Positions 1 to 64,000 of a stretch of 64,000 nt of DNA are shown in pieces (positions within the stretch are counted from its first letter, which is position 1; each line of letters begins with the position of its first letter). Made by a program: the position numbers and the translations under genes. A model generated the notes under the pieces. It made no database searches and was not told the DNA's origin. It worked only from the letters and a program-made list of their open reading frames with translations. Source of the stretch: Patescibacteria group bacterium (GTDB lineage: Bacteria > Patescibacteriota > Microgenomatia > UBA10105 > UBA927); the NCBI GenBank assembly GCA_018821245.1, contig JAHJMO010000026.1:15518-79517 (forward strand). The letters are read 5' to 3'.

Positions 1-1199
1 AAATCGCAATACATGCATGGTTTACGACAACCATCATCGCATGGGTACTGTTTATCCTGACGCATAACATATCGTCGTTCATCACGTCTCCGGTCATTGT
101 GCTTTTTGGGCTTATCGCGTGCAAAAATGACAAAATAAAGCTGTTGTATCTGGTAAAAATCATTCTCCTGGTTATTTTGATTTCGTGTTTTTTTACCCTA
201 CCCGCATTCACACTCACGGATACCATCAAAATTCCGGCGCTCTTAACGAAAGAAATTGCATTACGAAAAATCTACATGATCCCCGTCATGGAACAGATAA
301 AAACGTCTTGGTCCGTCATAATGGGGCAGGACATCATCTACAAGGAATTCACGGTCGGCATACCCATCGTGGGTGCTCTATTTGCCGGATTGTTCTCTCT
401 CGTCTTTTCCCGGACAAGAAAACAGATGAATCCGTTCGTTCTGTCGGTTCTGGGGATACTCATGCTGTCGCTTTTTTTTGTTGATCCTCTATCGGATGTT
501 TTCTATGCATTCCGCCCCTTGCAATATGTCCTGTATCCCTACCGGTTTCTTTTTTTGGCAACCTTTGCCGGTAGTCTCATCGCCGGATGCCTTTTGAGAA
601 AACACCTTTTGGTTGGCATATTTTTTGTCATCGTCACCGTCATGGCAGGATATCCGTTTGCTCATCCGTACATGGACATATTTCTGTTTCCCCGATCGTT
701 CTTTTCCCAGCCACAAATGCTTGGGTTTGCGGTACCGACCCTCAAAACTATGGGGATTGCGGAATTTTTACCGGCAACGGCAGATATCAATTTTCTCGTG
801 AATGAAGAACAGAGATATCTGACACAGGGTACATTGCCGGAAAAATTTATCCTCCCTCCTGATTCCGGAAGCGTAGTGCGTAGCAGCGTCAAACAGGAAT
901 CGCTCTCTGCCACTATACAAGCTGGTCGCAATCTACGGCTTACGGTGAGTACGCTCTACTATCCCAACTGGACTGCTTCGATAGACGGAAAACACGTCCC
1001 GATATCCCATGATACTTTTGGCAGAATTACTCTCGACGTTCCCGCCGGCACTCATGATATTCGACTCCGATTCGGATATAGCACCATAGAGAAGCTCGGG
1101 TGGAGTATCAGCGCCGCCGGGATAGTACTTTTTCTGCTGTTTCTTACGTATCCGCGGATAATTCATGAAGCGATAGTTAAATGTATTAGACCCAAATAA
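1..1199 (+). CDS. Polytopic membrane protein, 5'-truncated by window edge (YfhO-like / GT-C-type C-terminal domain)
   Basis: Frame stays open from nt 3 to the stop at 1199, so the gene starts upstream of the window. Multiple hydrophobic helices; C-terminal motif YYPNW..IDGKHV..GTHDIRLRFGY resembles the C-terminal domain of YfhO-type bacterial membrane proteins. Confidence 0.45.
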   Translation, partial: IAIHAWFTTTIIAWVLFILTHNISSFITSPVIVLFGLIACKNDKIKLLYLVKIILLVILISCFFTLPAFTLTDTIKIPALLTKEIALRKIYMIPVMEQIKTSWSVIMGQDIIYKEFTVGIPIVGALFAGLFSLVFSRTRKQMNPFVLSVLGILMLSLFFVDPLSDVFYAFRPLQYVLYPYRFLFLATFAGSLIAGCLLRKHLLVGIFFVIVTVMAGYPFAHPYMDIFLFPRSFFSQPQMLGFAVPTLKTMGIAEFLPATADINFLVNEEQRYLTQGTLPEKFILPPDSGSVVRSSVKQESLSATIQAGRNLRLTVSTLYYPNWTASIDGKHVPISHDTFGRITLDVPAGTHDIRLRFGYSTIEKLGWSISAAGIVLFLLFLTYPRIIHEAIVKCIRPK

Positions 1200-1206
1200 T
1201 TAATAG

Positions 1207-3033
1207 CTAGCCATTCTGACGCTTCGCGCGAACCCGATCAACGTTAGACAAATATTGTTTGCGCAATCGGAGGTTTTTCGGTGTAATTTCCAACAGCTCA
1301 TCGTCTTCGATAAAATCCAGACACTGTTCAAGTGAAAGGGCCATCGGAGAATCCAGCTGAATAGCAATATCAGCATTAGCAGAATGGATATTGGTGAGTT
1401 TTTTGGTTTTGCAGACGTTGATGTCTATGTCTTCATGCCTATTGTTGATGCCGATAATCATGCCTTCGTAGACAGGTACTCCCGGGCCGATGAGGGCCCG
1501 TCCCCGTTCTTGAACCGTCGTCAGTGCATATCCGGAAGATTTTCCGGTTTCACTTGCGATGAGTACACCGTTGCGGAGTTTAGGGATTTTCGGTACAGAC
1601 GGGAAGTATCCCGTGAAGCGGGTGGCAAACACGCCGTTTCCGCGGGTCTTTGTTAAAATATCCCCGCGGAACCCGAGCAAATTCTTGCTGGAAATTTTGT
1701 AAAGCATTTTCGTCACGCCCGTTGCATTGGTATAAGTATCGAGAAGTTGTGCTCTGCGTTTACCGAGTTCTTCCGAAATGATTCCGACAAATTCTCTTCC
1801 AATTTCTATTATTACCTCTTCGTATGGTTCGCAGGTTTCGTTGTTGATTTTTTTGACAATAACCTCCGGTTTACCGACCTGCATTTCATATCCTTCGCGC
1901 CGCAATGTTTCCAATAGAATTGCCAGATGCAGCTCTCCTCTTCCTGAGACTGCAAAACTGCTTCCTCCTGAATTTTGTTCGATGGTGAGACCGATATTTG
2001 TTTTCTTTTCCTGGATAAGACGTTGATGCAATTGCCTGGCTGTGCCATACGTGCCTTCAAGTCCGGCAAGGGGAGATGTATTTGCAGACAGTATGATTTT
2101 AAGCGTAGGCTCTTCGAGAGTGATTTTAGGAAAGCCCGTCGGGTCCGCAGGATCCGCTATCGTTTGTCCAATACTTACATCGGATTTGCCGGTAACTGCA
2201 ACAATGTCTCCCGTCGTTCCTCTCTCAACCTCTATTCGCTTGAGGCCTTTACTTGTAAACACTTGATCTATGCGGTATTCGCCTGCTTTCTCGTTTTCGT
2301 CAAGCAGAACAACCATCTGTTTTGCCTTTATTGAGCCTTGGGAAATTTTGCCAATTGCGTATGTGCCTTTGTGCGGATCAAAGTCCAGGGATGAAACAAG
2401 CATTTTAAACGGTTTATCAGCCGCATCTGCAGGAGGGTTGGGAATATTAGCAAGAATTGCTTCAAACAGTGCGTCAAGAGATCCTTTTTGGGAAATATCA
2501 TCAGGGAGGCTGTTCCATGCCTTCCCCTGACGGCCTACTGCATACAAAACCGGAAAATCAAGATGGTCCGCGCTGTCCACAAGCCGCAAAAATAAATTTT
2601 CCGTTTCTTTGAGCACTTCCCTCGGACGTGCGTCTGACCGGTCTATTTTATTTATAACAACGATTACACGAAGGTGCGCGCGGAGAGCCTGTTCAAGTAC
2701 AAATTGCGTTTGCGGAAGCGGTCCCTCTGACGCGTCGACCACCAGAAGCGCCCCATCTGCCATGTGGATGATCCGTTCCACCTCTCCTCCGAAATCCGCG
2801 TGACCCGGCGTATCAATGATATTTATTTTCGTGTTTTTGTAGATAACTGCGGTATTTTTTGCCAAAATAGTAATACCCTTTTCCCGCTCCAGGTCATAGC
2901 TATCCAGGATGGTCGCCTGTTGCATTTGTACTTCATTATAGCGGAATGTATGGGTTTGCTTGAGCATGCCATCTACAAGGGTAGTTTTCCCGTGATCGAC
3001 GTGAGCGATGATTGCAACGTTGCGTATATTCAT
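1207..3033 (-). CDS. typA: Translational GTPase TypA/BipA
   Basis: N-terminus [20 protein letters not shown] (G1), DTPGHADF (G3), NKID (G4); EF-G-like domain order. ATG (MNIRN) at 3033 preferred over the alt-codon start at 3060. Confidence 0.9.
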
Positions 3034-3422
3034 GGGTACAGGTAAAAAATATGCCCGCAACTTTTCGGCGGGTTTTTATTCTCGTCCGTATTTGTTCGTG
3101 GGGATAAGATATCCAGAGAAGCAACACGCGCTTAGCGGACTATTGCAGTATATCACGGACAGCTTGGCTTGGGCAACATGTGGCGTGCAATACGCGTACA
3201 GCAACCTATAGTTATATTGACTTTTCCATTCCTTTCTGATACACTCTTTTATTAGCAGATGAAAGAAATGCATCTGCTTAATTTAGAGTAACGTTACTAG
3301 AGACGTAAGATAAAGATAGCTACATAGTACTTCGTATTTTATTGAACTTCTATCTTGTCCCTCTCCAAATAACACCCTTTTAATTTAAGCAGTTTCTTTT
3401 CTTTGATCTGCCGCCGATTTTT

Positions 3423-4607
3423 ATGAGACCACAACACAGCTTTCGACGACCATCTTATCGCCAGCATAAGCGTAGCACTTCAGGCTCCAATGGGGCGACT
3501 CTTGCTGCTATTCGTGCTTCAACCCGCGCGGTGCAAACCGGGCAGTCTACGGCGGAAGCATCGTATGTTCCCCAAAATCAGTTTCAGGATTTTGCTATCT
3601 CGCAGTTATTAAAGACTAATATTGCCGCCAAAGGGTATGCTATTCCAACCCCCATACAAGACCAGGTAATCCCTGCAATTTTGGCAGGACGCGATGTGAT
3701 TGGTATTGCAAATACCGGGACCGGCAAAACCGCAGCGTTTTTGATTCCTTTGATAGAAAAATTATCACGAGACAAAAATCAACGCGTGCTTATCGTGACA
3801 CCCACTCGTGAACTTGCGCTTCAGATAGGGGTGGAGTTACGGGATTTCTCACGAGGCCTTGGTATTCGTTGGGCTATGATCATTGGAGGCGCCGGAGTTT
3901 GGCGTCAAAAACAAGATATTCAGGCTGGCGCCCGCGTCATTATTGGGACACCGGGCAGATTGAAAGATTTGATTCGTGAACGGATTCTTTCGATGTCTCA
4001 GTTTCGGAATGTCGTATTGGATGAAGCAGACCGCATGGTGGATATAGGATTTATTCATGACGTCAGCTATTTTATTTCTCTTCTTCCTAAAGAACGCCAG
4101 TCGTTGTTTTTTTCCGCGACCGTATCAGGGAAAGTGTCCCAGATACTTGCACAGTTTGTCCGCAACCCGGTGACTATATCGGTCAAAAAACAGGATATAG
4201 CACGCGGCGTGAGCCAAAGCATCATAGAGGTAACCAATGGCAAGAAGAAAATAGAGTATCTACATGAACTTCTTATCAAAAAAGATTTTGATAAAGTACT
4301 TGTTTTTGGCCGGACGAAATGGGGAGTTGAGAAGCTCGCGGATGAACTCGTATCCCGAGGGTTTAAAGCTGCCGCTATCCATAGCAACAAGCGTCAAATC
4401 CAGCGCCAGCGCACGCTCGCGCAATTTAAAAACAATGAGATTCAGATTCTCTTAGCTACGGACGTGGCATCACGCGGTCTTGACATTAACAATGTGAGTC
4501 ATGTCATCAATTATGATCCTCCGGCTTCTTATGATGACTATATCCATCGCATCGGCCGTACCGGGAGGGCAAACAAAACCGGCATTGCTCTCACATTTAT
4601 AAGTTAA
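3423..4607 (+). CDS. DEAD-box ATP-dependent RNA helicase
   Basis: Q-motif region, Walker A TGTGKTAAF, DEAD box (VLDEAD), SAT, HRIGRTGR motif VI; Arg-rich N-terminal tail. Confidence 0.9.
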   Translation: MRPQHSFRRPSYRQHKRSTSGSNGATLAAIRASTRAVQTGQSTAEASYVPQNQFQDFAISQLLKTNIAAKGYAIPTPIQDQVIPAILAGRDVIGIANTGTGKTAAFLIPLIEKLSRDKNQRVLIVTPTRELALQIGVELRDFSRGLGIRWAMIIGGAGVWRQKQDIQAGARVIIGTPGRLKDLIRERILSMSQFRNVVLDEADRMVDIGFIHDVSYFISLLPKERQSLFFSATVSGKVSQILAQFVRNPVTISVKKQDIARGVSQSIIEVTNGKKKIEYLHELLIKKDFDKVLVFGRTKWGVEKLADELVSRGFKAAAIHSNKRQIQRQRTLAQFKNNEIQILLATDVASRGLDINNVSHVINYDPPASYDDYIHRIGRTGRANKTGIALTFIS

Positions 4608-5059
4608 TGGCTCTTTGTTTGTGGTGATTGTTGCTTGTGGTCTTCTGTTGCGCGAATAACCCGCTCACCGACAATAATATCGTGTCTCGTTTGTTCAGTG
4701 AGGTTTAGTTTGGAAAGTTTCGCGAGCGGAAACCAGCAAACATGCTTGCCTTTATACCGTGAAGATTCTGTGGAATCTGGTATATCAACATAAAAAATAT
4801 AATGATCACCGAGCGTCGTATGAACGTAGTCGTATACCGGCAGAATAAAGTCCGCACGCAGTGTAATTCCCAGGATTTTTGATACAGAACGCTGAAAGAC
4901 CGTTCGGGGATCTTCTCCCTTTCGGCTTTTTCCACGAAAGAGCGTCAGAGGTGAGGTACCATCCTCGGTGAGTTGTTGCAAGAGAATTTGCTGGGAAGGC
5001 GAATGGTAAAGAAATCCGCTTGCATAAAATGTTTTATGCACGATCCCATCATACCACAA
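4604..5059 (-). CDS. Nudix-fold protein with degenerate Nudix box
   Basis: G-x5-E-x7-R spacing (GKSRKGEDPRTVFQRSVSKILGI) matches Nudix box geometry, but the REUxEE glutamates are replaced by R-S-V-S-K, so it is probably non-catalytic or divergent. Confidence 0.35.
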   Translation of the reverse strand: MWYDGIVHKTFYASGFLYHSPSQQILLQQLTEDGTSPLTLFRGKSRKGEDPRTVFQRSVSKILGITLRADFILPVYDYVHTTLGDHYIFYVDIPDSTESSRYKGKHVCWFPLAKLSKLNLTEQTRHDIIVGERVIRATEDHKQQSPQTKSH

Positions 5060-5292
5060 CTGGAGAGTAATTGTTACTACCTGACGACAATTTAAGTTCT
5101 AATAGCTATTGCACCACCCGGCAGGACATAATGCAGGGCATGAAATAACTAAAATCACTTAGCTTTGCGAAGCACACCGTCTCCCTCCGGGGGCCCGCCA
5201 GAGGACGGGTAAACGGGCAGGCAACAAGCGAGCAATTTCTACGGATTTCTATGAATTTCTTCGGATTTTGAAGCATCTGATATACTTGTGTT

Positions 5293-5949
5293 GTGGATAC
5301 TATAGCACGGGTAGGATTAATTGCCTTCATACTATATCTTCCGGTTTTTCTCATGCTGTTATTTCTTGCCGTGAAAAGATATAAAGAGTATTCATTCACC
5401 TCTTTATGGATGAGTAATCTTGGGGATACACGACATCAGAGTAGCTTTTTATTTAACTCAGGCTTTCTCCTCTACGGGCTGCTTAGCCTCTTTTTTGTCA
5501 ATGGATTGTCGAGAATCCTTCCGAACATGCTCATCCCGACTGTCGCTATTTTATTTTTATACATATGTTCTTTCTCAACTATCGTTGCTAGCCTTATTCC
5601 TATGAATAAAAACTTAAATGTCCATCACAAGTTTTCAAACATGGTGTTTATGAGTATAACTGCATTCTCCGCGTTACTTATTTATCCTATTTCCGTTTCT
5701 AATATAATATCTCGCTATTTCTTGGTACTAAACGTTATTTTAATTGTATTATCAGTTGTTCTCTCTGTCTCTTTTGCAAGATTAGTAAAAAAAACAGGAA
5801 AGATTCCGATAAGTCTTTTTGAAATAAGAAAAACAGAAAAATGCTTTATCGTGCGTAACGCAGCAGTACAGGAGTGGATATTTTTTCTTGTAGTAATTGT
5901 TTGGAATTTTGTTATGAGCCTTATAATCTTGCAGAATTTACATATTTGA
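5293..5949 (+). CDS. Hypothetical polytopic membrane protein
   Basis: 218 aa, about 6 hydrophobic helices, AT-rich codons (about 33% GC); no recognisable motif. Confidence 0.4.
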   Translation: MDTIARVGLIAFILYLPVFLMLLFLAVKRYKEYSFTSLWMSNLGDTRHQSSFLFNSGFLLYGLLSLFFVNGLSRILPNMLIPTVAILFLYICSFSTIVASLIPMNKNLNVHHKFSNMVFMSITAFSALLIYPISVSNIISRYFLVLNVILIVLSVVLSVSFARLVKKTGKIPISLFEIRKTEKCFIVRNAAVQEWIFFLVVIVWNFVMSLIILQNLHI

Positions 5950-5975
5950 TTTCATTTCTGGGGGGTGTTCAAGCC

Positions 5976-6944
5976 ATGAAACCAAAACATAAGATAACCA
6001 GAGCAGTACAGCCAACAGCGCCGTTTAATTTTGATGCCACGTTTCATAAACCCGCACATTTTCCGTCGGGTGATAATTACTGGGAATCTGGTGTCAGGTG
6101 GCAAACCTTTCGTTTTCTTGGAAAAGATTTGGGGGTGGTATTCAAAAATGCTGGTTCTGTTGATAAGCCAAAGATTAATATAGAGATTTACTCTGCTGAA
6201 CGACTGTCTGAAGAGTCTATTGAATGGTTCATCAATGAGGTTACATTCAGATATAACCTAGATCTGGATCTTGATGATTTCTATAAACGCTTTGCTGGTG
6301 ATAAATTTGTGGGGCCGGTAATCAAAAGGATTCGTGGCATGCGTCCCGGTCATCAGGACTCCCTTTACGAGTATCTCATCATCGGCATTGTTTTACAAAA
6401 CTGCACTGTTCTCCGATCAATCCAAATGATGCAGGTTTTGTTTGAAAAATACGGCACCCTGCTTGAGTTTGATGGTAAAAAACTGTGGTGTTTTTGGGAG
6501 CCAGGGAGCCTAAAGAGTGTCACCGAGGACGAACTACGAGCGTTAAAGGTGGGTTATCGTGCTAAATCGATAAAAAGGACCGATGATTACTTTGCTCAAG
6601 GGCTTACCGACGAAATGGAGTTGCGTAAAAAAGGTAGGGATATTCAAACGAAGGAATTGTTAAAACTTTACGGAGTTGGACCCGCTACCGTTTGGTATCT
6701 CCTGTTTGATGTATTTCATCACTGGGATTTTTTTAATCATATTTCCCCCTGGGAGCAAAAGATTTACACGAAGCTGTTTTTTGACAAAGATCCTGAAGCC
6801 CCCGTCCCTGTTAAAAAACTCCTGAAACATTTTGAAAAGTTTGGGGATTATAAACAACTTGCCGTTCACTACATCTGGGAAGATTTGTGGTGGAAACGCA
6901 AGGACGAGCACATTCCGTGGTTAGAAAAATTGATTAGAATATGA
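5976..6944 (+). CDS. HhH-GPD superfamily DNA glycosylase (AlkA/3-methyladenine glycosylase-like)
   Basis: Helix-hairpin-helix segment LLKLYGVGPATVWYLL followed by a conserved Asp region; N-terminal AlkA-like domain. ATG at 5976 with a G-rich SD avoids overlap with the upstream gene. Confidence 0.55.
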   Translation: MKPKHKITRAVQPTAPFNFDATFHKPAHFPSGDNYWESGVRWQTFRFLGKDLGVVFKNAGSVDKPKINIEIYSAERLSEESIEWFINEVTFRYNLDLDLDDFYKRFAGDKFVGPVIKRIRGMRPGHQDSLYEYLIIGIVLQNCTVLRSIQMMQVLFEKYGTLLEFDGKKLWCFWEPGSLKSVTEDELRALKVGYRAKSIKRTDDYFAQGLTDEMELRKKGRDIQTKELLKLYGVGPATVWYLLFDVFHHWDFFNHISPWEQKIYTKLFFDKDPEAPVPVKKLLKHFEKFGDYKQLAVHYIWEDLWWKRKDEHIPWLEKLIRI

Positions 6945-7112
6945 AAATAAATCTCAACTCACTTTTCAAGTATTCCACCTCCAAGGTGGTAAAATAGTAA
7001 CCAGATAATAGGTTCGAACACAGTCCATTGGGCGGAGTAAGTACTTTTTAGCCCGTTCTGACGGGCTATTTTATTAACTTCCTTACAGAAGTAGTATAAT
7101 AACTTCAGGTTT

Positions 7113-8597
7113 ATGTTGGAAAATAAAGATCAACTGATAAAAACGGCACAGAAAAATGTCGTGAAGTTTGGCCAATACGACGTGGCTAAATCACCACTTT
7201 TGTCTGATGCGCTTGTGTTAGCGCAAAGTCAACCAGAACAAATTCTTCGTACATTTGCCACGTATCACATGGTCATTCAGGACCTTTTTAAGTTAAATTC
7301 TGGTGAATTAGATCTTATTAGCCGGGTTAATAAGAAGCTTGGAAAAACGCGTGGCGCAAACGAGTTTATTGAGCGCATGAAACCATACGAGACAGAAATT
7401 TTACATATTGTCCGTCATGCTGGAGATACCCGAAATAAGCTAAATCAACAAGGGGTAAATGAACTTGCGACTATGATGGGAACCGCAGAGCAATTAAAAC
7501 GAACAGAACCAAACTGGAAACCAATCGACGGTGACCCTCGATCAGATAATGTAATATGGGGTTTTGTAAATGGCGCAACTGACCCACAAACTAATATAGA
7601 TTTTGCCATCTGCCATGGCATCGAACGGATATTAACTCAACACTTTCGGAATAATCGTGGTCTTGAATATACCAAACACAAAGATTGGTTACTTTTGGCT
7701 TTAAATGACGTTGTTGCACTCCGTGGCTCAAAAGGAAAATACCCGGAGGCAGGAATATTACCTCGATGGAGCCAGAAGCGACCTGGTGGATTGGGGTGGA
7801 TCAGTCAGCCAAGACTTGATGCATACAAAGCAGATATTAGATATGGGCGTGAGTTTGGGAAAGGCACTCTCTTAGGTGATAAGGGTGATGATTTTTTCCA
7901 AAAACCAATTGAACAGCAGGTTAAAGAAATGGGCTGGTCCCATGCCTGTCCTGTAGTTGACGAAGTAATCAAACATTACGGCGACCAATGGGTTAAAACC
8001 CATACTGAAGCCTCACCAACAGATATTCGTCAAGGAGGAGCTGAATTAGCAAGAGGACGATATGCTGAATGCAACTTTGTTTTTGGATTAATTGCTGATA
8101 CCGCTAGGGAACTAAACAAACCGCTTTACGAAAAATTAACCCGACCAGTTACAAGATTAGAAAACGAACCGGATGGCGATCACGGGTTAGAATTTGTTCC
8201 CGGTTCTCACCTAAGACAAATGTCACCAATGTCAACGCCAATAGGATATGCTTTGCCACGAGTTGTGATTGAACAAATGGGAAGGGGAGAAAAAAACATT
8301 AATAGAACTCCGGAACGAATGCATAAAGCTTTGGAAGTTATAGAAGAGGTTGTTAAAGATAGCAAAACTCCAATTGAATTAACAATCAGGTTGTCCGAAG
8401 AAGTTTCCCAAATGGACGCCGACCCTAAAAATGTTTTATATCTTTTGCTTTCCGCCGATATTCTCGGGGAAGAAAATTGTGTGACGATGTTCAGGGATAT
8501 GGTAGCTGAGATGAGAAAATCAGCTCCGACTCTAACCAGAGTCTATGATGAAATGTCCTCTGCAGAAAAACAGGATTTGGGTGTCGTTGATTTCTAA
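7113..8597 (+). CDS. Hypothetical protein (494 aa, soluble, no recognisable domain)
   Basis: Long uninterrupted ORF, about 40% GC, no TM segments, no motif I can name; sits in a low-GC island upstream of a HIT protein. Confidence 0.5.
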   Translation: MLENKDQLIKTAQKNVVKFGQYDVAKSPLLSDALVLAQSQPEQILRTFATYHMVIQDLFKLNSGELDLISRVNKKLGKTRGANEFIERMKPYETEILHIVRHAGDTRNKLNQQGVNELATMMGTAEQLKRTEPNWKPIDGDPRSDNVIWGFVNGATDPQTNIDFAICHGIERILTQHFRNNRGLEYTKHKDWLLLALNDVVALRGSKGKYPEAGILPRWSQKRPGGLGWISQPRLDAYKADIRYGREFGKGTLLGDKGDDFFQKPIEQQVKEMGWSHACPVVDEVIKHYGDQWVKTHTEASPTDIRQGGAELARGRYAECNFVFGLIADTARELNKPLYEKLTRPVTRLENEPDGDHGLEFVPGSHLRQMSPMSTPIGYALPRVVIEQMGRGEKNINRTPERMHKALEVIEEVVKDSKTPIELTIRLSEEVSQMDADPKNVLYLLLSADILGEENCVTMFRDMVAEMRKSAPTLTRVYDEMSSAEKQDLGVVDF

Positions 8598-8771
8598 CAA
8601 TAAACATAGAAGGTTCGAACATCGTCGTTTCGTCCGCCGTAGCTTTTAGCGGAGGAGACCATTGCTCGGAGCAATGATAGTTTAGAGCGTATTGACAAGC
8701 TAAATTAACTACTATTACATCAGTATTTAAGTCTTACGATTCCATTGTATTAGTTCTGATATAATTTAGTC

Positions 8772-9404
8772 ATGGATGATTTTACTGAGGAGAATCTAAA
8801 AAATAACTGTCCACATTGCGATCCCAACTCATTCGCACTGAAGTATCCGCTGGAAAAAACCAGTAAATTTTGGATTGTTTGTGATGTCCATCCTTTAACT
8901 GAAGGACATATTTTAATCATTCCAAAGAAGCACTTGAGTTGTATTGGTGAATACCAAGAAAATGATTATTCAGAATTTCTTTCTTTGTTTAATAAGTATT
9001 CAGACTTTATAAGAAAAACATATGGTTATGTTAGTACATTTGAACATGGCAAGATTGGTCAGACTGTATTTCATTCTCATGTCCACCTGTTACCATTTAA
9101 AGGTTCTTCCATAGAAATAATTCCAGAAGGATTAAATAATCTTGCTTTATTTAGTGATTTTTCTCATTTAAAAGATGTATTTCGTAAAGAAGGAAAATAT
9201 TTATATTTTTCAATTGGTGATAAAAAATGGGTTGTTAATACAGGTTTAGGATCTCCAAGATTCTTCAGGGACAGATTTGCAAAAGCCATTGGAAATCCCT
9301 TGCGGGGTGATTGGAAAAAGATGAGCCAAAATAGCAAATTAATGATGGAAGCCGAGCGAGATATTCAAGATCTTCGTGACAAATGGAATTCCTTTAAGAA
9401 GTGA
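8772..9404 (+). CDS. HIT (histidine triad) family nucleotide hydrolase/transferase with C-terminal extension
   Basis: GHILIIPKKH plus histidine triad HSHVHLLPF; about 100 aa C-terminal extension; very AT-rich (about 33% GC). Confidence 0.7.
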   Translation: MDDFTEENLKNNCPHCDPNSFALKYPLEKTSKFWIVCDVHPLTEGHILIIPKKHLSCIGEYQENDYSEFLSLFNKYSDFIRKTYGYVSTFEHGKIGQTVFHSHVHLLPFKGSSIEIIPEGLNNLALFSDFSHLKDVFRKEGKYLYFSIGDKKWVVNTGLGSPRFFRDRFAKAIGNPLRGDWKKMSQNSKLMMEAERDIQDLRDKWNSFKK

Positions 9405-9644
9405 GGTTATTAGTAGGGGACGGTTCTCTTTTAGCCTCATTTTTAGGTGTAAACCTAAAACACCCTCCAGGTGGAAAACACCAGTCAACACAAAGTCAAT
9501 TTTTCAACACACTCATTACATGGTGTAGCCTGAATTCTAATTGTTTACATATATCTGTTTTTCGGGGACGGGGATCAAGCTCCATCTCAATAATTTCTTT
9601 TAGGGAGAAGAATTTATCGATTTGCTTTATAATAATAATAACAA

Positions 9645-10121
9645 ATGAAACATTCCCTTAAAACCGGATTGAGCTTTGGTTTGACGTCTGCTACCATTAC
9701 TACCTTGGGTCTGATGGTAGGATTGTATTCTGGCACGCATTCCAAAGCAGCAGTGCTCGGTGGTATTTTTACGATTGCAGTCGCGGACGCTTTTTCCGAT
9801 GCATTAGGAATTCATATTTCCGAAGAATCGGAAAACATCCATAGCCCCCGGGAAATCTGGGAATCTACTTTTTCCACTTTCTTTTCCAAATTTTTTTTCG
9901 CTTTAACCTTTGCCGTGCCGTTATTGACGCTGTCTCTCCCTACTGCAATCACTGTTAGTGTCGTTTGGGGGTTGACACTGCTTACTGTATTTAGCGTGTA
10001 TTTAGCTAAGCTGCAAAAAATAAATCCCAAGGGAGTAGTGCTGGAACATTTGATTATCGGTATTGCTGTAATCGTGGTCTCTCGATTTATTGGTATGGGA
10101 GTGGCTAAAACTTTCGGTTGA
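9645..10121 (+). CDS. VIT1/CCC1-like small membrane protein
   Basis: GLSFGLTSA...GGIFTIAVADAFSDALG resembles the C-terminal TM domain of the VIT1/CCC1 iron/manganese transporter family; 158 aa, 4-5 TM helices. Confidence 0.4.
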   Translation: MKHSLKTGLSFGLTSATITTLGLMVGLYSGTHSKAAVLGGIFTIAVADAFSDALGIHISEESENIHSPREIWESTFSTFFSKFFFALTFAVPLLTLSLPTAITVSVVWGLTLLTVFSVYLAKLQKINPKGVVLEHLIIGIAVIVVSRFIGMGVAKTFG

Positions 10122-10135
10122 TTTTTCGTTTGGAT

Positions 10136-11749
10136 TTATTTACACAACGAGAGCAACACTTCTTTGATATAAGGATCCCTCTTTTGATAAATAGTGATTG
10201 TGGGATGATCGAATACGCGAAACGTTTCCTCGCTTGCGGTGTCGGAGATCACAATCGGACCTAAGTGGGGGACGGATGAAAATTGGGCTACCCTGTCAAA
10301 TCCGATGGCTCCCGAACCCAGATGGCGGTAAAAGCAGCTTGCATAAGGATAAAGGTTAGAAAGCCGCATGACAGACTGCTCCACCTTATCGCTCTCTATA
10401 ATAACGTAGTCAGCCAGCTCCAGGTTTTCGATAAGACGGTTACGTTTATCGGCATCATCGGGAAGCGTGTAGAAGTTGAAAAGACTTCTTTGGTATGGAA
10501 CGGATGACAGCGGCGGCATATCATAACGTATGATTTCATTCCATTCTTCAGACAAAATGCGTGAGCCGGGCTCTACATGCTCCATGAGCCATTGGGAAGC
10601 AAGAACTGCAGAATGCTGTTTTTGATATATAGAAGAAAATACCAACGCCCAAAGCATTGTGGCAATCAGCGCACAAGCAGTCAACGTGTTTCCTATCCAA
10701 GCCCGGGAACGTCTTGCGGTGCTTATGAGTCCTGCTCCAAAGATCGAAAAAAGTGGACCAACTGGCGCAAGATACCGGATGAACTTGACATATTGCATGG
10801 AGAGAAGCGCAAGAAACGCAATGCACCATATAGCCAGAATAACCAACAGTGCAGGTGACTTTTTATGATGAACAAGAGTCTGAATCATGCCTATACTCGC
10901 AAGTACCGGAACAGCAGGACCGAAGGCAAAAAATACGTTGCGGACCCAAAACAATGCGTTCGTCTGTTGGAATTGCATAGTCCAGTCAAAGACGAGTTTG
11001 CCGCTTACGACGTCGGAAAGATATCGAAAACGGCTGAGATACCCGGGCCAATCGATAAACGAGTACGGTGAAAGAACAAAAAACGTAGTTATACAAAATA
11101 GAGCAGTGATTGTTAAATGAAGAAATCGTTTTTTTTCTGATTTTTTTTTGGTAATAATTGCAAAAGCAGGAATTCCAAGAAACAGATACCCTGTATTTTT
11201 TGTAGCCAAACCGCATCCCGCAGCAATACCCATAAGTAGTCCACCAAGACGCGATGGTTTACGAAAAAATCTTACAGCAGAGAGGCACAACAGAAGCAGA
11301 AAAAACACAAGGAATGTGTCCGTTGTATACATGTGGGCCAGTTGGATATGAAGAGGAAGAAAAGCAAAAAACAAAGCAGAGAGCATTGCGCCTTGGGCTC
11401 CGAACAGACTTTTCCCTAAAAGATAGACTAGGAAAATAGAAATGCTCGCGAACGTAGCGCTTGAGAATCTGCCGACGCGTGTCATGTCAGCCGGAACAGT
11501 TACAAATGCGGAATTGTTTGTGATACGCGCGGCGCATTCGGCCGCCGCACGGAGAGCGTATACAGTAAGTCCGTTGTAATCATGAAATCCGGGGTTCAGT
11601 TGGTTAGGGAAGCGAATAGTCAGTGCGCGATTCACGATAAGCGCTTCATCAGGATGAATATTGCGGCCACCGTCCCATCGAAGATTTTGAAATCTCAAAA
11701 GCATTCCAATGAGTATAAAGAAGAGGAAGGTTATCCTTTTTGCTTTCAT
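10136..11749 (-). CDS. GT-C fold membrane glycosyltransferase (ArnT/PMT-like, GT39/GT83 family)
   Basis: N-terminal TM followed by the first-loop motif HPDE (GGRNIHPDEALI), about 12 TM helices, C-terminal soluble domain; typical ArnT/PMT architecture. ATG at 11749 preferred. Confidence 0.7.
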   Translation of the reverse strand: MKAKRITFLFFILIGMLLRFQNLRWDGGRNIHPDEALIVNRALTIRFPNQLNPGFHDYNGLTVYALRAAAECAARITNNSAFVTVPADMTRVGRFSSATFASISIFLVYLLGKSLFGAQGAMLSALFFAFLPLHIQLAHMYTTDTFLVFFLLLLCLSAVRFFRKPSRLGGLLMGIAAGCGLATKNTGYLFLGIPAFAIITKKKSEKKRFLHLTITALFCITTFFVLSPYSFIDWPGYLSRFRYLSDVVSGKLVFDWTMQFQQTNALFWVRNVFFAFGPAVPVLASIGMIQTLVHHKKSPALLVILAIWCIAFLALLSMQYVKFIRYLAPVGPLFSIFGAGLISTARRSRAWIGNTLTACALIATMLWALVFSSIYQKQHSAVLASQWLMEHVEPGSRILSEEWNEIIRYDMPPLSSVPYQRSLFNFYTLPDDADKRNRLIENLELADYVIIESDKVEQSVMRLSNLYPYASCFYRHLGSGAIGFDRVAQFSSVPHLGPIVISDTASEETFRVFDHPTITIYQKRDPYIKEVLLSLCK

Positions 11750-11970
11750 CACCTTTTGTATTGTACCAAAAGTGTGCTCTAGCAATGTGATGGAATAGTA
11801 TGGTATACTTCTGCCTGGCCCTGAAAGAATAAGGGTGACCTAGGAAAGAAGTGTGGAATAGCCGCGCTGAAAAAGTGCGAGCTTAACGTCCCTGTGAGAT
11901 CAGAAGGTATCTTCTTGAACTCTCTTTAGGCGATGTCCCCTTTAAGTCCTAAGGAGAAAGGAGTCCCAAT

Positions 11971-12249
11971 ATGGCAAATTTATTTATAGGGAATCTTCCC
12001 TATAACATGACAAGTGACCAGATGGGGCAATTATTTGCTCAAGCTGGTACAGTCGTGTCCGCAAAAGTGATCAGCGACAAATATTCAGGCCGTTCACGCG
12101 GTTTTGGTTTTGTCGAAATGTCAAACGATGAAGAGTCAAAGAAAGCTATTGAGATGTTCAACGGGAAAGACGTAGAAGGCAGAGCACTAGTGGTAAACGA
12201 AGCAAGACCAAGAGAAGATCGACCGAGGGAAGATAGACCGAGAAGATAA
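11971..12249 (+). CDS. RRM-domain RNA-binding protein
   Basis: RNP-2 LFIGNL and RNP-1 RGFGFVEM; C-terminal REDRP repeats; strong SD AAGGAGAAAGGAG. Confidence 0.85.
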   Translation: MANLFIGNLPYNMTSDQMGQLFAQAGTVVSAKVISDKYSGRSRGFGFVEMSNDEESKKAIEMFNGKDVEGRALVVNEARPREDRPREDRPRR

Positions 12250-12310
12250 TATAGTATAGATAAGTTTGGTAATAGATAAATTACGTAGTTACTTGGTTGG
12301 TAAATACTAC

Positions 12311-12340
12311 AGCCCCGCCATCGGCGGGGCTGTTTGTGAT
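12311..12340 (+). terminator. Intrinsic terminator after the RRM gene
   Basis: AGCCCCGCC-ATCG-GCGGGGCT hairpin followed by GTTTGTG. Confidence 0.6.
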
Positions 12341-12370
12341 GTCGCGATCAATTTGCTACCATAAGCCCGT

Positions 12371-12841
12371 ATGTTTCACAGCCCCAGCTTCGGACCGCTT
12401 ACGTTGGCAGAGGTGCGGGAGAAAATTTTGTCATTTCTTGCTAAGGATCCGGAGCGGAAATACCGTCTTGTTGTCGGAACAGACTCGCAACCCCGCAACG
12501 GAGCAGGAGTAGATTTTGTCACGGCGATCGTCGTTCATCGCGTCGGAACAGGAGGAATTTATTTTTGGAAGCGGGTCGTGAACAAAAAGGTATATGTTCT
12601 GCGGCAGAGGATGTACGAAGAAGCGATGGCGTCTTTGACTATGGCGGAGGAGGTGTTGGCCCTTTTGCATCAGGACGGCGTGACGAAATATGACGTAGAG
12701 ATTCATGTGGATATCGGCCAGTTTGGAGAGACGCGGGATATGATTGCAGAAATAGTCGGCATGGTGCGCGGAAGCGGGTACAGTGTGAAGATTAAACCGG
12801 AAAGTTATGCGGCAAGCTCCATAGCGGATAGGCACACGTAG
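12371..12841 (+). CDS. DUF458/YkuK-like RNase H-fold protein
   Basis: VVGTDSQ motif near the N-terminus characteristic of DUF458 (YkuK) proteins; 156 aa. Confidence 0.45.
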   Translation: MFHSPSFGPLTLAEVREKILSFLAKDPERKYRLVVGTDSQPRNGAGVDFVTAIVVHRVGTGGIYFWKRVVNKKVYVLRQRMYEEAMASLTMAEEVLALLHQDGVTKYDVEIHVDIGQFGETRDMIAEIVGMVRGSGYSVKIKPESYAASSIADRHT

Positions 12842-12896
12842 TAAAAGTCAAATGTCAAAGGTTAAAAGTCAAATATTGCCGCGAAACAGAGGGCAG

Positions 12897-14855
12897 TCAT
12901 TCTTGTGATTCAGCAGGTGTGGGTGAAGGAACAGGAAAAACTGCGCATCGGCCGTTTTTCGGTTCTGTGCCTCGGATAAAGTACTCCGTACGTCCAAAGT
13001 AGCACGGTATTGCGACGACACCGGACGGCTTGGGAAGTACTTCATCTTCTTTATCTTTGAGAAGTTCAATCATAATATCGTGCCAAATCGGAGAAGCCCC
13101 GGTAATACCTGATGTAAGATACGGATCCATTGGCGCGTTGTTGTTGTTTCCGACCCATACAACCACCACGTAAGAGGGGGCGTATCCGATGGTCCAATTA
13201 TCTCGTTTGTCATTGCTTGTGCCGGTTTTGACGGAGACGGTATGTCCGGGGATAACGAGTGATGATCCTCTCCCGAATGCTGCGGCACGTGCGTCGTTGT
13301 CGCTTAAGATGTTCCCCAATATCCACGCTACTTCCGGTGTTACGGCCTGTACTCCTTTCTTTGGCGTGTGGTGTTCAAGGATGTGTCCTGTATAGTCTGT
13401 AACTTCCAAAATAGGTATGAGTTTTCCTCTGCGCCCGCCGTTGGCCAGTGTTCCGTAGACTTTTGCCATATCAAGCATGGTAACGTCCCCCCCTCCCAGT
13501 GTGAGAGAGAGTCCGTAGCGGCTTTCATCCTGCCATGAGGTAATTCCCATGAGTCTGCCTTTGTTTATCATTGTTTGGACACCAATTTTTGAAAGAACTT
13601 TTACTGCAGGAACGTTATAAGAATTTGCAAGTGCGTATCGAAGCGGTGTTGGTCCGTGAAATTTACCGTCATAATTTACCGGTGCGTACGGTTTGCTTCC
13701 CGGAACCGTATAGACAACCGGAGAATCGTCTATGATTGTTGCGGCAGTAAACCCGTTTTCCAGAGCTGCTGCATAGTTAACCACCTTAATCGATGATCCG
13801 GGTTGACGCAGGCTTGTTGCGACATTAACATTGCCTTCGTCTTCAAGGTTGAAGTAGTCTTTGCTGCCTACCATAGAGAGAATTTCTCCGGTTTTCGGAT
13901 TGGTCACAAGCGCAGCTCCGTTGCCGACGCGAAGCGCGGCGAGAGATTCAATCTGTGACCTGATGATATCTTCTACTTTTTCCTGAAGTGTGATATCAAG
14001 GGACGTTACGATGCGTAACCCCCCCCGCTCTACAAGCCGCGGTCCGTATGTTGCCTCTAGAATTTCTTTGACAAACATGACAAAATGTGGAGCCCGGATA
14101 GGGATTCGGGGAGTGGCAAAGCGCATCTGCTCAGATAGCGCTTTCTCCTCGTCTCCATTTCCGATATATCCATATTCTGTCATAAGGCGTAATACCTCAG
14201 CCTGTCTGGCAAATGCTTTTTCGGGATGGTTGCCGAACGGAGAATATTCGCTTGGTGCCGCCGGAAGACCAGCCAAAAGCGCGCTTTCACTAAGTGTTAG
14301 TTCTTTTACGGATTTGCCAAAATACATTTGGCTTGCAGCTTCTATACCCCAAGCGGTGCCGCCATAGGGGACTTGATTAAAATACATTTCAAGAATCTGA
14401 TCTTTGCTGTATATCCGTTCTGCCCAGAATGCAAGGAAAATCTCTTTGAGTTTGCGTCGTATACTTAACTCCGGCGTTAATAGGGCGGACCGTATAAGTT
14501 GCTGGGTGATGGTGGATCCGCCTTGGATTTGTTTGTTTACGACAGTCTCTTTTAACGCTCTGAGGATTCCGCGGCCGGAAAAGCCGAGATGACGGTAGAA
14601 ATCGTGATCTTCAATGGCGATTGTGGCGTTGATAACGGTTTGGGGTATCTCCGAAAGCGTGAGAGGCGTTCTATTTTGATCGGCATAAATTTCATATAAT
14701 AGAATTCCGTTACGGTCAAAGATTTTTGTAGACACCTCAAGATCGCGGCTGGTGAGTAAATGAGGATCCGGGAGAGACTTAAGCATTTGATATCCCTGAT
14801 ACGGAATAAAAAAGAATAAAACGGTTACTGCTACACCAAACAAGAAAGACCGCAT
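12897..14855 (-). CDS. Class A penicillin-binding protein (bifunctional transglycosylase/transpeptidase), copy 1
   Basis: GT51 motifs EDHDFYRHLG, GGSTITQQL, RKxxE; transpeptidase SSIK (SxxK), SYN-like and KTGT. Start moved to the ATG preceding the single TM helix (MRSFLFGVAV...). Confidence 0.9.
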   Translation of the reverse strand: MRSFLFGVAVTVLFFFIPYQGYQMLKSLPDPHLLTSRDLEVSTKIFDRNGILLYEIYADQNRTPLTLSEIPQTVINATIAIEDHDFYRHLGFSGRGILRALKETVVNKQIQGGSTITQQLIRSALLTPELSIRRKLKEIFLAFWAERIYSKDQILEMYFNQVPYGGTAWGIEAASQMYFGKSVKELTLSESALLAGLPAAPSEYSPFGNHPEKAFARQAEVLRLMTEYGYIGNGDEEKALSEQMRFATPRIPIRAPHFVMFVKEILEATYGPRLVERGGLRIVTSLDITLQEKVEDIIRSQIESLAALRVGNGAALVTNPKTGEILSMVGSKDYFNLEDEGNVNVATSLRQPGSSIKVVNYAAALENGFTAATIIDDSPVVYTVPGSKPYAPVNYDGKFHGPTPLRYALANSYNVPAVKVLSKIGVQTMINKGRLMGITSWQDESRYGLSLTLGGGDVTMLDMAKVYGTLANGGRRGKLIPILEVTDYTGHILEHHTPKKGVQAVTPEVAWILGNILSDNDARAAAFGRGSSLVIPGHTVSVKTGTSNDKRDNWTIGYAPSYVVVVWVGNNNNAPMDPYLTSGITGASPIWHDIMIELLKDKEDEVLPKPSGVVAIPCYFGRTEYFIRGTEPKNGRCAVFPVPSPTPAESQE

Positions 14856-15227
14856 GTCGTGGAAAAACGAAGGGAATGCAATAGGGTGCCGCGGTAGAGG
14901 AAACGATGGAAGCCTGATGGCCACCCGCCGAAGTTTAGGAATCCTGATGTGGGGCCTTGTTGACAAACACATGCGACGTATATCATTCCATCCTTTCCTA
15001 AACGTACGTACTACAAGGCCAGCAAAAATTAAAACCATTCGGATTACGAAACGGAAGATATGTCTAACGAAGTCACCGATTTTAATACAAACAATTACCG
15101 GCCACCAATGAAATAACGATGGCGAAGTCGTATTTTTCAAGCCTTTTTGTTTCGGATTGTTGCGGCGCGCCATAGTGGGTGAGTTATAGCACAAACGATA
15201 AGAGAAGAGCAAGAAGCTGTTAATGCA

Positions 15228-17435
15228 TCACCTGACGAGTATAGTTTGGTTTTCCTGGTGCGCGCAGTCAAGGCACCATATGGATATGAGGTCTCGCAGA
15301 ACCTGATGTTCCTGCATCTCAAGATTATCTGTTTGTCCTGGTCGGGCAAGATCGCCGGTTGATTTGTCTATAACCACCGGCTGTGAAAGACGTTCCCGCT
15401 CCGAAGGCACAGTTCCTCTGATAAAATATTCAAAGCGGGTTTCGCATCCTTTATCCTCACCCTCCGGCGGAAGGAGCCCCGAGACGGTACAGATTTGAGC
15501 GCCGACAATGCCATCCGGAATCTTTGGCCAAATATCCGGTTTATCATCAAGTACCTTGCGCATAATGCTGTTCCAAATCGGAGCTGCTCCTGTAACGCCG
15601 GATACCAAAGATTGATTCATCGGGGTATTGTCATTGTTTCCAACCCATGTGACAACAAGGCGTTGCGGCGTATAGCCTATGGTCCAGTTGTCCCGCAGGT
15701 CATCTGTCGTGCCGGTCTTGACAGATACCGCTCGCCCCGGAATTACCAATGACGAATGTGGACCGAAAGCATCCTGCCGTGCGTTATTATCCAAAAGGAT
15801 ATGTGAGATAAGATACGCTGTTTCCGGAGAAATGACGCGGGTTCCGGATAAAAGAAGTTGCGAAGGCACGTCTTTGTTAAGGTTGGGATCTTTATATTCT
15901 TCCAGGATTTTTCCGACTTTGTCTTCGACTTTTAGGATCGCATGGAGTTCTTTATGGATTCCGGCATTTGCAAAAACACCGAAAGCCTGCGCCATATCTG
16001 TCATACGCACTTCTCCTGCGCCTAAGGTAAGAGAAAGCCCATAATGCTTCGGATCTTTTAACGTAGTGAGTCCGAAGGCGCTTGCGGATGCGACCATATC
16101 GCTTACTGTATTAAGATACAGCATTTTGACTGCCGGGATATTATATGAGTTTCCCAAAGCAAGCCTGAGTTGTACCGGCCCATGGAATTTGCCGTCGTAG
16201 TTATGCGGGCAGTAATTTGGCTGGTTGATGTTGGCAAAACATGTGGGGATATCCAGAAACATGGTGGCAGGGGTTACGATTTTTTTCTCCAGCCCTATGG
16301 CGTAATTGATGGGTTTGATGGAAGAACCGGGTTGTCGAAGCGCTGTCGTCACATTGAAGCTTCCTGAAGGAGATGCAAAATAGTCAACAGACCCAACCAT
16401 TGCAAGTATTTCTCCTGTTGCCGGATTAGTGACAAGTGTTGCTCCATTGGTAACGCGCATTCTGGAGAGTTTGTTGACTTCTGCCGAAACAGTCGCTTGA
16501 GCGTACTTCTGGAGATTAAGATCCAGAGTGGTGGTGACTTTAAGCCCGCCGAGCTCGACCAGACGTTCGCCGTAGGTATTCACCAGCTGTTCCTTGACAT
16601 GCATCACAAAATGCGGCGCTTGTATACCGACTGCCGGGCGAAATATAAGTTCTTCTTGTTTGGCGGCTTCCGACTGCCCCTTTGTTATATATTGATCTTC
16701 CGTCATGCGCAGAAGCACTTCTTCCTGCCGGGTTTTCGCAAGTTCAGGATGAGCGCCGTATGGTGAGTAAAGCGTTGGAGCTTGTGGAAGACCGGCCAAA
16801 AGTGCGCTTTCGGCAAGTGTCAGCTCTTTGACGTGTTTGCCGAAATACGTTTCGGCGGCTGTTTCAATGCCCCATGCGGTCCCTCCGTATGGAACTTGAT
16901 TCAAATACATTTCAAGTATTTTTTCTTTGGAATAGAGCATTTCCACCCAGAAGGCTAAGATTATCTCTTTTATTTTTCTTGTGAGCGTGCGCTCCGGGGT
17001 GAGGAGCGCCGACTTGACAAGTTGTTGCGTAATAGTAGATCCCCCTTGGAGTTTATGTTTGGCGATGGTGGCCGCCGCTGCCCGCAAAATCCCCCCCACA
17101 GGATTGATGCCGCGGTGTTGATAGAAATTTTTGTCTTCAATGGCTATGGTTGCAACTTGCACATATTTCGGTATCTCCGAAAGAGGAACAGTCGTGCGGT
17201 TTTGTTCGGCAAAAATATCAAAAAGGAGTTCTCCGTTTCGGTCATAAATTTTGGTAGCCAATGGTATATCATAGGAGGAGAGTTTCCTGGGCGACGGTAA
17301 ATCTTTGATGACGAAAACATACGAACTTATTATTATTCCGGCCGGCAAAAGCCAGAAAGCAAACTGCCGTTTTTTCCAAAAGGGTGTAGCCAGTTTTGAA
17401 AGAAATGTTCTGATAGCCGGTAACATGACATTCAT
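15228..17435 (-). CDS. Class A penicillin-binding protein, copy 2 (tandem paralog)
   Basis: EDKNFYQHRG, GGSTITQQL, RQPGSSIKP, KTGTTDD; same domain order as the downstream paralog. ATG at 17435 precedes the TM helix. Confidence 0.9.
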   Translation of the reverse strand: MNVMLPAIRTFLSKLATPFWKKRQFAFWLLPAGIIISSYVFVIKDLPSPRKLSSYDIPLATKIYDRNGELLFDIFAEQNRTTVPLSEIPKYVQVATIAIEDKNFYQHRGINPVGGILRAAAATIAKHKLQGGSTITQQLVKSALLTPERTLTRKIKEIILAFWVEMLYSKEKILEMYLNQVPYGGTAWGIETAAETYFGKHVKELTLAESALLAGLPQAPTLYSPYGAHPELAKTRQEEVLLRMTEDQYITKGQSEAAKQEELIFRPAVGIQAPHFVMHVKEQLVNTYGERLVELGGLKVTTTLDLNLQKYAQATVSAEVNKLSRMRVTNGATLVTNPATGEILAMVGSVDYFASPSGSFNVTTALRQPGSSIKPINYAIGLEKKIVTPATMFLDIPTCFANINQPNYCPHNYDGKFHGPVQLRLALGNSYNIPAVKMLYLNTVSDMVASASAFGLTTLKDPKHYGLSLTLGAGEVRMTDMAQAFGVFANAGIHKELHAILKVEDKVGKILEEYKDPNLNKDVPSQLLLSGTRVISPETAYLISHILLDNNARQDAFGPHSSLVIPGRAVSVKTGTTDDLRDNWTIGYTPQRLVVTWVGNNDNTPMNQSLVSGVTGAAPIWNSIMRKVLDDKPDIWPKIPDGIVGAQICTVSGLLPPEGEDKGCETRFEYFIRGTVPSERERLSQPVVIDKSTGDLARPGQTDNLEMQEHQVLRDLISIWCLDCAHQENQTILVR

Positions 17436-17497
17436 TATATAATACGTGACAGAAGAAAGGATATTGAGCGCCGGTTTATGCAGGCAATACGGATGCC

Positions 17498-18268
17498 ATG
17501 ACGATAGCAGATCCACGTATTCAGAAACGCAGCCAACCCAAAGAAACTGTTATTTTTGCCGCAGGACAGCTTCAGGGACAGCGAGATCTTCAGGAGGACC
17601 GGTTCCTCAATTTCAGCGATGAGTGTTTCGTCATAGCAGATGGGGTAGGAGGGATGCCGCATGGGGAGGTTGCGGCAACTATCGCCTGTGAGACAGCCAT
17701 CTGGGGGTATAAGCATATTCGGCAACGGCGTTGCTATTGGTTGAACAAAAAGCAGTTTATGCATAGGATTTTCCGTTCGACAAATTTGGCTGTCTGGCAG
17801 AAACACCGGGAAACAGGATTTGGAGACGGACTAGCCTCTACTCTTCTTGTGCTGATTGTCGGCGCAGAGACTCTGTGGATAGGTTCAGCGGGCGACAGCA
17901 ATGCATTTTTCTTTCGTAACGGCATGGTTCAGAAGCTCACTCATGAGGATGTTGATGCAGTTGGAAATCTTACAAAGGCACTGGGATTGAAGCGTTTGGG
18001 GCTCATGCCGCAGTTTATCAGGGAAGATTTTTTTGTACATGATGTCATTCTTTTGGCAACCGATGGAGTTTCTGATTATGTTACGACAAACGATTTGATG
18101 ATGATTATGTCCTCGGCAGGTTCAACGGCGGAAACTGTCAAAAGCGCAGTTGACTCTCTCATTCAGATTGCCGAGGAAAACGGTAGCAAAGACAATATGA
18201 CGGCTTGTTTGATCAAGCGGGCGTCCGTTGTGGGGCAATCTGTATTATCTTCGGATTCCATGATATAG
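17498..18268 (+). CDS. PP2C-family Ser/Thr protein phosphatase
   Basis: ADGVGG, GDSNAFF and ATDGVSD metal-binding Asp motifs of PPM phosphatases; divergent from the PBP pair. Confidence 0.8.
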   Translation: MTIADPRIQKRSQPKETVIFAAGQLQGQRDLQEDRFLNFSDECFVIADGVGGMPHGEVAATIACETAIWGYKHIRQRRCYWLNKKQFMHRIFRSTNLAVWQKHRETGFGDGLASTLLVLIVGAETLWIGSAGDSNAFFFRNGMVQKLTHEDVDAVGNLTKALGLKRLGLMPQFIREDFFVHDVILLATDGVSDYVTTNDLMMIMSSAGSTAETVKSAVDSLIQIAEENGSKDNMTACLIKRASVVGQSVLSSDSMI

Positions 18269-18307
18269 TAAAAAAGAATACAGAGTTTACGCGCTTTATA
18301 CTATAAT

Positions 18308-19792
18308 ATGCCTGCCGAATTTTTTAGCGAAATAAGCAATCACGCAACCCCTCCGACCTACAGGTTTTTTGACGGAGCGGGCTGGAAGGAAAGCACAAGT
18401 GCCGCGACGAGCGACGTTACCTCGCCGATACAAGGGGAAATTCTCGGACGGCTTCAGGTGGTGACTCACCAGGAGATAGACCAAGCGCTGGCAAACGCTC
18501 AAAAAGCACAGCCACAGTGGGAATCTACGCCATTACACCAGCGCGTCAAAATCATGCACCTATCGGCTGATTGGATTCGCCATTTTCGCGGATATCTCGC
18601 TTCGCTTCTTATTAAAGAAATTGGCAAGACAGATCTGGAAGCACAAGGAGAAATCGACAGGACGGCAGATCTTATTGACTATTTTGCCGATGAGGTTCAG
18701 TCGATCAGGGGGGAAACGTTGGATAGCGATAATTTTCCCGGTTTCGACAAAGGACGTTTGGCGATGATTGAGCGCGTGGCTTATGGAGTGGTCGTCGCTA
18801 TCGCACCATTTAACTATCCGGTTAACCTGGCGGCAAGTAAAATTGTTCCAGCACTTCTTATGGGTAACAGCGTCGTGTTTAAGCCGCCGACACAAGGAGG
18901 GATCAGCGGAGTGCATTTGACGCGGTTGTTTGAAAAAGCCGGGGTACCGCAGGGCGTGCTTTCTTGTATTACCGGCGGCGGAGGAGACATTGGGGACTAT
19001 CTCGTGGGTCACAGTGGTGTTGATATGTTGGCGTTTACGGGCGGCAGCGATACCGGAGTCCATATCGCAAAACAAGCAGGTATGGTACCGATGCTTTTTG
19101 AATGCGGAGGAAATAATCCGGCGGTTGTCTTACCTGATGCGGATCTGGCATTAGCCGCAAGAGAGATAGTTAGAGGTGCTTTCAGTTATTCCGGCCAACG
19201 TTGTACGGCAATTAAATATGTGCTAACTACAGAAAGTATTTTGAATCAATTATTGCCGCAGGTATTAAATAATATAAAAGAAATGGTGCGGATGGGCGAT
19301 CCTAGGAGTCCTGAAACTAAATTAGTCGGGCCGGTAATCTCTCCTAGTGCCGCGGAAAAAATTTTGCAGGCGATAAGCGAGTCAGTCGGTTTGGGTGCAA
19401 AAATAGAAATAGGAGGTAAGCGAAAAGACGCGCTTGTTGAACCGACAGTCTTAACACATGTTAAATCTCAGATGCCGGTAGTGGCGCATGAAATTTTCGG
19501 ACCGCTGGTTTCTTTTATTCAAGTCGCAAGTTTTGATGAGGCTTCCGAGATTATCAATAGCTCCAATTACGGCTTACAAGCCAGTATATTTACTCGCGAT
19601 GAGGGGACCGGTATTAATTTTGCCAAAAATCTCAAAGTCGGTTCGGTGCAGATAAACGGTTCGCCCCAGCGGGGACCCGATCATTTTCCGTTTTTAGGCG
19701 TCAAGCATTCCGGCGTGGGCGTCCAGGGTGTGCGGTATTCGTTGGAAGCCATGAGCAGGTTGAAGCCGGTGGTCCTCAATAAGCCGCAGTGA
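18308..19792 (+). CDS. Aldehyde dehydrogenase (non-phosphorylating GAPDH/GapN-like)
   Basis: ALDH motifs: FTGGSDTG, FECGGNNP (catalytic Glu region), GQRCTA (catalytic Cys); about 494 aa. Confidence 0.85.
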   Translation: MPAEFFSEISNHATPPTYRFFDGAGWKESTSAATSDVTSPIQGEILGRLQVVTHQEIDQALANAQKAQPQWESTPLHQRVKIMHLSADWIRHFRGYLASLLIKEIGKTDLEAQGEIDRTADLIDYFADEVQSIRGETLDSDNFPGFDKGRLAMIERVAYGVVVAIAPFNYPVNLAASKIVPALLMGNSVVFKPPTQGGISGVHLTRLFEKAGVPQGVLSCITGGGGDIGDYLVGHSGVDMLAFTGGSDTGVHIAKQAGMVPMLFECGGNNPAVVLPDADLALAAREIVRGAFSYSGQRCTAIKYVLTTESILNQLLPQVLNNIKEMVRMGDPRSPETKLVGPVISPSAAEKILQAISESVGLGAKIEIGGKRKDALVEPTVLTHVKSQMPVVAHEIFGPLVSFIQVASFDEASEIINSSNYGLQASIFTRDEGTGINFAKNLKVGSVQINGSPQRGPDHFPFLGVKHSGVGVQGVRYSLEAMSRLKPVVLNKPQ

Positions 19793-19800
19793 GTGTTATG

Positions 19801-20469
19801 TTACGCTTTAAAAATATCGGATTGTAGTTTTTTCGCTTCTTCCAAAAAGAATTTTTCCATTTCATGTCTGTCAAAAGGCACAATCATTCTCGGGATGTCT
19901 TTCAAAACTACGACTTGAGTAAACGTTTGTCCAAGCTGAATCGGATCGATGTGCCAATCGATTTTCGCTTTAGCCAGCGAGATCATCTTTTTTAAGTCAA
20001 AATCTTTGTCTTTCATGATAAAAAAGAGATCAACAAAGTCTCTGTCTCTGGCGTGGGTATAGATCGTATGGATTTTATTTGCCGTGATATCTTCCAGGCT
20101 GTCTATTTCCAACCCTTTCCATGTGCCGCCTTTCTGTATGCGGGGAAAAGGATAATAATTGAAATCAACTTTCAACTGGACATGAGGAAGTTGAAAGACA
20201 TATGAATACAGTCCTAAATACCGTTTAAATGCAATTTCTTTTGCGCCTAATTTTTTTCCGGCAAGCGCGACAAATTTATTGATGCTTGCTATATGAATTT
20301 CCTGATGTTCCGAAAAAAGATCGATATCTTCGGATTCTCTATGGTGGAGATAAAATTCCGAAAGGACCGTACCGCCCGTCCAATAAAACCGCTTTCGGAT
20401 GTACGGTTCGTTTACGACAAGTTCCAAAAATTTCTTATGATGTCTTTTGAGGATGGAGTTTTTCCCCAT
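19801..20469 (-). CDS. AbiEii/AbiGii-like nucleotidyltransferase toxin (type IV TA/abortive-infection family)
   Basis: FYWTGGTVLSEFYLHHRESEDIDLFS matches the DUF1814/AbiEii hallmark (GGTAL ... RxSxDxD); AT-rich (about 36% GC) unlike neighbouring guaA. Confidence 0.55.
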   Translation of the reverse strand: MGKNSILKRHHKKFLELVVNEPYIRKRFYWTGGTVLSEFYLHHRESEDIDLFSEHQEIHIASINKFVALAGKKLGAKEIAFKRYLGLYSYVFQLPHVQLKVDFNYYPFPRIQKGGTWKGLEIDSLEDITANKIHTIYTHARDRDFVDLFFIMKDKDFDLKKMISLAKAKIDWHIDPIQLGQTFTQVVVLKDIPRMIVPFDRHEMEKFFLEEAKKLQSDIFKA

Positions 20470-20663
20470 AATACATACGTTAAGTACGCTCGTGCATTTG
20501 GATCAAGCCGATCTTTTATTTTCGGCCAGGCTTTAATGAGCTTCTGTTTTTCTAATTTTTCATGCCCCAGACCATAATTTATAAGCTGAGTCATTTTCCA
20601 CAACTCGTATTCTTTGGGGTTTTCTTTCTTAAACTTTTTTTCATCTACCGACCAGTTATACAT
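20412..20663 (-). CDS. Small ORF overlapping the AbiEii-like gene start (possible partner/antitoxin fragment)
   Basis: 83-aa ORF with ATG at 20663 overlaps the downstream toxin-like gene by 58 nt in another frame. Too short for a canonical AbiEi antitoxin, so it may be a remnant. Confidence 0.3.
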   Translation of the reverse strand: MYNWSVDEKKFKKENPKEYELWKMTQLINYGLGHEKLEKQKLIKAWPKIKDRLDPNARAYLTYVLWGKTPSSKDIIRNFWNLS

Positions 20664-20723
20664 AGCTCTATTGTACCACAAATGACCATCTGTAGCCCTG
20701 ATTTTTTAGGGGGTTTTGTATTG

Positions 20724-22241
20724 CTATTCCCACTCCATGGTGGCAGGAGGTTTGGTGGTAATGTCGTAGACAACGCGGGATACTCCAGGGACTTCGTTGA
20801 CAATGCGCGAAGAAATTTTTTGAAGAAGACTATCAGGGAGCTTGGCCCAATCGGCAGTCATCCGATCCCGAGAGACTACTGCCCGTACCGCTATCACTTC
20901 TCCGAGTCCCCGGCCATCGCCTTTAACTGCGGTTGACTGTATACCGGTAGCCACGGCGAAAGAGTGAAGAAGCTTCTCATACCAGCCCGTCATGTTTACT
21001 TCTTCAACGATGATGGCATCAGCTAAACAAACACGTACAAGTCGTTCCTTGGTAACCTCTCCGATGATGCGGATGGCATAGCCGGGGCCGGGGTGCGGCT
21101 GTTGAGAGATGAATTGGCGCGGGATTCTGAGTCTTTTGGCTAACGAGCGGACTTGATCAGTGTATAATTCCCTGATCGGTTCAACCAGAATAAGCTTCAT
21201 TCTTTTGGGCAGGCCGCCGATATTGTGGTGGGATTTGATATTGGCGGCATATCTGGTTCCCTTGCTTTCTATAACATCAGAATAGATAGTTCCCTGGACC
21301 AGAAACTCGACATGTGTGTGGTTTTTAAGTTCTTTCTCAAACAGTTCAATGTATAATTTGCCAATCGCTTTTCGTTTTTCCTCCGGATCGGTTTTGCCCT
21401 TGAGGACTTTCAAAAATTCCTTTTCTTTAGAAAGAACAATCGGGTTGATGCCGAGCTTATTTCGGAAGTAGGAAACGACAGTCTGTGTGGTGCCTTTGCG
21501 CATGAGCCCGTTTTCGATATGAACAGGGATTAGTTGTTTTCCGATGGCGCGGGCAACGAGTGTTGCCGATACAGTTGAATCCAGTCCGCCGGAAACGGCT
21601 GCTATGGCTTTTTTGCTGCCGACGGTTTTTTTGATGGTTTTGATCATTGCTTCAATATCAACAGACTGTTGTTTGGCAGAAAGTCCACAGATATCCAGAA
21701 AATTTTTGAAGATTAAAGCGCCATGTTCTGTATGTTCGACTTCCGGATGGAACTGCACACAGTAAATCCTCCGTTTTTCATGAGTCATTGCCGCGGCCGC
21801 AACAGTTTCCGTATTGCCGACAAACGAAAACCCCAATGGGGGAGAGGCAACAACGTCGCCATGGCTCATCCAGACACGGGAACGAGTGGAGAGGGAGGAG
21901 AATAAGCGGGTATTACCATCGATGACGAGGGCTGCCGGCCCGAACTCCTTGGTTTTACCCGGTTTGACTTTTCCTCCCAAAAGATGAGCAGTTAGCTGTT
22001 GCCCGTAGCATATGCCTAATATCGGTATTCCGAGGGTATAGATCGTTTTACTGACTGTTGGGGCATGCCTTTCGTAAACGCTGGCCGGGCCGCCGGAGAA
22101 AATGATTCCGGCAGGTTTTACTGCAGTAATGACTTCTAAAGCGACGTCTGGTTCAATTATTTTGACCTGAATTCCAAAGTCCGCTACTCTCCGGGAAATA
22201 AGATGTGTAGTCTGCGATCCGAAGTCAACAACGATGATCAT
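20724..22241 (-). CDS. guaA: GMP synthase (glutamine-hydrolysing)
   Basis: N-terminal class I GATase (GICYGQQ catalytic Cys), ATP-PPase SGGLDS motif, C-terminal dimerisation domain ending PPATMEWE. Confidence 0.95.
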   Translation of the reverse strand: MIIVVDFGSQTTHLISRRVADFGIQVKIIEPDVALEVITAVKPAGIIFSGGPASVYERHAPTVSKTIYTLGIPILGICYGQQLTAHLLGGKVKPGKTKEFGPAALVIDGNTRLFSSLSTRSRVWMSHGDVVASPPLGFSFVGNTETVAAAAMTHEKRRIYCVQFHPEVEHTEHGALIFKNFLDICGLSAKQQSVDIEAMIKTIKKTVGSKKAIAAVSGGLDSTVSATLVARAIGKQLIPVHIENGLMRKGTTQTVVSYFRNKLGINPIVLSKEKEFLKVLKGKTDPEEKRKAIGKLYIELFEKELKNHTHVEFLVQGTIYSDVIESKGTRYAANIKSHHNIGGLPKRMKLILVEPIRELYTDQVRSLAKRLRIPRQFISQQPHPGPGYAIRIIGEVTKERLVRVCLADAIIVEEVNMTGWYEKLLHSFAVATGIQSTAVKGDGRGLGEVIAVRAVVSRDRMTADWAKLPDSLLQKISSRIVNEVPGVSRVVYDITTKPPATMEWE

Positions 22242-22252
22242 ACTTACGGCGT

Positions 22253-22525
22253 TTATGTGTTTGCTCCCGTGAGGGAGAATAAGTAGACGGTTTTTTGGTC
22301 CCGCGTGTTGGAGCCGAAATGTTTTCCAGCCGTAATTTTTTCTACGACAGTCTGTATTCCCCTGTCATCTTCATCTACTATACTGTGAAGCAAAATATGC
22401 AGTCCGTCGTTTCCGTTTGCCCAAACCGTAATTGTTTCGCCGGGTGACAGTGCTTTTGTAACAGGAAGACTATCCGGAAAAATATTAATTTGTTCGGTAA
22501 CCCTCTCCAGCATTTGTACGCTCAT
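22253..22525 (-). CDS. Hypothetical small protein (possibly cupin-like)
   Basis: 90 aa, beta-rich composition; no firm motif. Confidence 0.3.
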   Translation of the reverse strand: MSVQMLERVTEQINIFPDSLPVTKALSPGETITVWANGNDGLHILLHSIVDEDDRGIQTVVEKITAGKHFGSNTRDQKTVYLFSLTGANT

Positions 22526-23127
22526 TTTATTGTTTTCGGGAACACCATTTTGTTGAAATAGTATTTTTTTACAAAAGCAATTTGTTCATCTGTATATCCA
22601 AGCGAACACAATATTTTTTGAGCATCGTTTTCTGATGCGCCGTCTTTCGCCAGTTGTTGAGAGATGAGAGTAAGCATCTCTGTAGGTTCGTAAGGGAAAA
22701 GTATCCACTTGGTTGTTTCTTGTACGAAGAAATCAGGCCGCAATTCAGAACGTGGTTTATAAAACATCGTAGCGGTGATGATGCGCCTGGGACAGAGAGA
22801 GGCAAGATATGTAACTGCTCTTTTGAGTGTTCTTCCGCTATCTGCCACATCGTCAGCAAGCAGTATATTCTTGTCTTTAATTGAGGTTTGTAGTTTGGCC
22901 GTAATTTTGATTTTTCCTTGAGATTGGATATCGGTGTAGCTTTGGATGGTAATAGTAGATATTGGAATTCGGAGAAAATCGCTCAAAAGATGGCCAAGCG
23001 TCAGGCCTCCGCGTGCAATTGCCACAATTTCGTCAACGATAATTTGATTGGAAAGTATATCGCCGGCCAGTTTTTGCGCGAGGGCGTGGTATTCTTGCCA
23101 ACCAACCGGAAGATATTGAGGGCGCAT
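22522..23127 (-). CDS. Type I phosphoribosyltransferase (purine/xanthine PRT-like)
   Basis: PRPP-binding motif ILLADDVADSGRTL; 201 aa; adjacent to guaA. Confidence 0.75.
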   Translation of the reverse strand: MRPQYLPVGWQEYHALAQKLAGDILSNQIIVDEIVAIARGGLTLGHLLSDFLRIPISTITIQSYTDIQSQGKIKITAKLQTSIKDKNILLADDVADSGRTLKRAVTYLASLCPRRIITATMFYKPRSELRPDFFVQETTKWILFPYEPTEMLTLISQQLAKDGASENDAQKILCSLGYTDEQIAFVKKYYFNKMVFPKTIK

Positions 23128-23228
23128 AATCTATTATCCAACGCACCTTGACGAAAGTCAACACTTCGACAAACACAGTATTGATCCCCTAGCTTGTCGA
23201 AGGGGCAATGAGGTTTTATAATAGGGAC

Positions 23229-23840
23229 ATGGAGCAGGCATCCAAAAAACCTCTCAAATACCAAAGCGTTGCTATTTCAGGTCGGCCGGGTGCGGGCCGG
23301 TCGACGCTTCTTGCCAATCTTAAACCATATCTTATGCCGCTTGGGTGGGAATTTTTTTCCGGCGGGGACTGGGCCAGACAGTTTGCGATTGAAAATAATA
23401 AACATAACGCCAATGACACTAAACATCATTTTGCTACAGACTACGGGGAAGAAATCGACCACCAGATAGATTTGGCAATGCGCGACAAATTGGCAGACCC
23501 CAACAACCACTTGGCAATTGAGTCCTGGATAGCCGGATGGAATATGCGAGGCCTAAAGCACGTCCTTAAAGTTCTTCTTATGTGTGACGATGCGCTGCGC
23601 ATCGACCGTGTCGTCAACCGGGATAATCTAACGGTGGAGGAAACCAAACAACACTTGCGGGATAGGGAAGAGGCAAATATTGCCAAATGGAAAAAAATGT
23701 ACGGTGTCGACGATTTTTGGGATCCGAAATACTACGACATCATTATCAACACATACTCGCACGGACCCAAAGAAACGCTTGATGTCGTTCTTCAGGCCCT
23801 CGGATATTATTCTGCCAACGGGCAACCAAAAAATGACTGA
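23229..23840 (+). CDS. P-loop NMP kinase (cytidylate kinase-like)
   Basis: Walker A ISGRPGAGRST; about 200 aa; ATG at 23229 lies 6 nt after a TATAAT box, so it is possibly leaderless. Confidence 0.5.
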   Translation: MEQASKKPLKYQSVAISGRPGAGRSTLLANLKPYLMPLGWEFFSGGDWARQFAIENNKHNANDTKHHFATDYGEEIDHQIDLAMRDKLADPNNHLAIESWIAGWNMRGLKHVLKVLLMCDDALRIDRVVNRDNLTVEETKQHLRDREEANIAKWKKMYGVDDFWDPKYYDIIINTYSHGPKETLDVVLQALGYYSANGQPKND

Positions 23841-23987
23841 TTGCATGAAAAACAGTTCTATCGCTAGCCTCTTTTTTTAAAAGTGCACAAATTTCTTGAG
23901 GATTTTCTGAAGGAGTTTCTTGCAGAAGTAGAGGGGAGAAGATAGGGGACAGTATCGGGTAGCATACCCGTTTAGATAGATATCGCT

Positions 23988-24539
23988 ATGCCGTATCAGG
24001 AAACATCATTACCCGTCGGTATCCAAGAAGGAGGTGCTTATCGCCTATGGGAGAAAACGCAACGCCTTCTTGCGGTTATTTTTCCTGGCCAAAACTTTTT
24101 TGTAACAAGTGCCAATCATAATACTCCGACTATTTGTGCATACGATGCGATTCCAGTTACAGCGGATCGCCGTCGGGCATTAGCTCCAATTCTTGATATG
24201 TTAGGATATGGGGCACTCAATCATTTTTTAACGTCGGGCGGAATGGATACGATGGAAGTTACGACATATCATAAAGAGAGTGCCACCAATGCTGTTGAAG
24301 TAGGGTTTTACAAAGTACGAGAGCACACTGATGGAGGTATATATTTTCGACTTGAACTAGGAGGCACAGATGATTCTTCAGCGTCGATTGTATTGCGCAC
24401 TGGGTGTAACGAGTCTCCGTCCTTCACGAGGGGATTTGCTCGAGAACTTGCTGTTAGCCCACCGTCTACATTTCCCATCTGTGAACTCCTTGATGGATTC
24501 ATCCAAGCGAAACAAAGTAGTACATTATTCGCTAGATGA
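23988..24539 (+). CDS. Hypothetical protein
   Basis: 183 aa ORF with good coding potential, no motif recognised; hairpin CGGGTAGCATACCCG immediately upstream. Confidence 0.35.
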   Translation: MPYQETSLPVGIQEGGAYRLWEKTQRLLAVIFPGQNFFVTSANHNTPTICAYDAIPVTADRRRALAPILDMLGYGALNHFLTSGGMDTMEVTTYHKESATNAVEVGFYKVREHTDGGIYFRLELGGTDDSSASIVLRTGCNESPSFTRGFARELAVSPPSTFPICELLDGFIQAKQSSTLFAR

Positions 24540-24560
24540 GAAGGACGAGAGAGCATAGAG

Positions 24561-24600
24561 AGTAATACCTATTGACATAAGTATTACTTTATAGTATAGT
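24561..24600 (+). promoter_or_regulatory. vapBC promoter with overlapping inverted-repeat operator
   Basis: AGTAATAC...GTATTACT inverted repeat brackets a TTGACA -35 (24572-24577); 17-nt spacer; TATAGT -10 (24595-24600); a third half-site TTATTACT follows. Confidence 0.45.
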
Positions 24601-24607
24601 TATTACT

Positions 24608-24871
24608 ATGCAACTACAATTCATGACTACGATTACCACAAAAGGACAGGTGACGATACCGGAGTCGGTACGTCGAGCATTGGACGTGAGCGTTGGAGAC
24701 AAAGTGGCCTTTGTTCGTGTGGAGAGAGCGAGTAAGGAAGCCACCATTCGAATTATTTCCACAAGCGTCGTTGATAAACTCGCCGGTTCGTTAAAGAACG
24801 CAGTACCCTATACACCCCAAGCGAAGGTACGAAAGATTCTTGCCAGAGAACGTGCGAAACGATATACATGA
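24608..24871 (+). CDS. vapB: AbrB/MazE/SpoVT-family antitoxin (VapB-like)
   Basis: TKGQVTIPESVRRAL..GDKV swapped-hairpin DNA-binding motif; 4-nt overlap (ATGA) with the downstream PIN gene. Alternative ATG at 24623. Confidence 0.7.
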   Translation: MQLQFMTTITTKGQVTIPESVRRALDVSVGDKVAFVRVERASKEATIRIISTSVVDKLAGSLKNAVPYTPQAKVRKILARERAKRYT

Positions 24872-25269
24872 AAACTACGCAGGCGGTCCTTTTAGACACA
24901 AACGTCATTCTTCGATTTTTTCGTGAAGATCATCCCGAACATTTCAGGCGTGTAAAAAACCTATTTCAACAAGCGGAGAAAGGAATGATATTCTGTTATA
25001 TAGATCCTGTAGTTTTTGCAGAAGTGGTTTGGACACTGGCGTCATTTTATAAAGTAAACCGTTCTGAAATTACAACGAAGCTAGAAACACTTTTGGCACA
25101 GAAATGGATGGTCAACGAGCATAAGCAAACACTCCTTTCTGCGCTCTATCAGTATCAAGAAACAAATTTGGATTACATTGACTGTTGGCTTCTGGCAGTT
25201 TCGGAGGAATATGCTATCCCTATAGAAACATTTGATAAGAAATTGCAAAAACTCGTTCATGCATTGTGA
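24868..25269 (+). CDS. vapC: PIN-domain ribonuclease toxin (VapC-like)
   Basis: LLDTNVIL (first acidic residue), further conserved D/E positions, 133 aa; coupled to the upstream antitoxin. Confidence 0.8.
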   Translation: MKTTQAVLLDTNVILRFFREDHPEHFRRVKNLFQQAEKGMIFCYIDPVVFAEVVWTLASFYKVNRSEITTKLETLLAQKWMVNEHKQTLLSALYQYQETNLDYIDCWLLAVSEEYAIPIETFDKKLQKLVHAL

Positions 25270-25276
25270 CGTGTAT

Positions 25277-25858
25277 ATGATTCCAACGGAAGATCAGTGC
25301 AGGCAATTGTGGGAAAAGTATCACTTGCCGGAAAAAAAGCGCCGGCACGTAGAGTTAGTGGCGTGCGTTGCGCGCTTTCTCTCTCAACAATTAACAATTA
25401 ACAATTCACAATTAACAATTAATCACTCGCTTCTTGTTGCCGGAGCGCTCCTTCATGATATTGACAGCAAAGTACCTAAATTATCTGGAGAAAAACATCC
25501 GGATGCAGGTGTGAGAGTTCTTAAAATTGAAGGTTTAGCAAAGATAGCGCAGTTAATTAAGACGCATGCTTTGCATACAATTCTTGATCGACATTCTTGT
25601 CCAAAAACCCTGGAAGAAAAAATTTTGTTTTTGGCGGATAAAATGGTCAAATACGATATCATTACGGTAGACGAGCGTTTCAGGTTGTGGGGGAATGAGT
25701 CTTTGTCAGACGCCGAACAGAGAGTTCTTCGCGCGGCTTACCCCAAGGTGAAAGCTCTTGAAAAAGAACTATTATATCTTGCCGGGATTGGAAGTCCGGG
25801 ACAGGTGGCAAAGTTGATCATGGAAGAGTATACTAACAAAAAGAAGGAGGGCGTATGA
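25277..25858 (+). CDS. HD-domain phosphohydrolase
   Basis: H...HD motif (ALLHDIDSK) and downstream conserved D/K; carries an in-frame 7-bp tandem repeat insertion (25386-25423) encoding QQLTINNSQLTINHS. Confidence 0.6.
   Translation: MIPTEDQCRQLWEKYHLPEKKRRHVELVACVARFLSQQLTINNSQLTINHSLLVAGALLHDIDSKVPKLSGEKHPDAGVRVLKIEGLAKIAQLIKTHALHTILDRHSCPKTLEEKILFLADKMVKYDIITVDERFRLWGNESLSDAEQRVLRAAYPKVKALEKELLYLAGIGSPGQVAKLIMEEYTNKKKEGV
25386..25423 (+). repeat. Tandem heptamer array (AATTAAC/AATTCAC) x5, in-frame inside the HD-domain CDS
   Basis: caattaa caattaa caattca caattaa caattaa; translates QQLTINNSQLTINHS. Confidence 0.8.
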
Positions 25859-26427
25859 AACATATATTACGAATGCTTGTTATCGTTATTGTATTCCTTT
25901 TTGTTCTGTTTGTTTCCGGAGTTGCCGGGGGGTCTGTCTCTGCGGTAGACACAACTCCAGTAGCGACCCAGGCGACAAGCGCGCAAGGCGCCAAAGAATA
26001 TTTTCTTCCCTACCCGGGTATCCTCCCTGACCATCCTTTATACAAGATAAAGCTAGTGCGCGATTGGATTTTAGAACGGATCATCGTAGACCCGATACGA
26101 AAAACAGAATTTTACATTCTTCAGGGTGATAAGCGCCTCAACATGGGGATTGCTCTTGTGGAAAAAGGAAACAGCGCGCTCGCTGGTGAAGTCATAAGTC
26201 AATCGGGAAACTTCATGGAACAAGCCATGCATACCCTCACTTCTATAAAGACTGCCGGTCGGGAAGTCCCTCTATATGTTTTGGAACATATGGAGAGTGC
26301 TCTCGTAAAACATAATGACGTATTAGAAACCATGCGGGTAAATCAAAGCGGCTCTGCAGAGAGCGTTATTATAGATGCACAGAAACACATACAGGCACTC
26401 CGGCAGGACATTGCAAAAGTCAGGTAG
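25855..26427 (+). CDS. Secreted/membrane-anchored hypothetical protein (DUF5667-like)
   Basis: N-terminal TM/signal anchor; YFLPYPGILPDHPLYKIK motif resembles DUF5667 proteins; overlaps the HD gene by 4 nt. Confidence 0.4.
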   Translation: MKHILRMLVIVIVFLFVLFVSGVAGGSVSAVDTTPVATQATSAQGAKEYFLPYPGILPDHPLYKIKLVRDWILERIIVDPIRKTEFYILQGDKRLNMGIALVEKGNSALAGEVISQSGNFMEQAMHTLTSIKTAGREVPLYVLEHMESALVKHNDVLETMRVNQSGSAESVIIDAQKHIQALRQDIAKVR

Positions 26428-26750
26428 GGAGCAAAAGACGGGGACAGAAAACACTTAATTTGTGGAAAAACATTGGTTTCCGAACACAAAAATTATTCCC
26501 CGGTTTGGCAATATCGCTCCGTTGTCATTTCCAACATTACATTCTCCGTAGTATTCCCTCAAACTATAACAGGTCGAGGCTAAGAATAGACCATGAAAGG
26601 TTTTGATATAGAAATTGCCAGTTGACGCCGCTTATTTAGTGTCTTAGGATGTTTAGTGGCACCACCTATAGCGTTTTAGTTTTCATGCTTCACCAGGTAC
26701 AGTAGTCGCGTTTTCGGGTGTTATAACGAAGTGAAGCATGATTTTTATTC

Positions 26751-27197
26751 ATGAAATGTCCATATTGCAATCATAACGACACTGACGTTATCGAGACGCG
26801 CGACAGCGAGGATCTGCGAGTTACCAGAAGGAGGAGGTACTGCGCGAAATGCGAAAAAAGGTTTACCACGTATGAACGGATTGAAAGTGTTCCGTTGACG
26901 GTTATCAAAAAGGACGAGCGCAGAGAAACATTTGACAGAGAAAAGCTTAAGCGAGGTATTTTGAGAGCCAGCGGTAAGACAAAAATTACAGCAGTTGACG
27001 TGGACCGCATCGTTGACGAAGTTGAAAGAGAGCTGATTTCCGGAGACTCAACCGAAGTAAAAAGCAAGCAGATTGGGCAATTAGTAGCCAAGAGGCTCAA
27101 GAAATTGGATAAAATTGCCTACATTAGATTTGCCAGCGTGTTTCGTCGTTTTCTGGACATAGAAGATTTTGAAAAGGAAGTGAAAAAATTGCTGTAA
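26751..27197 (+). CDS. nrdR: Transcriptional repressor NrdR
   Basis: MKCPYCNHNDTDVIETR...YCAKCEKRFTTYERIE zinc ribbon followed by an ATP-cone. Confidence 0.95.
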   Translation: MKCPYCNHNDTDVIETRDSEDLRVTRRRRYCAKCEKRFTTYERIESVPLTVIKKDERRETFDREKLKRGILRASGKTKITAVDVDRIVDEVERELISGDSTEVKSKQIGQLVAKRLKKLDKIAYIRFASVFRRFLDIEDFEKEVKKLL

Positions 27198-27225
27198 GCA
27201 ATTTTTTCATGGTGAGAATTTACGT

Positions 27226-29343
27226 ATGGTAAAAAAGACAATTACCAAAATTAAAAAGCGAAGCGGTCGGATTGTTAAGTTTAATCCGCTAAAAATCGTC
27301 AACGCGATTGAAAAGGCATTTAAGGCTATTGGTGAAAAGGATGGGGCAAGAGTCAAGGTATTGGCAGACAAAGCTGTCAAGAAACTTGAAGAGCGGTACG
27401 ATGGGAAGATTATTCCTCAGGTTGAAGAGATCCAAAATATTATTGAAGAGGTCTTAATGCAACACTGCCATTATGATGTGGCTCGGGCCTATATTTTATA
27501 CAGAGATCTTAAGAATCGCGTTCGTGATATTCACTCTTTGATTGACTCGGACGAACTCGTCGGCGATTATCTTTCCAAACTTGATTGGCGCGTCCGGGAA
27601 AATTCCAACATGGCCTATTCTCTTCAGGGGTTAAACAATCATGTCTCCTCGGTGGTTTCTGCCAATTATTGGCTTAACAAGATTTATCCCCCTCAGATTA
27701 GACAAGTCCATGTTGATGGCGATCTTCATATTCATAATTTACAGATGTTGGCAGCCTATTGCTGTGGTTGGGATTTAAAGGATCTTTTAGTCGGGGGTTT
27801 CGGGGGAGTTCCTGGCAAGATTGAGTGTAAACCGCCAAAGCATTTTCGGACTACATTAGGGCAGTTGGTTAATTTTTTTTATACGCTTCAGGGGGAAATT
27901 GCCGGCGCGGTGGCAGTTTCTAATTTTGATAGCCTTCTCGCACCTTTTATCGCCTTTGATGGTCTTTCCTATTCAGAAGTAAAACAATCTCTTCAAGAAT
28001 TTATTTTTAACATGAATGTCCCCACCAGGGTAGGTTTTCAAACGCCCTTTTCTAATGTTACCCTTGATCTTATTATTCCTGACTTTTTGGCCAAAGAACC
28101 GGTGATTATCGGAGGCATTCCACAAGGTAAAACGTATGAAGAGTTTCAAAAAGAAGTTGATGTATTCAACAAAGCCTTTGCCGAAGTGATGCTTGAAGGA
28201 GATGCGAAGGGGCGAGTTTTTACTTTTCCCATTCCCACCTATAGTATAACCCGCGATTTTAATTGGGATAATCCGATTTATAAAGGAATTTGGGAAATGA
28301 CCCGCAAATACGGCATTCCTTATTTTTCCAATTTTGTCAATTCGGATATGAAACCGGAAGATGTCAGGAGTATGTGCTGCCGGTTGAGATTGTCAACCAA
28401 AGAACTTCAACATCGGGGAGGAGGGCTTTTTGGCGCTAATCCGTTGACTGGAAGCCTTGGTGTCGTAACTCTTAATTTACCAAGGATTGGTTATCTCGCT
28501 AAAACGAAAAAAGAATATTTTGAGAAACTTTCTCACTTGATGGACCTGGCCAAAGAAGCCCTGCTTCTCAAAAGGACAGTAGTGGAGAAGTTTACCGAAG
28601 AAGGACTTTATCCGTACTCCAAAGTGTATTTGGGGGGAGTTAAAGGCCGCTTCGGCGAATATTGGAAAAATCACTTCAACACCATTGGTTTAATTGGTAT
28701 GAACGAATCGCTTCTTAACTTTATGAACAAGAATATCGGCGAGGAGGAGGGACGGGTCTTTGCAGAAGAAATTCTGGATTTTATGCGGACTAAACTTTTA
28801 ATATATCAAAAAGAAACTGACCAGATGTTTAATCTGGAAGCCACGCCTGCCGAGGGGACTTCTTATAATTTGGCCAGACTTGACAAGAAACTGTACCCTA
28901 AGATTATCTGTGCTAATGAAAAGGAAATCGGCAAAGATCATGCAGAACCTTTTTATACTAATTCAACACATCTGCCGGTTAATTTTACCGATGATATTTT
29001 TCAAGCTCTTGACCTTCAAGATAACCTCCAGACAAAATATACCGGCGGAACGGTTTTCCATGGATTTTTAGGGGAAAGCTTGCCGGATACGGTCGCCGTT
29101 AAAACCATGGTAAAAAAAATTGCCGAGCATTATCACCTTCCTTATTATACCTTAACCCCCACCTTTAGCGTTTGTCCCGGTCACGGTTATCTTAAAGGGA
29201 AACAGGATACATGTCAGGAGTGCGGCAAAACGTGTGAGGTTTGGTCAAGAATTGTTGGCTACTTACGACCGGTTGTTCAGTGGAATGTTGGGAAACAGGT
29301 GGAATTTGCAGAAAGGAAGACTTACCGGATTAAAACAACCTAA
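27226..29343 (+). CDS. nrdD: Anaerobic ribonucleoside-triphosphate reductase (class III) NrdD
   Basis: N-terminal ATP-cone; C-terminal Zn-ribbon CPGHGYLKG...CQECG and glycyl-radical motif RIVGYLRPV. Confidence 0.9.
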   Translation: MVKKTITKIKKRSGRIVKFNPLKIVNAIEKAFKAIGEKDGARVKVLADKAVKKLEERYDGKIIPQVEEIQNIIEEVLMQHCHYDVARAYILYRDLKNRVRDIHSLIDSDELVGDYLSKLDWRVRENSNMAYSLQGLNNHVSSVVSANYWLNKIYPPQIRQVHVDGDLHIHNLQMLAAYCCGWDLKDLLVGGFGGVPGKIECKPPKHFRTTLGQLVNFFYTLQGEIAGAVAVSNFDSLLAPFIAFDGLSYSEVKQSLQEFIFNMNVPTRVGFQTPFSNVTLDLIIPDFLAKEPVIIGGIPQGKTYEEFQKEVDVFNKAFAEVMLEGDAKGRVFTFPIPTYSITRDFNWDNPIYKGIWEMTRKYGIPYFSNFVNSDMKPEDVRSMCCRLRLSTKELQHRGGGLFGANPLTGSLGVVTLNLPRIGYLAKTKKEYFEKLSHLMDLAKEALLLKRTVVEKFTEEGLYPYSKVYLGGVKGRFGEYWKNHFNTIGLIGMNESLLNFMNKNIGEEEGRVFAEEILDFMRTKLLIYQKETDQMFNLEATPAEGTSYNLARLDKKLYPKIICANEKEIGKDHAEPFYTNSTHLPVNFTDDIFQALDLQDNLQTKYTGGTVFHGFLGESLPDTVAVKTMVKKIAEHYHLPYYTLTPTFSVCPGHGYLKGKQDTCQECGKTCEVWSRIVGYLRPVVQWNVGKQVEFAERKTYRIKTT

Positions 29344-29349
29344 GACCTC

Positions 29350-30063
29350 ATGCTTATCAAAGGCCTACAAAAAACAACCTTGCTCGATTACCCTGGAAAA
29401 GTTTCCTGTATCGTGTTTGTCGGCGGTTGCAACTTCCGCTGCCCCTTTTGTCATAATTCTGATTTAGTTTTGGAGCCACAAAAATTACCCACTATCGCAG
29501 AAGATGATTTTTTTAACTTTATAAAGACAAGAGTCGGGCTTTTAGATGGGGTGGTTATCACCGGTGGCGAGCCCACTCTTTACTCTGATCTTTCCCGGTT
29601 TATGAAAAAAGTAAAAGGCTTGGGTTTTTTGGTTAAATTGGATACCAATGGGAGTAATCCGGAGATGGTGAAAGAATTGATAAAAGATAGATTAGTGGAT
29701 TATATAGCAATGGACCTGAAGGGGCCGCTAAAGAAATATTACAAATATATTGGACAAAGTCAAAATCACGGTCGTAATGCAGAACATATTGAGACGAGTA
29801 TAAAGATTATTTCGGAAAGCAGAGTGGAGTTTGAATTAAGGACCACGGTGGTGCCGACGCTACACACGAAGAAAGACTTACTAGAGATGGCAAAGCAGCT
29901 AAATAATATTGGTAATGTTAAGTGGTATCTTCAGCAATTCAGTCCAAAACAATGTTTGGATCCAGGGTTTGAGAAAATTAAGCCATACCCAAAGAGTTTT
30001 TTTGAGGATTCACTATCCGAGATTAAAAAATATTTGTCGACAACATTTTTAAGGGGTGTTTAG
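29350..30063 (+). CDS. nrdG: Anaerobic RNR activating enzyme NrdG (radical SAM)
   Basis: CNFRCPFCHN radical-SAM cluster motif; directly follows nrdD. Confidence 0.85.
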   Translation: MLIKGLQKTTLLDYPGKVSCIVFVGGCNFRCPFCHNSDLVLEPQKLPTIAEDDFFNFIKTRVGLLDGVVITGGEPTLYSDLSRFMKKVKGLGFLVKLDTNGSNPEMVKELIKDRLVDYIAMDLKGPLKKYYKYIGQSQNHGRNAEHIETSIKIISESRVEFELRTTVVPTLHTKKDLLEMAKQLNNIGNVKWYLQQFSPKQCLDPGFEKIKPYPKSFFEDSLSEIKKYLSTTFLRGV

Positions 30064-30097
30064 TCTGACACAAGGGTCGGCCTCCTCGTATTTGTGA

Positions 30098-30123
30098 CAA
30101 ATAAACAAATATACAAATAAATG
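30098..30123 (+). repeat. Tandem octamer array CAAATAWA x3, intergenic nrdG-pduO
   Basis: caaataaa caaatata caaataaa. Confidence 0.6.
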
Positions 30124-30159
30124 ACTTAATAACAAAACGGTTGAATGATTTGTAGATTT

Positions 30160-30714
30160 ATGAATATCTATACCCGCGCCGGCGACAAAGGATTTACTTC
30201 TATTTTTGGTGGGAAGCGAGTTTTGAAATGCCACGAGCTTGTGGATACATATGGGTTCATAGACGAGCTAAATAGTTGGGTGGGGTTGATAATTTCACAA
30301 CTTAATAAAAACGATGAAACCCGATTTTTTGTAGAAGTTCAGAAGCAACTGCTTGCTATTGGAAGTAGTCTGGCCGGCTGGAAGGGTTTGAAAAAAGAAT
30401 TAGTAGAAAAACAAATCAAGAAGATGGAGATCAAAATAGATTTGATGGAAAAAACTCTTCCTACGATAAAAAATTTTGTTCTTCCAGGCGGATCACGCGT
30501 GGGATCAATAGTTCATATTGCCAGAAGTATTTGCCGTAGGGCCGAACGACAAACCGTTTCCTTGGCACAGAAACAAATAATACAACCGGAGATCATCAAA
30601 TACCTGAATCGCCTGTCGGACTTGCTTTTTGTTTTCGCACGGTTTATAAACAGTCAGGGCGGCGTCACCGAAGTCGTTTGGTCTGGAGACGCGTCCACAG
30701 AAAAGAAACGGTAA
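30160..30714 (+). CDS. PduO-type ATP:cob(I)alamin adenosyltransferase
   Basis: N-terminal IYTRAGDKGFTSIFGG matches the PduO/MMAB ATR signature (iYTrtGDkGeTsl); about 185 aa. Confidence 0.8.
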   Translation: MNIYTRAGDKGFTSIFGGKRVLKCHELVDTYGFIDELNSWVGLIISQLNKNDETRFFVEVQKQLLAIGSSLAGWKGLKKELVEKQIKKMEIKIDLMEKTLPTIKNFVLPGGSRVGSIVHIARSICRRAERQTVSLAQKQIIQPEIIKYLNRLSDLLFVFARFINSQGGVTEVVWSGDASTEKKR

Positions 30715-30715
30715 A

Positions 30716-30870
30716 GATAAGAGGAATCCAGTGTAAATCTGGGGCTGTGCCGCAACGGTAGCCCTGTCGATGTCGTTTTACGACATAATGACCGGGGAGC
30801 CCGGAACTCATCTTTACCAAAAACAATCCCGAGCAGGAGAACTACGCGTAAGCGGAGAATGGAAAAATCT
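30716..30870 (+). promoter_or_regulatory. Cobalamin (B12) riboswitch aptamer
   Basis: GAGGAATCCAGTGTAAATCTGGGGCTGTGCCGCAACGGTAGCC aligns almost base-for-base with the conserved core of the E. coli btuB leader (GGGAAUCCAGUGCGAAUCUGGAGCUGACGCGCAGCGGUAAGG). Downstream helices GTCGTTTTACGAC and CCGGGGAGCCCGG, and a B12-box-like AATCCCGAGCAGGAG. Confidence 0.7.
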
Positions 30871-30943
30871 ACAGAATCACTAACGTACGAATAGGCAACG
30901 AGTATTCGTTCGTAGAGGTCTTTCGTAGATTTTGACATAGGAT

Positions 30944-30973
30944 CCCTCTCGGGAAAGAGAGGGTTTTTTATTT
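30944..30973 (+). terminator. Intrinsic terminator (likely riboswitch expression platform)
   Basis: CCCTCTC-GGGAAA-GAGAGGG followed by TTTTTTATTT; ends 9 nt before the ATG at 30982 with the SD AGAGGA inside/after the U-tract. Confidence 0.7.
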
Positions 30974-30981
30974 AGAGGAAT

Positions 30982-32925
30982 ATGCCATTTGCACGCGCAG
31001 AACTACCGGGTATGGGGCCACAATCATCAGGATGTTCCTGTTCTGTTGATACCGGTCTTTGGGTGAACTTATATAACGAAATTTATGATGATGTAGCAGA
31101 AAAAATGAAACAGACAGGATTGTTTTTTAACGAAGAACACGTAAAACACGAAGCGAGTAAACGATTCATGTTGCATGTTTACCTGCCAGACATAAAGAGT
31201 GTTGTTAAAGAGTGGAGAGGCGACAAGGTGATGGACGGGACAGTATATGACGTGACTAATCATGGACTGGAGATAGTATGGAAAGGTGAGAGAATAACTG
31301 CGGAGTATGAATTTGTTCTGAAGCGTCGCTCAATGGGCCTGGAAGATCCAGATGAGACACGCACGTTCTACAGAGCGCAAAAGAAAATTCTCGCCTCACC
31401 GAATGCAGATGTGTGGTTTCCGGTACACGAAAAAGCAGACGGAGAAGACCGCATACGGTATGCGGCCCACTGGGTGCGGGACGGCAATCGCGTACGCGCG
31501 GAAACGCACCGTATAGCAGGTGACCGGGATTTAAGCCTAAAAGAAGCGCGTCAGGTCATACGAGAAAAGGTCGGCTCATATGCGCCGCATGAGACAAGCA
31601 AGACAGATGCGTCGTTTGTGTTTTCCAACATTCAGGAGGCGGATCATAGGAGGAAAACCTTGCAAGCGCAATATGATCACAACATAAAACAGCAGAAAGA
31701 TATCATTTCACCACAGGATATTGACATAAAGATGGTTCACGTCGAAAAAATATACAACCCCAACCGTCAAGTTGATGCGTATCCGGCCGAACATCGGGTA
31801 ATTCGTGATGCAGCCGACACTTTATTACATTCTTCTCAACGTATAACAAAAGACACTACGACAGCGAGTGTAGCGTTTGCTTCTTTTTTGCGTGAATCGT
31901 TCAGGAAAAAAAAGAGAATTGATGCCCGAAGTACCATAAAAAATATTGAGAGCAGGCGACAGCAGAAAGCAAAAGAAAAGTTCATATCACAGAAAATTTT
32001 GTCGTTCTTTCGTCAATCGCAACCAGAAAGACCGGAAGGAAAAATTCGCCACAAGGTAGCCCACTGGATGCGTCGTTTAGAAAACAACGTGGACACACAG
32101 CATGTTGTTCATGCCGTAGCGAACATGTCAGCTGGTATAAGAAAGAAAATTGTGTTGTTGAGTGATATAGTTTCAAAATTTTTTCCTTGGACGAGGGGCG
32201 CGACAGGAACATTGGAAGGCGGAGCTGCAAAACGCAGGACACAATCTATAAAGGAGAAACAAGGAGAGAGGGAAAGAGAGTTTAAAAAAGCCGGTTGGTT
32301 TATAAAGCTGTTCAAAAGAGAGAACGATAAGCAAGCAGTAGAGGAACATTGGAATATTATCTGCAAAGTGCAACCGTTGAAGGCAGAAAAAATATCGCCG
32401 TTTTACACAATGCTTCGTGCGCTGGCTGCAAAGCTTCAAATATTTCCCGTCGCTTCCAAGCGGGAGGGAATAGAAATTACCACACAACAGGTCAAAGAAA
32501 AACAAGAGCTGATGTCAGAAGAGATGCTTCCGGAAGACAATCACCTTGTTCGGGAGAAGTCAATAGATATGTTTGAAACAACAAGCGACTTTTTTGTTTC
32601 AGCTCTCTTATGGTATGTATTGTATGAAGCAGATGTAGTCAATTTCGACGCGCAGAACCCCAGTCTTGTTGATGAGAAAAATATTAATGTATCGATACAT
32701 CAATATAAGACAGAAAAATTGGTGCAGAGTACAGCAGGTGGAAATTGGATTCTGTTTTCTATTATTTGGTATCTGGCGATGATCCGCGAACAAGGGAAAA
32801 GACAAGGCGTGAAACAAAAGAAAAAAGGAGGATCGAAGAAAAAGACGATTATTTGGGATAGAAACACAACAAACCCACCGGCGATACTTCCGCAACACAA
32901 TATAATATTTGTTTTTCGTTCGTGA
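30982..32925 (+). CDS. Hypothetical 647-aa protein, highly charged, two C-terminal TM helices
   Basis: Long ORF immediately after the riboswitch and terminator; K/R/E/Q-rich; hydrophobic segments FFVSALLWYVLY and NWILFSIIWYLAMI near the C-terminus; no known domain recognised. Confidence 0.5.
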   Translation: MPFARAELPGMGPQSSGCSCSVDTGLWVNLYNEIYDDVAEKMKQTGLFFNEEHVKHEASKRFMLHVYLPDIKSVVKEWRGDKVMDGTVYDVTNHGLEIVWKGERITAEYEFVLKRRSMGLEDPDETRTFYRAQKKILASPNADVWFPVHEKADGEDRIRYAAHWVRDGNRVRAETHRIAGDRDLSLKEARQVIREKVGSYAPHETSKTDASFVFSNIQEADHRRKTLQAQYDHNIKQQKDIISPQDIDIKMVHVEKIYNPNRQVDAYPAEHRVIRDAADTLLHSSQRITKDTTTASVAFASFLRESFRKKKRIDARSTIKNIESRRQQKAKEKFISQKILSFFRQSQPERPEGKIRHKVAHWMRRLENNVDTQHVVHAVANMSAGIRKKIVLLSDIVSKFFPWTRGATGTLEGGAAKRRTQSIKEKQGEREREFKKAGWFIKLFKRENDKQAVEEHWNIICKVQPLKAEKISPFYTMLRALAAKLQIFPVASKREGIEITTQQVKEKQELMSEEMLPEDNHLVREKSIDMFETTSDFFVSALLWYVLYEADVVNFDAQNPSLVDEKNINVSIHQYKTEKLVQSTAGGNWILFSIIWYLAMIREQGKRQGVKQKKKGGSKKKTIIWDRNTTNPPAILPQHNIIFVFRS

Positions 32926-32943
32926 TATGATGAAGATATTCTT

Positions 32944-33405
32944 ATGAACAATCTGCCCGATGATACTCAAATTCGCGCGAACAATACTCCGCCGGGGACT
33001 AACAACACGGCTTCGCAGACGGCGCCATCCGCCGGAGGCGCGTTTCTTAAGGAAGTTGAGAGGCCTTCCGCGGTTTCTTCTGAGGTGTCGATACGCCCCG
33101 CCACAGCAGAGACAGAATTACCGAAAGAGGTAGCGTCGGCAGGAGTGACGTTGAGACCCACAAGTGTCCCGATTCCGCCGAAGCTATCGCAAATGGGTGT
33201 TAAGCCTGCGGGAAACAATGTACCCACGCAGCCCAAGGCAACAACTGTCGCCCTGCCGCTTACCGATGACCAGATCGCTCAAGGGCTCCATCAGGGAATA
33301 ATGAGCTCATGGAGATGGCTTGCACAGTGGTGTCTTCGCCGCCTGAAACAATTACACGTTGGACTGAAAGCAATGCACGGGAAGTTAACAAGGGTTCGCG
33401 CGTAA
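32944..33405 (+). CDS. Hypothetical Pro/Thr/Ala-rich protein
   Basis: Low-complexity 153-aa ORF with a C-terminal amphipathic W/R-rich helix; stop TAA 3 nt before the next ATG (translationally coupled). Confidence 0.4.
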   Translation: MNNLPDDTQIRANNTPPGTNNTASQTAPSAGGAFLKEVERPSAVSSEVSIRPATAETELPKEVASAGVTLRPTSVPIPPKLSQMGVKPAGNNVPTQPKATTVALPLTDDQIAQGLHQGIMSSWRWLAQWCLRRLKQLHVGLKAMHGKLTRVRA

Positions 33406-33407
33406 CC

Positions 33408-35756
33408 ATGTCAGAACAATTATTAGATCTTACCTATCGTTTGGAGATGTTTGGAATAAGTCTCCTGTTTATCGCCTTGTTTCTGGCGGGGATGGCGCTT
33501 CTGGCCTACGGCGTGTTTTTGCTGTGGAAATACCGCGACAGAGAAAAGCAATCGCTTGAGTACGCGCTTCTTCAGGTGGCGGTGCCGCGCGACAATGAAA
33601 TAAAAATAGACGCATCCGAGCAAATGTTTGCAAGTCTGCATGGTATATATCACGGTGGTTTTTGGTCGTTTCTTACGCCGTCTCCGCATCTGTCGTTTGA
33701 GATTGTGGCGAAAAAAGAAGATATCCGGTTCTATATTTCTGTTCCGCGCAAATTTACGGATTTGGTCGAAAAACAAATTCACGGCGCTTATCCCGGAGCG
33801 GATATAAGGACAGTGGATGAGTATTCTATTTTTTCCGAAAAAGGCAATGTAGCCTTTGCAGCACTGCGACTGAAAAACCCAGACTATTTGCCTATCCGCA
33901 TCTTTCGGGATCTGCCGGTTGATCCTCTTTCGTCTATTACATCTGTTCTTGCCAAAATGCAGGAGGGTGAAGGAGCGGCAATTCAAATACTCGTCCAGCC
34001 CACGGGAGGAAAATGGCGAAACATAGGAAGGTCATATATTTCCAAGGTGAAGAAAAATGAGGCAAACCCGGAAAAAGCAAGCTTTAAAGTGGATCAAAAG
34101 TCCCTGGAGGCGATAGAACAAAAAACCAGCAAACCTGGCTTCAACGTCGTTGTCAGGATCGTTGTGTCTTCTGGGACGAAGGAATCGGCAGACATTCATT
34201 TGGAGAACATCCTTTCCTCGTTCTACCAGTTTACATCGGATCATAATGCATTTACCAAGGTCAAGCACCCCATAAAAAAATTATTCATGCTGGATTTTAT
34301 CTACAGGTATTTTCCGATTTGGAATTTTCCGTTCTTTCGTCAATATAGCGTGCTTAATAGTGATGAGTTGGCTACGGTATACCATTTGCCGAATAAATTC
34401 GTAGAAACGCCGCACGTTTTTTGGTTGAACGCCAAGCGTGCGCCAGCCCCATCACAAATCCCCTCAAGCGGGCTGTTTATAGGTGCTTCGCAATACCGAG
34501 GAGTTGACCGCCCGATTTACGTAGGCGACGACGACCGAAGGCGCCATACATATATCATTGGTAAGACAGGAACAGGTAAAACACAACTTCTGGAAGAGTT
34601 GGTTATGCAGGATATTTCCGCTGGTCGGGGGGTAGCTGTCATAGATCCGCATGGAGACCTGATCGACGGAATATTGTGCCGTATGCCGCCGGAGCGGGCA
34701 GAAGATGTAATCTATTTTGACCCGTCCGACACCGAGCGACCCATGGGGCTTAACATGCTTGAGTCATACACAGAGGAACAGAAGCATTATGTGGTAACGT
34801 CGATTGTCGGGCTTATGTACAAGTTGTATGATCCGATGAAAACAGGCATCATCGGCCCGCGTTTTGAGCACGCCATCAGGAATGCGATGCTCACGGTTAT
34901 GTGTGAGCCGGGGAATACATTTGTCGAAGTAGTCCGGGTGCTCACAGACAGTTCATTCGTTCAGGAATTGCTTCCCAAAGTGGACGATCCGGTTATTCGC
35001 CGTTATTGGACTGACCAGATTGCGCAAACCGCTGATTTTCATAAGTCCGAGGTATTGGACTATATCGTTTCGAAATTCGGCCGGTTCGTGACCAATAAAC
35101 TCATGCGCAACATCATCGGCCAGTCTAAATCATCATTCGATTTCCGTAAAGTTATGGATGAGGGCAAGGTGTTGCTGGTAAATTTGGCAAAGGGGAAAAT
35201 CGGTGAGGAGAATAGCAATTTCTTGGGTCTTATTATCGTTCCAAAGATTCTGATAGCCGCCATGAGCAGGCAGGAAGTGGCAGAAGAAAAACGGCGCGAC
35301 TTTTACCTCTATGTCGATGAGTTTCAGAATTTCGCAACGCCGGACTTTGCCCAGATTCTTTCAGAGGCCAGAAAGTATAAGCTCAACCTGATCGTTGCTA
35401 ACCAGTTTATCGGTCAGATGGAGGAAGAAGTAAAGAATGCTGTATTTGGTAACGTTGGGACACTCATCGCGTTCCGCGTGGGTGTGACGGACGCTAACTA
35501 CCTGCAGCATGAGTATCAGCCGACGTTTAATGAAATCGACCTTATCAATATCGATAAGTACAACGCATATGTCAAAACTATCGTGAATAATGAACCGGTT
35601 AAACCGTTTAGCCTGGATCTTACGAAAGACATGGGGAGGATCTATCAAACCCGCAATCCGCAGGTAGCCAAAGCAATTATTCAACTGTCGCGCCTGAAGT
35701 ACGGCAGGTCCAGGGAGTTGATCGAGGCGGAAATTGCGCATCGCGCGCGTTTATAG
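33408..35756 (+). CDS. VirD4/TraG/TraD-family (type IV coupling protein-like) membrane ATPase
   Basis: N-terminal TM helix; Walker A IGKTGTGKT; AVIDPHGDL (TraG/TrwB-type); Walker B FYLYVDEF; C-terminal TraD/TraG-like region. Confidence 0.6.
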   Translation: MSEQLLDLTYRLEMFGISLLFIALFLAGMALLAYGVFLLWKYRDREKQSLEYALLQVAVPRDNEIKIDASEQMFASLHGIYHGGFWSFLTPSPHLSFEIVAKKEDIRFYISVPRKFTDLVEKQIHGAYPGADIRTVDEYSIFSEKGNVAFAALRLKNPDYLPIRIFRDLPVDPLSSITSVLAKMQEGEGAAIQILVQPTGGKWRNIGRSYISKVKKNEANPEKASFKVDQKSLEAIEQKTSKPGFNVVVRIVVSSGTKESADIHLENILSSFYQFTSDHNAFTKVKHPIKKLFMLDFIYRYFPIWNFPFFRQYSVLNSDELATVYHLPNKFVETPHVFWLNAKRAPAPSQIPSSGLFIGASQYRGVDRPIYVGDDDRRRHTYIIGKTGTGKTQLLEELVMQDISAGRGVAVIDPHGDLIDGILCRMPPERAEDVIYFDPSDTERPMGLNMLESYTEEQKHYVVTSIVGLMYKLYDPMKTGIIGPRFEHAIRNAMLTVMCEPGNTFVEVVRVLTDSSFVQELLPKVDDPVIRRYWTDQIAQTADFHKSEVLDYIVSKFGRFVTNKLMRNIIGQSKSSFDFRKVMDEGKVLLVNLAKGKIGEENSNFLGLIIVPKILIAAMSRQEVAEEKRRDFYLYVDEFQNFATPDFAQILSEARKYKLNLIVANQFIGQMEEEVKNAVFGNVGTLIAFRVGVTDANYLQHEYQPTFNEIDLINIDKYNAYVKTIVNNEPVKPFSLDLTKDMGRIYQTRNPQVAKAIIQLSRLKYGRSRELIEAEIAHRARL

Positions 35757-35813
35757 CCGGTCGTTGCCAAACTCCTTCTTTACAAAATTTACCAATGCGG
35801 TATTCTACATTTC

Positions 35814-37169
35814 ATGATTGTTTATATCAGCAACGTATCAGAAGACGTATGGCCGTTTATTAGCTCCATATCCCAGGCGCAGGCGCGTGAGTTTGAAATT
35901 CAGGAGAATGCCAATCTGGCAGAGCGCGACCTTTTTTCGTTCCCTGGCGAGGATCACTTTCTTTTCGTCTCTCCCCGGTCTATCAGCCGGACCTTTCTGG
36001 ATTATTACATAGGATTATTCGGTAATAAGCATCTTTCTGTCTCAACGCCCAAGGTCCATACAGGAGTTATTTGTGAGGATATTCTGGCGGATGACGATGT
36101 CATGGATGAAATAGCGATTGCCGCAAACGGGGCCAAGCGATTAACACTTGTTTCCTACACCGCCTCACCACAGTTTTTGGCGCTTGTGTCGGAACTTCGA
36201 AAGAAAGGTTTTAACGTGTACACTCCTGAAGCACCGGAGCAGGAGGACGCATGGACGGTAAACTTTTTCGGCAGCAAGTCCGGGATACGTCAGCTTGCGC
36301 AGAAAAGTGCGGCAGTTGAACCGGACTTCGTCATGGCGGACGGCTTGGTTTGTTCGGGTATAGGAGACGCGGCGAAAATCGCAGCAAAAAAATATATTCG
36401 CGAAAAAGGCGTTGTCGTCAAAACCAATAAAGGGCATTCAGGCGCAGGAGTACTCATTTTCCGGCAGGGAGATTTGCCCGAGAATTACGATGAGTGCGAG
36501 GAACAGATAAAAACCACGCTTTCCCGTGACGGGTATTGGGAAAAATTCCCAATTGTCATTGAGAGTTTTGTAAAAGAAAACCGTGCGGTGGCCGGAGGAT
36601 TTCCAAATGTTGAGTTTAAGATTGCCAAACACGGTGAAGTGGAGTTCCTCTACTACTGCGCGCTTAGGGTGACGCCGGAGGGGGTATTTAAGGGGATAGA
36701 AATTCAAGATGAAGCAGTGTCGGATAAGCTCGGAGCACGCATGATGGATACGGGATTCTATGTAGGCGAGCAATATGCCTCTTACGGATATCGGGGATAT
36801 TTTGACGTGGACTTTGTCGCCAGTCGAAACGGACAACTGTATGTGACGGAGTCCAATACGCGGCGGACAGGGGGAACGCACGTGTATGAAACAACAAAAG
36901 CTCTATTTGGGAAAAACTTTATGACCGAGGTATATACATTGTCAAACAATATCTATCCATTGCCGAAACGGAAACAGATTTTTTTGGAAAATCTTTTAAA
37001 CGCGCTTTCGCCGATACTGTTTGACAAAAAAAGCAAAGAAGGTTTGATCGTCGCTTCTGAGCACATCTTAAACCAGGGGGCTTTTTCCTACATCATCTAC
37101 GGCCAGACGAAAAAGCGCGCTCTTGCCATCGAGGAAAAAATGGAAGAGATTGTACAAAAGTTAGTCTAA
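35814..37169 (+). CDS. ATP-grasp fold protein
   Basis: KGHSGAGV (P-loop-like), ...E-x-N-x-R (VTESNTRRTGG) catalytic loop typical of ATP-grasp ligases; 451 aa. Confidence 0.45.
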   Translation: MIVYISNVSEDVWPFISSISQAQAREFEIQENANLAERDLFSFPGEDHFLFVSPRSISRTFLDYYIGLFGNKHLSVSTPKVHTGVICEDILADDDVMDEIAIAANGAKRLTLVSYTASPQFLALVSELRKKGFNVYTPEAPEQEDAWTVNFFGSKSGIRQLAQKSAAVEPDFVMADGLVCSGIGDAAKIAAKKYIREKGVVVKTNKGHSGAGVLIFRQGDLPENYDECEEQIKTTLSRDGYWEKFPIVIESFVKENRAVAGGFPNVEFKIAKHGEVEFLYYCALRVTPEGVFKGIEIQDEAVSDKLGARMMDTGFYVGEQYASYGYRGYFDVDFVASRNGQLYVTESNTRRTGGTHVYETTKALFGKNFMTEVYTLSNNIYPLPKRKQIFLENLLNALSPILFDKKSKEGLIVASEHILNQGAFSYIIYGQTKKRALAIEEKMEEIVQKLV

Positions 37170-37234
37170 GAACCGCGTGCTCCATTCCGGTTTCATCGCA
37201 ATTTTTCCGCTGATTTAGTACAATGATATCCGAC

Positions 37235-37306
37235 GCGCCCGTAGCTCAGCGGAAGAGCGCGTGTCTTATAAACACGAGGTGCTTGGATCGTCACCAAGCG
37301 GGCGCA
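37235..37306 (+). tRNA. tRNA-Ile (anticodon UAU, reads AUA)
   Basis: Cloverleaf: acceptor GCGCCCG/CGGGCGC (7 bp), D-arm GCTC/GAGC, anticodon stem CGTGT/ACACG with loop CTTATAA (anticodon TAT), 5-nt variable loop, T-arm CTTGG/CCAAG, discriminator A, no encoded CCA. T-loop ATCGTCA is non-canonical (A54/T58), so a tRNAscan check is needed. Confidence 0.6.
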
Positions 37307-37307
37307 C

Positions 37308-37343
37308 AATATTAAACAAATTAACAATTAACAATTAACAATG
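37308..37343 (+). repeat. Tandem heptamer array AATTAAC x4 between tRNA 3' end and the idi start codon
   Basis: attaaac aaattaac aattaac aattaac aATG; the last unit supplies the idi ATG context. Confidence 0.75.
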
Positions 37344-37901
37344 ATCGAGTTAGTTATATTAGTAGATGAGCAGAATAACCAGATTGGCACGGCCGCGAAA
37401 GATACAGTGCACACAAAACATACTCCTTTACATCGCGCGTTTTCATTATTTCTGTTTAACAGTAAAAAAGAATTATTGATCACCCAACGGGCAAAAACAA
37501 AAAAAACGTTCCCCGGTGTCTGGACCAATACGGTTTGCGGCCATCCTGCGCCAGAAGAATCGATTCTGGACGCGGCACGACGCAGACTAAAGGAAGAATT
37601 GGGGATTGTTAGAACAACTAAAACGAGGCCTGGCCTCGGAAGGAGCGACAATACGCTCCCGGCGATTACTGAAGTAACTCAATATAGGTATCGTTTTGCA
37701 GACAAAAACGGTACCGTCGAAAACGAAATCTGTCCGATTTTGGTTACTTACGCAGACATTGATCCTAAGCCAAATCCATTGGAAATCGATGATTGGAAGT
37801 GGATGCCATGGAATGAATTTCTTAAAGATATTAAAACGAATAAAGACAAATATTCCCCTTGGTGCCGCGAAGAAGCGCAAATCCTTGCCCCCTTTATTTA
37901 A
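37341..37901 (+). CDS. idi: Isopentenyl-diphosphate delta-isomerase, type 1 (Nudix)
   Basis: LHRAFSLFLFN ... TFPGVWTNTVCGHP matches the IDI-1 signature (TNTCCSHP) and Nudix fold. Confidence 0.85.
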   Translation: MIELVILVDEQNNQIGTAAKDTVHTKHTPLHRAFSLFLFNSKKELLITQRAKTKKTFPGVWTNTVCGHPAPEESILDAARRRLKEELGIVRTTKTRPGLGRSDNTLPAITEVTQYRYRFADKNGTVENEICPILVTYADIDPKPNPLEIDDWKWMPWNEFLKDIKTNKDKYSPWCREEAQILAPFI

Positions 37902-37919
37902 CTTGTAGCTTGATGTAAA

Positions 37920-37957
37920 GCCACGACAAAATTCCGCTCGAGCGAGTGTTTGTCGTG
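37920..37957. terminator. Strong hairpin between convergent idi and tsaD (candidate bidirectional terminator)
   Basis: CCACGACAAA...TTTGTCGTGG 10-bp perfect stem with an 18-nt loop containing the palindrome GCTCGAGC; no clear U-tract. Confidence 0.35.
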
Positions 37958-38008
37958 GAGAATGTTTGACAAAAGCTAGGTGGCACGACATTGTTTGCTC
38001 TTGGCCGA

Positions 38009-39139
38009 TTATGCCTCCCCAACTTCAACCGCCAGATCAGGAACAGCCGTAATTTTTTTCCAGTCAGTTGATTTTCCGCGGAAAAAAGCATAAGCCCCGA
38101 TGTAGGCGGCGTTGTCGGTACAGAGTTCCGGAGACGGCACGTGAATTGTTATATTGTTAAATTGTTTTATTGTTGAAAAAAACTTTTCTCTAAGACGGAT
38201 ATTTGCTGCAACCCCGCCGGAGAGCAAAATACTTTTTGCTTTATATTTTTGAGCCGCCCGCAGTGTTTTTTCGACCAAAACATCAGTTATTGCTTCCTGA
38301 ACCTCGTAAGATGATTGTTCTATTGTTCTATTGTTATATTGTTGATTACGTTTCAGTTTATCGATCTCACGAAGAATGGCGGTTTTAAGGCCGCTGAAGG
38401 AGAAGTTAAGAGAATCATCGTTTAACATAGGGCGAGGGAGGGGAATCGTGAATTGTGAATTATGAATTGTGAATTTAGCAGCTGTTTCTTGGATGGCAAC
38501 ACCACCTCTATTGCCAAATCCAAGCAGTCTCGCAGCTTTGTCAAAACATTCTCCAGCGGCGTCATCCAGCGTTCCGCCGAGCCAGCATAGTTCCTTAACT
38601 GATTTCATTAGATAAAGTTCGGTGTGCCCACCGGAAACAACAAGAGATATGGCAGGGAATTTAATTGTTTTGTCATCCCAGACTTGATCGGGGATCTGCG
38701 TTTTTGAAGTCAGATTCCCGTCTTCGCGGGAATGACAAGAAAGCGGCTCAAGAAAATTCGCATACATGTGCGCCAGCACGTGATTGACGGGGATTATGGG
38801 TTTGTCGGTTACATACGCAATGGTTTTGGCGGTTTCAACGCCTGTCAGAAGCGAGCCTATCAACCCCGGCCCGACTGTCACGGCAATGGCGTCAATAGAA
38901 TCATTGATACATTGAAACATTGATACATTGACACCTGTTTTTAACGGTTTTAACGCTTCAATGATGACAGGGATGACGCACTTGAGTTGCTCGCGGGCGG
39001 CAACTTCCGGCACTATCCCGCCGTATTTTTCATGCATCGCCGAGGATGAAGCCACGACATTGCTTAATATTTTCGTTCCATCCTGAACTACGGAAGCAGC
39101 CGTCTCGTCACAAGAAGTTTCGATAGCGAGGATTTTCAT
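38009..39139 (-). CDS. tsaD: tRNA N6-adenosine threonylcarbamoyltransferase TsaD (Kae1/Gcp family)
   Basis: MKILAIETSCDETAASVV N-terminus, HxxGH-type metal motif region (SGGHTELY), C-terminal GG..AN motif; carries four in-frame AT-rich tandem-repeat insertions. Confidence 0.9.
   Translation of the reverse strand: MKILAIETSCDETAASVVQDGTKILSNVVASSSAMHEKYGGIVPEVAAREQLKCVIPVIIEALKPLKTGVNVSMFQCINDSIDAIAVTVGPGLIGSLLTGVETAKTIAYVTDKPIIPVNHVLAHMYANFLEPLSCHSREDGNLTSKTQIPDQVWDDKTIKFPAISLVVSGGHTELYLMKSVKELCWLGGTLDDAAGECFDKAARLLGFGNRGGVAIQETAAKFTIHNSQFTIPLPRPMLNDDSLNFSFSGLKTAILREIDKLKRNQQYNNRTIEQSSYEVQEAITDVLVEKTLRAAQKYKAKSILLSGGVAANIRLREKFFSTIKQFNNITIHVPSPELCTDNAAYIGAYAFFRGKSTDWKKITAVPDLAVEVGEA
38143..38176 (-). 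repeat. Tandem 8-mer array (AACAATWW) in-frame in tsaD, insertion 1
   Basis: Coding strand aacaataa aacaattt aacaatat aacaattc; encodes TIKQFNNITIH. Confidence 0.7.
38314..38346 (-). repeat. Tandem 8-mer array (AACAATAN) in-frame in tsaD, insertion 2
   Basis: Plus strand attgttct attgttct attgttat attgttga; encodes NQQYNNRTIEQ. Confidence 0.7.
38448..38476 (-). repeat. Tandem heptamer array (AATTCAC/AATTCAT) in-frame in tsaD, insertion 3
   Basis: Plus strand gtgaatt gtgaatt atgaatt gtgaatt; encodes KFTIHNSQFTIP, closely matching the HD-protein insert. Confidence 0.8.
38903..38934 (-). repeat. Tandem 8-mer array (CATTGAWA) in-frame in tsaD, insertion 4
   Basis: cattgata cattgaaa cattgata cattgaca; encodes NVSMFQCINDSI. 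Confidence 0.65.
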
Positions 39140-39149
39140 GTGTTCAATT

Positions 39150-39587
39150 CTACTCGAGGCCCAGGAGTTTAGCCAGTTGAGACGTTGATGGAGTATGGAT
39201 TTTAGGGATGACTGCCAGTTTGGCACCGAATTGACTAGCTTGTTTTTGTTTTTTATCTAAGATTGGGTCTCCTTCGGTAACTGCAATTACTTGGGGTTTA
39301 ATTTGGTTGACCAAGCCAAAATATTCTTCATCTGATTTCATCGGCGGGAGAGTAATTACTTCATCGACAAATTTTAAAGCTTCTAACATTTTTTTCCGTT
39401 GAATTTGCGAGTGGATCGGGCGGCTGTCGCCTTTCATCCGCCGAACATTAGCATCTGATTCCAGCGCCACGATCAGCCAATCACCCAGAGTCTTAGCTTG
39501 TCTAAGAAATTCGATGTGGCCAAAGTGCAAAAGATCGAAGCAGCCGCCCACCAAAACCACCATCTTTTTGTTTTTCATAGTAGACAT
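39150..39587 (-). CDS. Cytidylyltransferase-like nucleotidyltransferase (HxGH motif)
   Basis: VVLVGGCFDLLHFGH (HIGH-type) motif of the cytidylyltransferase/RfaE-domain-II family; 145 aa. Confidence 0.6.
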   Translation of the reverse strand: MSTMKNKKMVVLVGGCFDLLHFGHIEFLRQAKTLGDWLIVALESDANVRRMKGDSRPIHSQIQRKKMLEALKFVDEVITLPPMKSDEEYFGLVNQIKPQVIAVTEGDPILDKKQKQASQFGAKLAVIPKIHTPSTSQLAKLLGLE

Positions 39588-39611
39588 ATTAGTCTAATGA
39601 GCCGGATAAGT

Positions 39612-41006
39612 CTAATTTGATATACCCCGCAAGTACACCGCCTGCCACGGACGGAAGCTTGAGTAAAATGTTTGGTCCTGAAGGGTTTGTCCGTTTTTTG
39701 TTACAAGATATCGGAAGCTCGTTTTTGCCCCCCATGCCGCCCAGTCTACTTGTTTGACAACACCCGGGGCAAGCGTGGGGTCGTCTTGATAAAGAGGAGG
39801 CGGCGGCGCGGAGATATCCCACATTTTCTGTTCAAGTATCTGGGAAAATCTTCCGTCTTTTGCGCCATACAGATCAAAGACGAGACTCATTTGAGAAGTG
39901 TTGGGTTTTGCCTGAATGAGGATATAAGAAGGAGTGTCGTTTTTGATTTTAAGGTCAACTGATGGCGCAAAGACCGTTGCGTCAATGCCGGGCTTATATC
40001 CGGCTTGTTCATAATATTGGACCCGGTATGAGTGAGCATGGCGCTCGACGATTGAGAGCCCCGCGGCAAGCGCGGCACGAAAGAGAGTTGTTGACACTTG
40101 GCAGACGCCCCCACCGTCTCCCAGCACAGTTTTGCCGTCTTTTATGATGTACGCTGATTGATAGCCGGTGGCGGCGGAAATGTCACCGACTGCATTATTG
40201 AATGAAAATATCGATCCCGGCGCAATGAGAAGTCCGTTGATTCTGGACGCGGCAAGAACGACATTGTGTACTCTGCCGGGTATGGAATGCGCAAATTTCG
40301 AATATCCTCGTCCGATAAGCTCCCTGACGCCAAAAGAGTTCGCTTGGCCCGTGGTGATGGCGGCCTGTACGCGTTCGACGGGAAGATGGATAATAAACAC
40401 GTATCTGGAAGAAGAAACACCGGTAAGGGCATCCTGAAAACGCTTTTTGGCTGCGTCCGGATCCACGCGTCTCCCATCTCGCGAAGGCCGGAACGCGACG
40501 ACTCTTCCGTTCGCAAATTGGAATAGAGCGTCCTGCTCTGGAATATTTATGTGTGACGATAGGTCTGACAGAACATCATCCAAAAGCTGACTGTTCCAGC
40601 GGAAATACGGCGACAAATCCGTGGATCGCTTGATGAATTTTTGATAGAAATCGGAAAATATATATCCGGAGCGCCCGACCTGATATGCCTGTGTTGCAGA
40701 AAGCGTTGCGTCATACCCCAGATCAAGTTCCTGGCCCGAAAGCGTTGCTACCTCGTTTTCAAACCGGAATTCAAATGTTGCCCGCGTGAACGGTTCGTTT
40801 TTGGAAAGCCAATATCCCTTTATCTCTTCCGGCGTTTTTCCATCGAAAACGATATGGCCCACGGATACGCCACGGTAAGCTCTCCCTTTGTAGTAATGTT
40901 CAAATGCCCAGAGGGCGAAGGATGCCGTAATAACGATAAAGACTATGCCAATGAGGATGCCTACGGAGAACGAATAAAGAAAAGATGTTTTCTGCGTTCT
41001 TCTCAT
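39612..41006 (-). CDS. VanW-family protein
   Basis: N-terminal TM anchor; GGGVCQVSTTLF motif diagnostic of the VanW domain. Confidence 0.75.
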   Translation of the reverse strand: MRRTQKTSFLYSFSVGILIGIVFIVITASFALWAFEHYYKGRAYRGVSVGHIVFDGKTPEEIKGYWLSKNEPFTRATFEFRFENEVATLSGQELDLGYDATLSATQAYQVGRSGYIFSDFYQKFIKRSTDLSPYFRWNSQLLDDVLSDLSSHINIPEQDALFQFANGRVVAFRPSRDGRRVDPDAAKKRFQDALTGVSSSRYVFIIHLPVERVQAAITTGQANSFGVRELIGRGYSKFAHSIPGRVHNVVLAASRINGLLIAPGSIFSFNNAVGDISAATGYQSAYIIKDGKTVLGDGGGVCQVSTTLFRAALAAGLSIVERHAHSYRVQYYEQAGYKPGIDATVFAPSVDLKIKNDTPSYILIQAKPNTSQMSLVFDLYGAKDGRFSQILEQKMWDISAPPPPLYQDDPTLAPGVVKQVDWAAWGAKTSFRYLVTKNGQTLQDQTFYSSFRPWQAVYLRGISN

Positions 41007-41031
41007 GATATGATAATTGTAGCGCTTTAGT

Positions 41032-42618
41032 ATGGATGACGAAATCGGCAAATCAACGCAATCACAAGGCGGGGTGGTGATGGCCTATCCTCCGGAAGGC
41101 GTGAAAGGAGACAATGAGCAAAATACGGCCACCGACGGGAAGCACTCCGGTATTTCGGGGGATTCTCCACAGGCGTATGAGCCGGAAACAGTCGTTGTTC
41201 CTCCAGCGGCTACTTTTTCGGCCAATGCATTTATCCCAAACATTCCGAAAGCCGGAGGATCCGGCGGAGCAACTTCCGGTGGCGCGCAAACACCATCTTC
41301 TTCCGTTTCTTCATGGAAGAGGCGGATTTTGTCATTGGCAATCCTTTTTATCATTGCGGTTGCGTTATTTTTCGGCGGACGGTTTGTCGTCGGATATCTA
41401 GCCCGTTCCAAAGAGGTAACGATTTCTTATTGGGGGTTGTGGGAGAATGAAGCCGTAATACGCGGGATTCTTAACGATTTTGAAGCAAAAAATCCTAAGA
41501 TAAAAGTGCAATATGCAAAACAATCCCACAAACAGTACCGGGAGCGCCTACAAGCCGCAATTAACCGCGGTGATGGTCCGGACGTGTTTCGCTTTCACAA
41601 TACGTGGGTTGCAATGCTCAAAAACGAGCTTGCGCCGGTACCGAAAAACATTATGTCACCGGAGACATTTTCCTCAACATTCTACCCGACGGCAACGAAT
41701 GATCTTGTTGCCGGAGGAACGATATATGGAGTTCCGCTCATGATTGACGGATTGGGCTTATATTACAACGAGGATATTTTTACCAGTGCCGGGGTATCAC
41801 CTCCTACCACATGGGTCGAGCTTCTGAACATAGTTCCTAAGCTTACAGCAAAAGAAGGCAGCACTATTATGACTTCCGCTATTGCCCTGGGAACTGTTGG
41901 CAACGTTGAGCACTTCAGCGACATTTTGGCCTTGATGTTTTTGCAAAATGGTGCCAATCTCGCAGCTCCAACAGGGACACAAGCAGAAGAGACGCTCATT
42001 TTCTACCATAACTTTGCAGATCCAGCCAATCCGTACTATACATGGAACGAGACGTTAGACAATTCAATATACGCTTTTGCTATCGGGCGTGTGGCCATGA
42101 TTCTGGCTCCTTCATGGCGGGCATTTGATATACAGGAAATGAATCCCAGTCTCCATTTCAGAGTCGCACCGGTTCCGCAGCTTCCCGGAAATAATGTGAC
42201 GTGGGCTTCGTATTGGGTAGAAGGCGTTTCGGAGAAAAGTAAATATCAGGAGGCGGCTTGGAAGCTTATATCGTATTTGGCAGAAAGAGATGTTGTTTCG
42301 AAGTTATATACCGAAGCGTCAAAAACCCGGCTTTTTGGTGAACCATATGCCAGAGTAGACCTTGGTAATCAATTGACTGCGGACCCAATCGTTGGGGCAT
42401 ATATAACACAGGCGTCTTCTGCCCGTTCTTTTCCTTTAGCATCCCGGACGTTTGATAACGGTCTCAACGACAAAATGAGTAAATATCTGGAGGATGCTGT
42501 AAATAGTGTATCCGGTGGGGTAGCCCCTTCTGCGGCTCTTCAAACAATGAACGCTGGGTTTCGCCAGGTTCTCACTACATACGGATTGACATCCGGCGCT
42601 GCCCCAAGCACACAGTGA
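41032..42618 (+). CDS. Extracellular solute-binding protein (ABC transporter SBP family 1, sugar-type)
   Basis: Low-complexity N-terminus, TM anchor ILSLAILFIIAVALFF, then an SBP_bac_1-like fold (ISYWGLWENEAV..., NPKIKVQY). Confidence 0.65.
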   Translation: MDDEIGKSTQSQGGVVMAYPPEGVKGDNEQNTATDGKHSGISGDSPQAYEPETVVVPPAATFSANAFIPNIPKAGGSGGATSGGAQTPSSSVSSWKRRILSLAILFIIAVALFFGGRFVVGYLARSKEVTISYWGLWENEAVIRGILNDFEAKNPKIKVQYAKQSHKQYRERLQAAINRGDGPDVFRFHNTWVAMLKNELAPVPKNIMSPETFSSTFYPTATNDLVAGGTIYGVPLMIDGLGLYYNEDIFTSAGVSPPTTWVELLNIVPKLTAKEGSTIMTSAIALGTVGNVEHFSDILALMFLQNGANLAAPTGTQAEETLIFYHNFADPANPYYTWNETLDNSIYAFAIGRVAMILAPSWRAFDIQEMNPSLHFRVAPVPQLPGNNVTWASYWVEGVSEKSKYQEAAWKLISYLAERDVVSKLYTEASKTRLFGEPYARVDLGNQLTADPIVGAYITQASSARSFPLASRTFDNGLNDKMSKYLEDAVNSVSGGVAPSAALQTMNAGFRQVLTTYGLTSGAAPSTQ

Positions 42619-42621
42619 TGC

Positions 42622-43563
42622 ATGAAGATTACCGTCCGTGAATCATTTTTGGCTACCATCGCGTACGCCGATATATTTGACTACCCTCTTACACTAGAAG
42701 AGTGTGATATGTGGCGCATCTGCACCCCTAATACTGATTCACGGATTCATGAATGGTCAAATATAGTAACGAGACTAAAAAAGCGCGACAGGATTTTTTA
42801 TAGCCTTCGAAGAGATAGGTCTATCATAGATAAACGGGAAGACCGCGCCCGGTGGTCAGCAAAAAAAATCAATATAGCCCGACGCATGGCGCGCGTTTTG
42901 CGTTTCATCCCTACCATCAGGCTTATAGGAGTTACAGGCGGATTGGCTATGTATAATACCGAAAAAAACGATGATATAGATTTTTTCTGTATAGCCGCAA
43001 GCGGTACTCTGTGGATAAGCCGTTTTTTGGCAGTAGCGTTTATGGAGGTATTCGGACGCCGCCGCCGGCCGGCAGATGTGCGCGTGAAAGACAAAATCTG
43101 TCTGAACATGTTTATGTCAGAAGACGCACTGTGTGTTCCTGTACAAGAACAGGATTTGTACACGGCCCACGAGGTATTGCAGATGAGGGTATTATGGGAA
43201 AGAGGTGGGGTATACAGGGCCTTTTTGCGTGCTAACGGTTGGGTACGGAATTTTCTTCCGAATGCGTGGGAAGAAAGTTCACAGTTCATAGTTCATAGTT
43301 CACAGAAAAAACCCAAAAATAAATTATTTAAAAAAATCTTAGGGGTTTTGCTGTTAACTATTAACTATTTACTAATAACTATTGAGTCAATTGCAAAATT
43401 GGCTCAACTTTGGTATATGCAAAAACATCGGACTACGGAAGTGGTTACCGACACCATGATTCGTTTCCATCCGAAAGATGCTCGCCGCCGGGTAAGAGCG
43501 GCACTTGGGAAACGATTGAAACAGTGGAACATCCCCCTTGACAATATATTTTATGACCGTTAA
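42622..43563 (+). CDS. Hypothetical protein with Pol-beta-like nucleotidyltransferase signature
   Basis: GVTGGLAMY...DIDFFCIA resembles the hG[GS]...DxD minimal NTase motif; contains two in-frame tandem heptamer insertions (43276-43305, 43354-43386). Confidence 0.4.
   Translation: MKITVRESFLATIAYADIFDYPLTLEECDMWRICTPNTDSRIHEWSNIVTRLKKRDRIFYSLRRDRSIIDKREDRARWSAKKINIARRMARVLRFIPTIRLIGVTGGLAMYNTEKNDDIDFFCIAASGTLWISRFLAVAFMEVFGRRRRPADVRVKDKICLNMFMSEDALCVPVQEQDLYTAHEVLQMRVLWERGGVYRAFLRANGWVRNFLPNAWEESSQFIVHSSQKKPKNKLFKKILGVLLLTINYLLITIESIAKLAQLWYMQKHRTTEVVTDTMIRFHPKDARRRVRAALGKRLKQWNIPLDNIFYDR
43276..43305 (+). repeat. Tandem heptamer array AGTTCAY x4, in-frame in the 42622-43563 CDS
   Basis: agttcac agttcat agttcat agttcac; encodes SQFIVHSSQ. 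Confidence 0.75.
43354..43386 (+). repeat. Tandem heptamer array WTTAACT x4-5, in-frame in the 42622-43563 CDS
   Basis: ttaacta ttaacta tttacta ataacta ttgag; encodes LTINYLLITIE. Confidence 0.7.
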
Positions 43564-43565
43564 AA

Positions 43566-43590
43566 TAGCAGTCACTTCTAAAGACTGCCA
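43566..43590 (+). promoter_or_regulatory. CIRCE-like inverted repeat upstream of groES
   Basis: AGCAGTC-N9-GACTGCC, compared with CIRCE TTAGCACTC-N9-GAGTGCTAA; correct 9-nt spacer but degenerate arms. Confidence 0.3.
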
Positions 43591-43641
43591 ATTATACTAG
43601 CAGTAATTTTTATTAATAATGATTCAAAAGGAGGTAATGAT

Positions 43642-43938
43642 ATGGCGAAATTAAATATTCATCCTTTATTCGATAATGTACTCATTAAGCCGATTGAGGC
43701 CGAGGAAAGATTACCCTCAGGGATAGTATTACCCGACAGCGCTAAAGAAAAACCACAAATGGGGTTAGTGATGGCTGTTGGGCCGGGGACCACCGATGAC
43801 AAAGGCAATCCGGTTAAAATAATGGTTAAAGTCGGGCAGAAAGTGATGTATAAGAAATGGGGCGGCAATGAAGTTAAAGTGGGCGGTGAAGAGTGGACAA
43901 TGGTAGAACAAAAAGACATATTGGCAGTAGTTGAATAA
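43642..43938 (+). CDS. groES: Co-chaperonin GroES
   Basis: 98 aa, LPSGIVLPDSAKEKPQMGLVMAVGPG mobile-loop region; strong SD AAAGGAGG. Confidence 0.95.
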   Translation: MAKLNIHPLFDNVLIKPIEAEERLPSGIVLPDSAKEKPQMGLVMAVGPGTTDDKGNPVKIMVKVGQKVMYKKWGGNEVKVGGEEWTMVEQKDILAVVE

Positions 43939-45606
<1,668 letters not shown>

Positions 45607-45607
45607 A

Positions 45608-45623
45608 AAGTTCATAGTTCATA
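45608..45623 (+). repeat. Tandem heptamer AGTTCAT x2, 2 nt after the groEL stop
   Basis: agttcat agttcat ag; same unit as 43276-43305. Confidence 0.55.
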
Positions 45624-45648
45624 GAAAAACAAGATATAAAAATACAAA

Positions 45649-45676
45649 CGTCCCCCGCTCATCGGGGGACTTTTGA
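45649..45676 (+). terminator. Intrinsic terminator of the groESL operon
   Basis: GTCCCCC-GCTCATC-GGGGGAC followed by TTTTGAT. Confidence 0.7.
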
Positions 45677-45780
45677 TATAATAAGAGAGACGATCCACAC
45701 ACCAGGAAATCAGGAGAAATCCAACATATTCACGTGTTAACACGTTAATATATTAGTGTATTAATATGAAGCAGTAGGCA

Positions 45781-46551
45781 ATGTTTATTATCAATCGCTT
45801 TGGCGAGAAGTTGGAAGCACTGTGGCGGCGGCCGGTCGGCAACGGTCCGTTTCCGGTGGTTCTTTTTGTTTCCGGATTTGGGATGGATCTTCATGAGTCC
45901 AAAAATTCAAATGATGAAATATCTAATCAATTACTAAATAAAGGATTTGCTACGCTGCAGTTTTCTTTTGCGGGATGCGGGAGGTCAGAAGGAAATTACA
46001 CGGAAATGACGCTGGAACGTCAGGCAAAGCAAGTTGAGGATATGTTGACATGGTTGAGGCAGAGAGGTGATATAGATAATCAGAGAATTGGAATTCACGC
46101 TACGTCCATGGGCGTTGCCACAGTGCTTCTTGCGGATTTTGCTCGATGCGCGTCACTTTGTTTTGTCGCCGGTGTTTACAATGTAAACAGAAGCATTCAT
46201 CAGGTTTATGAAGAAGAACGAGGCGTCAAGATACACCATGAAGGAACCACACAGCTTCCACGCGGAAGCGGCGCAACTACTCCGGTTGGTCCTGTGTTTT
46301 GGAAAAGTATCGCCGCTTTTAACGTGATAACGCTAATTCAAAAACTTACGCTTCCTGTATTTCTTGTTCATGGCGATCAAGATACAAAAGTGTCGACGAG
46401 CGAAGTTCGAGAGGTGTTTGATAAAATACCAAGTAAAGAAAAAAGGTTAAAAATCTTTGCAGGAGGCGATCACGGTATAATTGATGTCCCGCGCTCAATG
46501 CGAGAAGAGTTTCTAAAGGAAGTTGTTAACTGGTTTCGAGAAACATTATGA
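45781..46551 (+). CDS. Alpha/beta-hydrolase (dienelactone hydrolase/peptidase S9-like)
   Basis: VVLFVSGFG ... GHSMG-like nucleophile elbow (HATSMGVA), C-terminal GGDHG; 256 aa. Confidence 0.65.
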   Translation: MFIINRFGEKLEALWRRPVGNGPFPVVLFVSGFGMDLHESKNSNDEISNQLLNKGFATLQFSFAGCGRSEGNYTEMTLERQAKQVEDMLTWLRQRGDIDNQRIGIHATSMGVATVLLADFARCASLCFVAGVYNVNRSIHQVYEEERGVKIHHEGTTQLPRGSGATTPVGPVFWKSIAAFNVITLIQKLTLPVFLVHGDQDTKVSTSEVREVFDKIPSKEKRLKIFAGGDHGIIDVPRSMREEFLKEVVNWFRETL

Positions 46552-47306
46552 CTCAGGCAACCCCCGAGATAATTGAGCCATCAGGAATTGTTGAACTAGT
46601 TGATGGGCAAAATAAAATCCGGATCAATCCGCATGGCGCTAGGATATTGAGTTTGGAGCTGCAGGGAAAGCAAATTTTGGGAGATTTTATAAGGGCAGAC
46701 GGTAAAGCAGGGAATTCCCATCCGGGTACTCCTATTCTGGGCGCCGAAAGAACCACCTGCTTCGGTTTGCCTCAACATGGACCTGGCCGGAATAGTCCTT
46801 GGCAAATAATTGAACGCAGCAACAGCCGCCTAGTTCTTGTTTATCAAGTCGAGGTAGAAATATATCCCAAAGGCATGGAAGTAAGACAGGAATTTATCTT
46901 GGATAAAGACGGTTTTCGTCTGATAACTACCCATGTTAATACAGGTGAGAATCCAGCGCCGGTAAATTCTGGCGAACATTTTTACTGGAACACGTCGGAA
47001 GGTTGGGATGGATTAAGAATAAACGGGGAATTGATGACGGATTTGGTAAAAAGCAACGGTGTTATTTCCATTCAACCAGACAATATTCTAGAAATTCCTG
47101 GATTGCCGAAAATTTCGCTTAAGCAAAAAGGTTTACCGTGGGCAACTTTGTGGGCAATCAGTAAGGATGGTAAATTTGATAGTCAGTATGTTTGCATTGA
47201 ACCAGGAGAAGGCGATCAGACCTACAGTGATTTTTTTGCGACCAAAAGAGCCTTGATTAACCCTGGACAAAGTCGGCAAACTGAGATATTAATAAATCTA
47301 GTTTAA
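46548..47306 (+). CDS. Aldose 1-epimerase family protein (glucose-6-phosphate 1-epimerase-like)
   Basis: PHGARILSL, GEHFYWN and CIEPGEG resemble the conserved motifs of YeaD/aldose-1-epimerase beta-sandwich proteins. Confidence 0.45.
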   Translation: MTQATPEIIEPSGIVELVDGQNKIRINPHGARILSLELQGKQILGDFIRADGKAGNSHPGTPILGAERTTCFGLPQHGPGRNSPWQIIERSNSRLVLVYQVEVEIYPKGMEVRQEFILDKDGFRLITTHVNTGENPAPVNSGEHFYWNTSEGWDGLRINGELMTDLVKSNGVISIQPDNILEIPGLPKISLKQKGLPWATLWAISKDGKFDSQYVCIEPGEGDQTYSDFFATKRALINPGQSRQTEILINLV

Positions 47307-47328
47307 AAAAAGATAAGATATTTTTTGT

Positions 47329-48378
47329 ATGAAATACAGAATTCTTGGGAAAACACATCTAAAAGTTTCAGAAGTTGGAATGGGGACCTGGCAACTCGCA
47401 GGTAAACCATGGGGTTGGGATGCTCCAGACGAAGAAGAAAGCATGAGAGCTCTTTATAGATTTGTAGAACTTGGTGGGAATTTTATTGATACAGCTTGGG
47501 TTTACGGAAGAGATGATGTACAGGATGACGAAAAGGGTAAACATTGCTCAGAAGAATTAATCGGCAAGTTTATAAAAGAATCAGGTAATAGAGACAAGGT
47601 GATTGTTGCCTCAAAAATTTCAGGTAAAAATCGTAAATGGCCAGCTTGGAAAGGTATCCCTATTTCAGAAGTTTTTCCAGAAGGTTATATCGAGACGATG
47701 GTTGACAGTTCTCTCAAAAGTTTGGGAATTGAAGCATTAGATTTAATGCAGTTTCATGTTTGGCAGGACGATTTTGCAAAAGAAGATGGTTGGAAAGAAG
47801 AGACTCAAAGAATTACAAAGAAAGGTAAAGTAAAATACTGGGGAATTTCGATAAATGACTACCAGCCAAGTAATTGTCTAAAGACACTTGATACCGGATT
47901 AATCGACACTATTCAATTCATTTTTAATATCTTTCACCAAAAACCTACAGAAAAGCTTCTTCCTTATGCAAAAGAACACAATATTGGTTTAATTGCCAGA
48001 GTTCCTCGTGATGAAGGGGGTCTAACAGGAAAATTAACATTAGATACAAAGTTTGATGACGATATGAGATCTAAATATTTTAGTAAGGAAAGATTACAAG
48101 AATTTATACCAAGAATTAAAGAATTGGAAAAAATTTTAGGCGATGAAGCAAAAACTTTACCAGAATTAGCACTTAGATACATCTTGTTTTTTGATGAAGT
48201 TTCGACAGTGATTCCGGGAACTCGAAAAGTAAAATATGTTGACGAAAATGTTTCAGTTTCTGACGGAAGAAAGTTGTCGGAAAAATTGATGGATGAATTA
48301 AAAAAGCACGCATGGGAAAGAAATTTCTACGTTGACCGTGATCCTTCAATTGGAAAAGACAGCTATATTGAGAAATAG
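47329..48378 (+). CDS. Aldo/keto reductase
   Basis: N-terminus YRILGKTHLKVSEVGMGTWQLAG (AKR signature), catalytic D/Y/K/H positions; AT-rich relative to neighbours. Confidence 0.85.
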   Translation: MKYRILGKTHLKVSEVGMGTWQLAGKPWGWDAPDEEESMRALYRFVELGGNFIDTAWVYGRDDVQDDEKGKHCSEELIGKFIKESGNRDKVIVASKISGKNRKWPAWKGIPISEVFPEGYIETMVDSSLKSLGIEALDLMQFHVWQDDFAKEDGWKEETQRITKKGKVKYWGISINDYQPSNCLKTLDTGLIDTIQFIFNIFHQKPTEKLLPYAKEHNIGLIARVPRDEGGLTGKLTLDTKFDDDMRSKYFSKERLQEFIPRIKELEKILGDEAKTLPELALRYILFFDEVSTVIPGTRKVKYVDENVSVSDGRKLSEKLMDELKKHAWERNFYVDRDPSIGKDSYIEK

Positions 48379-48448
48379 AACCCCTATTGACGCAAGCGAC
48401 ATCACCGGTCACGTCCTTGTTGTAGACGGCGGTTATAGCCTTAGATAG
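48362..48448 (+). pseudogene. Remnant of a short-chain dehydrogenase/reductase (SDR) C-terminus
   Basis: Frame 2 reads ...RNRTPIDASDITGHVLVVDGGYSLR*, the canonical SDR C-terminal end (..sDeASyITGq.lvVDGG..). No SDR N-terminal part exists upstream; it overlaps the AKR 3' end. Confidence 0.5.
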
Positions 48449-48512
48449 TCACAGCATTAACTACTATTTGTTTTTCTTGTTTGTCCGATTTTTTACCCGA
48501 TCATTTATATAT

Positions 48513-48893
48513 TTATATTAAGTATGCTATAGCAATGGGAATATAAAAACTACGGGAAATATATCTTTCGGTAAAGTTGGTAAGCCTTGAGGCCAAGCCA
48601 ATTGTCTGGCAAAAGTTGAAACGGAAGTTGCGGATCATCGCGCAAGATCGATAAATATCTCGTAGCACCAAACGGATTTTTAGTTGGCAAAAGGCGCGTT
48701 TGATAGTGTCGTAGTTAATATCATCAAGAAGGCGTTGCGCCTCTTCAAGCATTTGATGTGCTCCAATGCTGGTTTTGCTCTTGCCTACTGAAGCAAGTGT
48801 TAGAAAAAGAGTAAAGAGGAGTGTGTCGGTAACACCGTGGAATAGCCCATCCGTTAGTTTTAGAGCTATATTCGCGGATTTTTTGTTGTACAT
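48513..48893 (-). CDS. Hypothetical 126-aa ORF flanked by identical palindromes (possible IS/transposase C-terminal remnant)
   Basis: ORF has its own TTGACT-17-TATAAA promoter. The 10-bp perfect palindrome TGCTATAGCA occurs at both ends (48525-48534 and 48912-48921). C-terminal residues loosely resemble IS5-type transposase tails. Confidence 0.3.
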   Translation of the reverse strand: MYNKKSANIALKLTDGLFHGVTDTLLFTLFLTLASVGKSKTSIGAHQMLEEAQRLLDDINYDTIKRAFCQLKIRLVLRDIYRSCAMIRNFRFNFCQTIGLASRLTNFTERYISRSFYIPIAIAYLI

Positions 48894-49060
48894 ACTTTTT
48901 TTATACTAAACATGCTATAGCAAGTCAAGAATAAAATATTTTATTAACACAAAGCATGCGCCGCAGGGGAAAAGCATTATTTGTGAATTGTTGGCGAAAG
49001 GCAGAACTGATAGTATTGATAAGGGCATAAAGCAGGTAGCAAAATAAGAAAAAGCAAATC

Positions 49061-49834
49061 ATGAATAAATTAATTTTTTTAGGCACAGGAAACGCTGCGC
49101 ACCTTACGCGGCAGATGACGAGCTTGTGCATAGACACACCCAAAGGCGCTTTGCTTATCGACTGCGGGGACGGCATGGGAACAGTACGTCAGTTGGTGCG
49201 GGCAGGCGTAGATCTTGCGTCGGTAAACGACGTTTTTATCACTCACCGGCATGCCGATCACGTCATCGGTATGCCGCATTTTTTATTCCTTAAAATGCTT
49301 GATAAGTCTACCAGTGTACGCGTATGGGGACCTGATCAGGCGCTTCGGGTCGTCAAGCAGATATCGTTTCTCACTCACGACCTTCTCGTTATGAATAAAG
49401 AAAGAATTGCATTTTGCGTGGTATCACCCTGGAAGTCACGCGTTGTATCGAATGGTTGCAGGGTTACGGCGGCACCTGTGCGTCATATATCCGTAACGAC
49501 ATATGCGTTAAAAGTAGAAGTTGACGGGAAGAGTATCGTTTTTACATCCGACATGGGACCCAACGACAACATAGAGAGGCTTTCAAATGGTACAGACATT
49601 TTGATCCACGAGTGTTTTGGTTTATCCAAGGGTGAGGATCGGTTCCACGCCGGCCATAGCAGTGCAAAAGACGCCGGGGTTCTTGCGCAGAAAGCCGGAG
49701 TCAAACAACTTATTCTTACGCATTTTCCTGCGGGGGTTAATTTTGTCGAGCCCGAAGCCCTTGCGTCGGAAGCCCGACTGTATTTTAAGGGAGAGGTCCG
49801 TATAGCAAAAGATTTAATGGAATTGTGTATCTAG
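49061..49834 (+). CDS. MBL-fold metallo-hydrolase
   Basis: HRHADHVIG (HxHxDH) zinc motif plus downstream His/Asp ligands; 257 aa. Confidence 0.75.
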   Translation: MNKLIFLGTGNAAHLTRQMTSLCIDTPKGALLIDCGDGMGTVRQLVRAGVDLASVNDVFITHRHADHVIGMPHFLFLKMLDKSTSVRVWGPDQALRVVKQISFLTHDLLVMNKERIAFCVVSPWKSRVVSNGCRVTAAPVRHISVTTYALKVEVDGKSIVFTSDMGPNDNIERLSNGTDILIHECFGLSKGEDRFHAGHSSAKDAGVLAQKAGVKQLILTHFPAGVNFVEPEALASEARLYFKGEVRIAKDLMELCI

Positions 49835-49855
49835 CCACTCTCTGTCCTTTGTGCT

Positions 49856-50773
49856 ATGATCAAAATCGACATGAAATCGAAGCTCGGCTTTTTGCTTACG
49901 CTTATAGTATTGATAGGCCTGGGTTTTGCTGTTGTGCGCTTGATGAAGGGTAGATCTCCTAAAGAAGGTGAACTTCGAGTGGATAGCGCTCCAACCGTCA
50001 GTGTATTTTTGGACAATCAGCACCTAGGGAGGACGCCGTTTCGTAGTAAAGTGGCGGCCGGAGAACATACTGTTAAATTGGTTACCGACTCCGCTACCGC
50101 TCCGATTGCCGGTTGGCAGGGGAAGGTGGTCATAAGTACGAGCTTGTTGACATTCATCAATGCCAGTCTTGCCGAATCGGAATTTGCGTCCGCTGTCGAT
50201 ATTTTATGGCTGGAGAAAATATCCGGGAAGCATTCTGAATTGTCCGTCATCACCAATCCTGACGGAGCGACGGTGCACATAGATGATCAAACGAAAGGAT
50301 CAACCCCCCTGAATTTACAGGATATATCTGTGGGTGATCACAACATGACGGTTACCTCGCCGGGATTTGCTACACGAACGGTGAAGATAAAAACTGCTGC
50401 CGGGTATAAATTAATAGCCTCCCTCAAGCTTGCATTGTTTGACGGTATGACTGCGGAAGAAGCAACCGCTTCAGCCACGCCTTCCGCTCAAATCAAAGGA
50501 ACTCCAAAACCGACAGCAAAACAAGAAGCGTCACAGCGTCAGAACCCGCCACCCAAGCCATATGCGGTTATAAAGGAAACACCCATAGGATATTTGCGCG
50601 TACGCATGGAACCCACGACCGTTGCTACAATTGCCGGTCAGGTAAAACCCGGTGAACAATACACAATTCTGGAAACAAAAGAAGATGTTAAGGGAACCCC
50701 TTGGTACCAGGTTGTTTTCGATGGGACCAACAAAGGTTGGATTTCCAGCCAGTACGCGGAGAAAGTGGAGTAG
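49856..50773 (+). CDS. PEGA-domain protein with C-terminal bacterial SH3 domain
   Basis: N-terminal TM anchor; two PEGA-like repeats (VSVFLDNQHLGRTPF..GEHTVKL; ATVHIDDQTKGSTPLNL..GDHNMTV); C-terminal SH3b-like GYLRVRMEP...WYQVVFDGTNKGWISSQY. Confidence 0.6.
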   Translation: MIKIDMKSKLGFLLTLIVLIGLGFAVVRLMKGRSPKEGELRVDSAPTVSVFLDNQHLGRTPFRSKVAAGEHTVKLVTDSATAPIAGWQGKVVISTSLLTFINASLAESEFASAVDILWLEKISGKHSELSVITNPDGATVHIDDQTKGSTPLNLQDISVGDHNMTVTSPGFATRTVKIKTAAGYKLIASLKLALFDGMTAEEATASATPSAQIKGTPKPTAKQEASQRQNPPPKPYAVIKETPIGYLRVRMEPTTVATIAGQVKPGEQYTILETKEDVKGTPWYQVVFDGTNKGWISSQYAEKVE

Positions 50774-50776
50774 TAG

Positions 50777-51715
50777 TTAACCTCCAATGCCGTAGATGAC
50801 GATCAGCACCGTCAATCCCCAGAAAACAACTGTTGAAAGAAGCGGTAAGTCAGATGTGAGTATTTGTTCAGGCGACTCTCCTTTGCCTTCATAAATAAGC
50901 TGGAGATACCGCATGATGCCGTAAAGAACGAACGGGATTGTAATCATCATCCACTTACGCTCCGGAAAATCAGAGATAAAACCAGGATAGCTGCGCATAA
51001 GAAATCCACGACCGATCGGGCGCTCCAAGAAAGTATAGTACGCATAGGTAATAAACGTGGAGTTGGCAAACATAGCCGTGTATGTATCCAGAAGCTTTTC
51101 GGAATATCGGGAGAGACTTGCCCGCGTGTCTTTGGGGAGTATTCCTTGATATCCCTGAATAAGGGTAAGTTCTGCCCTTCGTTTCCCGATAGCCAGAAAG
51201 AGCGCCAAAGAAAGAGCTGCTAACGCAAGCCAGATAGAAATATGGTAACCGGTGGCCGCTTCTCCGGCATATACACGTATGACATAGCCGGTGGTGATAG
51301 AGAGGATGTCTACCACCGGGATGCGTTTAAGAATCAAAGAGTATGCATATTGAAGGAGAATAAAAACGGTCGCGATAAGAAAAAAAGGGTATCCCAATCG
51401 ATAACTTATAAACAAACCGATACACAACGCGGAGAATGAAACCATAAGCGCAATAGGTATCGGAAGCTTGCCGCTTGCCACGGGCCGGAAACGCTTAAAA
51501 GGATGCTTCCGGTCTGCCGGAGCATCCAACACGTCATTTGCGATATAGTTCGATGATGACAGAAGGCAAAAAGCGATGAATCCAAAGACGCTTATCGTAA
51601 GCAACCTGTGTTCAAGTAGTTGACCGGTGAAAAGGACAGTGGTAAACAACGCGAGATTTTTTAGCCACTGTTTTGGTCGTGCGGCTTTGATAATTGAGAA
51701 AAATAGCTCATCCAT
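50777..51715 (-). CDS. UbiA-family prenyltransferase (decaprenyl-phosphate phosphoribosyltransferase-like)
   Basis: RPKQWLKN...NDVLDAPADRKH (NDxxDxxxD) and second Asp-rich motif; 8-9 TM helices. ATG at 51715 overlaps the upstream GT4 gene by 55 nt. Confidence 0.7.
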   Translation of the reverse strand: MDELFFSIIKAARPKQWLKNLALFTTVLFTGQLLEHRLLTISVFGFIAFCLLSSSNYIANDVLDAPADRKHPFKRFRPVASGKLPIPIALMVSFSALCIGLFISYRLGYPFFLIATVFILLQYAYSLILKRIPVVDILSITTGYVIRVYAGEAATGYHISIWLALAALSLALFLAIGKRRAELTLIQGYQGILPKDTRASLSRYSEKLLDTYTAMFANSTFITYAYYTFLERPIGRGFLMRSYPGFISDFPERKWMMITIPFVLYGIMRYLQLIYEGKGESPEQILTSDLPLLSTVVFWGLTVLIVIYGIGG

Positions 51716-52752
51716 ATCAGAAATCCTCCGACAACAACTGCCAGAACTAGAAACGTAAACAATTTTTGTCTGCTGTTGACAGTGAGCGCTATCCAGCCCA
51801 GTATAGCCGACACGCTCCAGTAAAACAAGGCGATGCGGCGTTTCCCCCATCCGAGATCCAGAAGACGATGATGGAGATGCCCGCGATCAGCAAGCATCGG
51901 AGATTTATGACTTCCTAACCTGCGGAACAATGTGTATGCAGCATCGATCATGGGGACCCCCAACACAAGAAGAGCAGTGCCGAATTTCCCAAACGAAAGG
52001 ATTCCCAGAAGCGCCAAAAAAAATCCGGCAAGCGTCTTGCCTCCGTAACCGGGCATAATTTTCTGAGGATAGAAATTCCACGGCAAGAATCCTGCGTAGG
52101 CTCCACATACAATAAACGCCAACATACTTACCCATATCTGTTTGGGGTCACTGGCGACAAAACGGAGAGAGAGAAGGCCTAGGGCAAATGCGCTGATTGT
52201 TACAAATCCAGGCATTTGTCCATCAACCCCGGCGGACCATCCGACGATATTCATCGTCCACATGATCCAAATAAACGCCAGGATATCAGCCCATACGAGA
52301 ATCGAGTGCGAGCCAAAGAAGCTAAATGTTATACGCCATGAATCCAAAGGGAGTATGCCTCCGGTTAATGGGTTTGTTATATACGGTATGCCAGCTCCCG
52401 CACCGATGACAGTGAGTGCCGCAATGACATTTGTCGTAAGTCGTATATAAGGATTTATATCTTTTTTATCATCAGCGAGTCCGACGAGCATAAGGATAAC
52501 AGAGGCGATTATGATGCCAAACGTTAACTTTGATAGCGGAATATACAGAAGCATCGTTATTACAATACCGGCAAATAATGCAAGGCCGCCTGCGCGTGGA
52601 ATAACTCCTTTATGTGTGTGCGCCGGATGATACCGTTTTTTGGGGTCGTCAACGAGGTTGAGTTTATGAGCAAAACGCTTAACCAGGGCTGTAGAAAAAA
52701 ATGTAATGGCGGCTGCTATAATCAACGGTTCAAAAAAGACTATTGGAGTCAT
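51661..52752 (-). CDS. Polyprenyl-phosphate sugar-1-phosphate transferase (MraY/WecA/TagO, GT4 family)
   Basis: VDDPKKRYHPAHTHKGVIPRAGGLA, DD motif (GLADDKKDI), about 10 TM helices. Confidence 0.8.
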   Translation of the reverse strand: MTPIVFFEPLIIAAAITFFSTALVKRFAHKLNLVDDPKKRYHPAHTHKGVIPRAGGLALFAGIVITMLLYIPLSKLTFGIIIASVILMLVGLADDKKDINPYIRLTTNVIAALTVIGAGAGIPYITNPLTGGILPLDSWRITFSFFGSHSILVWADILAFIWIMWTMNIVGWSAGVDGQMPGFVTISAFALGLLSLRFVASDPKQIWVSMLAFIVCGAYAGFLPWNFYPQKIMPGYGGKTLAGFFLALLGILSFGKFGTALLVLGVPMIDAAYTLFRRLGSHKSPMLADRGHLHHRLLDLGWGKRRIALFYWSVSAILGWIALTVNSRQKLFTFLVLAVVVGGFLIWMSYFSQLSKPHDQNSG

Positions 52753-52754
52753 AG

Positions 52755-53144
52755 TTAAGTGACAATGAATAAAATATTTATCAACGTCGCCAGAGTCATG
52801 ATATTTACGAGTATCGACGTAAGCTGAAGCACTTTGGTGAATGTGGGGTGATCTTGTGTTATTGTCGTTGCTGCACCAACATTGGTTAGATAGATACAAA
52901 GACTTGAAAATGGAAGTAAAAAGAGCCACCCCGGATGAGCAAGCTGTTCCTCTCCCCATGGGCGGCTGTACCATAGCGGCACGGCAGGCGGGAGCAATTG
53001 CCAGGAAGATACAATTGCCGCGCAGGAAATGATGAAGCCCGTGACAGAAGTAATGGTAGCAATTTTACCGATCCATCCGCTATGGAATTGTCGTAAAACA
53101 CCAGACACGAGTACGCGTGAAGGAAATTTTGGCGCTATGGTCAT
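52755..53144 (-). CDS. Small hypothetical membrane protein
   Basis: 129 aa, 3-4 TM helices, embedded in the glycosyltransferase operon. Confidence 0.4.
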   Translation of the reverse strand: MTIAPKFPSRVLVSGVLRQFHSGWIGKIATITSVTGFIISCAAIVSSWQLLPPAVPLWYSRPWGEEQLAHPGWLFLLPFSSLCIYLTNVGAATTITQDHPTFTKVLQLTSILVNIMTLATLINILFIVT

Positions 53145-53153
53145 AGGTTTTTG

Positions 53154-54515
53154 TTATTGTGCGAGCGGTATAGCAGCATCCAGTTTATATACAATTTCAA
53201 ATGTTCCGTCCTCTTGGACAAGGAAAGCACGCATAGGGTATGGAGGGAAATCGTTGACTAATTGATCGGAAGACACTATGGCATCTCCTACGTACCATGG
53301 AAATGGCGAACCATGCGGATTGTAGAGGTATACGCGATCGCCGGTAAGTGAAGATCCGGGAGGGCGTACGCTGTAATATATAGACTCGAAAAAGATAAGC
53401 GGACTTGCGGCGAGAATGACATCATCGTCTTTATAGAGAACCAGTATCTGTTCGAAGGTATTTCGGATAGGAAGTTTGGGGTGGTGAGCTGGATACCACA
53501 GGCTAAAAGCTATGACGAAGATTGTCATCACCGATGCCAACGCTGCTCGGAATTTTTCCCTCTTCACGCTGCCGATGGCAAATATCACGACGAAGACTTC
53601 ACTTATAGAGACGGGTATAAGGTAACGGTTGACAAACATGGGCTTAACAAACGAGATGCCCACAATAACGGCAAGAGGAACAAAAATCATCCAAAGAAAA
53701 AACAGGACGAGCCGCCGGTTTTTTTTCTTCCGAAGTGCAAGAACGAAAAAGCTTATTAATATTAGCGATAGCCATGCCGTATATTTCCATCCATACCATG
53801 GGGTTCCCTCATAACCCAGGAACATATTTCCGAGGACTGACTTAATAAGCTGGAAATTTACCGGGAAAAACCAGGATTGTCTAAGCCGCGATAGTTCTCT
53901 GATGATTTTGATAAGCCAAGGAGCGATGAACAGGCCTATTGCGGCAAAAGACAGGACGTGCGGATCGCGACATATTGTGCTTATGCTTTTACGCTTTTTG
54001 GCAGAAATAACCTCCGTAGTCATCCAGTGCAACGCTTGAGCAAAGAGGAATACTGTGAAGTAGATATGGGTGTAGCATCCGAGAGTTGACCATATGACGT
54101 ACCAAACCCAGCGCTTTTTGCAATAGGCATACATTGATGCGGTTGCAAAAAATATATACCAACCATATGCCCGTACCTCAAAAGCATAGTAGAGAAGCAT
54201 GGGGTTTGTGAAGAAGAAAAGAGGCATGAACCACGAAAGCCAATGTTTTTTGAACAATTGTTCTGCCCAAACAATGACGATGAGTGTGGCAAGCGCAAAC
54301 CCCAAAAGAGATAAACTTCTGGCAGCGACTTCACCCGTGCCAAACACTTTGAGCCAGAAGTGCAAGAGCGCATAGTAGACAGGCGGTTCAAACCCGAGGT
54401 TTTTTACGATAAACGGAAGCGATCGCTGTGCCGTAAGGATAGAAAACGCTTCATCACGCCAAAGAGACTGGGTTAAATACAATAAAGGGCTGTGGTTTAA
54501 TAAAAAATTAAACAT
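53154..54515 (-). CDS. GT-C fold membrane glycosyltransferase (ArnT/PMT-like)
   Basis: N-terminal loop motif RDEAF after the first TM, about 11 TM helices, same family architecture as the 10136-11749 gene. Confidence 0.65.
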   Translation of the reverse strand: MFNFLLNHSPLLYLTQSLWRDEAFSILTAQRSLPFIVKNLGFEPPVYYALLHFWLKVFGTGEVAARSLSLLGFALATLIVIVWAEQLFKKHWLSWFMPLFFFTNPMLLYYAFEVRAYGWYIFFATASMYAYCKKRWVWYVIWSTLGCYTHIYFTVFLFAQALHWMTTEVISAKKRKSISTICRDPHVLSFAAIGLFIAPWLIKIIRELSRLRQSWFFPVNFQLIKSVLGNMFLGYEGTPWYGWKYTAWLSLILISFFVLALRKKKNRRLVLFFLWMIFVPLAVIVGISFVKPMFVNRYLIPVSISEVFVVIFAIGSVKREKFRAALASVMTIFVIAFSLWYPAHHPKLPIRNTFEQILVLYKDDDVILAASPLIFFESIYYSVRPPGSSLTGDRVYLYNPHGSPFPWYVGDAIVSSDQLVNDFPPYPMRAFLVQEDGTFEIVYKLDAAIPLAQ

Positions 54516-54535
54516 TTTTTAAGCACCTATCTCTA

Positions 54536-56017
54536 TTATATCTTTTCCGTAACCCGATATTCCAGACGTTTGCCCAGAAGCAGTCGGGTATGTGCATCAA
54601 GTCCCGGGAGAGCAGAAAGAAAGAAAGAAATGACCGGTAACGTGATCCATTGCAAATACAGGAGCGGTAGCTTCCAGCGTGGGTAATTCTGTGGCCGTGG
54701 CGGTTTGATGCGCCAGTCGATCATAAATACGACAATAAGAAAGATAGTAGAAAGCGTAAGTATGCTCGAAGAAATCCTGGCCAGATTATGCCCCAGGACT
54801 GTCCGGCCGAAAAGCGGATTGATCAAAGGCGGGATGGTGCTTCCGATAGTCAAAAGAAACCAATTAGCCGGCCAGAAAATATGATGCTCCATCAGAATCA
54901 ATAAGCGCTTGACCCGGTCAATCAATGAAATTTCCGTATGAAGCACGGCACCTCTGATGACATATGGTATATCCGCCACTCCCCAAGCCCAACGTTTCGC
55001 CTGTTCGTATTGGTTGATAAATGTAGGGAAAAACCCACGGCTTTCTGCTGCATCGACTAATATGGGAAGAAAAATCGGCTCGACGTGCACCTTATCACCA
55101 AGTTCAAAATATATTTTGAAGAACATATGATAATCTTCGGGAATGACATCGACAGACCAAAAACCTACCTTGGCAGCAGTAGCGTATGGTAAAGAATAGG
55201 TAGAAAAGTTTATTAACCTGTTTTTTTGAGAAAGAATAGCCAGATTCCAAATGCTATTTAATGTGTTAAGAAACCTGTTAGGGAGGGGGATGCGCCAGAT
55301 ATTATTGTGGAAAAGTATAGCACCCTGCCAAAGGTGAAATTTCCGATTCGGATCTGTCAAAAACTTATAGGAAAGACAAGAAAAATATTTCGGGTGCAGA
55401 AGGGCATCAGCGTCACATGACGTGACGGTGGTAAAATTAATCGGAATCTTTTTCTTCTGAAGATACCCGACAATGCTTTTTGCGGCATGAGCCATATTGG
55501 AAGATTTGCCTGCGATTTCTCCGTAATGAAGGACATGTCTGGTAATCAGGAAATGTCCAAAGCCCGCGCCGAAATCGCTCTTTAGTTGTCCGGCTACTTT
55601 TCTGGCGTTACTGTCTTTGTCCTCGGTAGCCAATACGATGATAAGTCGTTCTTTAGGAAAATCCTGGTGAGCAAGATTTTCCAGTGTGCGACGGAGTATG
55701 TGGATCGGTTCCTTGTACTCCGGAATAATGACGATATGATGGAGTTTCCCCCAATTGGGCAAAACTTGAGCGAGCTTTTTCCAGTCGACAGCGGTGTGGG
55801 CGGTAAGATTCACAAATGATCGAAGAGAGTGGACAACAAGGGCTAGTGATTTGTAGAACCAATAGACGTCAAAGGTAATAATTACATATGCTACCATCGC
55901 AGGGTGCCAGAAAGACAGCCAAAAAGGAAGGGTAATCAACATCCATGAGGAGGACGGCACTAATATCTCCAATGCCCGGCGGGTCTTATTTGGATACAAT
56001 TTGAATAATCGGCGCAT
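54536..56017 (-). CDS. Processive GT2 family glycosyltransferase (cellulose-synthase-like)
   Basis: DAD-type motif (SCDADALL), Q-x-x-RW motif (YEQAKRWAWG), flanking TM helices. Confidence 0.7.
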   Translation of the reverse strand: MRRLFKLYPNKTRRALEILVPSSSWMLITLPFWLSFWHPAMVAYVIITFDVYWFYKSLALVVHSLRSFVNLTAHTAVDWKKLAQVLPNWGKLHHIVIIPEYKEPIHILRRTLENLAHQDFPKERLIIVLATEDKDSNARKVAGQLKSDFGAGFGHFLITRHVLHYGEIAGKSSNMAHAAKSIVGYLQKKKIPINFTTVTSCDADALLHPKYFSCLSYKFLTDPNRKFHLWQGAILFHNNIWRIPLPNRFLNTLNSIWNLAILSQKNRLINFSTYSLPYATAAKVGFWSVDVIPEDYHMFFKIYFELGDKVHVEPIFLPILVDAAESRGFFPTFINQYEQAKRWAWGVADIPYVIRGAVLHTEISLIDRVKRLLILMEHHIFWPANWFLLTIGSTIPPLINPLFGRTVLGHNLARISSSILTLSTIFLIVVFMIDWRIKPPRPQNYPRWKLPLLYLQWITLPVISFFLSALPGLDAHTRLLLGKRLEYRVTEKI

Positions 56018-56054
56018 AACAGCAGTCTAATTATAACACGAGGAATAAGAATTG

Positions 56055-56750
56055 TTAGCGGATGTCAGGAAATCCGATTTTATCCGCCCGTCGGAACAAA
56101 AAATAATAAGTAAATGCCTTAAATATCCGCCAGAGAAGCACCGGGCCTTCATTGCCCCGCCGTCCCGAGCTTAAGACAACGAGATCTTGTCGAAAAATAA
56201 CGTTCCCTTGGGACTTTAATCTCCTCATCATTTCCAGATCTTCGGCAATCTTAAATTCCGGGGGGAATCCGCCAACCGCCCTGCCCGCGTCAGTTTTAAA
56301 AGCCATGTTTTGTCCGGCGGCCATCAGGATACCAAGCCAGTAAAGAATCTGATTAGCAATCTGCTGGATGGTGTTAACCCAAAACCGATACACCCACCAG
56401 CCGGAAGGTACGCGAAAAGTACCAAAAACCCCTACGACACCCGGGCTGCTCAAGGTTGTATGGATTTTAGTCAGCCAATCGGCAGGTACGACAGTATCAG
56501 CATCGGTGTAAGCGGTAATCTCGCTTTTGACGATTTCAAGCCCCTTTTGCCGGGCAAAACCGATTCCACGATGGGGGACCCGAAGAACTTTAGCACCCAT
56601 TTTCCCGGCGATCTCAGCGGTTTTATCTGTGGACATTCCGTCGACAACGATAATTTCGCTTGGTGGAGTGTCTAATTTTTGCAGCGATCTGAGCGTAGTC
56701 GGCAAATATTTTTCTTCGTTAAATGTTGGAATGACGACAGAGATGGTCAT
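56055..56750 (-). CDS. GT2 glycosyltransferase (dolichyl/polyprenyl-phosphate sugar synthase-like)
   Basis: MTISVVIPTFNEEKYL, VVDGMSTD, YTDADTV (DxD); 231 aa GT-A fold. Confidence 0.8.
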   Translation of the reverse strand: MTISVVIPTFNEEKYLPTTLRSLQKLDTPPSEIIVVDGMSTDKTAEIAGKMGAKVLRVPHRGIGFARQKGLEIVKSEITAYTDADTVVPADWLTKIHTTLSSPGVVGVFGTFRVPSGWWVYRFWVNTIQQIANQILYWLGILMAAGQNMAFKTDAGRAVGGFPPEFKIAEDLEMMRRLKSQGNVIFRQDLVVLSSGRRGNEGPVLLWRIFKAFTYYFLFRRADKIGFPDIR

Positions 56751-56762
56751 ATTTTAAAAATA

Positions 56763-56788
56763 GAGATACTAAGATATTAGGATACTAG
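56763..56788 (+). repeat. Tandem 8-mer array RGATAYTA x3, intergenic between GT2 and tatD
   Basis: agatacta agatatta ggatacta gg. Confidence 0.55.
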
Positions 56789-56798
56789 GAAAAGAACA

Positions 56799-57584
56799 TT
56801 AAGGCAACCCAAAAAGCGCACGGGCATTACGCATGACTGTTTCCTCAATTGTTTTAACCGGAATATTTTTTAGTTCTGCAGCGCGTCTGGCTATAAGAGG
56901 GATATACTTCGGTTCGTTGCGGGAGCCGCGGTGGGGAACAGGGGTAAGGTACGGTGCGTCTGTTTCCAAAAGTAACATTTCTAAAGGAATGTGGGGAACA
57001 ATCATCTGAAGTTGTTTAGAATATGTAACATTACCGTCAATACCCACATACATCCCGTATTCCTTAATCATTCTCAGATCCTGTAACCCGCCGGAAAAAC
57101 AATGGAAAACGCCGGCCGGCATTTTCGGCAGGTTATCCAGAACATGAAAGCAGTCCGCAAAAGCTTCGCGGCAGTGGATAATCACTGGCAGATTATGTTT
57201 AAGCGCCAACAAAAGCTGTTCTTCAAACAATATTTTTTGTACATCTTTCCTGCCCGCTGCTAACTCACCTTTATACATGTGATAATCAAGCCCGCATTCG
57301 CCGATGGCGATAATAGTTCTTGGTTCATAGTTATTAGTTCTGAGAAAAGATTCTAGTTTGCTTATGTCAGGTTCATGAACTGCTTCATAAGGGTGGAAGC
57401 CGACCGCGGCATAAACTACGCCGGGATATTTTTGGGACAGCTCGATTGCGGTTTTAGAGAAGTAGAGATCACAGCCCGGGTTAATGAATTTTTTGACCCC
57501 GGCTTTTTTGGCGTTGCCGATGACCATTGCCCGGTCTTGGTCATATTCCTTGAAGTTGAGGTGGCAGTGAGTATCGATGTACAT
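56799..57584 (-). CDS. tatD: TatD-family metal-dependent deoxyribonuclease
   Basis: MYIDTHCHLNF N-terminus and conserved His/Glu/Asp metal ligands across 261 aa. Confidence 0.9.
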   Translation of the reverse strand: MYIDTHCHLNFKEYDQDRAMVIGNAKKAGVKKFINPGCDLYFSKTAIELSQKYPGVVYAAVGFHPYEAVHEPDISKLESFLRTNNYEPRTIIAIGECGLDYHMYKGELAAGRKDVQKILFEEQLLLALKHNLPVIIHCREAFADCFHVLDNLPKMPAGVFHCFSGGLQDLRMIKEYGMYVGIDGNVTYSKQLQMIVPHIPLEMLLLETDAPYLTPVPHRGSRNEPKYIPLIARRAAELKNIPVKTIEETVMRNARALFGLP

Positions 57585-57587
57585 ACA

Positions 57588-57614
57588 ATGCTAAATGATA
57601 AATGACCAATACTA
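57588..57614 (+). repeat. Tandem heptamer-like array (TAAATGA/CTAAATA), filling the tatD-metG intergenic gap
   Basis: ctaaatga taaatgac caatac taaata; occupies almost the whole 34-nt spacer. Confidence 0.5.
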
Positions 57615-57618
57615 AATA

Positions 57619-59058
57619 TTATACTATTCTTGGGAATAGTGGTTGTTCAGACTTGATGGTCGGTCCGCCGAATTGTTTTAAAATAATTTCAGCAGTTTTT
57701 GGAAGAAAGGGTTGTGATTGAGTAGCAATAGTTCGAATGTTTTGTATTGCCTGTTCAAGAATCTTCTGAAGCGCGGTTCCTGATAGAGTCCATGGCTTTT
57801 TATCGTTGATATATTGATCCGTTGTTTTTATCGTATCCCAAACACACGCAATCGCATCATGGAGCCGAAATTCCTCGATAGCTTTTTTATAATTTCCTAT
57901 GTATACATCTTTGTATTTAGCATTTATCATTGGCCATTTAGCATTGCTTGCCAGCTTTGCTGTGCGGGCAATGACGTTGCCCAAGCCGTTGGCAAGATCT
58001 GCGTTATAGAGTTCCTTAAACCGCCGTTCGGAAAAGTCGCCGTCGGCAAAAGGCGGAATTTCGCGAAGTAAGTAATATCGCAGAGCATCGCTTCCGTATT
58101 TTTCAATCATAACAGATGGGTCAATGATGTTGCCGATAGTTTTGCTCATTTTTTGTCCGTTGACGGTAAAGTAACCGTGGACAAAAAGAGTTTTAGGAAG
58201 AGACAGTTTTGCTGAGAGTAAAAAAGCCGGCCAGTAGACGGCGTGGAAGCGGATAATGCCTTTGCCGATCACATGGACATCCGCCGGCCACCATTTATGA
58301 TACGTTTTTTCGTCCCACCCAAAACCAATTCCCGATTGGTAGATATTTAAAGCGTCAAACCAAACGTAGATTCGTTGCGTAGCATCTCCCGGTACCGGCA
58401 CACCCCAATTTTTTGCCCTGGCATTCGTGCGGGAAATACTAATGTCATGAAGCGGTTGTTTAAGGAATGATAATACTTCGTTTTTTCGGAAATCCGGGAC
58501 GATTTTTAAAGTATCGGAAGAAATGAGGTCAATCAGCTGTGTTTGGTATTTGGATAATTTGAAAAAATAATTTTCTTCGCTGACTTTGTCGAGTTTCTTG
58601 CCGGGATGCTCAGAGCATTCGCCGTTTGAATCCAGTTCATCCGGGGTATAAAAAGCCTCGCAACCCAAACAGTACAGTCCTTCATACGGCTTTTTGTAGA
58701 TGTCGCCATTTCTGGCGCAAAGCTCCCAAAGTTTTTGGCTGGAAGGGAAATGGTGAATTTGGTCGCTGCCTTTTTGGAAAATATCGAACTGTACATTAAG
58801 CGACTGGGCTAATTTTTGGAAGAGTTGGGAATAGACGTCAATGAATTGTTTCACCGGCACGCCGGCTTTTTCTGCCGCCTGCACGTTTTTGAGTGCGTTT
58901 TCGTCTCCGCCGGACAGCAAACACACTTCGTCACCAAGCAAGCGCCGGTAACGCGCTATCACATCCGCCTGAACGAACTCAAGAGCGTGCCCCACGTGCG
59001 GAGCGGCGTTGGTGTAGGGAATCGCGGTGGTGAGATAGAACTTTGCCATGAGCTCCAT
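57619..59058 (-). CDS. metG: Methionine--tRNA ligase (short form)
   Basis: TTAIPYTNAAPHVGHA (HIGH), KMSKT motif (GQKMSKTIGN); class I fold; no C-terminal dimerisation domain. Confidence 0.9.
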   Translation of the reverse strand: MELMAKFYLTTAIPYTNAAPHVGHALEFVQADVIARYRRLLGDEVCLLSGGDENALKNVQAAEKAGVPVKQFIDVYSQLFQKLAQSLNVQFDIFQKGSDQIHHFPSSQKLWELCARNGDIYKKPYEGLYCLGCEAFYTPDELDSNGECSEHPGKKLDKVSEENYFFKLSKYQTQLIDLISSDTLKIVPDFRKNEVLSFLKQPLHDISISRTNARAKNWGVPVPGDATQRIYVWFDALNIYQSGIGFGWDEKTYHKWWPADVHVIGKGIIRFHAVYWPAFLLSAKLSLPKTLFVHGYFTVNGQKMSKTIGNIIDPSVMIEKYGSDALRYYLLREIPPFADGDFSERRFKELYNADLANGLGNVIARTAKLASNAKWPMINAKYKDVYIGNYKKAIEEFRLHDAIACVWDTIKTTDQYINDKKPWTLSGTALQKILEQAIQNIRTIATQSQPFLPKTAEIILKQFGGPTIKSEQPLFPRIV

Positions 59059-59081
59059 TGTACAGATATGGCGTGGGTTCT

Positions 59082-59870
59082 TCAAGAAAGTTTTTTATTA
59101 ATCAGATCAATCTTCTTTGTTAATGCATCAATTTTTTGTTCAACCCGTTCCTGCTCAATATCCTGGCCTTTTTCCGTGAAATAGGAGGCTAGCGATGCGG
59201 TAAAGTAGGAAACAAGGACAGTGCCGACAACGATAAGAAATATCGAAACCGCTTTGGCCTCTGGTGTTTCGGGATAGACGTTGGCATAGCCGCCGGAAAA
59301 AGCGTTGACGACAGTCAGCCACAAACTTTCGGCAAGATTATTTACCCCTGTTTCGACATTTTGGTCGAAGTTGTACGTCAGTACGGTTCCCAATCCGATA
59401 AGTCCCAGAAAGACGAGCAAGAGGTAATTGAACCCGAAGCTGGAAAAAACGGTTTTTACCTCTGTGGTAAATCTGACAAACACGGCTAGTACACGGGCAA
59501 AACGGAGAATCCGAAGCGCCCGGGTGCTTCTGGCAAGTCTGGCTCCACGGGCGAGCCGCGCAACGCGGAAGATACGGAATATCCGAAGGAGAGGGAGAGC
59601 CACAACTAGGACATCGATCCAATGAGTGCGCAGGTATTGCCAGCGATTTCCGGAAAGATAGGTTTTAACTGTCAGCTCCAGCGCGAATGCGCCCCAGATA
59701 AACCAGTCAACAAGCTCTAAAACATGCTCAACAGCCGGATCAAGTGTCAACACAATCGGAAGGACTAGGGTGATGATCATGACGATGACCAAAACAAGCA
59801 TCGGCACCTCGGTATACCGTTCGATTTTCTCAAGTAATTGTTCTCGATTTAATTTTGTTTTTTGTTTCAT
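59082..59870 (-). CDS. Voltage-gated ion channel family protein (6-TM Ion_trans)
   Basis: S4 voltage-sensor with Arg every third residue (RIFRIFRVARLARGARLARSTRALRILRFARV), pore-loop TVVNAFSGGYANVYPET; ATG at 59870 has the SD AGGAAGG. Confidence 0.7.
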   Translation of the reverse strand: MKQKTKLNREQLLEKIERYTEVPMLVLVIVMIITLVLPIVLTLDPAVEHVLELVDWFIWGAFALELTVKTYLSGNRWQYLRTHWIDVLVVALPLLRIFRIFRVARLARGARLARSTRALRILRFARVLAVFVRFTTEVKTVFSSFGFNYLLLVFLGLIGLGTVLTYNFDQNVETGVNNLAESLWLTVVNAFSGGYANVYPETPEAKAVSIFLIVVGTVLVSYFTASLASYFTEKGQDIEQERVEQKIDALTKKIDLINKKLS

Positions 59871-60104
59871 ACGATTCCCCTTCCTTTTGCGTAGACGAAA
59901 TCTAAGCAAGAGGAAAGGCAGTTGGATCATGAAGGGCTTGAGCAGATTGCTCATCATGATACACCTTGCGGTGCGACCAACTGTCTTGTTCCCGAAGGTT
60001 ATAGAAGTACTTGAATGCCAAAAAGGCATATAGCCATGAATATTAAAATCAGCAATAGTATGGCAACTATTGCTGCTGAATCGTCTTTCATTGCTCCTCC
60101 TTGT

Positions 60105-60305
60105 TTATCCGAATGAGATGAGAAGCCATGCAATCAAGGCCAGCCCGATAACAAAGGTTGGGCCCATGAAGGCCAAGGTGGCACGTATAGCCCTTTTTCG
60201 ATCTTCTGGCGGTGAATATCTATTTACTTGCACCACCACCATGGTCAAAAAAGCAGCCCCAGCCGCAACGGCTGGTAAGAACTGACTCCAAAAATTATCA
60301 GGCAT
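60105..60305 (-). CDS. Small hydrophobic protein (66 aa)
   Basis: Perfect SD AAAGGAGGAAG 7 nt upstream of the ATG; two hydrophobic segments. Confidence 0.4.
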   Translation of the reverse strand: MPDNFWSQFLPAVAAGAAFLTMVVVQVNRYSPPEDRKRAIRATLAFMGPTFVIGLALIAWLLISFG

Positions 60306-60318
60306 CTTCTTCCTCCTT

Positions 60319-60432
60319 TTAGGATTTCAGAATGGCTAGGCAGGTTGCGAGTCCGCCCAGCAGAGTGAAAGCGAAGATTGTAATATAAAATACTGCAATC
60401 AGAATGTTCAAGATTATTTTTTTGAATTTCAT
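60319..60432 (-). CDS. Small hydrophobic peptide (37 aa, not in ORF track)
   Basis: ATG at 60432 preceded by the SD GAGGAG; MKFKKIILNILIAVFYITIFAFTLLGGLATCLAILKS; single TM with a GG pair. Confidence 0.3.
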   Translation of the reverse strand: MKFKKIILNILIAVFYITIFAFTLLGGLATCLAILKS

Positions 60433-60666
60433 GATTTTCTCCTCGTGAGCCGAATGGGATTTGGGTTTGGTTGGCTCAGCCAAGCTAAAGCGGAAAATTC
60501 CGCCTCAAATCGGCTAAGCCAACCTTTGTAACTTTTTTATAACCTTCAGGAATGTTAAAGAGCGAAAATATGCAATAAGTATATTCGCTTTTGAATAGCT
60601 TATAGCATATATCAATGCGTAGGATTATAGCGTCATGACCATTTTTCTACTTGAGTTGATGCTGAT

Positions 60667-60695
60667 TTGATTCTGAGGCGAAAATAGTGTATAAT
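60667..60695 (+). promoter_or_regulatory. Sigma-70-type promoter driving a leaderless transcript of the wHTH regulator gene
   Basis: TTGATT (60667-60672), 17 nt, TATAAT (60690-60695); ATG at 60704 begins 8 nt after the -10, with no SD. Confidence 0.45.
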
Positions 60696-60703
60696 TCACC
60701 TTT

Positions 60704-61879
60704 ATGAAAATAGCTCCTTATTATCAGAAATTGCTTGAGGCTGGCATGCAGGCTGCCAGTAGTCTTGAGCCTATAACTTTCGCGGGAATGTCGGACAGCG
60801 GTATTGACTATATTTTTACTTTATCCGTACCGCTTTTTACTTCCGAACTGGGAGGTGAGATAAAACCAGTTTTTCTCGATATTTCCGGATTAACCACGGC
60901 GGAAATGATTAGTGCGGAAATCAGTGCAATATTGTCTGATGAATTTGGTCAAAATATAGATAGCGATTATTCTTCAATTTCAAAGGCAGTAAAATTATTT
61001 ACTCAAAAAACAAAACTTGTTTTCGTGATGCACCTCGGCCACGACGGATTTCAGGAGAGTTCATTATTTGTTTTCATCAACCATTTACGAAACCTTTTAG
61101 GTTGGAGATTTTCCTATTGTATATTTACTTACGCTCGAGTTTTGTTTCAAGATAACGTTGCCGTCGTTGACAAAGTACTCAAAAGGAATATTGTGCCGGT
61201 GTTACCGCTTCTTCCGCCGGACGCACAGGTTGTACTGGGAAATTATGAAGAACGATACGGGGAAAAAACATCAAAGAACGCCAAAAATACCATCATCAGT
61301 AATTCTGGTGGAAATCCTGGCCTTCTTAAAGCTCTTTATTTACAGGCGATTCATGATCCCAATTGGAAAGAGCCAAATATTTTGGAAGAACAATTATATT
61401 TTCGCCTCAACAACATCGCGCTTGACCTTTCCAAAGAAGCAAAAGCCTATATCCAGAAACAAAACATAAAAGTGAATCCGCTTTTGGAGTATTTATTGTT
61501 TCGTTATGGGTACATACAAAAAATAAGTAAACATAACAGCGCATTCACACCGCTCTTAGTGGATTTTTTGCAAAAATACCAAAAGAAGGCTCCACAGTTG
61601 CCAATAATGAAACATAATGCCATTAATGAAGAATTATTGTATTTTACTAAAACCCAAAGGAAAGTTATGGATTATTTACGGGAGCATACCGGCGAGTTGA
61701 TTTCTAAAGATACATTGGCGCAAGTGCTTTGGGGAGAGAACTGGGCCGATCGGTATTCCGACTGGGCGATTGATCAGCTTATTTCAACGTTGCGTGATAA
61801 GCTGCATGTTGTAAAACACGAAGGGCAAATAATCACAAAGAGGGGCGAAGGGATTATTTATTTATCAAAGAAAATTTAG
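60704..61879 (+). CDS. Transcriptional regulator with C-terminal OmpR/PhoB-type winged-helix DNA-binding domain
   Basis: C-terminal 100 aa match the trans_reg_C pattern (LTKTQRKVMDYL..ISKDTLAQVLWGE...DQLISTLRDKL...ITKRGEGIIY); N-terminal 280 aa of unknown function, no receiver domain. Confidence 0.55.
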   Translation: MKIAPYYQKLLEAGMQAASSLEPITFAGMSDSGIDYIFTLSVPLFTSELGGEIKPVFLDISGLTTAEMISAEISAILSDEFGQNIDSDYSSISKAVKLFTQKTKLVFVMHLGHDGFQESSLFVFINHLRNLLGWRFSYCIFTYARVLFQDNVAVVDKVLKRNIVPVLPLLPPDAQVVLGNYEERYGEKTSKNAKNTIISNSGGNPGLLKALYLQAIHDPNWKEPNILEEQLYFRLNNIALDLSKEAKAYIQKQNIKVNPLLEYLLFRYGYIQKISKHNSAFTPLLVDFLQKYQKKAPQLPIMKHNAINEELLYFTKTQRKVMDYLREHTGELISKDTLAQVLWGENWADRYSDWAIDQLISTLRDKLHVVKHEGQIITKRGEGIIYLSKKI

Positions 61880-61880
61880 T

Positions 61881-63020
61881 ATGAGCACATGGCTACCAAT
61901 ATGTCCATCAAGTCCGGAGTTTTCGGGACCCTATGAACTTGTAGAGGTAGATATTCCCGTGTCGATTAACACCGGGAATCAGGCCTTACAGACAGAGCGG
62001 GGTCCAGATAGAAGGGTATGGTTTAATCGTGCGACAGATGATGTGGTTCATGAGGATCTTTGTGAGAATCGGTCGTTTGCAGCAATTGTTTCCGACTTTG
62101 ATGGGGTGATTGTAGATTCCGAAGGCCCGTATGGTTATTTTGCCGTTTCGTGGCGGGCGCTTTTTCGCGAAGCTGGTATTCAAGGATCGGATGAAGAATT
62201 AGAAGCATTACGTAAACTGGTTTATGGTTGGAGGAACGATCTCAACACCTCGGTCTCTCTGATGATTGAAAGAATAATCAGTGGCAGGAGTAAAGACGGT
62301 GGTGCTCTTACTGAAATCGAGAAGGAGAAGCTTCGTCAATTGATAGACGTTTCGGTGTTATACAAATGGAGTGAGTTTATGGATTGGCTAATAGCAGGAG
62401 ATAGTTTAGGTGAAAACGTGGTTCGTATAATAGCGGATCGTAAAGAACAGATAGGTAAAGCAATATTGGAAGAAGACCCAGCCCGTGTTTTGACGCTCGC
62501 GCCAATACTGCCGGGAGTTAAAGATTTTTTTGAAGCTCTACCACCGGATGTCATTGTCGCGTTGGCTTCAGCCTCGCGCGTTGAGACAACCATCAGGCCG
62601 ATTCTGGAAGCACATGCGAAAGTCGGTAATGAATGGTTGCTAGCAAGATTCAACGGGCTTATTTTCGGGGAGGGAGATTATTGCGGGTACAGCAAACCTC
62701 ACCGCAGGTTCTATGAATACGCGACACTTCGGGTAGGCACGGCGTTGTATGATAGGGGTATGTTGCCTCCAGGAGGACTCACCGTTTCTGACATGCTTTA
62801 TATAGGGGATGTGATTGCCCGTACGAAAGTTGGGGATCTGCCGATGACCAGGAAAGGAATGCACCACATTGTATTTCAACGGGGGAAAGACACAAACGCT
62901 TTCGGTCCACGTGCGGCAGTGGTTTCTGATTTTCTGGCGCTTCTTGATGTGGCAGGAAGTAGGAATATTATAGACAATATAACACTTCGAAGGCTCGCTT
63001 TGACACTTCAAATTCGTTAA
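61881..63020 (+). CDS. HAD-superfamily hydrolase with large cap insertion
   Basis: Motif I DFDGVIVDSEG (DxDG), motif II LASAS, motif III/IV K...GDVIA; stop/start abutting the regulator gene. Confidence 0.6.
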   Translation: MSTWLPICPSSPEFSGPYELVEVDIPVSINTGNQALQTERGPDRRVWFNRATDDVVHEDLCENRSFAAIVSDFDGVIVDSEGPYGYFAVSWRALFREAGIQGSDEELEALRKLVYGWRNDLNTSVSLMIERIISGRSKDGGALTEIEKEKLRQLIDVSVLYKWSEFMDWLIAGDSLGENVVRIIADRKEQIGKAILEEDPARVLTLAPILPGVKDFFEALPPDVIVALASASRVETTIRPILEAHAKVGNEWLLARFNGLIFGEGDYCGYSKPHRRFYEYATLRVGTALYDRGMLPPGGLTVSDMLYIGDVIARTKVGDLPMTRKGMHHIVFQRGKDTNAFGPRAAVVSDFLALLDVAGSRNIIDNITLRRLALTLQIR

Positions 63021-63021
63021 C

Positions 63022-63330
63022 CTACGAGTTTCGAAAGACAAGCTCCAGAGACAGAAGAGATGCTATCAGGAGTCCAAGATACATTGGCTCATAGAGACCC
63101 CATAATCGTAAGAACAGGAAAACAACAACTCCACAAGCTATCAACAAGCCACGTCGCACATTATTTAATACATAGAAAGACAGAAAAACCGTTGAAAGAA
63201 AAATAAGAACAAAGAATATTACCAAATATATTGTTTTTCCCGGTGCAATGAAATTGACGAACGACACAAATCCAGTGAGATTAATAATACCCAACATCAA
63301 CCACCAAAAGTCTCTTTTTTTGTGTCTCAT
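63022..63330 (-). CDS. Small hypothetical membrane protein
   Basis: 102 aa, three hydrophobic helices. Confidence 0.35.
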   Translation of the reverse strand: MRHKKRDFWWLMLGIINLTGFVSFVNFIAPGKTIYLVIFFVLIFLSTVFLSFYVLNNVRRGLLIACGVVVFLFLRLWGLYEPMYLGLLIASLLSLELVFRNS

Positions 63331-63377
63331 TGTTTTAATTGTAAAACCATCAGTAGCAGTGTTACAATGACTGCGTT

Positions 63378-64000
63378 ATGCAGGTTGATTTTATCATTCT
63401 CGCTATTGCCTTAATTGCCGGTTTTGTGTTTTTGGCATGGTTGGTGAAGCGTGAACTTTCCAAGCTCTCCGAGAAAAAAGAAGACACGACGCTTACGGAG
63501 TGGCTCAAAAGCATGCAATCGTCGATTGAGTCGACCAACAAAGCACTCAACGAAGCAATGCGCGGTCAAACCAGTGACGTAGCTAAACTTCTTCAATCGA
63601 ATACGAAACAACTTAATGAACGCTTAGATACTGCCGCACGGGTTATCGGTGACCTGAAGAAAAATTTAGGGGAAATGTCGGAAGTCGGCCGGGGAATTAA
63701 ATCACTGCAGGAGTTTTTACAATCGCCAAAACTGCGCGGTAATATCGGCGAGCAGGTACTCACGGACATGATTGGGCAGACCTTCCCAAAAAATTCTTTC
63801 CACCTGCAATATTCTTTCAAGTCTGGGGCGAAGGTTGACGCAGTCTTGAAGACAGACGCAGGACTTCTTTGTATAGATAGCAAGTTTCCTATGGAAAATT
63901 TCACTGCCATGCACAAGGGTGAAACCGAGACCGACCGCAGCCGTGCCAAAAAAGAATTTTTGTCAGACGTCAAAAAGCATGTCCACGACATAAGCAAAAA
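63378..64000 (+). CDS. rmuC: DNA recombination protein RmuC (3' truncated by window edge)
   Basis: N-terminal TM, coiled-coil, then LRGNIGEQVLTDMIGQTFP...KVDAVLKT...IDSKFP, characteristic of RmuC; frame open to the window end. Confidence 0.8.
   Translation, partial: MQVDFIILAIALIAGFVFLAWLVKRELSKLSEKKEDTTLTEWLKSMQSSIESTNKALNEAMRGQTSDVAKLLQSNTKQLNERLDTAARVIGDLKKNLGEMSEVGRGIKSLQEFLQSPKLRGNIGEQVLTDMIGQTFPKNSFHLQYSFKSGAKVDAVLKTDAGLLCIDSKFPMENFTAMHKGETETDRSRAKKEFLSDVKKHVHDISK

What the first reader, a model, noticed from the sequence alone, without database searches (positions are those of the whole stretch)
30716..30981. Cobalamin riboswitch plus terminator directly downstream of a PduO-type adenosyltransferase, gating an operon of unknown function
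The aptamer core GAGGAATCCAGTGTAAATCTGGGGCTGTGCCGCAACGGTAGCC is nearly superimposable on the E. coli btuB B12 riboswitch core. Supporting helices and a B12-box-like AATCCCGAG follow. About 70 nt further on, a textbook intrinsic terminator (CCCTCTC/GAGAGGG + U7) ends 9 nt before the ATG at 30982, with the SD inside the U-tract. That is the classic layout of a transcription-attenuating riboswitch. Its position is odd: it starts 2 nt after the stop of an ATR that makes AdoCbl (the ligand). The regulated genes are not transporters, B12-independent isozymes or cobalamin biosynthesis genes. The upstream class III RNR does not use B12.
Basis: partly seen in the sequence, partly recalled or inferred. 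Interest (0 to 1): 0.85.

Follow-up and report, generated by a model that had tools for sequence, protein, structure and literature searches.

The report
B12 riboswitch in an ultrasmall bacterium
This is a genuine vitamin-B12-sensing RNA switch with a transcription terminator in a Patescibacteria (CPR) genome; the RNA is an ordinary kind, but here it has lost its usual B12-uptake genes and directly controls a lineage-specific membrane protein of unknown function.

Summary
Rfam's cobalamin model RF00174 matches window 30698-30829 on the + strand at 38.1 bits (gathering score 31.5). The hairpin at 30944-30963 plus U6 is the best terminator-like site in 12.5 kb.

Its sequence can instead pair with 30943-30954 and cover the terminator's whole 5' arm. 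That gives a standard B12-OFF attenuator.

The window is a Patescibacteria contig. In 17 related loci the same riboswitch lies in a conserved block: NrdR, class II (B12-dependent) RNR NrdJ, PduO adenosyltransferase, riboswitch, then usually B12-uptake genes (DUF4430 + DUF6580). After those come a fast-evolving gene, a small protein and a highly conserved VirD4/TraD-like ATPase.

In the window lineage NrdJ is replaced by NrdD/NrdG and the uptake genes are absent. The switch therefore abuts the 647-aa gene. It is still under purifying selection (K = 0.09 against dS 0.26-0.91).

In other lineages a riboswitch, sometimes a second copy or one on the opposite strand, sits directly before a fast-evolving gene in the same position. 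So that gene looks like a real B12-regulated target.

Verdict: a new member of a known riboswitch class with an unexplained regulon member.

The parts
30145..30714 (+). PduO-type cob(I)alamin adenosyltransferase gene. Its last 5 nt, including the stop codon, overlap P1 of the riboswitch.
   Evidence: Pfam PF01923 at 175.9 bits and NCBIfam TIGR00636 at 182.4 bits against a cut-off of 108. dN/dS against L002 is 0.23.
30710..30818 (+). Cobalamin aptamer, from P1 to P1. P1 30710-18/30810-18. P3 30721-23/30807-09. P4 30727-31/30739-43 with T-loop L4 UGUAAAU. P5/L5 30746-54, with L5 CCG at 30750-52. P6 30756-58/30801-03, with a 42-nt hairpin insertion at 30759-30800. J6/3 GAA 30804-06.
   Evidence: RF00174 at 38.1 bits, above the 31.5 gathering score. 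P4 and P5 covary across 18 related aptamers: 98.6% of cells paired, 36 double-sided changes, 0 of 500 shuffles as high.
30827..30838 (+). P13/L13 hairpin (UCC-CGAGCA-GGA). L13 is the partner of L5 in the ligand-dependent kissing loop. This stretch is also the 5' strand of the antiterminator.
   Evidence: Present in all 18 related riboswitches, with compensatory stems UCC/GGA, UCU/AGA, CUUC/GAAG, CCUU/AAGG and CCC/GGG. No substitutions against L002. RF01482 models the same hairpin in L024.
30842..30938 (+). Spacer structures between P13 and the terminator: a small GUAA hairpin (30842-57) and a long imperfect hairpin (30859-30938). Their role is unknown; they may bring the two antiterminator strands together.
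   Evidence: Fold energy -30.1 kcal/mol, z about -3.2 against shuffles. L009 has a different-sequence long hairpin at the same place. The other relatives lack it.
30943..30954 (+). 3' strand of the antiterminator (UCCCUCUCGGGA). It pairs with 30827-33, 30835-37 and 30839-40, 12 bp in all. It overlaps the whole 5' arm of the terminator.
   Evidence: This is the MFE structure of the expression platform (-46.6 kcal/mol) and of the full leader. It forms as soon as position 30956 is transcribed (-88.8 against -74.4 at position 30943).
30944..30969 (+). Intrinsic terminator: 7-bp G+C-rich stem, GGGAAA loop and U6.
   Evidence: Top-ranked site. The only differences from L002 are two loop substitutions and a one-base deletion in the U-tract; the stem is unchanged. 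L009 has a covarying stem, CCCUCCC/GGGAGGG.
30975..30984 (+). Shine-Dalgarno GAGG (30975-78) and the ATG start codon of the 647-aa gene.
   Evidence: Read directly from the sequence. The N-terminus MPFARAE is conserved in L002, and MP- in L009.
30982..32925 (+). First regulated gene, p647. It is a fast-evolving, Patescibacteria-restricted protein. It has an N-terminal helical hairpin plus a PAS-like alpha/beta domain, a long K/R-rich low-complexity linker, and two C-terminal TM helices carrying the conserved motif IIWYLAMIREQG...GVIFAxxS.
32944..33405 (+). p153, a small conserved protein of unknown function. It lies 18 nt after p647 and 2 nt before the next gene.
   Evidence: Found by tblastn upstream of the ATPase gene in many loci. 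No family match.
33408..35756 (+). DUF8128 / VirD4-TraD-like (T4SS coupling-protein-like) ATPase, a highly conserved Patescibacteria core gene. It is probably co-transcribed with p647.
   Evidence: Pfam TrwB_AAD_bind, T4SS-DNA_transf and TraG-D_C above their cut-offs. 7966 homologues, about 80% identical across Gottesmanbacteria. dN/dS is 0.04. PDB matches to TrwB and DotL cover the Walker A region only.
35814..37169 (+). ATP-grasp-like protein, the last protein gene of the putative operon.
   Evidence: Only weak Pre-ATP-grasp and BesA-like matches, below their cut-offs. Syntenic in Gottesmanbacteria loci.

Best explanation
A functional cobalamin-responsive OFF riboswitch of the class-II-like kind acts by transcription attenuation.

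Mechanism. The transcript comes from upstream, either by read-through of the adenosyltransferase gene or from an A+T-rich promoter-like region around 30093-30125. When a corrinoid is bound in the P3-P6 four-way junction, L5 (CCG, 30750-52) kisses L13 (C30830, G30831, G30833). This locks the weak 3-bp P13 hairpin. Residues 30827-30840 are then unavailable, the terminator (30944-63 plus U6) forms, and RNA polymerase stops 12 nt before the ATG of the 647-aa gene.

Without ligand, P13 opens. Residues 30827-40 pair with 30943-54 as soon as those are made and sequester the terminator's whole 5' arm. Transcription then continues into p647 and, most likely, into the tightly packed p153, VirD4/TraD-like ATPase and ATP-grasp-like genes.

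History. The switch belongs to a conserved Patescibacteria block that links B12 to deoxynucleotide synthesis: NrdR - NrdJ - adenosyltransferase - riboswitch - (DUF4430 + DUF6580 uptake genes) - variable gene - p153 - ATPase. In the window lineage the uptake genes are missing and NrdJ has been replaced by NrdD/NrdG, so the switch now directly controls p647.

Status of each step:
- Shown: family membership, helices and their covariation, the alternative terminator and antiterminator pairings, the synteny, and purifying selection.
- Inferred: ligand binding, the kissing loop, the direction of regulation, and the extent of the operon.
- Unknown: what p647 does. My best guess, held at about 25%, is a B12-scarcity function. 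That would be corrinoid acquisition, or a back-up for the B12-dependent RNR working with the neighbouring ATPase.
For: - RF00174 is above its gathering score in the window and in L002.
- RF01689 is above its gathering score in five relatives.
- RF01482 reaches 44.8 bits, below its gathering score of 50, for a second copy in L024.
- P4 and P5 covary over 18 aptamers. P6, P13, P1 and P3 show compensatory variants.
- The antiterminator is the MFE of the platform. Its energy is close to that of the P13 + terminator state: -84.6 against -83.6 kcal/mol with the aptamer enforced.
- The same logic recurs in relatives with different sequences. L13 CGGGUGA is complementary to UCACCCG in the L004 terminator. 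UUCCGAG pairs with CUCGGAA in L024b, and CCCGAG with CUCGGG in L011. In L020, P13 followed by U8 is itself the terminator.
- The non-coding stretch 30715-30981 diverges from L002 at K = 0.092, against dS of 0.26-0.91 in flanking genes. P13 is invariant and the terminator stem is intact.
- Gene gaps of 18, 2 and 57 nt, and no strong + strand terminator inside the gene set, point to one operon.
- Synteny.
Against: - No binding or expression data exist.
- The antiterminator is the full-length MFE only in the window, L004 and L024a. In L009, L007, L024b and L011 it would have to act kinetically.
- The proposed kissing loop has only 2-3 pairs with a bulged A.
- The VirD4/TraD-like ATPase looks essential (dN/dS 0.04, a core gene). 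Complete B12 shut-off of it is implausible unless internal promoters exist.
- In L030, L033 and L042 the switch is on the opposite strand and cannot control the ATPase.
- The window shows no B12-dependent enzyme and no B12 transporter. Why this organism still senses B12 is not explained.
Confidence: 0.85

Rival explanations
1. Stranded relic. The riboswitch once controlled the DUF4430/DUF6580 uptake genes. It was left behind when they were deleted, and it no longer has a selected regulatory role in this lineage, which has also lost NrdJ.
For: L008 and L087 keep the order adenosyltransferase - riboswitch - DUF4430 - DUF6580 - p647-family gene. The window lacks both uptake genes and NrdJ.
Against: All helices, P13 and the terminator are intact, and the element scores above Rfam's gathering score. 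It evolves 3-10 times more slowly than synonymous sites since the split from L002. At least five other species-level lineages (L004, L007, L009, L084, L085/86) keep the switch directly before a gene other than the uptake pair, each with its own terminator. The adenosyltransferase is still under purifying selection (dN/dS 0.23).
Confidence: 0.07
2. Narrow target. The switch controls only the fast-evolving gene (p647). The p153, ATPase and ATP-grasp-like genes are driven mainly by internal promoters, so 'gating an operon' overstates its reach.
For: In L030, L033 and L042 the riboswitch is on the opposite strand and drives only the variable gene. L024 carries a second riboswitch placed just before its variable gene. 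The ATPase is a highly conserved core gene.
Against: The gene gaps in the window are 18, 2 and 57 nt. The scan listed no + strand promoter-like match between 30982 and 34803; its next + strand matches, from 34804, lie inside the ATPase gene. That sigma-70 scan is of doubtful value for this phylum.
Confidence: 0.3
3. ON switch or translational switch. Ligand binding activates expression, as in the A. halodurans cobT riboswitch, or acts mainly on ribosome binding rather than on termination.
For: Activating corrinoid riboswitches exist (PMC10327014). Relatives L008, L087, L033, L042 and L030 carry the SD in the 3' arm of P13 and appear translational.
Against: In the window P13 and the terminator are compatible, and P13 competes with the antiterminator. 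That is the repressing architecture. The SD GAGG at 30975-78 lies outside P13 and outside the terminator stem.
Confidence: 0.04

Closest known systems
Priestia megaterium metE corrinoid riboswitch (transcriptional, repressing; PMC10327014)
   Same: The L5-L13 kissing loop stabilises P13. [quoted passage not shown] The output is an intrinsic terminator before the regulated gene.
   Different: Here the antiterminator uses the 5' arm and loop of P13 rather than its 3' arm. P13 is only 3 bp. About 100 nt with a long hairpin separate P13 from the terminator. The regulated gene is not a B12-independent isozyme.
Class II cobalamin riboswitches (env8 HyCbl type; Rfam RF01689 'AdoCbl-II')
   Same: The same four-way-junction core and the same P13 kissing hairpin. 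Five relatives at this locus best match RF01689 and have a 6-7 nt L6.
   Different: The window copy carries a 42-nt hairpin inserted in L6 and scores best with RF00174. env8 acts on translation, whereas this one has a terminator. Ligand preference (AdoCbl or MeCbl/HOCbl) cannot be read from the sequence, because class II members span the whole range (PMC6158498).
Cobalamin riboswitches before B12 uptake genes (btuB, btuFCD, ECF-type S components); this comparison rests on established knowledge
   Same: In relatives L008, L011, L023, L024 and L087 the same switch precedes a DUF4430 protein and a DUF6580 protein. DUF4430 is the domain shared with transcobalamin and intrinsic factor (PMC4350170). 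DUF6580 is an ECF-S-component-like membrane protein.
   Different: In the window these two genes are absent. The switch abuts an unrelated gene.
Mycobacterium tuberculosis PPE2 B12 riboswitch (PMC11260477, title and abstract only)
   Same: A bona fide B12 riboswitch whose regulated gene has no evident link to B12.
   Different: Different phylum, aptamer subtype, expression platform and target protein.

Membership tests
Cobalamin riboswitch (Rfam clan CL00101, RF00174) | Covariance-model score at or above the curated gathering score, on the transcribed strand | tested here: met
   38.1 bits against 31.5 on the + strand, the same strand as all flanking genes. No - strand match. L002 scores 35.1 bits.
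Cobalamin riboswitch (Rfam clan CL00101, RF00174) | Four-way junction P3-P4-P5-P6 with a T-loop L4, supported by compensatory changes in homologous loci | tested here: met
   Across 18 aptamers, P4 and P5 are 98.6% paired with 36 double-sided changes, and 0 of 500 shuffles are as high. P6 occurs as CGG/CCG, CUG/CAG and CCG/CGG. P3 occurs as GAG/CUC and AAG/CUU.
Cobalamin riboswitch (Rfam clan CL00101, RF00174) | P13 hairpin whose loop L13 is complementary to L5 (kissing loop) | tested here: inconclusive
   P13 is present and covaries in all 18. L5 CCG can pair with L13 CG(A)G if the A bulges. L004 (CCG/CGG) and L030 (UCG/CGA) fit the register. The contact is only 2-3 bp and was read by eye, not scored.
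Cobalamin riboswitch (Rfam clan CL00101, RF00174) | Binds a corrinoid and changes gene expression | not testable with these tools
   Needs in-line probing or ITC, plus termination or reporter assays.
Class II (short-P6) versus class I cobalamin riboswitch | Absence of the large P6 peripheral extension, and best match to RF01689 | tested here: inconclusive
   Relatives have a 6-14 nt L6 and match RF01689. The window has a 42-nt hairpin insertion in L6 and matches RF00174 best. Two lower-scoring clan matches are hidden by the tool.
Rho-independent attenuator (terminator / antiterminator expression platform) | G+C-rich hairpin plus U-tract before the start codon, and a mutually exclusive alternative pairing that involves the ligand-sensitive element | tested here: met
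   A 12-bp antiterminator (30827-40 with 30943-54) competes with a 7-bp terminator (30944-63) followed by U6.
B12 uptake operon (DUF4430 binder + DUF6580 membrane component) as the regulated unit | Genes for these two proteins downstream of the switch | tested here: not met
   tblastn with three examples of each finds nothing in the 64 kb window. Both are present in L008, L011, L020, L023, L024 and L087.
PduO-type ATP:cob(I)alamin adenosyltransferase (upstream gene) | Score above the curated cut-off of TIGR00636 / PF01923 | tested here: met
   182.4 bits against 108.45, and 175.9 bits against 24.
Type IV secretion coupling protein (VirD4/TraD/TrwB) for the 782-aa ATPase | Full-length match to coupling-protein equivalog models | tested here: not met
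   The domain-level Pfam models pass: TrwB_AAD_bind 33.3 against 20.5, T4SS-DNA_transf 27.1 against 20.1, TraG-D_C 26.4 against 22. All NCBIfam equivalogs fall far below their cut-offs, e.g. SXT_TraD 63.5 against 366. PDB matches cover the Walker A region only. It works like a coupling-type ATPase but is a distinct DUF8128 family.

The most novel reading that the evidence does not exclude
The fast-evolving genes behind the switch are true members of a Patescibacteria B12 regulon. These are p647 in Gottesmanbacteria and the Cys-rich 'M..ER...SPPG...CxxC' proteins in Levy-/Woese-like lineages. They would act with p153 and the universally conserved VirD4/TraD-like ATPase in one of two ways: as a new route for acquiring corrinoids from the host or environment, or as a B12-sparing back-up supply of deoxynucleotides when the B12-dependent RNR NrdJ is idle. 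In the window lineage, which has lost NrdJ and the known uptake genes but keeps the adenosyltransferase and the switch, B12 would then act chiefly as a signal, for example of host contact, rather than as a cofactor.
Probability: 0.2. Interest if true: 0.7.

Novelty: new member of a known kind. Interest (0 to 1): 0.4.

Why it matters
The RNA is an ordinary, well-understood regulator. What is useful is its setting. Patescibacteria are mostly uncultivated, have few recognisable regulators, and carry many genes of unknown function.

A B12 switch that is kept directly in front of a fast-evolving membrane protein gives a testable physiological handle ("needed when B12 is scarce") on that dark-matter gene set. 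The gene lies next to one of the most conserved ATPases of the phylum. In other lineages the switch is duplicated or inverted so that it still sits in front of the gene in that position.

The locus also records a swap of a B12-dependent RNR for a B12-independent one, with the B12 sensor and the adenosyltransferase retained. The full-text searches run here found no paper that mentions cobalamin riboswitches together with this phylum.

Tried and rejected
- **Minus-strand element or chance match.** Rejected: only the + strand matches, with E = 3e-08. The 94-aa ORF on the - strand (30654-30938) overlaps the structured RNA and has no support.
- **Covariation from L002.** Uninformative: L002 is too close, about 90% nt identity in conserved genes. 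This led to the wider locus search.
- **p647 as a fused or diverged DUF4430/DUF6580.** Rejected: no similarity.
- **Homology between the p647 N-terminal domain and the Levy-type variable proteins.** A MAFFT alignment suggested shared E and P columns, but hhalign gave no support (probability below 1%). They are treated as positional analogues only.
- **Profile search of the N-terminal alignment in the 5.8-billion-protein database.** It returned nothing, not even the query's own cluster. That search was wasted.
- **Fold search against the AlphaFold database.** The library was not available.
- **First AF2 model from 3 sequences.** Too poor, pLDDT 55. It was superseded by the 17-sequence model.
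- **Defence-system reading of the operon.** PADLOC gave nothing for p647, p153 or the ATP-grasp-like protein.
- **PDB profile searches for both variable-protein families.** Nothing found.
- **Building a covariance model.** Not done: MAFFT mis-registered P6 and J6/3 between the long-L6 and short-L6 aptamers. I used a core HMM and a gapless core alignment instead.
- **Long hairpin 30859-30938 as a conserved functional element.** Only weakly supported: of the 12 substitutions against L002 in 30839-30943, three keep a pair, four break one and five are unpaired.

Full report
**What is at 30716-30981.** Rfam's cobalamin model RF00174 matches window 30698-30829 on the + strand at 38.1 bits (gathering score 31.5). 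E is 4.2e-06 for the whole window and 3e-08 for the region, and there is no - strand match.

The helices in window coordinates are as follows:
- P1 30710-18/30810-18
- P3 30721-23/30807-09
- P4 30727-31/30739-43, with the T-loop L4 UGUAAAU
- P5/L5 30746-54
- P6 30756-58/30801-03, with a 42-nt hairpin insertion
- J6/3 GAA

P1 overlaps the TAA stop codon (30712-14) of the upstream gene. The hairpin CCCUCUC-GGGAAA-GAGAGGG (30944-63) plus U6 is the top terminator-like site in 26000-38500. The SD GAGG (30975-78) and the ATG (30982) follow.

AAUCCCGAG is the 5' half of a small hairpin, UCC-CGAGCA-GGA (30827-38). It corresponds to P13/L13, the partner of L5 in the ligand-dependent kissing loop. Rfam's RF01482 models the same hairpin in a related copy. 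L5 CCG (30750-52) can pair with C30830, G30831 and G30833 if A30832 bulges.

**The switch.** The minimum-free-energy fold of the expression platform, and of the whole leader, pairs 30827-33, 30835-37 and 30839-40 with 30943-54. That is 12 bp, and it covers the entire 5' arm of the terminator.

With the aptamer helices enforced, the antiterminator state (-84.6 kcal/mol) and the P13 + terminator state (-83.6) are nearly equal in energy. The antiterminator can form as soon as position 30956 is transcribed, before the terminator's 3' arm exists. Locking P13 through the kissing loop would tip the balance to termination.

This is the repressing architecture that mutagenesis established for the P. 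megaterium metE corrinoid riboswitch (PMC10327014). Ligand binding, the kissing loop and the sign of regulation are inferred here, not shown.

**Where the window comes from.** The 647-aa product is annotated in NCBI as a hypothetical protein of a "Patescibacteria group bacterium". The contig is in ENA ERZ27247117.

The gene order is:
- NrdR (26751-27197)
- class III RNR NrdD (27226-29343)
- its activase NrdG (29350-30063)
- PduO-type adenosyltransferase (30145-30714)
- riboswitch
- p647 (30982-32925)
- p153 (32944-33405)
- a DUF8128/VirD4-TraD-like ATPase (33408-35756)
- an ATP-grasp-like protein (35814-37169)
- tRNA-Ile(UAU)
- IPP isomerase

Gaps of 18, 2 and 57 nt and the absence of a strong internal terminator suggest one operon behind the switch.

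**Related loci.** L002 has the same synteny and the same RNA. It is too close to be informative about covariation, at about 90% nt identity in conserved genes.

The ATPase proved to be a core Patescibacteria gene, about 80% identical across Gottesmanbacteria with 7966 homologues. I used it to fetch 80 loci from species-representative genomes. Four more loci came from p647 relatives.

A gene map, Rfam scans, a core HMM and Pfam give a consistent picture:
- Every locus with an adenosyltransferase near the ATPase and a recognisable upstream RNR carries the class II, B12-dependent RNR NrdJ. The window, with NrdD/NrdG, is the only exception.
- A cobalamin riboswitch is present in 17 such loci.

The layouts are:
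- (a) NrdJ - RS - DUF4430 - DUF6580 - ATR - ... - ATPase (L011, L023, L024).
- (b) NrdJ - ATR - RS - DUF4430 - DUF6580 - p647-family gene - p153 - ATPase (L008, L087).
- (c) NrdJ - ATR - RS - p647-family gene (L004, L007, L009, L085/86), or the same with a GNAT gene inserted (L084).
- (d) NrdJ - DUF4430 - DUF6580 - ATR - RS - variable gene (L020).
- (e) A second riboswitch just before the variable gene (L024).
- (f) The riboswitch on the opposite strand, driving only a variable gene that converges on ATR (L030, L033, L042).

DUF4430 is the domain shared with transcobalamin and intrinsic factor (PMC4350170). DUF6580 resembles ECF S components.

The position after the adenosyltransferase gene is therefore normal for this clade. 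The switch is part of a B12/RNR block. The window is a derived state of layout (b) in which the uptake pair is gone and NrdJ has been replaced. No NrdJ, DUF4430 or DUF6580 is found in the 64 kb.

**Covariation and selection.** In a gapless alignment of 18 aptamer cores, P4 and P5 are 98.6% paired with 36 double-sided changes. No shuffle out of 500 and no slid register comes close.

P6, P3, P1 and P13 show compensatory variants by inspection. The terminator stem covaries between the window and L009.

Complementarity between L13 and the terminator recurs with different sequences:
- L004: CGGGUGA with UCACCCG
- L024b: UUCCGAG with CUCGGAA
- L011: CCCGAG with CUCGGG

In L020, P13 followed by U8 is itself the terminator.

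Between the window and L002 the non-coding stretch 30715-30981 has K = 0.092, against dS = 0.26-0.91 in the flanking genes. P13 is invariant and the terminator stem is unchanged; the terminator differs only by two loop substitutions and a one-base deletion in the U-tract. One P6-extension pair changes C-G to U-A. A decaying relic is therefore unlikely. The adenosyltransferase is also constrained (dN/dS 0.23).

**The regulated gene.** p647 has no Pfam, NCBIfam or PADLOC match. Only 33 cluster representatives match it among 1.84 billion.

The family keeps an N-terminal domain (about residues 18-230) and a C-terminal pair of TM helices with the motif IIWYLAMIREQG...GVIFAxxS. A K/R-rich low-complexity stretch separates them. 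It evolves fast: 49% aa identity to L002 and dN/dS 0.38.

The variable genes of the Levy-/Woese-like loci form another family, with the pattern M..ER...SPPG...CxxC. They have no detectable homology to p647 and no PDB or Pfam match.

A riboswitch is kept, duplicated or inverted so that it sits directly before whatever gene occupies this position. This argues that the gene, and not only the uptake pair, is a B12-regulated target. What it does is unknown.

**Comparison with the known, and verdict.** The RNA is a member of the cobalamin riboswitch clan. Its core is class-II-like. Ligand preference cannot be read from the sequence (PMC6158498). The expression platform works like the validated P. 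megaterium metE switch.

It is a new member of a known kind. The unusual features are the phylum, the loss of its usual targets and of the B12-dependent RNR in this lineage, and an unexplained regulon member next to a core ATPase of the phylum. The full-text searches for cobalamin riboswitches together with this phylum returned nothing.

Confidence that this is a functional B12-OFF attenuator of p647 is 0.85. Confidence in any specific function for p647 is low.

Noticed in passing
window 27226-30063: A class III RNR (NrdD + NrdG) occupies the slot where every related locus with an adenosyltransferase and a recognisable RNR has the B12-dependent class II RNR NrdJ. The adenosyltransferase and the B12 riboswitch are nevertheless retained. 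L021 has NrdD/NrdG next to the ATPase with neither.
   Followed up: partly
window 33408-35756: The DUF8128/VirD4-TraD-like ATPase is extremely conserved: about 80% aa identity across Gottesmanbacteria, 41-69% across other Patescibacteria, and dN/dS 0.04. In many lineages it sits next to the RNR genes. It is a core gene of unknown role rather than a mobile-element gene.
   Followed up: partly
window 30859-30938; L009 about 4420-4480: A long imperfect hairpin lies between P13 and the terminator. It occurs only in the window, L002 and L009, and the L009 sequence is different. Its role in the switch is unknown.
   Followed up: partly
L024 3009-3047 and 4603-4643: One locus has two cobalamin riboswitches. 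One precedes DUF4430-DUF6580-ATR. The other, best matched by RF01482, precedes a 482-aa Cys-rich variable protein.
   Followed up: yes
L030 6265-6304, L033 5845-5884, L042 6394-6433 (all - strand): The riboswitch is on the strand opposite to all neighbours. It drives a single variable gene (296-480 aa) that converges on the adenosyltransferase gene. The SD lies in the 3' arm of P13, so control is translational.
   Followed up: partly
L007, L004, L024, L011, L020 leaders: In these relatives the terminator U-tract is followed immediately by the ATG. The purine-rich 3' arm of the terminator (GAGAAG, GAGGAG and similar) lies at SD distance, so one hairpin would block both transcription and translation.
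   Followed up: partly
window 37235-37307: A tRNA-Ile with anticodon UAU lies directly after the ATP-grasp-like gene. A tRNA is conserved at this position in relatives.
   Followed up: no
window 20724-26427: Upstream neighbours are nucleotide-salvage-type genes: GMP synthase, a phosphoribosyltransferase, a cytidylate-kinase-like protein and an HD hydrolase. A MazE/PIN toxin-antitoxin pair (24608-25269) is inserted among them. The whole neighbourhood is about nucleotide supply.
   Followed up: no
window 12897-17516 (- strand): Two tandem class A penicillin-binding proteins (transglycosylase + transpeptidase).
   Followed up: no
L020 15075-15275: A group I intron (RF00028, 66.5 bits) lies in a complete Levyibacteriota chromosome, about 6 kb downstream of the ATPase gene.
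   Followed up: no
L084 1514-1984: A GNAT acetyltransferase gene is inserted between the riboswitch/terminator and the p647-family gene in one relative.
   Followed up: no

What the first reader, a model, noticed from the sequence alone, without database searches (positions are those of the whole stretch)
30982..37169. B12-riboswitch-controlled operon: 647-aa charged protein with two C-terminal TM helices, Pro/Thr-rich protein, VirD4/TraG-like ATPase and ATP-grasp enzyme. Candidate uncharacterised membrane system
Four co-directional, tightly spaced genes (3-nt and 57-nt gaps) follow the riboswitch. Gene 1 (647 aa) has no recognisable domain, is extremely K/R/E/Q-rich and ends in two TM helices. 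Gene 2 is a low-complexity Pro/Thr/Ala-rich 153-aa protein. Gene 3 is a membrane-anchored FtsK/TraG/VirD4-type coupling ATPase (Walker A GKTGTGKT, VIDPHGDL, Walker B YLYVDEF). Gene 4 is an ATP-grasp ligase-like protein. No relaxase, VirB4, integrase or pilin is present, so this is not a standard conjugative module. Cobalamin-dependent regulation of a translocase-like ATPase is unprecedented to my knowledge. One speculative reading is a novel corrinoid acquisition machine for a scavenging lifestyle; alternatively a B12-conditioned DNA/protein export system.
Basis: inference. Interest (0 to 1): 0.75.

Follow-up and report, generated by a model that had tools for sequence, protein, structure and literature searches.

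The report
B12 riboswitch gating one orphan gene
A genuine vitamin-B12 riboswitch in a Patescibacteria (CPR) chromosome switches off one fast-evolving gene of unknown function, while the translocase-like ATPase and ATP-grasp genes behind it carry their own conserved promoter-like elements and belong to a widespread CPR module that is not tied to B12.

Summary
A cobalamin riboswitch (30698-30829, Rfam 38.1 bits) is followed by four co-directional genes. The reading as one B12-controlled four-gene membrane system is only partly supported.

- **Riboswitch:** It is a transcriptional OFF switch. A conserved motif, CCCGAGCAGGAG, can pair with the 5' arm of an intrinsic terminator (30944-30969) that ends 12 nt before gene 1.
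- **Gene 1:** It belongs to a fast-evolving family of about 164 clusters with no Pfam or PDB relative. In every locus examined it lies behind this riboswitch, between pduO and gene 2.
- **Genes 2-3:** This small Pro-rich protein plus DUF8128/T4CP-like ATPase pair recurs across CPR (at least 7,966 clusters). A conserved extended -10 element (TGATATGAT, 32923-32931) overlaps gene 1's stop codon. In three relatives the riboswitch and its cargo gene are inverted and point away from genes 2-3.
- **Gene 4:** This ATP-grasp ligase is clade-specific and has its own conserved TTTACA-N16-TATTCT element.
- **Gene 1's "TM helices":** They are only 12-14 hydrophobic residues long.

The real lead is gene 1, an uncharacterised B12-regulated protein family. 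A B12-controlled translocase is not supported. Interest is moderate.

The parts
30145..30714 (+). pduO-type cob(I)alamin adenosyltransferase. It is the upstream context gene, and its last codons overlap the start of the riboswitch.
   Evidence: Pfam Cob_adeno_trans 9.8e-52. The same gene lies upstream of gene 3 in 19 of 79 loci.
30698..30829 (+). Cobalamin riboswitch aptamer.
   Evidence: Rfam RF00174 at 38.1 bits against a gathering score of 31.5. The orthologue in L001 scores 35.1 bits. Custom model R1 scores 86 bits here and finds the element in 18 other loci. The P4-like helix covaries.
30828..30839 (+). Switching motif CCCGAGCAGGAG. Here it is the 5' strand of an antiterminator. In relatives with translational control it also holds the Shine-Dalgarno sequence.
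   Evidence: It is conserved across loci. Its duplex with the terminator 5' arm is -17.1 kcal/mol against -5.8 +/- 2.5 for 200 shuffles. It lies 4-7 nt before the AUG in L007 and L084.
30846..30943 (+). Structured insert (a long hairpin) enclosed by the antiterminator helix.
   Evidence: Minimum-free-energy fold with z = -4.4. It is conserved in L001. Inserts of other sequence occupy the same place in L008 and L086.
30944..30969 (+). Intrinsic terminator (CCCTCTC-GGGAAA-GAGAGGG plus T6), the OFF arm of the riboswitch.
   Evidence: Terminator scan. The same hairpin plus U-run directly before the start codon is seen in L001, L003, L006, L008, L010, L022, L023 (twice) and L085.
30974..30979 (+). 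Shine-Dalgarno-like AGAGGA sequence of gene 1.
   Evidence: Read from the sequence. L001 and L008 have GGAGGA at the same place.
30982..32925 (+). Gene 1, the riboswitch cargo. It is a 647-aa member of an uncharacterised, fast-evolving CPR family. It has an N-terminal alpha/beta domain (about residues 20-220), a charged variable linker, and a conserved C-terminal module: two short hydrophobic helices, a K-rich stretch, and a terminal motif (consensus GVIFAxxS; IIFVFRS in this protein).
32923..32931 (+). Extended -10 promoter-like element TGATATGAT for genes 2-3. It overlaps gene 1's stop codon.
   Evidence: A TGNTANNAT motif lies 5-12 nt upstream of the gene 2 ATG in 34 of 77 loci. The background density of the motif is 0.00035 per nt.
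32944..33405 (+). Gene 2: a 153-aa Pro/Thr/Ala/Ser-rich protein with a C-terminal W/R/K amphipathic helix. It is the conserved partner of gene 3.
   Evidence: P+T+A+S is 37% of residues. A similar small protein directly precedes gene 3 in at least 35 of 74 loci, including Dojkabacteria and loci whose records are titled Saccharibacteria.
33408..35756 (+). Gene 3: one N-terminal hydrophobic segment of about 30 aa, then DUF8128, then a T4CP/VirD4-like P-loop ATPase.
   Evidence: Pfam. DUF8128 on the orthologues. PDB sequence hits to TrwB and DotL cover the P-loop only. More than 600 matches among species-representative genomes. At least 7,966 clusters. phrog_5156 at 1e-94.
35779..35806 (+). Promoter-like TTTACA-N16-TATTCT element for gene 4.
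   Evidence: Promoter scan. A like element at like spacing is seen in L001, L005, L006 and L085, more weakly in L007 and not in L008.
35814..37169 (+). Gene 4: an ATP-grasp peptide-ligase-like protein, specific to the Gottesmanbacteria-like clade.
   Evidence: PDB 8ynd at 4.6e-8 over nearly the full length, and PGM1. NCBIfam BesA at 1.6e-8, below cut-off. Present in only 6 of 79 loci.

Best explanation
The region is a mosaic of at least three transcription units on a Patescibacteria chromosome. It is not one operon.

**Unit 1: riboswitch and gene 1.**
- A cobalamin riboswitch sits at the 3' end of an nrdR-nrdDG-pduO block.
- Inferred mechanism without B12: the motif CCCGAGCAGGAG pairs with the 5' arm of the downstream hairpin. 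This forms an antiterminator and transcription runs into gene 1.
- Inferred mechanism with B12: the aptamer captures that motif, the hairpin plus U-run terminates transcription 12 nt before gene 1, and gene 1 is OFF.
- Gene 1 is therefore made when B12 is scarce.
- It belongs to an uncharacterised, rapidly diverging family that always occupies the slot pduO - riboswitch - (DUF4430 - DUF6580) - gene 1 - gene 2.
- My best guess is that gene 1 is an accessory of corrinoid acquisition or handling, peripherally anchored to the membrane by its short C-terminal hydrophobic helices. This function is inferred, not shown.

**Unit 2: genes 2-3.**
- This is a CPR-wide module: a small Pro-rich protein plus a DUF8128/T4CP-like ATPase.
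- It starts from its own extended -10 element, probably as a nearly leaderless mRNA.
- It is B12-independent, apart from possible read-through from gene 1.

**Unit 3: gene 4.**
- A clade-specific ATP-grasp ligase with its own -35/-10 element.
For: **Riboswitch**
- Rfam hits.
- Custom covariance model hits in 19 loci, always in this neighbourhood.

**OFF-switch platform**
- Terminator directly before the start codon.
- Complementarity between motif and terminator arm far above shuffles in the window, L001, L010, L022 and L023b, and marginally above them in L003 (5 of 200 shuffles). The pairing in L003 covaries (CGGGUGA / UCACCCG).
- The same motif holds the Shine-Dalgarno sequence where no terminator exists.

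**The cargo is gene 1**
- The riboswitch lies directly upstream of gene-1-family genes in the window, L001, L003, L006, L008, L083, L085 and L086/87. In L007 and L084 it precedes DUF4430-DUF6580-gene 1.
- The riboswitch is inverted together with a cargo gene in L029, L032 and L041, and duplicated in front of one in L023.

**Genes 2-3 are autonomous**
- Extended -10 element in 34 of 77 loci at a fixed distance from the ATG.
- No Shine-Dalgarno sequence before gene 2, whereas gene 1 has one.
- The gene 2 - gene 3 pair is found without any riboswitch across CPR.

**Gene 4**
- Conserved -35/-10 element and patchy distribution.
Against: - No transcript data exist. Promoters and termination are inferred from sequence and conservation only.
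- There is no terminator between gene 1 and gene 2, and the gaps are 18 nt and 2 nt. Low B12 could therefore still raise expression of genes 2-3 by read-through.
- In L010 and L022 the genes from the riboswitch through to gene 3 are packed almost without gaps, which would allow long co-transcripts.
- The pduO-X-gene 2-gene 3 order is conserved widely in Microgenomates, and in L039 pduO lies between gene 2 and gene 3. This could reflect a functional link rather than inherited synteny.
- A B12-related role for gene 1 rests on regulation and position alone. Neither sequence nor fold shows a corrinoid-binding motif.
- This genome has nrdDG where all relatives have the B12-dependent nrdJ. No B12-dependent enzyme was found among the ORFs checked in the window (about 25 ORFs scanned with Pfam; tblastn with NrdJ found nothing).
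Confidence: 0.72

Rival explanations
1. All four genes form one B12-repressed operon encoding a new membrane machine, for corrinoid acquisition or B12-conditioned export, that is driven by the T4CP-like ATPase.
For: - The genes are co-directional with gaps of 18, 2 and 57 nt and no terminator between them.
- A termination-type riboswitch acts on everything that is co-transcribed.
- pduO, and often nrdJ and DUF4430/DUF6580, lie next to genes 2-3 in many Microgenomates (19 of 79 loci).
- In L039 pduO lies between gene 2 and gene 3.
Against: - Conserved promoter-like elements lie before gene 2 and gene 4.
- In L029, L032 and L041 the riboswitch points away from genes 2-3.
- About 65 of 79 gene 3 loci have neither a riboswitch nor pduO nearby.
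- Gene 4 is present in only 6 of 79 loci.
- Gene 1 is restricted to one clade.
- Gene 3 homologues are ubiquitous in Patescibacteria, and the homologue in Ca. S. epibionticum was not essential for epibiotic growth (PMC12102498).
Confidence: 0.13
2. Gene 1 is a substrate or adaptor of the gene 2 - gene 3 ATPase module. Under B12 starvation it would be delivered to or through the membrane by way of its conserved basic and hydrophobic C-terminus, for example to take corrinoids from a host cell.
For: - Gene 1 is always directly upstream of genes 2-3.
- The most conserved part of the family is the C-terminal module: hydrophobic helix, K-rich stretch, GVIFAxxS end. This recalls the C-terminal, positively charged T4SS signals (from general knowledge of T4CP substrates).
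- The N-terminal motif GPSxFARF is conserved.
- Rapid evolution is typical of proteins that face a host.
Against: - There is no experimental or co-evolutionary evidence.
- Genes 2-3 exist in most CPR without gene 1.
- The window holds no T4SS channel genes.
- Adjacency can be explained by conserved synteny.
Confidence: 0.1
3. The riboswitch and gene 1 are decaying relics in a lineage that replaced the B12-dependent NrdJ with NrdDG, so neither has a function any longer.
For: - The window has nrdD/nrdG where all relatives have nrdJ.
- Neither DUF4430/DUF6580 nor NrdJ was found in the window.
Against: - The aptamer, switching motif and terminator are intact and nearly identical in L001.
- dN/dS is 0.23 for pduO and 0.38 for gene 1.
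- Gene 1 is equally divergent in lineages that keep nrdJ: L003 and L007 share 26% identity.
Confidence: 0.05

Closest known systems
Cobalamin riboswitches (Rfam clan CL00101: RF00174 and AdoCbl-II RF01689) with intrinsic-terminator expression platforms
   Same: - The aptamer scores above the gathering threshold.
- A conserved 3' motif alternates between an antiterminator and capture by the aptamer, as in an OFF switch.
- In relatives the element controls B12-uptake-type genes (DUF4430, DUF6580) and pduO.
   Different: - It is embedded at the 3' end of pduO, inside a long co-directional gene string.
- A structured insert of about 100 nt lies between the aptamer and the terminator.
- Its cargo is an uncharacterised protein family.
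Type IV coupling proteins (VirD4 / TrwB / TraD / TraG)
   Same: - Gene 3 has Walker A and B motifs.
- Pfam TrwB_AAD_bind, T4SS-DNA_transf and TraG-D_C score above their cut-offs.
- It has an N-terminal membrane segment.
   Different: - A DUF8128 domain of about 300 aa lies between the membrane segment and the ATPase.
- There is one hydrophobic segment rather than two TM helices with a loop.
- No relaxase, VirB4 or channel genes are nearby.
- The gene is chromosomal, appears vertically inherited, and is found across CPR.
- All NCBIfam T4CP models score far below their cut-offs.
Orphan T4CP homologues of Patescibacteria (PMC12102498)
   Same: The paper reports 5,713 VirD4-like T4CPs in 2,918 genomes, of which only 148 lie near virB4. 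It states that exaptation to another function cannot be ruled out. Gene 3 fits this description.
   Different: The paper does not describe the small partner protein (gene 2), the DUF8128 domain, the extended -10 element or the adjacency to a B12 locus.
PGM1 / BesA-type ATP-grasp peptide ligases
   Same: Gene 4 aligns over nearly its full length with 8ynd (4.6e-8), and in its C-terminal part with PGM1 and BesA.
   Different: - Scores are far below the family cut-offs.
- The substrate is unknown.
- There is no biosynthetic cluster around it.
phrog_5156: hypothetical proteins of SPO1-like Bacillus phages and phage G gp156
   Same: They are full-length homologues of gene 3, DUF8128 region included (1e-94 to the profile; 20-23% identity over 81-91% of the length in the best hits). 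In phage SP-10 a small membrane protein precedes the gene and overlaps it.
   Different: They are phage-encoded and lack the N-terminal hydrophobic segment. Their function is unknown.

Membership tests
Cobalamin riboswitch (Rfam RF00174 / clan CL00101) | Covariance-model score at or above the gathering threshold | tested here: met
   38.1 bits against 31.5. The L001 orthologue scores 35.1 bits. Relatives hit RF01689 at 37.5-46.1 bits against 36.5.
Cobalamin riboswitch (Rfam RF00174 / clan CL00101) | Conserved helices supported by covariation | tested here: met
   8 of 13 predicted pairs show compensatory changes in a 10-sequence alignment. The outer helices were poorly aligned and were not assessed.
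Cobalamin riboswitch (Rfam RF00174 / clan CL00101) | Expression platform that couples the aptamer to gene expression | tested here: met
   A terminator lies 12 nt before the gene 1 ATG. Antiterminator complementarity is -17.1 kcal/mol against -5.8 +/- 2.5 for shuffles. A variant that sequesters the Shine-Dalgarno sequence occurs in L007 and L084.
Cobalamin riboswitch (Rfam RF00174 / clan CL00101) | Binds a corrinoid and changes expression in response | not testable with these tools
   Needs in-line probing, ITC or a reporter assay.
Type IV coupling protein (VirD4/TrwB/TraD) | P-loop NTPase of the FtsK/HerA superfamily with Walker A and B motifs, matching T4CP profiles | tested here: met
   Pfam PF10412 at 33.3 bits (cut-off 20.5), PF02534 at 27.1 (20.1) and PF12696 at 26.4 (22). 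TrwB and DotL score 6e-5 over the P-loop.
Type IV coupling protein (VirD4/TrwB/TraD) | Reaches the curated equivalog or subfamily cut-offs for T4CP families | tested here: not met
   NCBIfam SXT_TraD scores 63.7 against 366, and CD1115 scores 38.5 against 250.
Type IV coupling protein (VirD4/TrwB/TraD) | Encoded with a relaxase and/or a VirB4-type T4SS | tested here: not met
   None found among the ORFs scanned with Pfam in the 64-kb window. Neighbourhood clustering of 79 loci shows Xer-type recombinase, FtsB-like, pduO and nrdJ genes, and no T4SS genes.
Type IV coupling protein (VirD4/TrwB/TraD) | N-terminal TM domain directly followed by the nucleotide-binding and all-alpha domains | tested here: inconclusive
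   There is one hydrophobic segment (residues 8-42) followed by about 300 aa of DUF8128 before the P-loop. The structure was not modelled.
ATP-grasp ligase | Sequence match to ATP-grasp enzymes over the catalytic domains | tested here: met
   8ynd_A at 4.6e-8 over residues 41-438, and PGM1 at 3.2e-6. The Pfam models are below cut-off (PreAtp-grasp 24.2 against 27.5).
   Conserved promoter-like elements lie before gene 2 and gene 4. The riboswitch is inverted away from genes 2-3 in L029, L032 and L041. Gene 4 is present in only 6 of 79 loci.
Integral membrane protein (gene 1, 'two TM helices') | Hydrophobic segments long enough to span a bilayer (about 18-20 residues) | tested here: not met
   No 19-residue window has a Kyte-Doolittle mean above 1.5. 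The segments are 12-14 residues long, and this holds across the family.

The most novel reading that the evidence does not exclude
Gene 1, and perhaps the Levybacteria-type Zn-ribbon family that fills the same riboswitch-controlled slot and is once fused to PduO, would be a new class of corrinoid-salvage component specific to CPR bacteria. It would be made only under B12 starvation. It could work together with the adjacent gene 2 / T4CP-like ATPase module to take corrinoids from a host cell.
Probability: 0.2. Interest if true: 0.7.

Novelty: new member of a known kind. Interest (0 to 1): 0.42.

Why it matters
Genes that sit behind B12 riboswitches have repeatedly led to new corrinoid transporters, binding proteins and B12-independent isozymes. 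Here the riboswitch marks two structurally unmatched protein families in CPR bacteria, which are reduced-genome organisms thought to depend on other cells for cofactors. One family is the gene 1 type and the other is the Levybacteria Zn-ribbon type.

Learning what these proteins do would show how such organisms obtain or handle B12.

The analysis also removes a tempting but unsupported claim, that a B12-controlled type IV coupling ATPase exists. It adds three concrete features to the unexplained orphan T4CP of Patescibacteria: a conserved small partner protein, a DUF8128 domain shared with SPO1-like phages, and an extended -10 element consistent with a near-leaderless mRNA.

Tried and rejected
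1. **Homology between gene 1's N-domain and the Levybacteria-type cargo family.** hhalign gave a probability of 0.1-0.2% in three runs. Only the order of secondary-structure elements is similar, so homology is not claimed.
4. **AFDB50 search.** The library was not available.
5. **Defence-system reading.** PADLOC gave only generic HerA/mad8-type ATPase similarity for gene 3, and nothing for genes 1, 2 and 4.
6. **Mobile-element reading.** No relaxase, VirB4 or integrase was found among the ORFs scanned with Pfam in the 64 kb (about 25 of the 64 ORFs of at least 130 aa).
7. **B12 uptake genes or NrdJ elsewhere in the window.** tblastn found nothing.
8. **Literature.** Searches for DUF8128, and for 'cobalamin riboswitch' together with 'Candidate Phyla Radiation', returned nothing.
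9. **A promoter for the riboswitch inside pduO's 3' end (TTGCTT-N17-TATAAA).** It is present, but it cannot be separated from the coding constraint of the conserved LSDLLF..ARFIN motif.
10. **Structure of gene 3.** It was not modelled, because the 120 homologues returned were all 79% or more identical to it.

Full report
**1. What is there**

The window is a chromosomal stretch of a Patescibacteria (CPR) genome. Gene 1 is identical to NCBI KJ618_03400, a 'Patescibacteria group bacterium' hypothetical protein. The gene 3 orthologues are labelled Gottesmanbacteria.

The + strand carries these features in order:

| Feature | Coordinates |
|---|---|
| nrdR | 26751-27197 |
| nrdD | 27226-29343 |
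| nrdG | 29350-30063 |
| pduO-type adenosyltransferase | 30145-30714 |
| Cobalamin riboswitch (Rfam, 38.1 bits against a gathering score of 31.5) | 30698-30829 |
| Gene 1 | 30982-32925 |
| Gene 2 | 32944-33405 |
| Gene 3 (most likely start, by comparison with orthologues) | 33408-35756 |
| Gene 4 | 35814-37169 |
| tRNA-Ile(UAU) | 37235-37307 |
| NUDIX gene | 37341-37901 |

The other ORFs scanned with Pfam in the 64 kb are housekeeping genes: PBPs, GuaA, GroEL, MetRS, BipA and TsaD. None is a relaxase, VirB4 or integrase. About 25 of the 64 ORFs of at least 130 aa were scanned.

- The gaps are 18, 2 and 57 nt.
- Gene 3 is 782 aa.
- Gene 1's 'TM helices' are only 12-14 hydrophobic residues long. 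No 19-residue window has a Kyte-Doolittle mean above 1.5.

**2. The riboswitch is real and is an OFF switch aimed at gene 1**

A syntenic contig, L001, is about 80-83% identical to the window at the nucleotide level. It keeps the aptamer (35.1 bits), the linker and the terminator almost unchanged.

A strong intrinsic terminator lies at 30944-30969 (CCCTCTC-GGGAAA-GAGAGGG plus T6). It ends 12 nt before the gene 1 ATG, and an AGAGGA Shine-Dalgarno sequence lies between them.

Just 3' of the aptamer is the motif CCCGAGCAGGAG (30828-30839), which is conserved across relatives.
- In the window it can pair with the terminator's 5' arm at -17.1 kcal/mol. Shuffled motifs give -5.8 +/- 2.5, and 0 of 200 shuffles reach the observed value.
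- This pairing is also the minimum-free-energy structure of the isolated platform.
- The complementarity is likewise above every shuffle in L001, L010, L022 and the second L023 copy. It is marginal in L003, where 5 of 200 shuffles reach it, but the pairing there covaries (CGGGUGA / UCACCCG).
- In L007 and L084 there is no terminator, and the same motif supplies the GGAG a few nucleotides before the AUG.

So one switching strand serves either as an antiterminator or as the Shine-Dalgarno sequence. That is the expected design of a ligand-OFF riboswitch. The ligand response itself was not tested.

**3. What the riboswitch controls, judged by comparison**

I fetched 80 loci around gene 3 homologues from species-representative genomes, plus five loci around distant gene 1 homologues. 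I scanned all of them with a covariance model built from ten riboswitch copies.

Many Microgenomates share the layout nrdR - nrdJ (B12-dependent class II RNR) - [DUF4430 + DUF6580] - pduO - [variable gene X] - gene 2 - gene 3.

The riboswitch appears in 19 loci, always in this block, in one of three positions:
- Before DUF4430-DUF6580(-pduO): L010, L022 and L023. In L027 it directly precedes pduO.
- Before DUF4430-DUF6580-gene 1: L007 and L084.
- Directly before X: the window, L001, L003, L006, L008, L019, L083, L085, L086/87, and a second copy in L023.

In L029, L032 and L041, X and its riboswitch are on the opposite strand and point away from genes 2-3.

The riboswitch thus follows the B12-uptake genes and X, not genes 2-3. 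About 65 of the 79 gene 3 loci have no riboswitch nearby.

**4. Gene 1**

- The word-indexed search found only three relatives.
- An exhaustive HMMER profile search found 164 clusters, mostly of 500-900 aa.
- The best-conserved part is the C-terminal module: F.FA..W..L, then PWILLSIIWYLAMIREQG, then a K-rich stretch, then a terminal GVIFAxxS.
- About 15 members also share the N-domain, with motifs GPSxFARF, CxC, FPVH and IR..W.
- Against L001, gene 1 is 52% identical (dN 0.36, dN/dS 0.38). Gene 3 is 96.7% identical and gene 4 is 92.7%. Gene 1 is thus a real gene that evolves about 20 times faster than its neighbours.
- The same holds in lineages that keep nrdJ: L003 and L007 share 26% identity.
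- AlphaFold2 gives a confident alpha/beta N-domain (pLDDT 82.7, pTM 0.71).

In Levybacteria-type genomes, slot X holds a different family. It has the motifs SPPGPKEEGYGDYGF and AGSCGS and a C-terminal Zn ribbon. It comprises 72 clusters and has no Pfam hit.
- It is fused to PduO in P0030.
- In L013 the called ORFs leave no intergenic space for a riboswitch between pduO and this gene.
- It also folds confidently (pLDDT 85) with no PDB match.
- Profile comparison does not link the two families. Only the order of secondary-structure elements is similar.

The function of gene 1 is therefore unknown. A role in corrinoid acquisition or handling is inferred from regulation and position alone.

**5. 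Genes 2-3 and gene 4 look like separate units**

*Gene 2.* Directly upstream of its ATG is TGATATGAT (32923-32931), which overlaps gene 1's stop codon.
- A TGNTANNAT motif lies 5-12 nt, most often 6 nt, before the ATG of the gene-2-like ORF in 34 of 77 loci.
- This holds whatever gene lies upstream, against a background motif density of 0.00035 per nt.
- That is the signature of an extended -10 promoter giving a leaderless or near-leaderless mRNA.
- Gene 2 has no Shine-Dalgarno sequence.

*The gene 2 - gene 3 pair.* A gene-2-like protein with a Pro-rich N-terminal part and a C-terminal W..W..R..K helix precedes gene 3 in at least 35 of 74 loci. These include Dojkabacteria and loci whose records are titled Saccharibacteria.

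*Gene 3.*
- It has at least 7,966 clusters at 90% identity. NCBI annotates them as 'type IV secretion system DNA-binding domain-containing protein'.
- It passes the Pfam T4CP domain cut-offs. It fails every NCBIfam T4CP cut-off.
- It has a DUF8128 insertion and is not near any T4SS gene.
- The literature already reports 5,713 VirD4-like T4CPs in 2,918 Patescibacteria genomes. Only 148 are near virB4. The homologue in Ca. S. epibionticum was not essential for epibiotic growth, and exaptation to another function is considered possible (PMC12102498).

*Gene 4.*
- It has a TTTACA-N16-TATTCT element (35779-35806). A like element is seen in L001, L005, L006 and L085, more weakly in L007 and not in L008.
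- It occurs in only 6 of 79 loci.
- It resembles PGM1/BesA-type ATP-grasp peptide ligases.

**6. Verdict**

The riboswitch-gene 1 pair is a solid, conserved regulatory unit with an uncharacterised cargo. The idea that B12 controls a translocase-like ATPase system is not supported as a general or designed feature. At most, read-through from gene 1 adds B12-dependent transcription to genes 2-3 in this clade, because no terminator separates them.

The promoters, termination and read-through are all inferred from sequence and conservation. No expression data were available.

Novelty lies in the cargo families, and in new descriptive features of the orphan T4CP module. Interest is moderate.

Noticed in passing
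window 27226-30063: This genome has the B12-independent class III RNR genes nrdD/nrdG exactly where every relative examined has the B12-dependent class II nrdJ. These relatives include L085, which is otherwise fully syntenic. The genome nevertheless keeps pduO, the riboswitch and gene 1.
   Followed up: partly
window 33408-35756; L088 3854-6385 (Bacillus phage SP-10): Gene 3, including its DUF8128 region, has full-length homologues at 20-23% identity in SPO1-like Bacillus phages and in phage G (gp156). It matches phrog_5156 at 1e-94. In SP-10 a 114-aa membrane protein precedes the gene and overlaps it, which echoes the gene 2 - gene 3 pair.
   Followed up: partly
L003-L082, downstream of gene 3 (about 10.4-13 kb in locus coordinates): A Xer-type tyrosine recombinase (34 of 79 loci, mostly on the opposite strand) and an FtsB/DivIC-like small protein (23 of 79 loci) recur just downstream of the T4CP-like gene. 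This raises the possibility of an FtsK-like role in chromosome segregation or cell division.
   Followed up: no
L019 6319-7446; L022 6138-7529; L023 5753-7201; L029 6326-7216 (-); P0030: A second uncharacterised riboswitch-cargo family fills the slot between pduO and gene 2 in Levybacteria-type genomes. It has the motifs SPPGPKEEGYGDYGF and AGSCGS and a C-terminal Zn ribbon, and some members have a C-terminal TM tail. It is fused to PduO in one protein and has no PDB structural match.
   Followed up: partly
L023 3988-4100 and 5583-5716: One locus carries two cobalamin riboswitches. One precedes DUF4430-DUF6580-pduO, and the other precedes the Zn-ribbon cargo gene.
   Followed up: yes
window 30982-31020 and family alignment A7: A short N-terminal motif, GPSxFARF (reduced to PFARAE in the window protein), is conserved at the extreme N-terminus of gene-1-family proteins, ahead of the folded domain. 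Its meaning is unknown.
   Followed up: no
window 37235-37307: A tRNA-Ile gene with anticodon UAU directly follows gene 4. A tRNA gene occupies the same position after gene 3 or gene 4 in the relatives scanned with Rfam (L001, L003, L006-L008, L010, L019, L023; on the opposite strand in L022).
   Followed up: no
L008 1079-4651; L019 1394-4807; L086 3305-6862; L019 16075-16275: The nrdJ genes of several relatives are about 1,140-1,190 aa long, and that of L086/L087 has recorded Intein_splicing and LAGLIDADG hits. L019 also holds a group I intron (Rfam, 66.5 bits).
   Followed up: no
window 30625-30653: A TTGCTT-N17-TATAAA promoter-like element lies inside the 3' end of pduO, about 50 nt upstream of the aptamer. 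It is conserved across the clade, but this cannot be separated from the coding constraint of the conserved LSDLLF..ARFIN motif.
   Followed up: partly

Follow-up and report, generated by a model that had tools for sequence, protein, structure and literature searches.

A classic problem of decoding is how AUA can be read as isoleucine with no misreading of AUG; for bacteria, the textbook solution is TilS together with lysidine. The tRNA-Ile2 that depends on TilS has the anticodon CAU, in which C34 is the lysidine acceptor. tilS is present in approximately 98% of annotated bacterial genomes (PMC12514573). Isoleucine tRNAs with a gene-encoded UAU anticodon are also known: tRNADB-CE lists tRNA-Ile(TAT) in 19 species of cultured bacteria (PMC4013482), and some bacteria have both LAU and UAU decoders for AUA (PMC3575796). 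Mycoplasma mobile, whose tRNA-Ile2 has a UAU anticodon, has been shown to lack tilS, to leave U34 unmodified and to have an adapted IleRS (R865). Adaptation of IleRS to U34 takes the form of a Trp-to-Arg change at Escherichia coli position 905 or of a eukaryote-type enzyme (IleRS2). In the T loop, U54 is described as universal except in eukaryotic initiator tRNAs, where tRNA-Met has an A54-A58 purine–purine Hoogsteen pair (PMC7912444). Our literature search found nothing on A54 in combination with U58 in tRNA.

Here we describe a tRNA gene in a 64-kb stretch of DNA (hereafter, the window). It is a genuine tRNA gene with the anticodon UAU, probably for isoleucine, from an uncultured member of the Patescibacteria, and belongs to a conserved family with A54-U58. 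We consider it probable that this is a vertically inherited, working AUA-decoding tRNA with an inverted T-loop pair and its own promoter, probably co-transcribed with the downstream gene idi, and that the repeat array in between arose by slippage and has no role in the tRNA. These results leave existing paradigms intact, and the functional readings offered below are drawn from sequence.

The tRNA gene and its family

ARAGORN called a single tRNA in the whole window, a tRNA-Ile with anticodon tat at 37235–37307 on the forward strand. Rfam family RF00005 matched end to end at 37235–37306 (model positions 1–71), scoring 57.2 bits where the gathering threshold is 29. The gene-encoded UAU anticodon claimed by the earlier note is supported by ARAGORN and by our hand parse. 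We place the gene at 37235–37306 (+), 72 nt up to the discriminator A73 at 37306; no CCA is encoded at the 3′ end, which is normal for the tRNA genes of many bacteria. Parsed by hand, the acceptor stem is GCGCCCG/CGGGCGC, the D stem GCTC/GAGC with a 7-nt loop (AGCGGAA), the anticodon stem CGTGT/ACACG, the variable region AGGTG and the T stem CTTGG/CCAAG. The anticodon loop, CTTATAA (37265–37271, +), has the anticodon TAT at 37267–37269, an assignment shared with ARAGORN, followed by A37 and A38. The T loop, ATCGTCA (37287–37293, +), reads A54 (37287), U55, C56, G57, U58 (37291), C59 and A60, which bears out the swap at positions 54 and 58 reported in the earlier note. The window tRNA accordingly has the 7-, 4-, 5- and 5-bp stems, 7-nt anticodon loop, U33 and above-threshold score of a cloverleaf tRNA. 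Its minimum free energy fold (−30.9 kcal/mol, z = −2.5) contains the D, anticodon and T arms, with the register of the acceptor helix slightly shifted (six pairs rather than seven, with a six-pair T stem). When 37225–37400 was folded, no structure apart from the tRNA reached significance (z = −0.87).

We collected 30 distinct sequences of this family from Patescibacteria MAGs and metagenomes, 28 of which were aligned, with two further members (L291 and L293). The host MAGs are labelled Gottesmanbacteria, Levybacteria, Microgenomates, Yanofskybacteria, Saccharibacteria or ‘Patescibacteria group’; in the genome-contig collection, 28 of 31 pattern matches belong to the family, and metagenomes contain further copies. 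Three candidates were rejected as members: L136 (Salinimicrobium) and L146 (Clostridia) are chance matches and not tRNAs, while L145 is an unrelated tRNA-Ile(UAU) within a tRNA array.

In the 28-sequence alignment all four helices are 100% paired, and double-sided changes occur at 13 pairs, namely 12 stem pairs and the tertiary pair 15-48. The covariation test found 97.7% of cells paired, against 81% in shuffles, and a covariation score of 0.42, against 0.105; none of 500 shuffles reached this score and slid controls gave 0.015–0.106. The canonical elbow contacts G18, G19, U55 and C56 are invariant (28/28). Two other features of the canonical elbow are altered. A54-U55-C56-G57-U58 is found in every family sequence (28 of 28 aligned, plus L291 and L293), so that A54/U58 replaces the T54-A58 pair throughout, and position 60, which is not always a pyrimidine, is A in 19 and C in nine of the 28. 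This branch also carries C59 and mostly non-canonical 15-48 pairs (G15-G48 or U15-A48).

Origin and recurrence of the inverted T-loop pair

The tRNAs next to it retain T54/A58: among the other tRNAs in the same family loci, all 17 keep A58 and none has A54/T58. In sister tRNA-Ile(UAU) genes that share the gene order, the T loop is TTCGATC (L294) or TCCGATC (L287 and L289), which indicates that the swap arose inside the lineage. One tRNA with a canonical T loop, L248, differs from L131 at only five of 65 positions outside the T loop, and these fall in the acceptor stem and the D loop. Across species the genes keep the order RNR, Cob_adeno_trans, VirD4-like, ATP-grasp, tRNA, idi, even though the idi proteins are only 60–68% identical, pointing to vertical descent. 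The host would then be a member of the Patescibacteria (Gottesmanbacteria-like, Microgenomates) with a vertically inherited tRNA-Ile(UAU) lineage, in one branch of which the T-loop pair was inverted. The change from U54-A58 to A54-U58 would represent a compensated double substitution that preserves a 54-58 pair, and would necessarily take away the targets of m5U54 and m1A58 modification. Once flipped, a reverse-Hoogsteen pair does not fit the same site in a strictly isosteric way.

Positions 54 and 58 covary across tRNAs generally. Of 380 tRNAs parsed from viral loci, 358 have T54/A58, 12 have A54/T58 (the window's own tRNA is among these) and two have A54/A58; A54/U58 thus makes up about 3% of the phage tRNAs sampled. 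The phage tRNAs with an ATCGT T loop (IMG/VR; for example L075, L095 and L117), tRNA-Ile(UAU) among them, show the same A54/U58 covariation and often a UAU anticodon, but are unrelated bodies in viral tRNA arrays, whereas the window family is chromosomal. Seven viral tRNA-Ile(UAU) genes have A54/U58; their 8-nt D loops and different stems place none of them in the window family, which points to independent origins. Eukaryotic initiator tRNA-Met likewise tolerates A at position 54, but there the pair is A-A, whereas the window family has changed position 58 as well, to U, giving a swapped A-U, and the window tRNA is of the bacterial elongator type. A60 is common to the window copy and the initiator, which may be coincidence.

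Several other readings of an unusual T loop can be weighed against this evidence. A decaying pseudogene or sequencing artefact might be suspected from the non-canonical T loop and the unencoded CCA, but the stems are perfect, the Rfam score is 57 bits, and three independent assemblies (NCBI GCA_018829345.1, ENA ERZ27247117 and Logan SRR10598174) have the same sequence for the tRNA and the array, so that neither is an assembly error. The compensatory changes among the 30 distinct family members leave this reading vanishingly improbable, and family covariation can be taken to have effectively refuted it already. It is also highly improbable that the tRNA was acquired horizontally from a phage or mobile element. 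Such an origin would fit the abundance of tRNA-Ile(UAU) in viral contigs, the frequent UAU anticodon and occasional A54/U58 of phage tRNAs, the VirD4/TraG-like ATPase encoded upstream in the window, and the integrase and toxin–antitoxin genes nearby in relatives; it sits poorly with the distinct bodies of the seven viral genes, the conserved gene order and a GC content that is level across the tRNA region. The inverted pair could, with C59/A60 and G15-G48 or U15-A48, be adaptive rather than a neutral compensated swap, a redesigned elbow peculiar to the tRNA that decodes AUA in one branch of the Patescibacteria. We regard this as unlikely. If true, the elbow could keep the tRNA away from the enzymes for m5U54, pseudouridine-55 and m1A58 or from toxins that target tRNA. 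Another way for it to act would be by adjusting how IleRS, EF-Tu or the ribosome recognizes the tRNA, with an unmodified U34 reading AUA and not AUG. The independent recurrence in phages would then reflect the same selective logic. Either way, a family that inverts, with clean covariation, a pair that reviews call universal offers a natural experiment on T-loop architecture and the needs of T-loop modification enzymes.

AUA decoding and TilS

The isotype was called as isoleucine from the anticodon and from identity elements read by eye. The window tRNA has A73, C4-G69, U12-A23, A35, U36, A37 and A38, which we take to be identity elements for Escherichia coli IleRS; C29-G41 is missing, with U29-A41 in its place. 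Similarity of the tRNA body is uninformative on isotype: the sampled tRNA-Ile(GAU) genes do not stand out as close to it, and the nearest non-UAU tRNAs, Lys(UUU), Arg(UCU) and Val(GAC), belong to other organisms. ATA accounts for 20.4 per 1000 codons in the window (27% of isoleucine codons), a window-level usage that falls in the ‘high’ class of an earlier survey (PMC12514573). We infer that the tRNA is charged by IleRS and is a working elongator, reading AUA as isoleucine via its gene-encoded UAU anticodon. This would be the task performed by canonical tRNA-Ile2(CAU) with lysidine 34, namely AUA as Ile while avoiding AUG, and the t6A37 context expected from A37 after U36 is the same in both; tsaD, which encodes a t6A enzyme, lies two genes from the tRNA on the opposite strand. 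With the anticodon UAU rather than CAU, the window tRNA cannot be a substrate for TilS.

The closest likeness is to M. mobile tRNA-Ile2(UAU) and other bacterial tRNA-Ile(TAT), in which UAU is likewise gene-encoded and AUA presumably read without lysidine (PMC3575796; PMC4013482). As in M. mobile, the organism has high AUA usage and is a small-genome, host-dependent one. It differs in phylum (Patescibacteria) and in a tRNA body with a 7-nt D loop, non-canonical 15-48 pairs and the inverted 54-58 pair. The rarity that the earlier note ascribed to such tRNAs holds for cultured bacteria, given the 19 species in tRNADB-CE, but not for environmental DNA or this lineage, since pattern scans for tRNA-Ile(UAU) returned at least 120 matches in a viral collection and at least 120 in a metagenome collection. 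The locus comes from a large uncultured group in which a gene-encoded UAU tRNA looks standard and conserved, and the Patescibacteria would then lend themselves to studies of AUA decoding that does not depend on lysidine.

The same note took the UAU tRNA to imply loss of, or independence from, TilS. That inference is unsafe because some bacteria carry both systems (PMC3575796). Neither tilS nor tRNA-Ile(CAU) was found in the window and approximately 20 kb of flank, and no further tRNAs lie within about 10 kb past either window end. When window ORFs of 100 aa or more were scanned for SGGxDS, a PP-loop motif, the sole match was at 20724–22241, which was identified as GMP synthase and not TilS. 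An N-terminal SGGxDS scan of the fetched loci, related and environmental and about 1.2 Mb in all, likewise yielded no tilS-like PP-loop ORF. ileS was not found in the window or the fetched loci; a search of ORFs of 600 aa or more for KMSKS recovered only two proteins, both of 805 aa and in unrelated loci, and these resemble LeuRS or ValRS. Literature searches found nothing on lysidine and Patescibacteria, and nothing relevant on CPR and tilS.

The tRNA could be a redundant second AUA decoder beside TilS and tRNA-Ile(CAU), corresponding to the evolutionary intermediate proposed by Taniguchi et al. (2013; PMC3575796). The coexistence of LAU and UAU decoders in some bacteria, the near-ubiquity of tilS in annotated genomes and the unclassified elongator-type CAU tRNAs near tRNA-Ile(UAU) in relatives favour this. 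We consider it a real possibility but the less probable one, as no tilS-like ORF emerged from the scans of the window and the fetched loci, and the conservation of the UAU tRNA together with high AUA usage argues for a real decoding load. Redundancy is compatible with our preferred reading of a working AUA-decoding tRNA, save for the word ‘only’: the window tRNA may not be the sole AUA decoder of its genome.

Linkage to idi, the putative promoter and the spacer array

Downstream of the tRNA at 37341–37901 (+) lies idi, encoding a type-1 isopentenyl-diphosphate delta-isomerase of 186 aa with matches to Pfam NUDIX, NF002995 (209 bits, cutoff 127) and TIGR02150 (154 bits, cutoff 105.8). The tRNA is followed by idi in 14 of 34 family loci. 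Linkage initially appeared exclusive to swapped T loops (14/34 versus 0/108), but this was overturned by a pattern-independent sample: among six loci fetched via idi homologues with no tRNA pattern imposed, five had tRNA-Ile(UAU) upstream of idi, and linkage is also seen with the fully canonical T loop of L294.

A putative −10-like hexamer, TACAAT (37219–37224, +), ends 10 nt upstream of tRNA position 1. It is weaker than the boxes of relatives, with five of six matches and no TGn, and a two-hexamer −35/−10 scan of 36900–38100 detected no site for the tRNA; the argument for a promoter therefore rests on family-wide statistics. Of the 34 family loci, 25 have a −10-like hexamer ending 4–16 nt upstream of the tRNA, compared with 7.7% of random positions, and 19 of those 25 boxes have a TGn extension, typically TTGATATAAT. 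TGnTATAAT in relatives lies 7–16 nt upstream, commonly about 10 nt.

The idi start codon is often close to the tRNA. Among the 14 idi-linked family loci from pattern scans, the window locus included, eight have a spacing of 1–7 nt between the tRNA and the ATG. In relatives, the spacer is 1 nt in L143, L151, L152, L153 and L197, 2 nt in L150, 3 nt in L138 and L294, 4 nt in L157, 7 nt in L130 and 20–81 nt in others. An ATG 1–7 nt past the tRNA with TGnTATAAT about 10 nt upstream suggests a tRNA–idi co-transcript, so that idi is probably co-transcribed with the tRNA from the promoter in front of it. Processing of the tRNA at its 5′ and 3′ ends and CCA addition would free the tRNA; the idi mRNA left behind would have virtually no leader in relatives and, in the window, a 34-nt A/U-rich leader (37307–37340, +, from the discriminator to the ATG) with no Shine–Dalgarno motif. 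Such a leader suits an organism that hardly uses these motifs: in the window, they precede only two of 37 genes, TATAAT is often found 5–12 nt upstream of the ATG, and leaderless or Shine–Dalgarno-free initiation appears to be general.

Co-transcripts of tRNA and mRNA are known from the E. coli thrU-tyrU-glyT-thrT-tufB operon and from mitochondrial ‘tRNA punctuation’, where a tRNA likewise directly precedes a protein gene, the sole promoter lies in front of the tRNA, and tRNA processing sets the mRNA 5′ end, as it would here. The difference is that a single tRNA lies 1–3 nt from the start codon in relatives, which would give a leaderless mRNA. With spacing this close to zero, these bacteria may be able to make leaderless mRNAs by way of tRNA processing. 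By extension, the element could be mainly a cis-acting, tRNA-shaped processing signal that sets the 5′ end of the idi mRNA and not a decoder, its odd T loop reflecting relaxed translational constraint. The short spacing in many relatives leaves no room for a separate promoter, and the T loop does deviate from the near-universal T54/A58. Yet 20 of the 34 family loci have no idi downstream, the tRNA is intact in L291 and L293 despite other genes inserted between it and idi, and the link to idi extends to a canonical T loop. The anticodon loop, acceptor stem, G18-G19 and U55-C56 are conserved, with stems paired in 100% of cells; the UAU anticodon persists in loci that were retrieved without requiring it, and AUA is a frequent codon that needs a decoder. 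We thus judge a pure processing signal very unlikely, and return to a decoding tRNA that is probably co-transcribed with idi.

The spacer itself contains a tandem array, (AATTAAC) × 3.4, at 37319–37342 (+), found by Tandem Repeats Finder with 100% matches. It consists of three perfect copies and one partial, rather than the four that the earlier note counted, and starts 12 nt past the discriminator instead of abutting the tRNA; its last, partial copy does overlap the idi ATG (37341), for which that note had the array provide the context. Degenerate copies fill most of the 34-nt spacer. The repeat unit includes AACAAT, which matches the −10 box at four of six positions, so a weak internal idi promoter is possible. 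L160 has a shorter related spacer (...attaaacaaataacaaattaacaATG), and that of L289 reads attaacaaattaac followed by two copies of CAAGTAAC. From these sequences, the array looks to be a recent lineage-specific tandem expansion of the tRNA–idi spacer, with no visible link to tRNA function. It would have arisen by slippage-type tandem duplication, as one instance of a genome-wide habit: arrays of period 7–8 number 10 in the window and none in 20 shuffles, and the AATTAAC unit forms a second array at 25386–25422.

The tRNA gene and its conserved family

ARAGORN called a sole tRNA in the 64-kb window, a tRNA-Ile with anticodon tat at 37235–37307 on the forward strand, and the Rfam tRNA model covered 37235–37306 at full length (57.2 bits; gathering score 29). 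These calls agree with the earlier note, which had placed a UAU-anticodon tRNA-Ile at 37235. Read base by base on the + strand, the cloverleaf is regular, with an acceptor stem GCGCCCG/CGGGCGC, a D stem GCTC/GAGC closing a short D loop of 7 nt (AGCGGAA), an anticodon stem CGTGT/ACACG with loop CTTATAA (anticodon 37267–37269), a variable loop AGGTG, a T stem CTTGG/CCAAG and a discriminator A at 37306; the gene does not encode CCA. The T loop, ATCGTCA (37287–37293), does carry A54/U58 where nearly all tRNAs have T54/A58, as first noticed. The minimum free energy fold of the single sequence (−30.9 kcal/mol, z = −2.5) recovered three arms (D, anticodon and T); its acceptor helix was slightly shifted in register. 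The tRNA, the spacer and the downstream idi gene (type-1 isopentenyl-diphosphate delta-isomerase) are unchanged across three independent assemblies.

Scanning one genome per GTDB species with the pattern GAGC-N6-CTTATAA-N13-GGATCRT-NN-CC gave 31 matches, 28 of them from one family. Two others were chance, non-tRNA matches and one was an unrelated tRNA-Ile(UAU) sitting in a tRNA array. The records holding these 28 are titled Gottesmanbacteria (5), Levybacteria (2), Microgenomates (1), Yanofskybacteria (2), Saccharibacteria (1), ‘Patescibacteria group’ (7) and ‘uncultured Gammaproteobacteria’ (10).

Genome matches and metagenome copies together yielded an alignment (A1) of 28 distinct 72-nt sequences, rising to 30 in the family with the later addition of loci L291 and L293. 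In the 28-sequence alignment, all four cloverleaf helices were paired in 100% of cells, and both-sided changes were seen at 12 stem pairs and at the 15–48 tertiary pair, which was included in the structure as an addition to the cloverleaf. The covariation score was 0.42 vs 0.105 in column shuffles, a value reached by 0 of 500, and was 0.015–0.106 when partners were slid by 1–3 columns. G18, G19, U55, C56 and the entire A54-U55-C56-G57-U58 segment were invariant. A pseudogene, which the earlier note had raised for checking, is thus argued against by both conservation and covariation, which point to a functional tRNA under purifying selection. We consider it likely, with good though not complete confidence, that the gene encodes a working tRNA-Ile(UAU) that decodes AUA, and that it belongs to a conserved family whose T-loop inversion is compensated.

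The ten MAG contigs labelled ‘uncultured Gammaproteobacteria bacterium’ (L130, L133, L144, L150, L152, L153 and L155–L158) carry a Patescibacteria-type tRNA-Ile(UAU). Both an ATP-grasp gene and idi adjoin the tRNA in L130, L133, L150 and L153. Since several of these contigs share the ATP-grasp/tRNA/idi/tsaD order of the window, with proteins 55–66% identical, their label is probably wrong.

Linkage to idi and the heptamer array

The ORF at 37341–37901 (+) matched type-1 isopentenyl-diphosphate isomerase models above their cut-offs (NF002995, 209 bits; TIGR02150, 154 bits). Its protein is identical to a ‘Patescibacteria group bacterium’ protein at NCBI (MAG GCA_018829345.1), and the next-closest homologues, named Gottesmanbacteria or Patescibacteria, are 60–68% identical. 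The ORF exceeds its aligned NF002995 profile span by about 14 residues. A perfect palindrome, CGAGGCCTGGCCTCG, lies mid-gene at 37624–37638, flagged as terminator-like on the minus strand (region 37600–37670), and this region may be a small in-frame insertion.

Using the window idi as a tblastn query, we found that the tRNA is followed directly by idi in 14 of the 34 family loci. The spacer from discriminator to idi ATG is 1 nt in five relatives (L143, L151, L152, L153 and L197; …GGGCGC-A-C-ATGGAA…), 2 nt in L150 (ACCATG, the encoded CCA and start codon sharing an A), 3 nt in L138 (ACCA-ATG), 4 nt in L157, 7 nt in L130, 20 nt in L147, 23 nt in L133, 26 nt in L160, 34 nt in the window and approximately 81 nt in L149, where it holds a tandem duplication of about 39 nt. 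Six further loci were fetched through idi homologues with no tRNA pattern imposed, and five had a tRNA-Ile(UAU) upstream of idi; the UAU anticodon is therefore conserved even without the search constraint. The T loop is canonical in L294 (spacer 3 nt), TCCGATC in L287 (23 nt) and L289 (approx. 49 nt), and swapped in L291 and L293, where other genes separate tRNA and idi. Because the non-swapped L294, L287 and L289 are also idi-linked, the linkage predates the swap and is independent of it. Relatives show the tRNA–idi junction to be a hot spot for insertions: L293 carries a PhdYeFM/PIN toxin–antitoxin pair (3353–3999) and L291 approximately 1.7 kb of small ORFs (8290–10000), and a XerC/D-like integrase gene lies just 3′ of idi in L287, L291, L293 and L294.

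Of the 34 family loci, 25 have a −10-like hexamer that ends 4–16 nt before the tRNA, against a rate of 7.7% at random positions, and 19 of the 25 have a TGn extension (typical form TTGATATAAT); in the window it is TACAAT at 37219–37224 (+). Co-transcription of tRNA and idi is the economical reading, because the 1–3 nt gap between tRNA and ATG in those relatives excludes a separate idi promoter, and for the window we favour it by a modest degree. Transcription would begin a few nucleotides before the tRNA and continue into idi, and the tRNA would be released by RNase P and a 3′ endonuclease, with CCA added later. Only two of 37 ATG-started window genes have a Shine–Dalgarno-like motif, and TATAAT or TGnTATAAT lies 5–12 nt upstream of the ATG in many (e.g. 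8772, 18308 and 60704), so leaderless or Shine–Dalgarno-free initiation seems normal in this organism. An idi mRNA freed by tRNA 3′ processing would fit this pattern.

The earlier note had described four AATTAAC copies abutting the tRNA and reaching the idi start. Tandem Repeats Finder gave 3.4 copies with 100% matches at 37319–37342; the array begins 12 nt past the discriminator, although its last partial copy does overlap the idi ATG at 37341. As the window spacer, caatattaaacaaattaacaattaacaattaaca-ATG, is related to those of L160 (ctcattaaacaaataacaaattaaca-ATG) and L289 (attaacaaattaac then CAAGTAAC twice), the array is an A/T-rich spacer that has expanded in tandem in this lineage specifically. 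Its AACAAT repeats match a −10 box at 4/6 positions and might conceivably act as a weak internal promoter. We saw no sign that the array affects the tRNA, and the array is one case of a general trait. Of arrays with three or more copies, the window has six of period 7 and four of period 8, against none in 20 dinucleotide-preserving shuffles. Arrays of 7-/8-nt units, each about 25–37 nt long, lie at 12843–12873, 25386–25422, 30097–30121, 38145–38174, 38314–38343, 38443–38475, 38902–38931, 43276–43305, 43354–43383, 56765–56790 and 57915–57945. The one at 25386–25422, a second AACAATT array, is in frame inside an HD-domain ORF and encodes QQLTINNSQLTIN; four in-frame arrays fall in tsaD, two in ORF 42622–43563 and one in metG. 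Arrays in relatives are of similar length (approx. 30 nt) with different 7–9-nt units. At one tsaD array site the L138 peptide is different yet also repetitive (KIENCKLKI vs TIHNSQFTI).

Distribution and origin of the A54/U58 pair

Within its genomes the swap is specific to tRNA-Ile(UAU): the 17 other tRNAs of the family loci all retain A58, with no A54/T58 among them. Across all genome and metagenome loci, 290 of 303 other tRNAs were T/A and three A/T. Scanning metagenomes for tRNA-Ile(UAU) genes with a D loop of 7 nt and any T loop gave at least 120 matches; among the matches listed, the 113 well-parsed genes comprised 107 T54/A58, five A54/T58 and one C54/T58, and only a minority of tRNA-Ile(UAU) genes carry the swap. 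Outside the T loop, L248 (canonical loop TTCGATC) and the swapped L131 differ at 5 of 65 positions, every one of them in the acceptor stem or D loop. Sister genes in the same gene order read TTCGATC (L294) or TCCGATC (L287 and L289), and the swap arose inside this lineage.

Among 380 tRNAs parsed from viral contigs, 358 were T/A, 12 A/T and only two A/A. The A/T tRNAs from viral loci were Gly, Ile, Ala, Val, Lys, Phe and Asn, plus the window's own. Phage contig L075 (IMGVR_UViG_3300034107_000314) has Ile(UAU) and Lys(UUU) genes with ATCGT loops (177–249 and 2337–2410) adjoined by five canonical tRNAs. The seven viral A54/U58 tRNA-Ile(UAU) all have bodies unlike the Patescibacteria family, and the swap seems to recur independently. 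Because A/T recurs in this way while A/A is nearly absent, positions 54 and 58 covary as a pair, with inversion a rare, viable alternative. Of the phage tRNAs sampled, approximately 3% are A54/U58. Such loops also occur, next to canonical tRNAs, in phage and environmental tRNA arrays (L004, L095, L102, L112, L117, L239 and L253), the isoacceptors being Ile-UAU, Lys-UUU, Lys-CUU, Gly-UCC, Phe, Asn, Val, Ala, His and Ile-GAU.

In the family, position 59 is C or U and position 60 A or C, and the 15–48 pair is G-G (11), U-A (11), C-A (2), G-A (1) or G-C (3), against G-C in 73 of 88 non-swapped sample genes. That the swap accompanies these changes suggests that elbow and core changed in coordination. 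The window tRNA differs from the canonical elbow at positions 54, 58 and 60; A54 and U58 would remain paired, and the m5U54 and m1A58 modification substrates would be lost. A T-loop review describes U54 as universally conserved except in eukaryotic initiator tRNAs with A54-A58 (PMC7912444), and we found no paper combining A54, U58 and tRNA in the literature searched.

In many tRNAs of the clade, position 55 (the pseudouridine-55 site) is C and not the near-universal U, in T loops TCCGATC or TCCGAAT. These are tRNA-Ile(UAU) and tRNA-Met(CAU) genes (L287 9902–9977, L289 9877–9951, L147, L156, L293 and L294), including sister copies of the idi-linked tRNA-Ile(UAU). This hints at relaxed T-loop modification constraints in these bacteria.

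Probable AUA decoding and the surrounding genes

The window tRNA has A73, C4-G69, U12-A23, A35, U36, A37 and A38, which belong to the E. coli IleRS identity set; comparing its body with those of sampled tRNA-Ile(GAU) genes did not inform on isotype. With a UAU anticodon and a plausible Ile identity it resembles M. mobile-type tRNA-Ile(UAU). It would be charged by IleRS and decode AUA, and it is not a TilS substrate. In the 53 longest non-overlapping window ORFs, ATA is used 20.4 times per 1000 codons and supplies 27% of the isoleucine codons, within the ‘high’ usage class of PMC12514573. No tilS, ileS or CAU tRNA was found within the 64-kb window, where the single PP-loop ORF was rejected as tilS, being GMP synthase; of this genome, the analysis covered the window and about 20 kb of flanks. 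Motif searches over all fetched loci gave no tilS or ileS candidates, and the literature searched held no paper on lysidine in Patescibacteria. The earlier note took the UAU tRNA to imply loss of, or independence from, TilS; this does not follow from the tRNA alone, because both AUA decoders coexist in some bacteria (Taniguchi et al., PMC3575796). The conserved locus is of some use for work on AUA decoding and T-loop architecture, and is not a new kind of system.

Upstream lie genes for a VirD4/TraG-like ATPase (33309–35756) and a pre-ATP-grasp protein (35814–37169); tsaD occupies 38009–39139 (−), and a cytidylyltransferase-family gene and a VanW-domain gene are on the strand opposite the tRNA. 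Related genomes repeat this order, which suggests vertical inheritance of the region and not mobility. TsaD makes the t6A37 modification needed by ANN-reading tRNAs such as tRNA-Ile, and tsaD is convergent to idi, two genes from the tRNA, here and in at least nine related loci; though a functional neighbour, it is probably close only through conserved gene order. A cobalamin riboswitch (RF00174, 38.1 bits; gathering score 31.5) at 30698–30829 (+) follows a ribonucleoside-triphosphate reductase gene (27226–29343) and precedes a 647-aa ORF with no Pfam match (30982–32925); the equivalent region in relatives holds ribonucleotide reductase and a Cob_adeno_trans gene.
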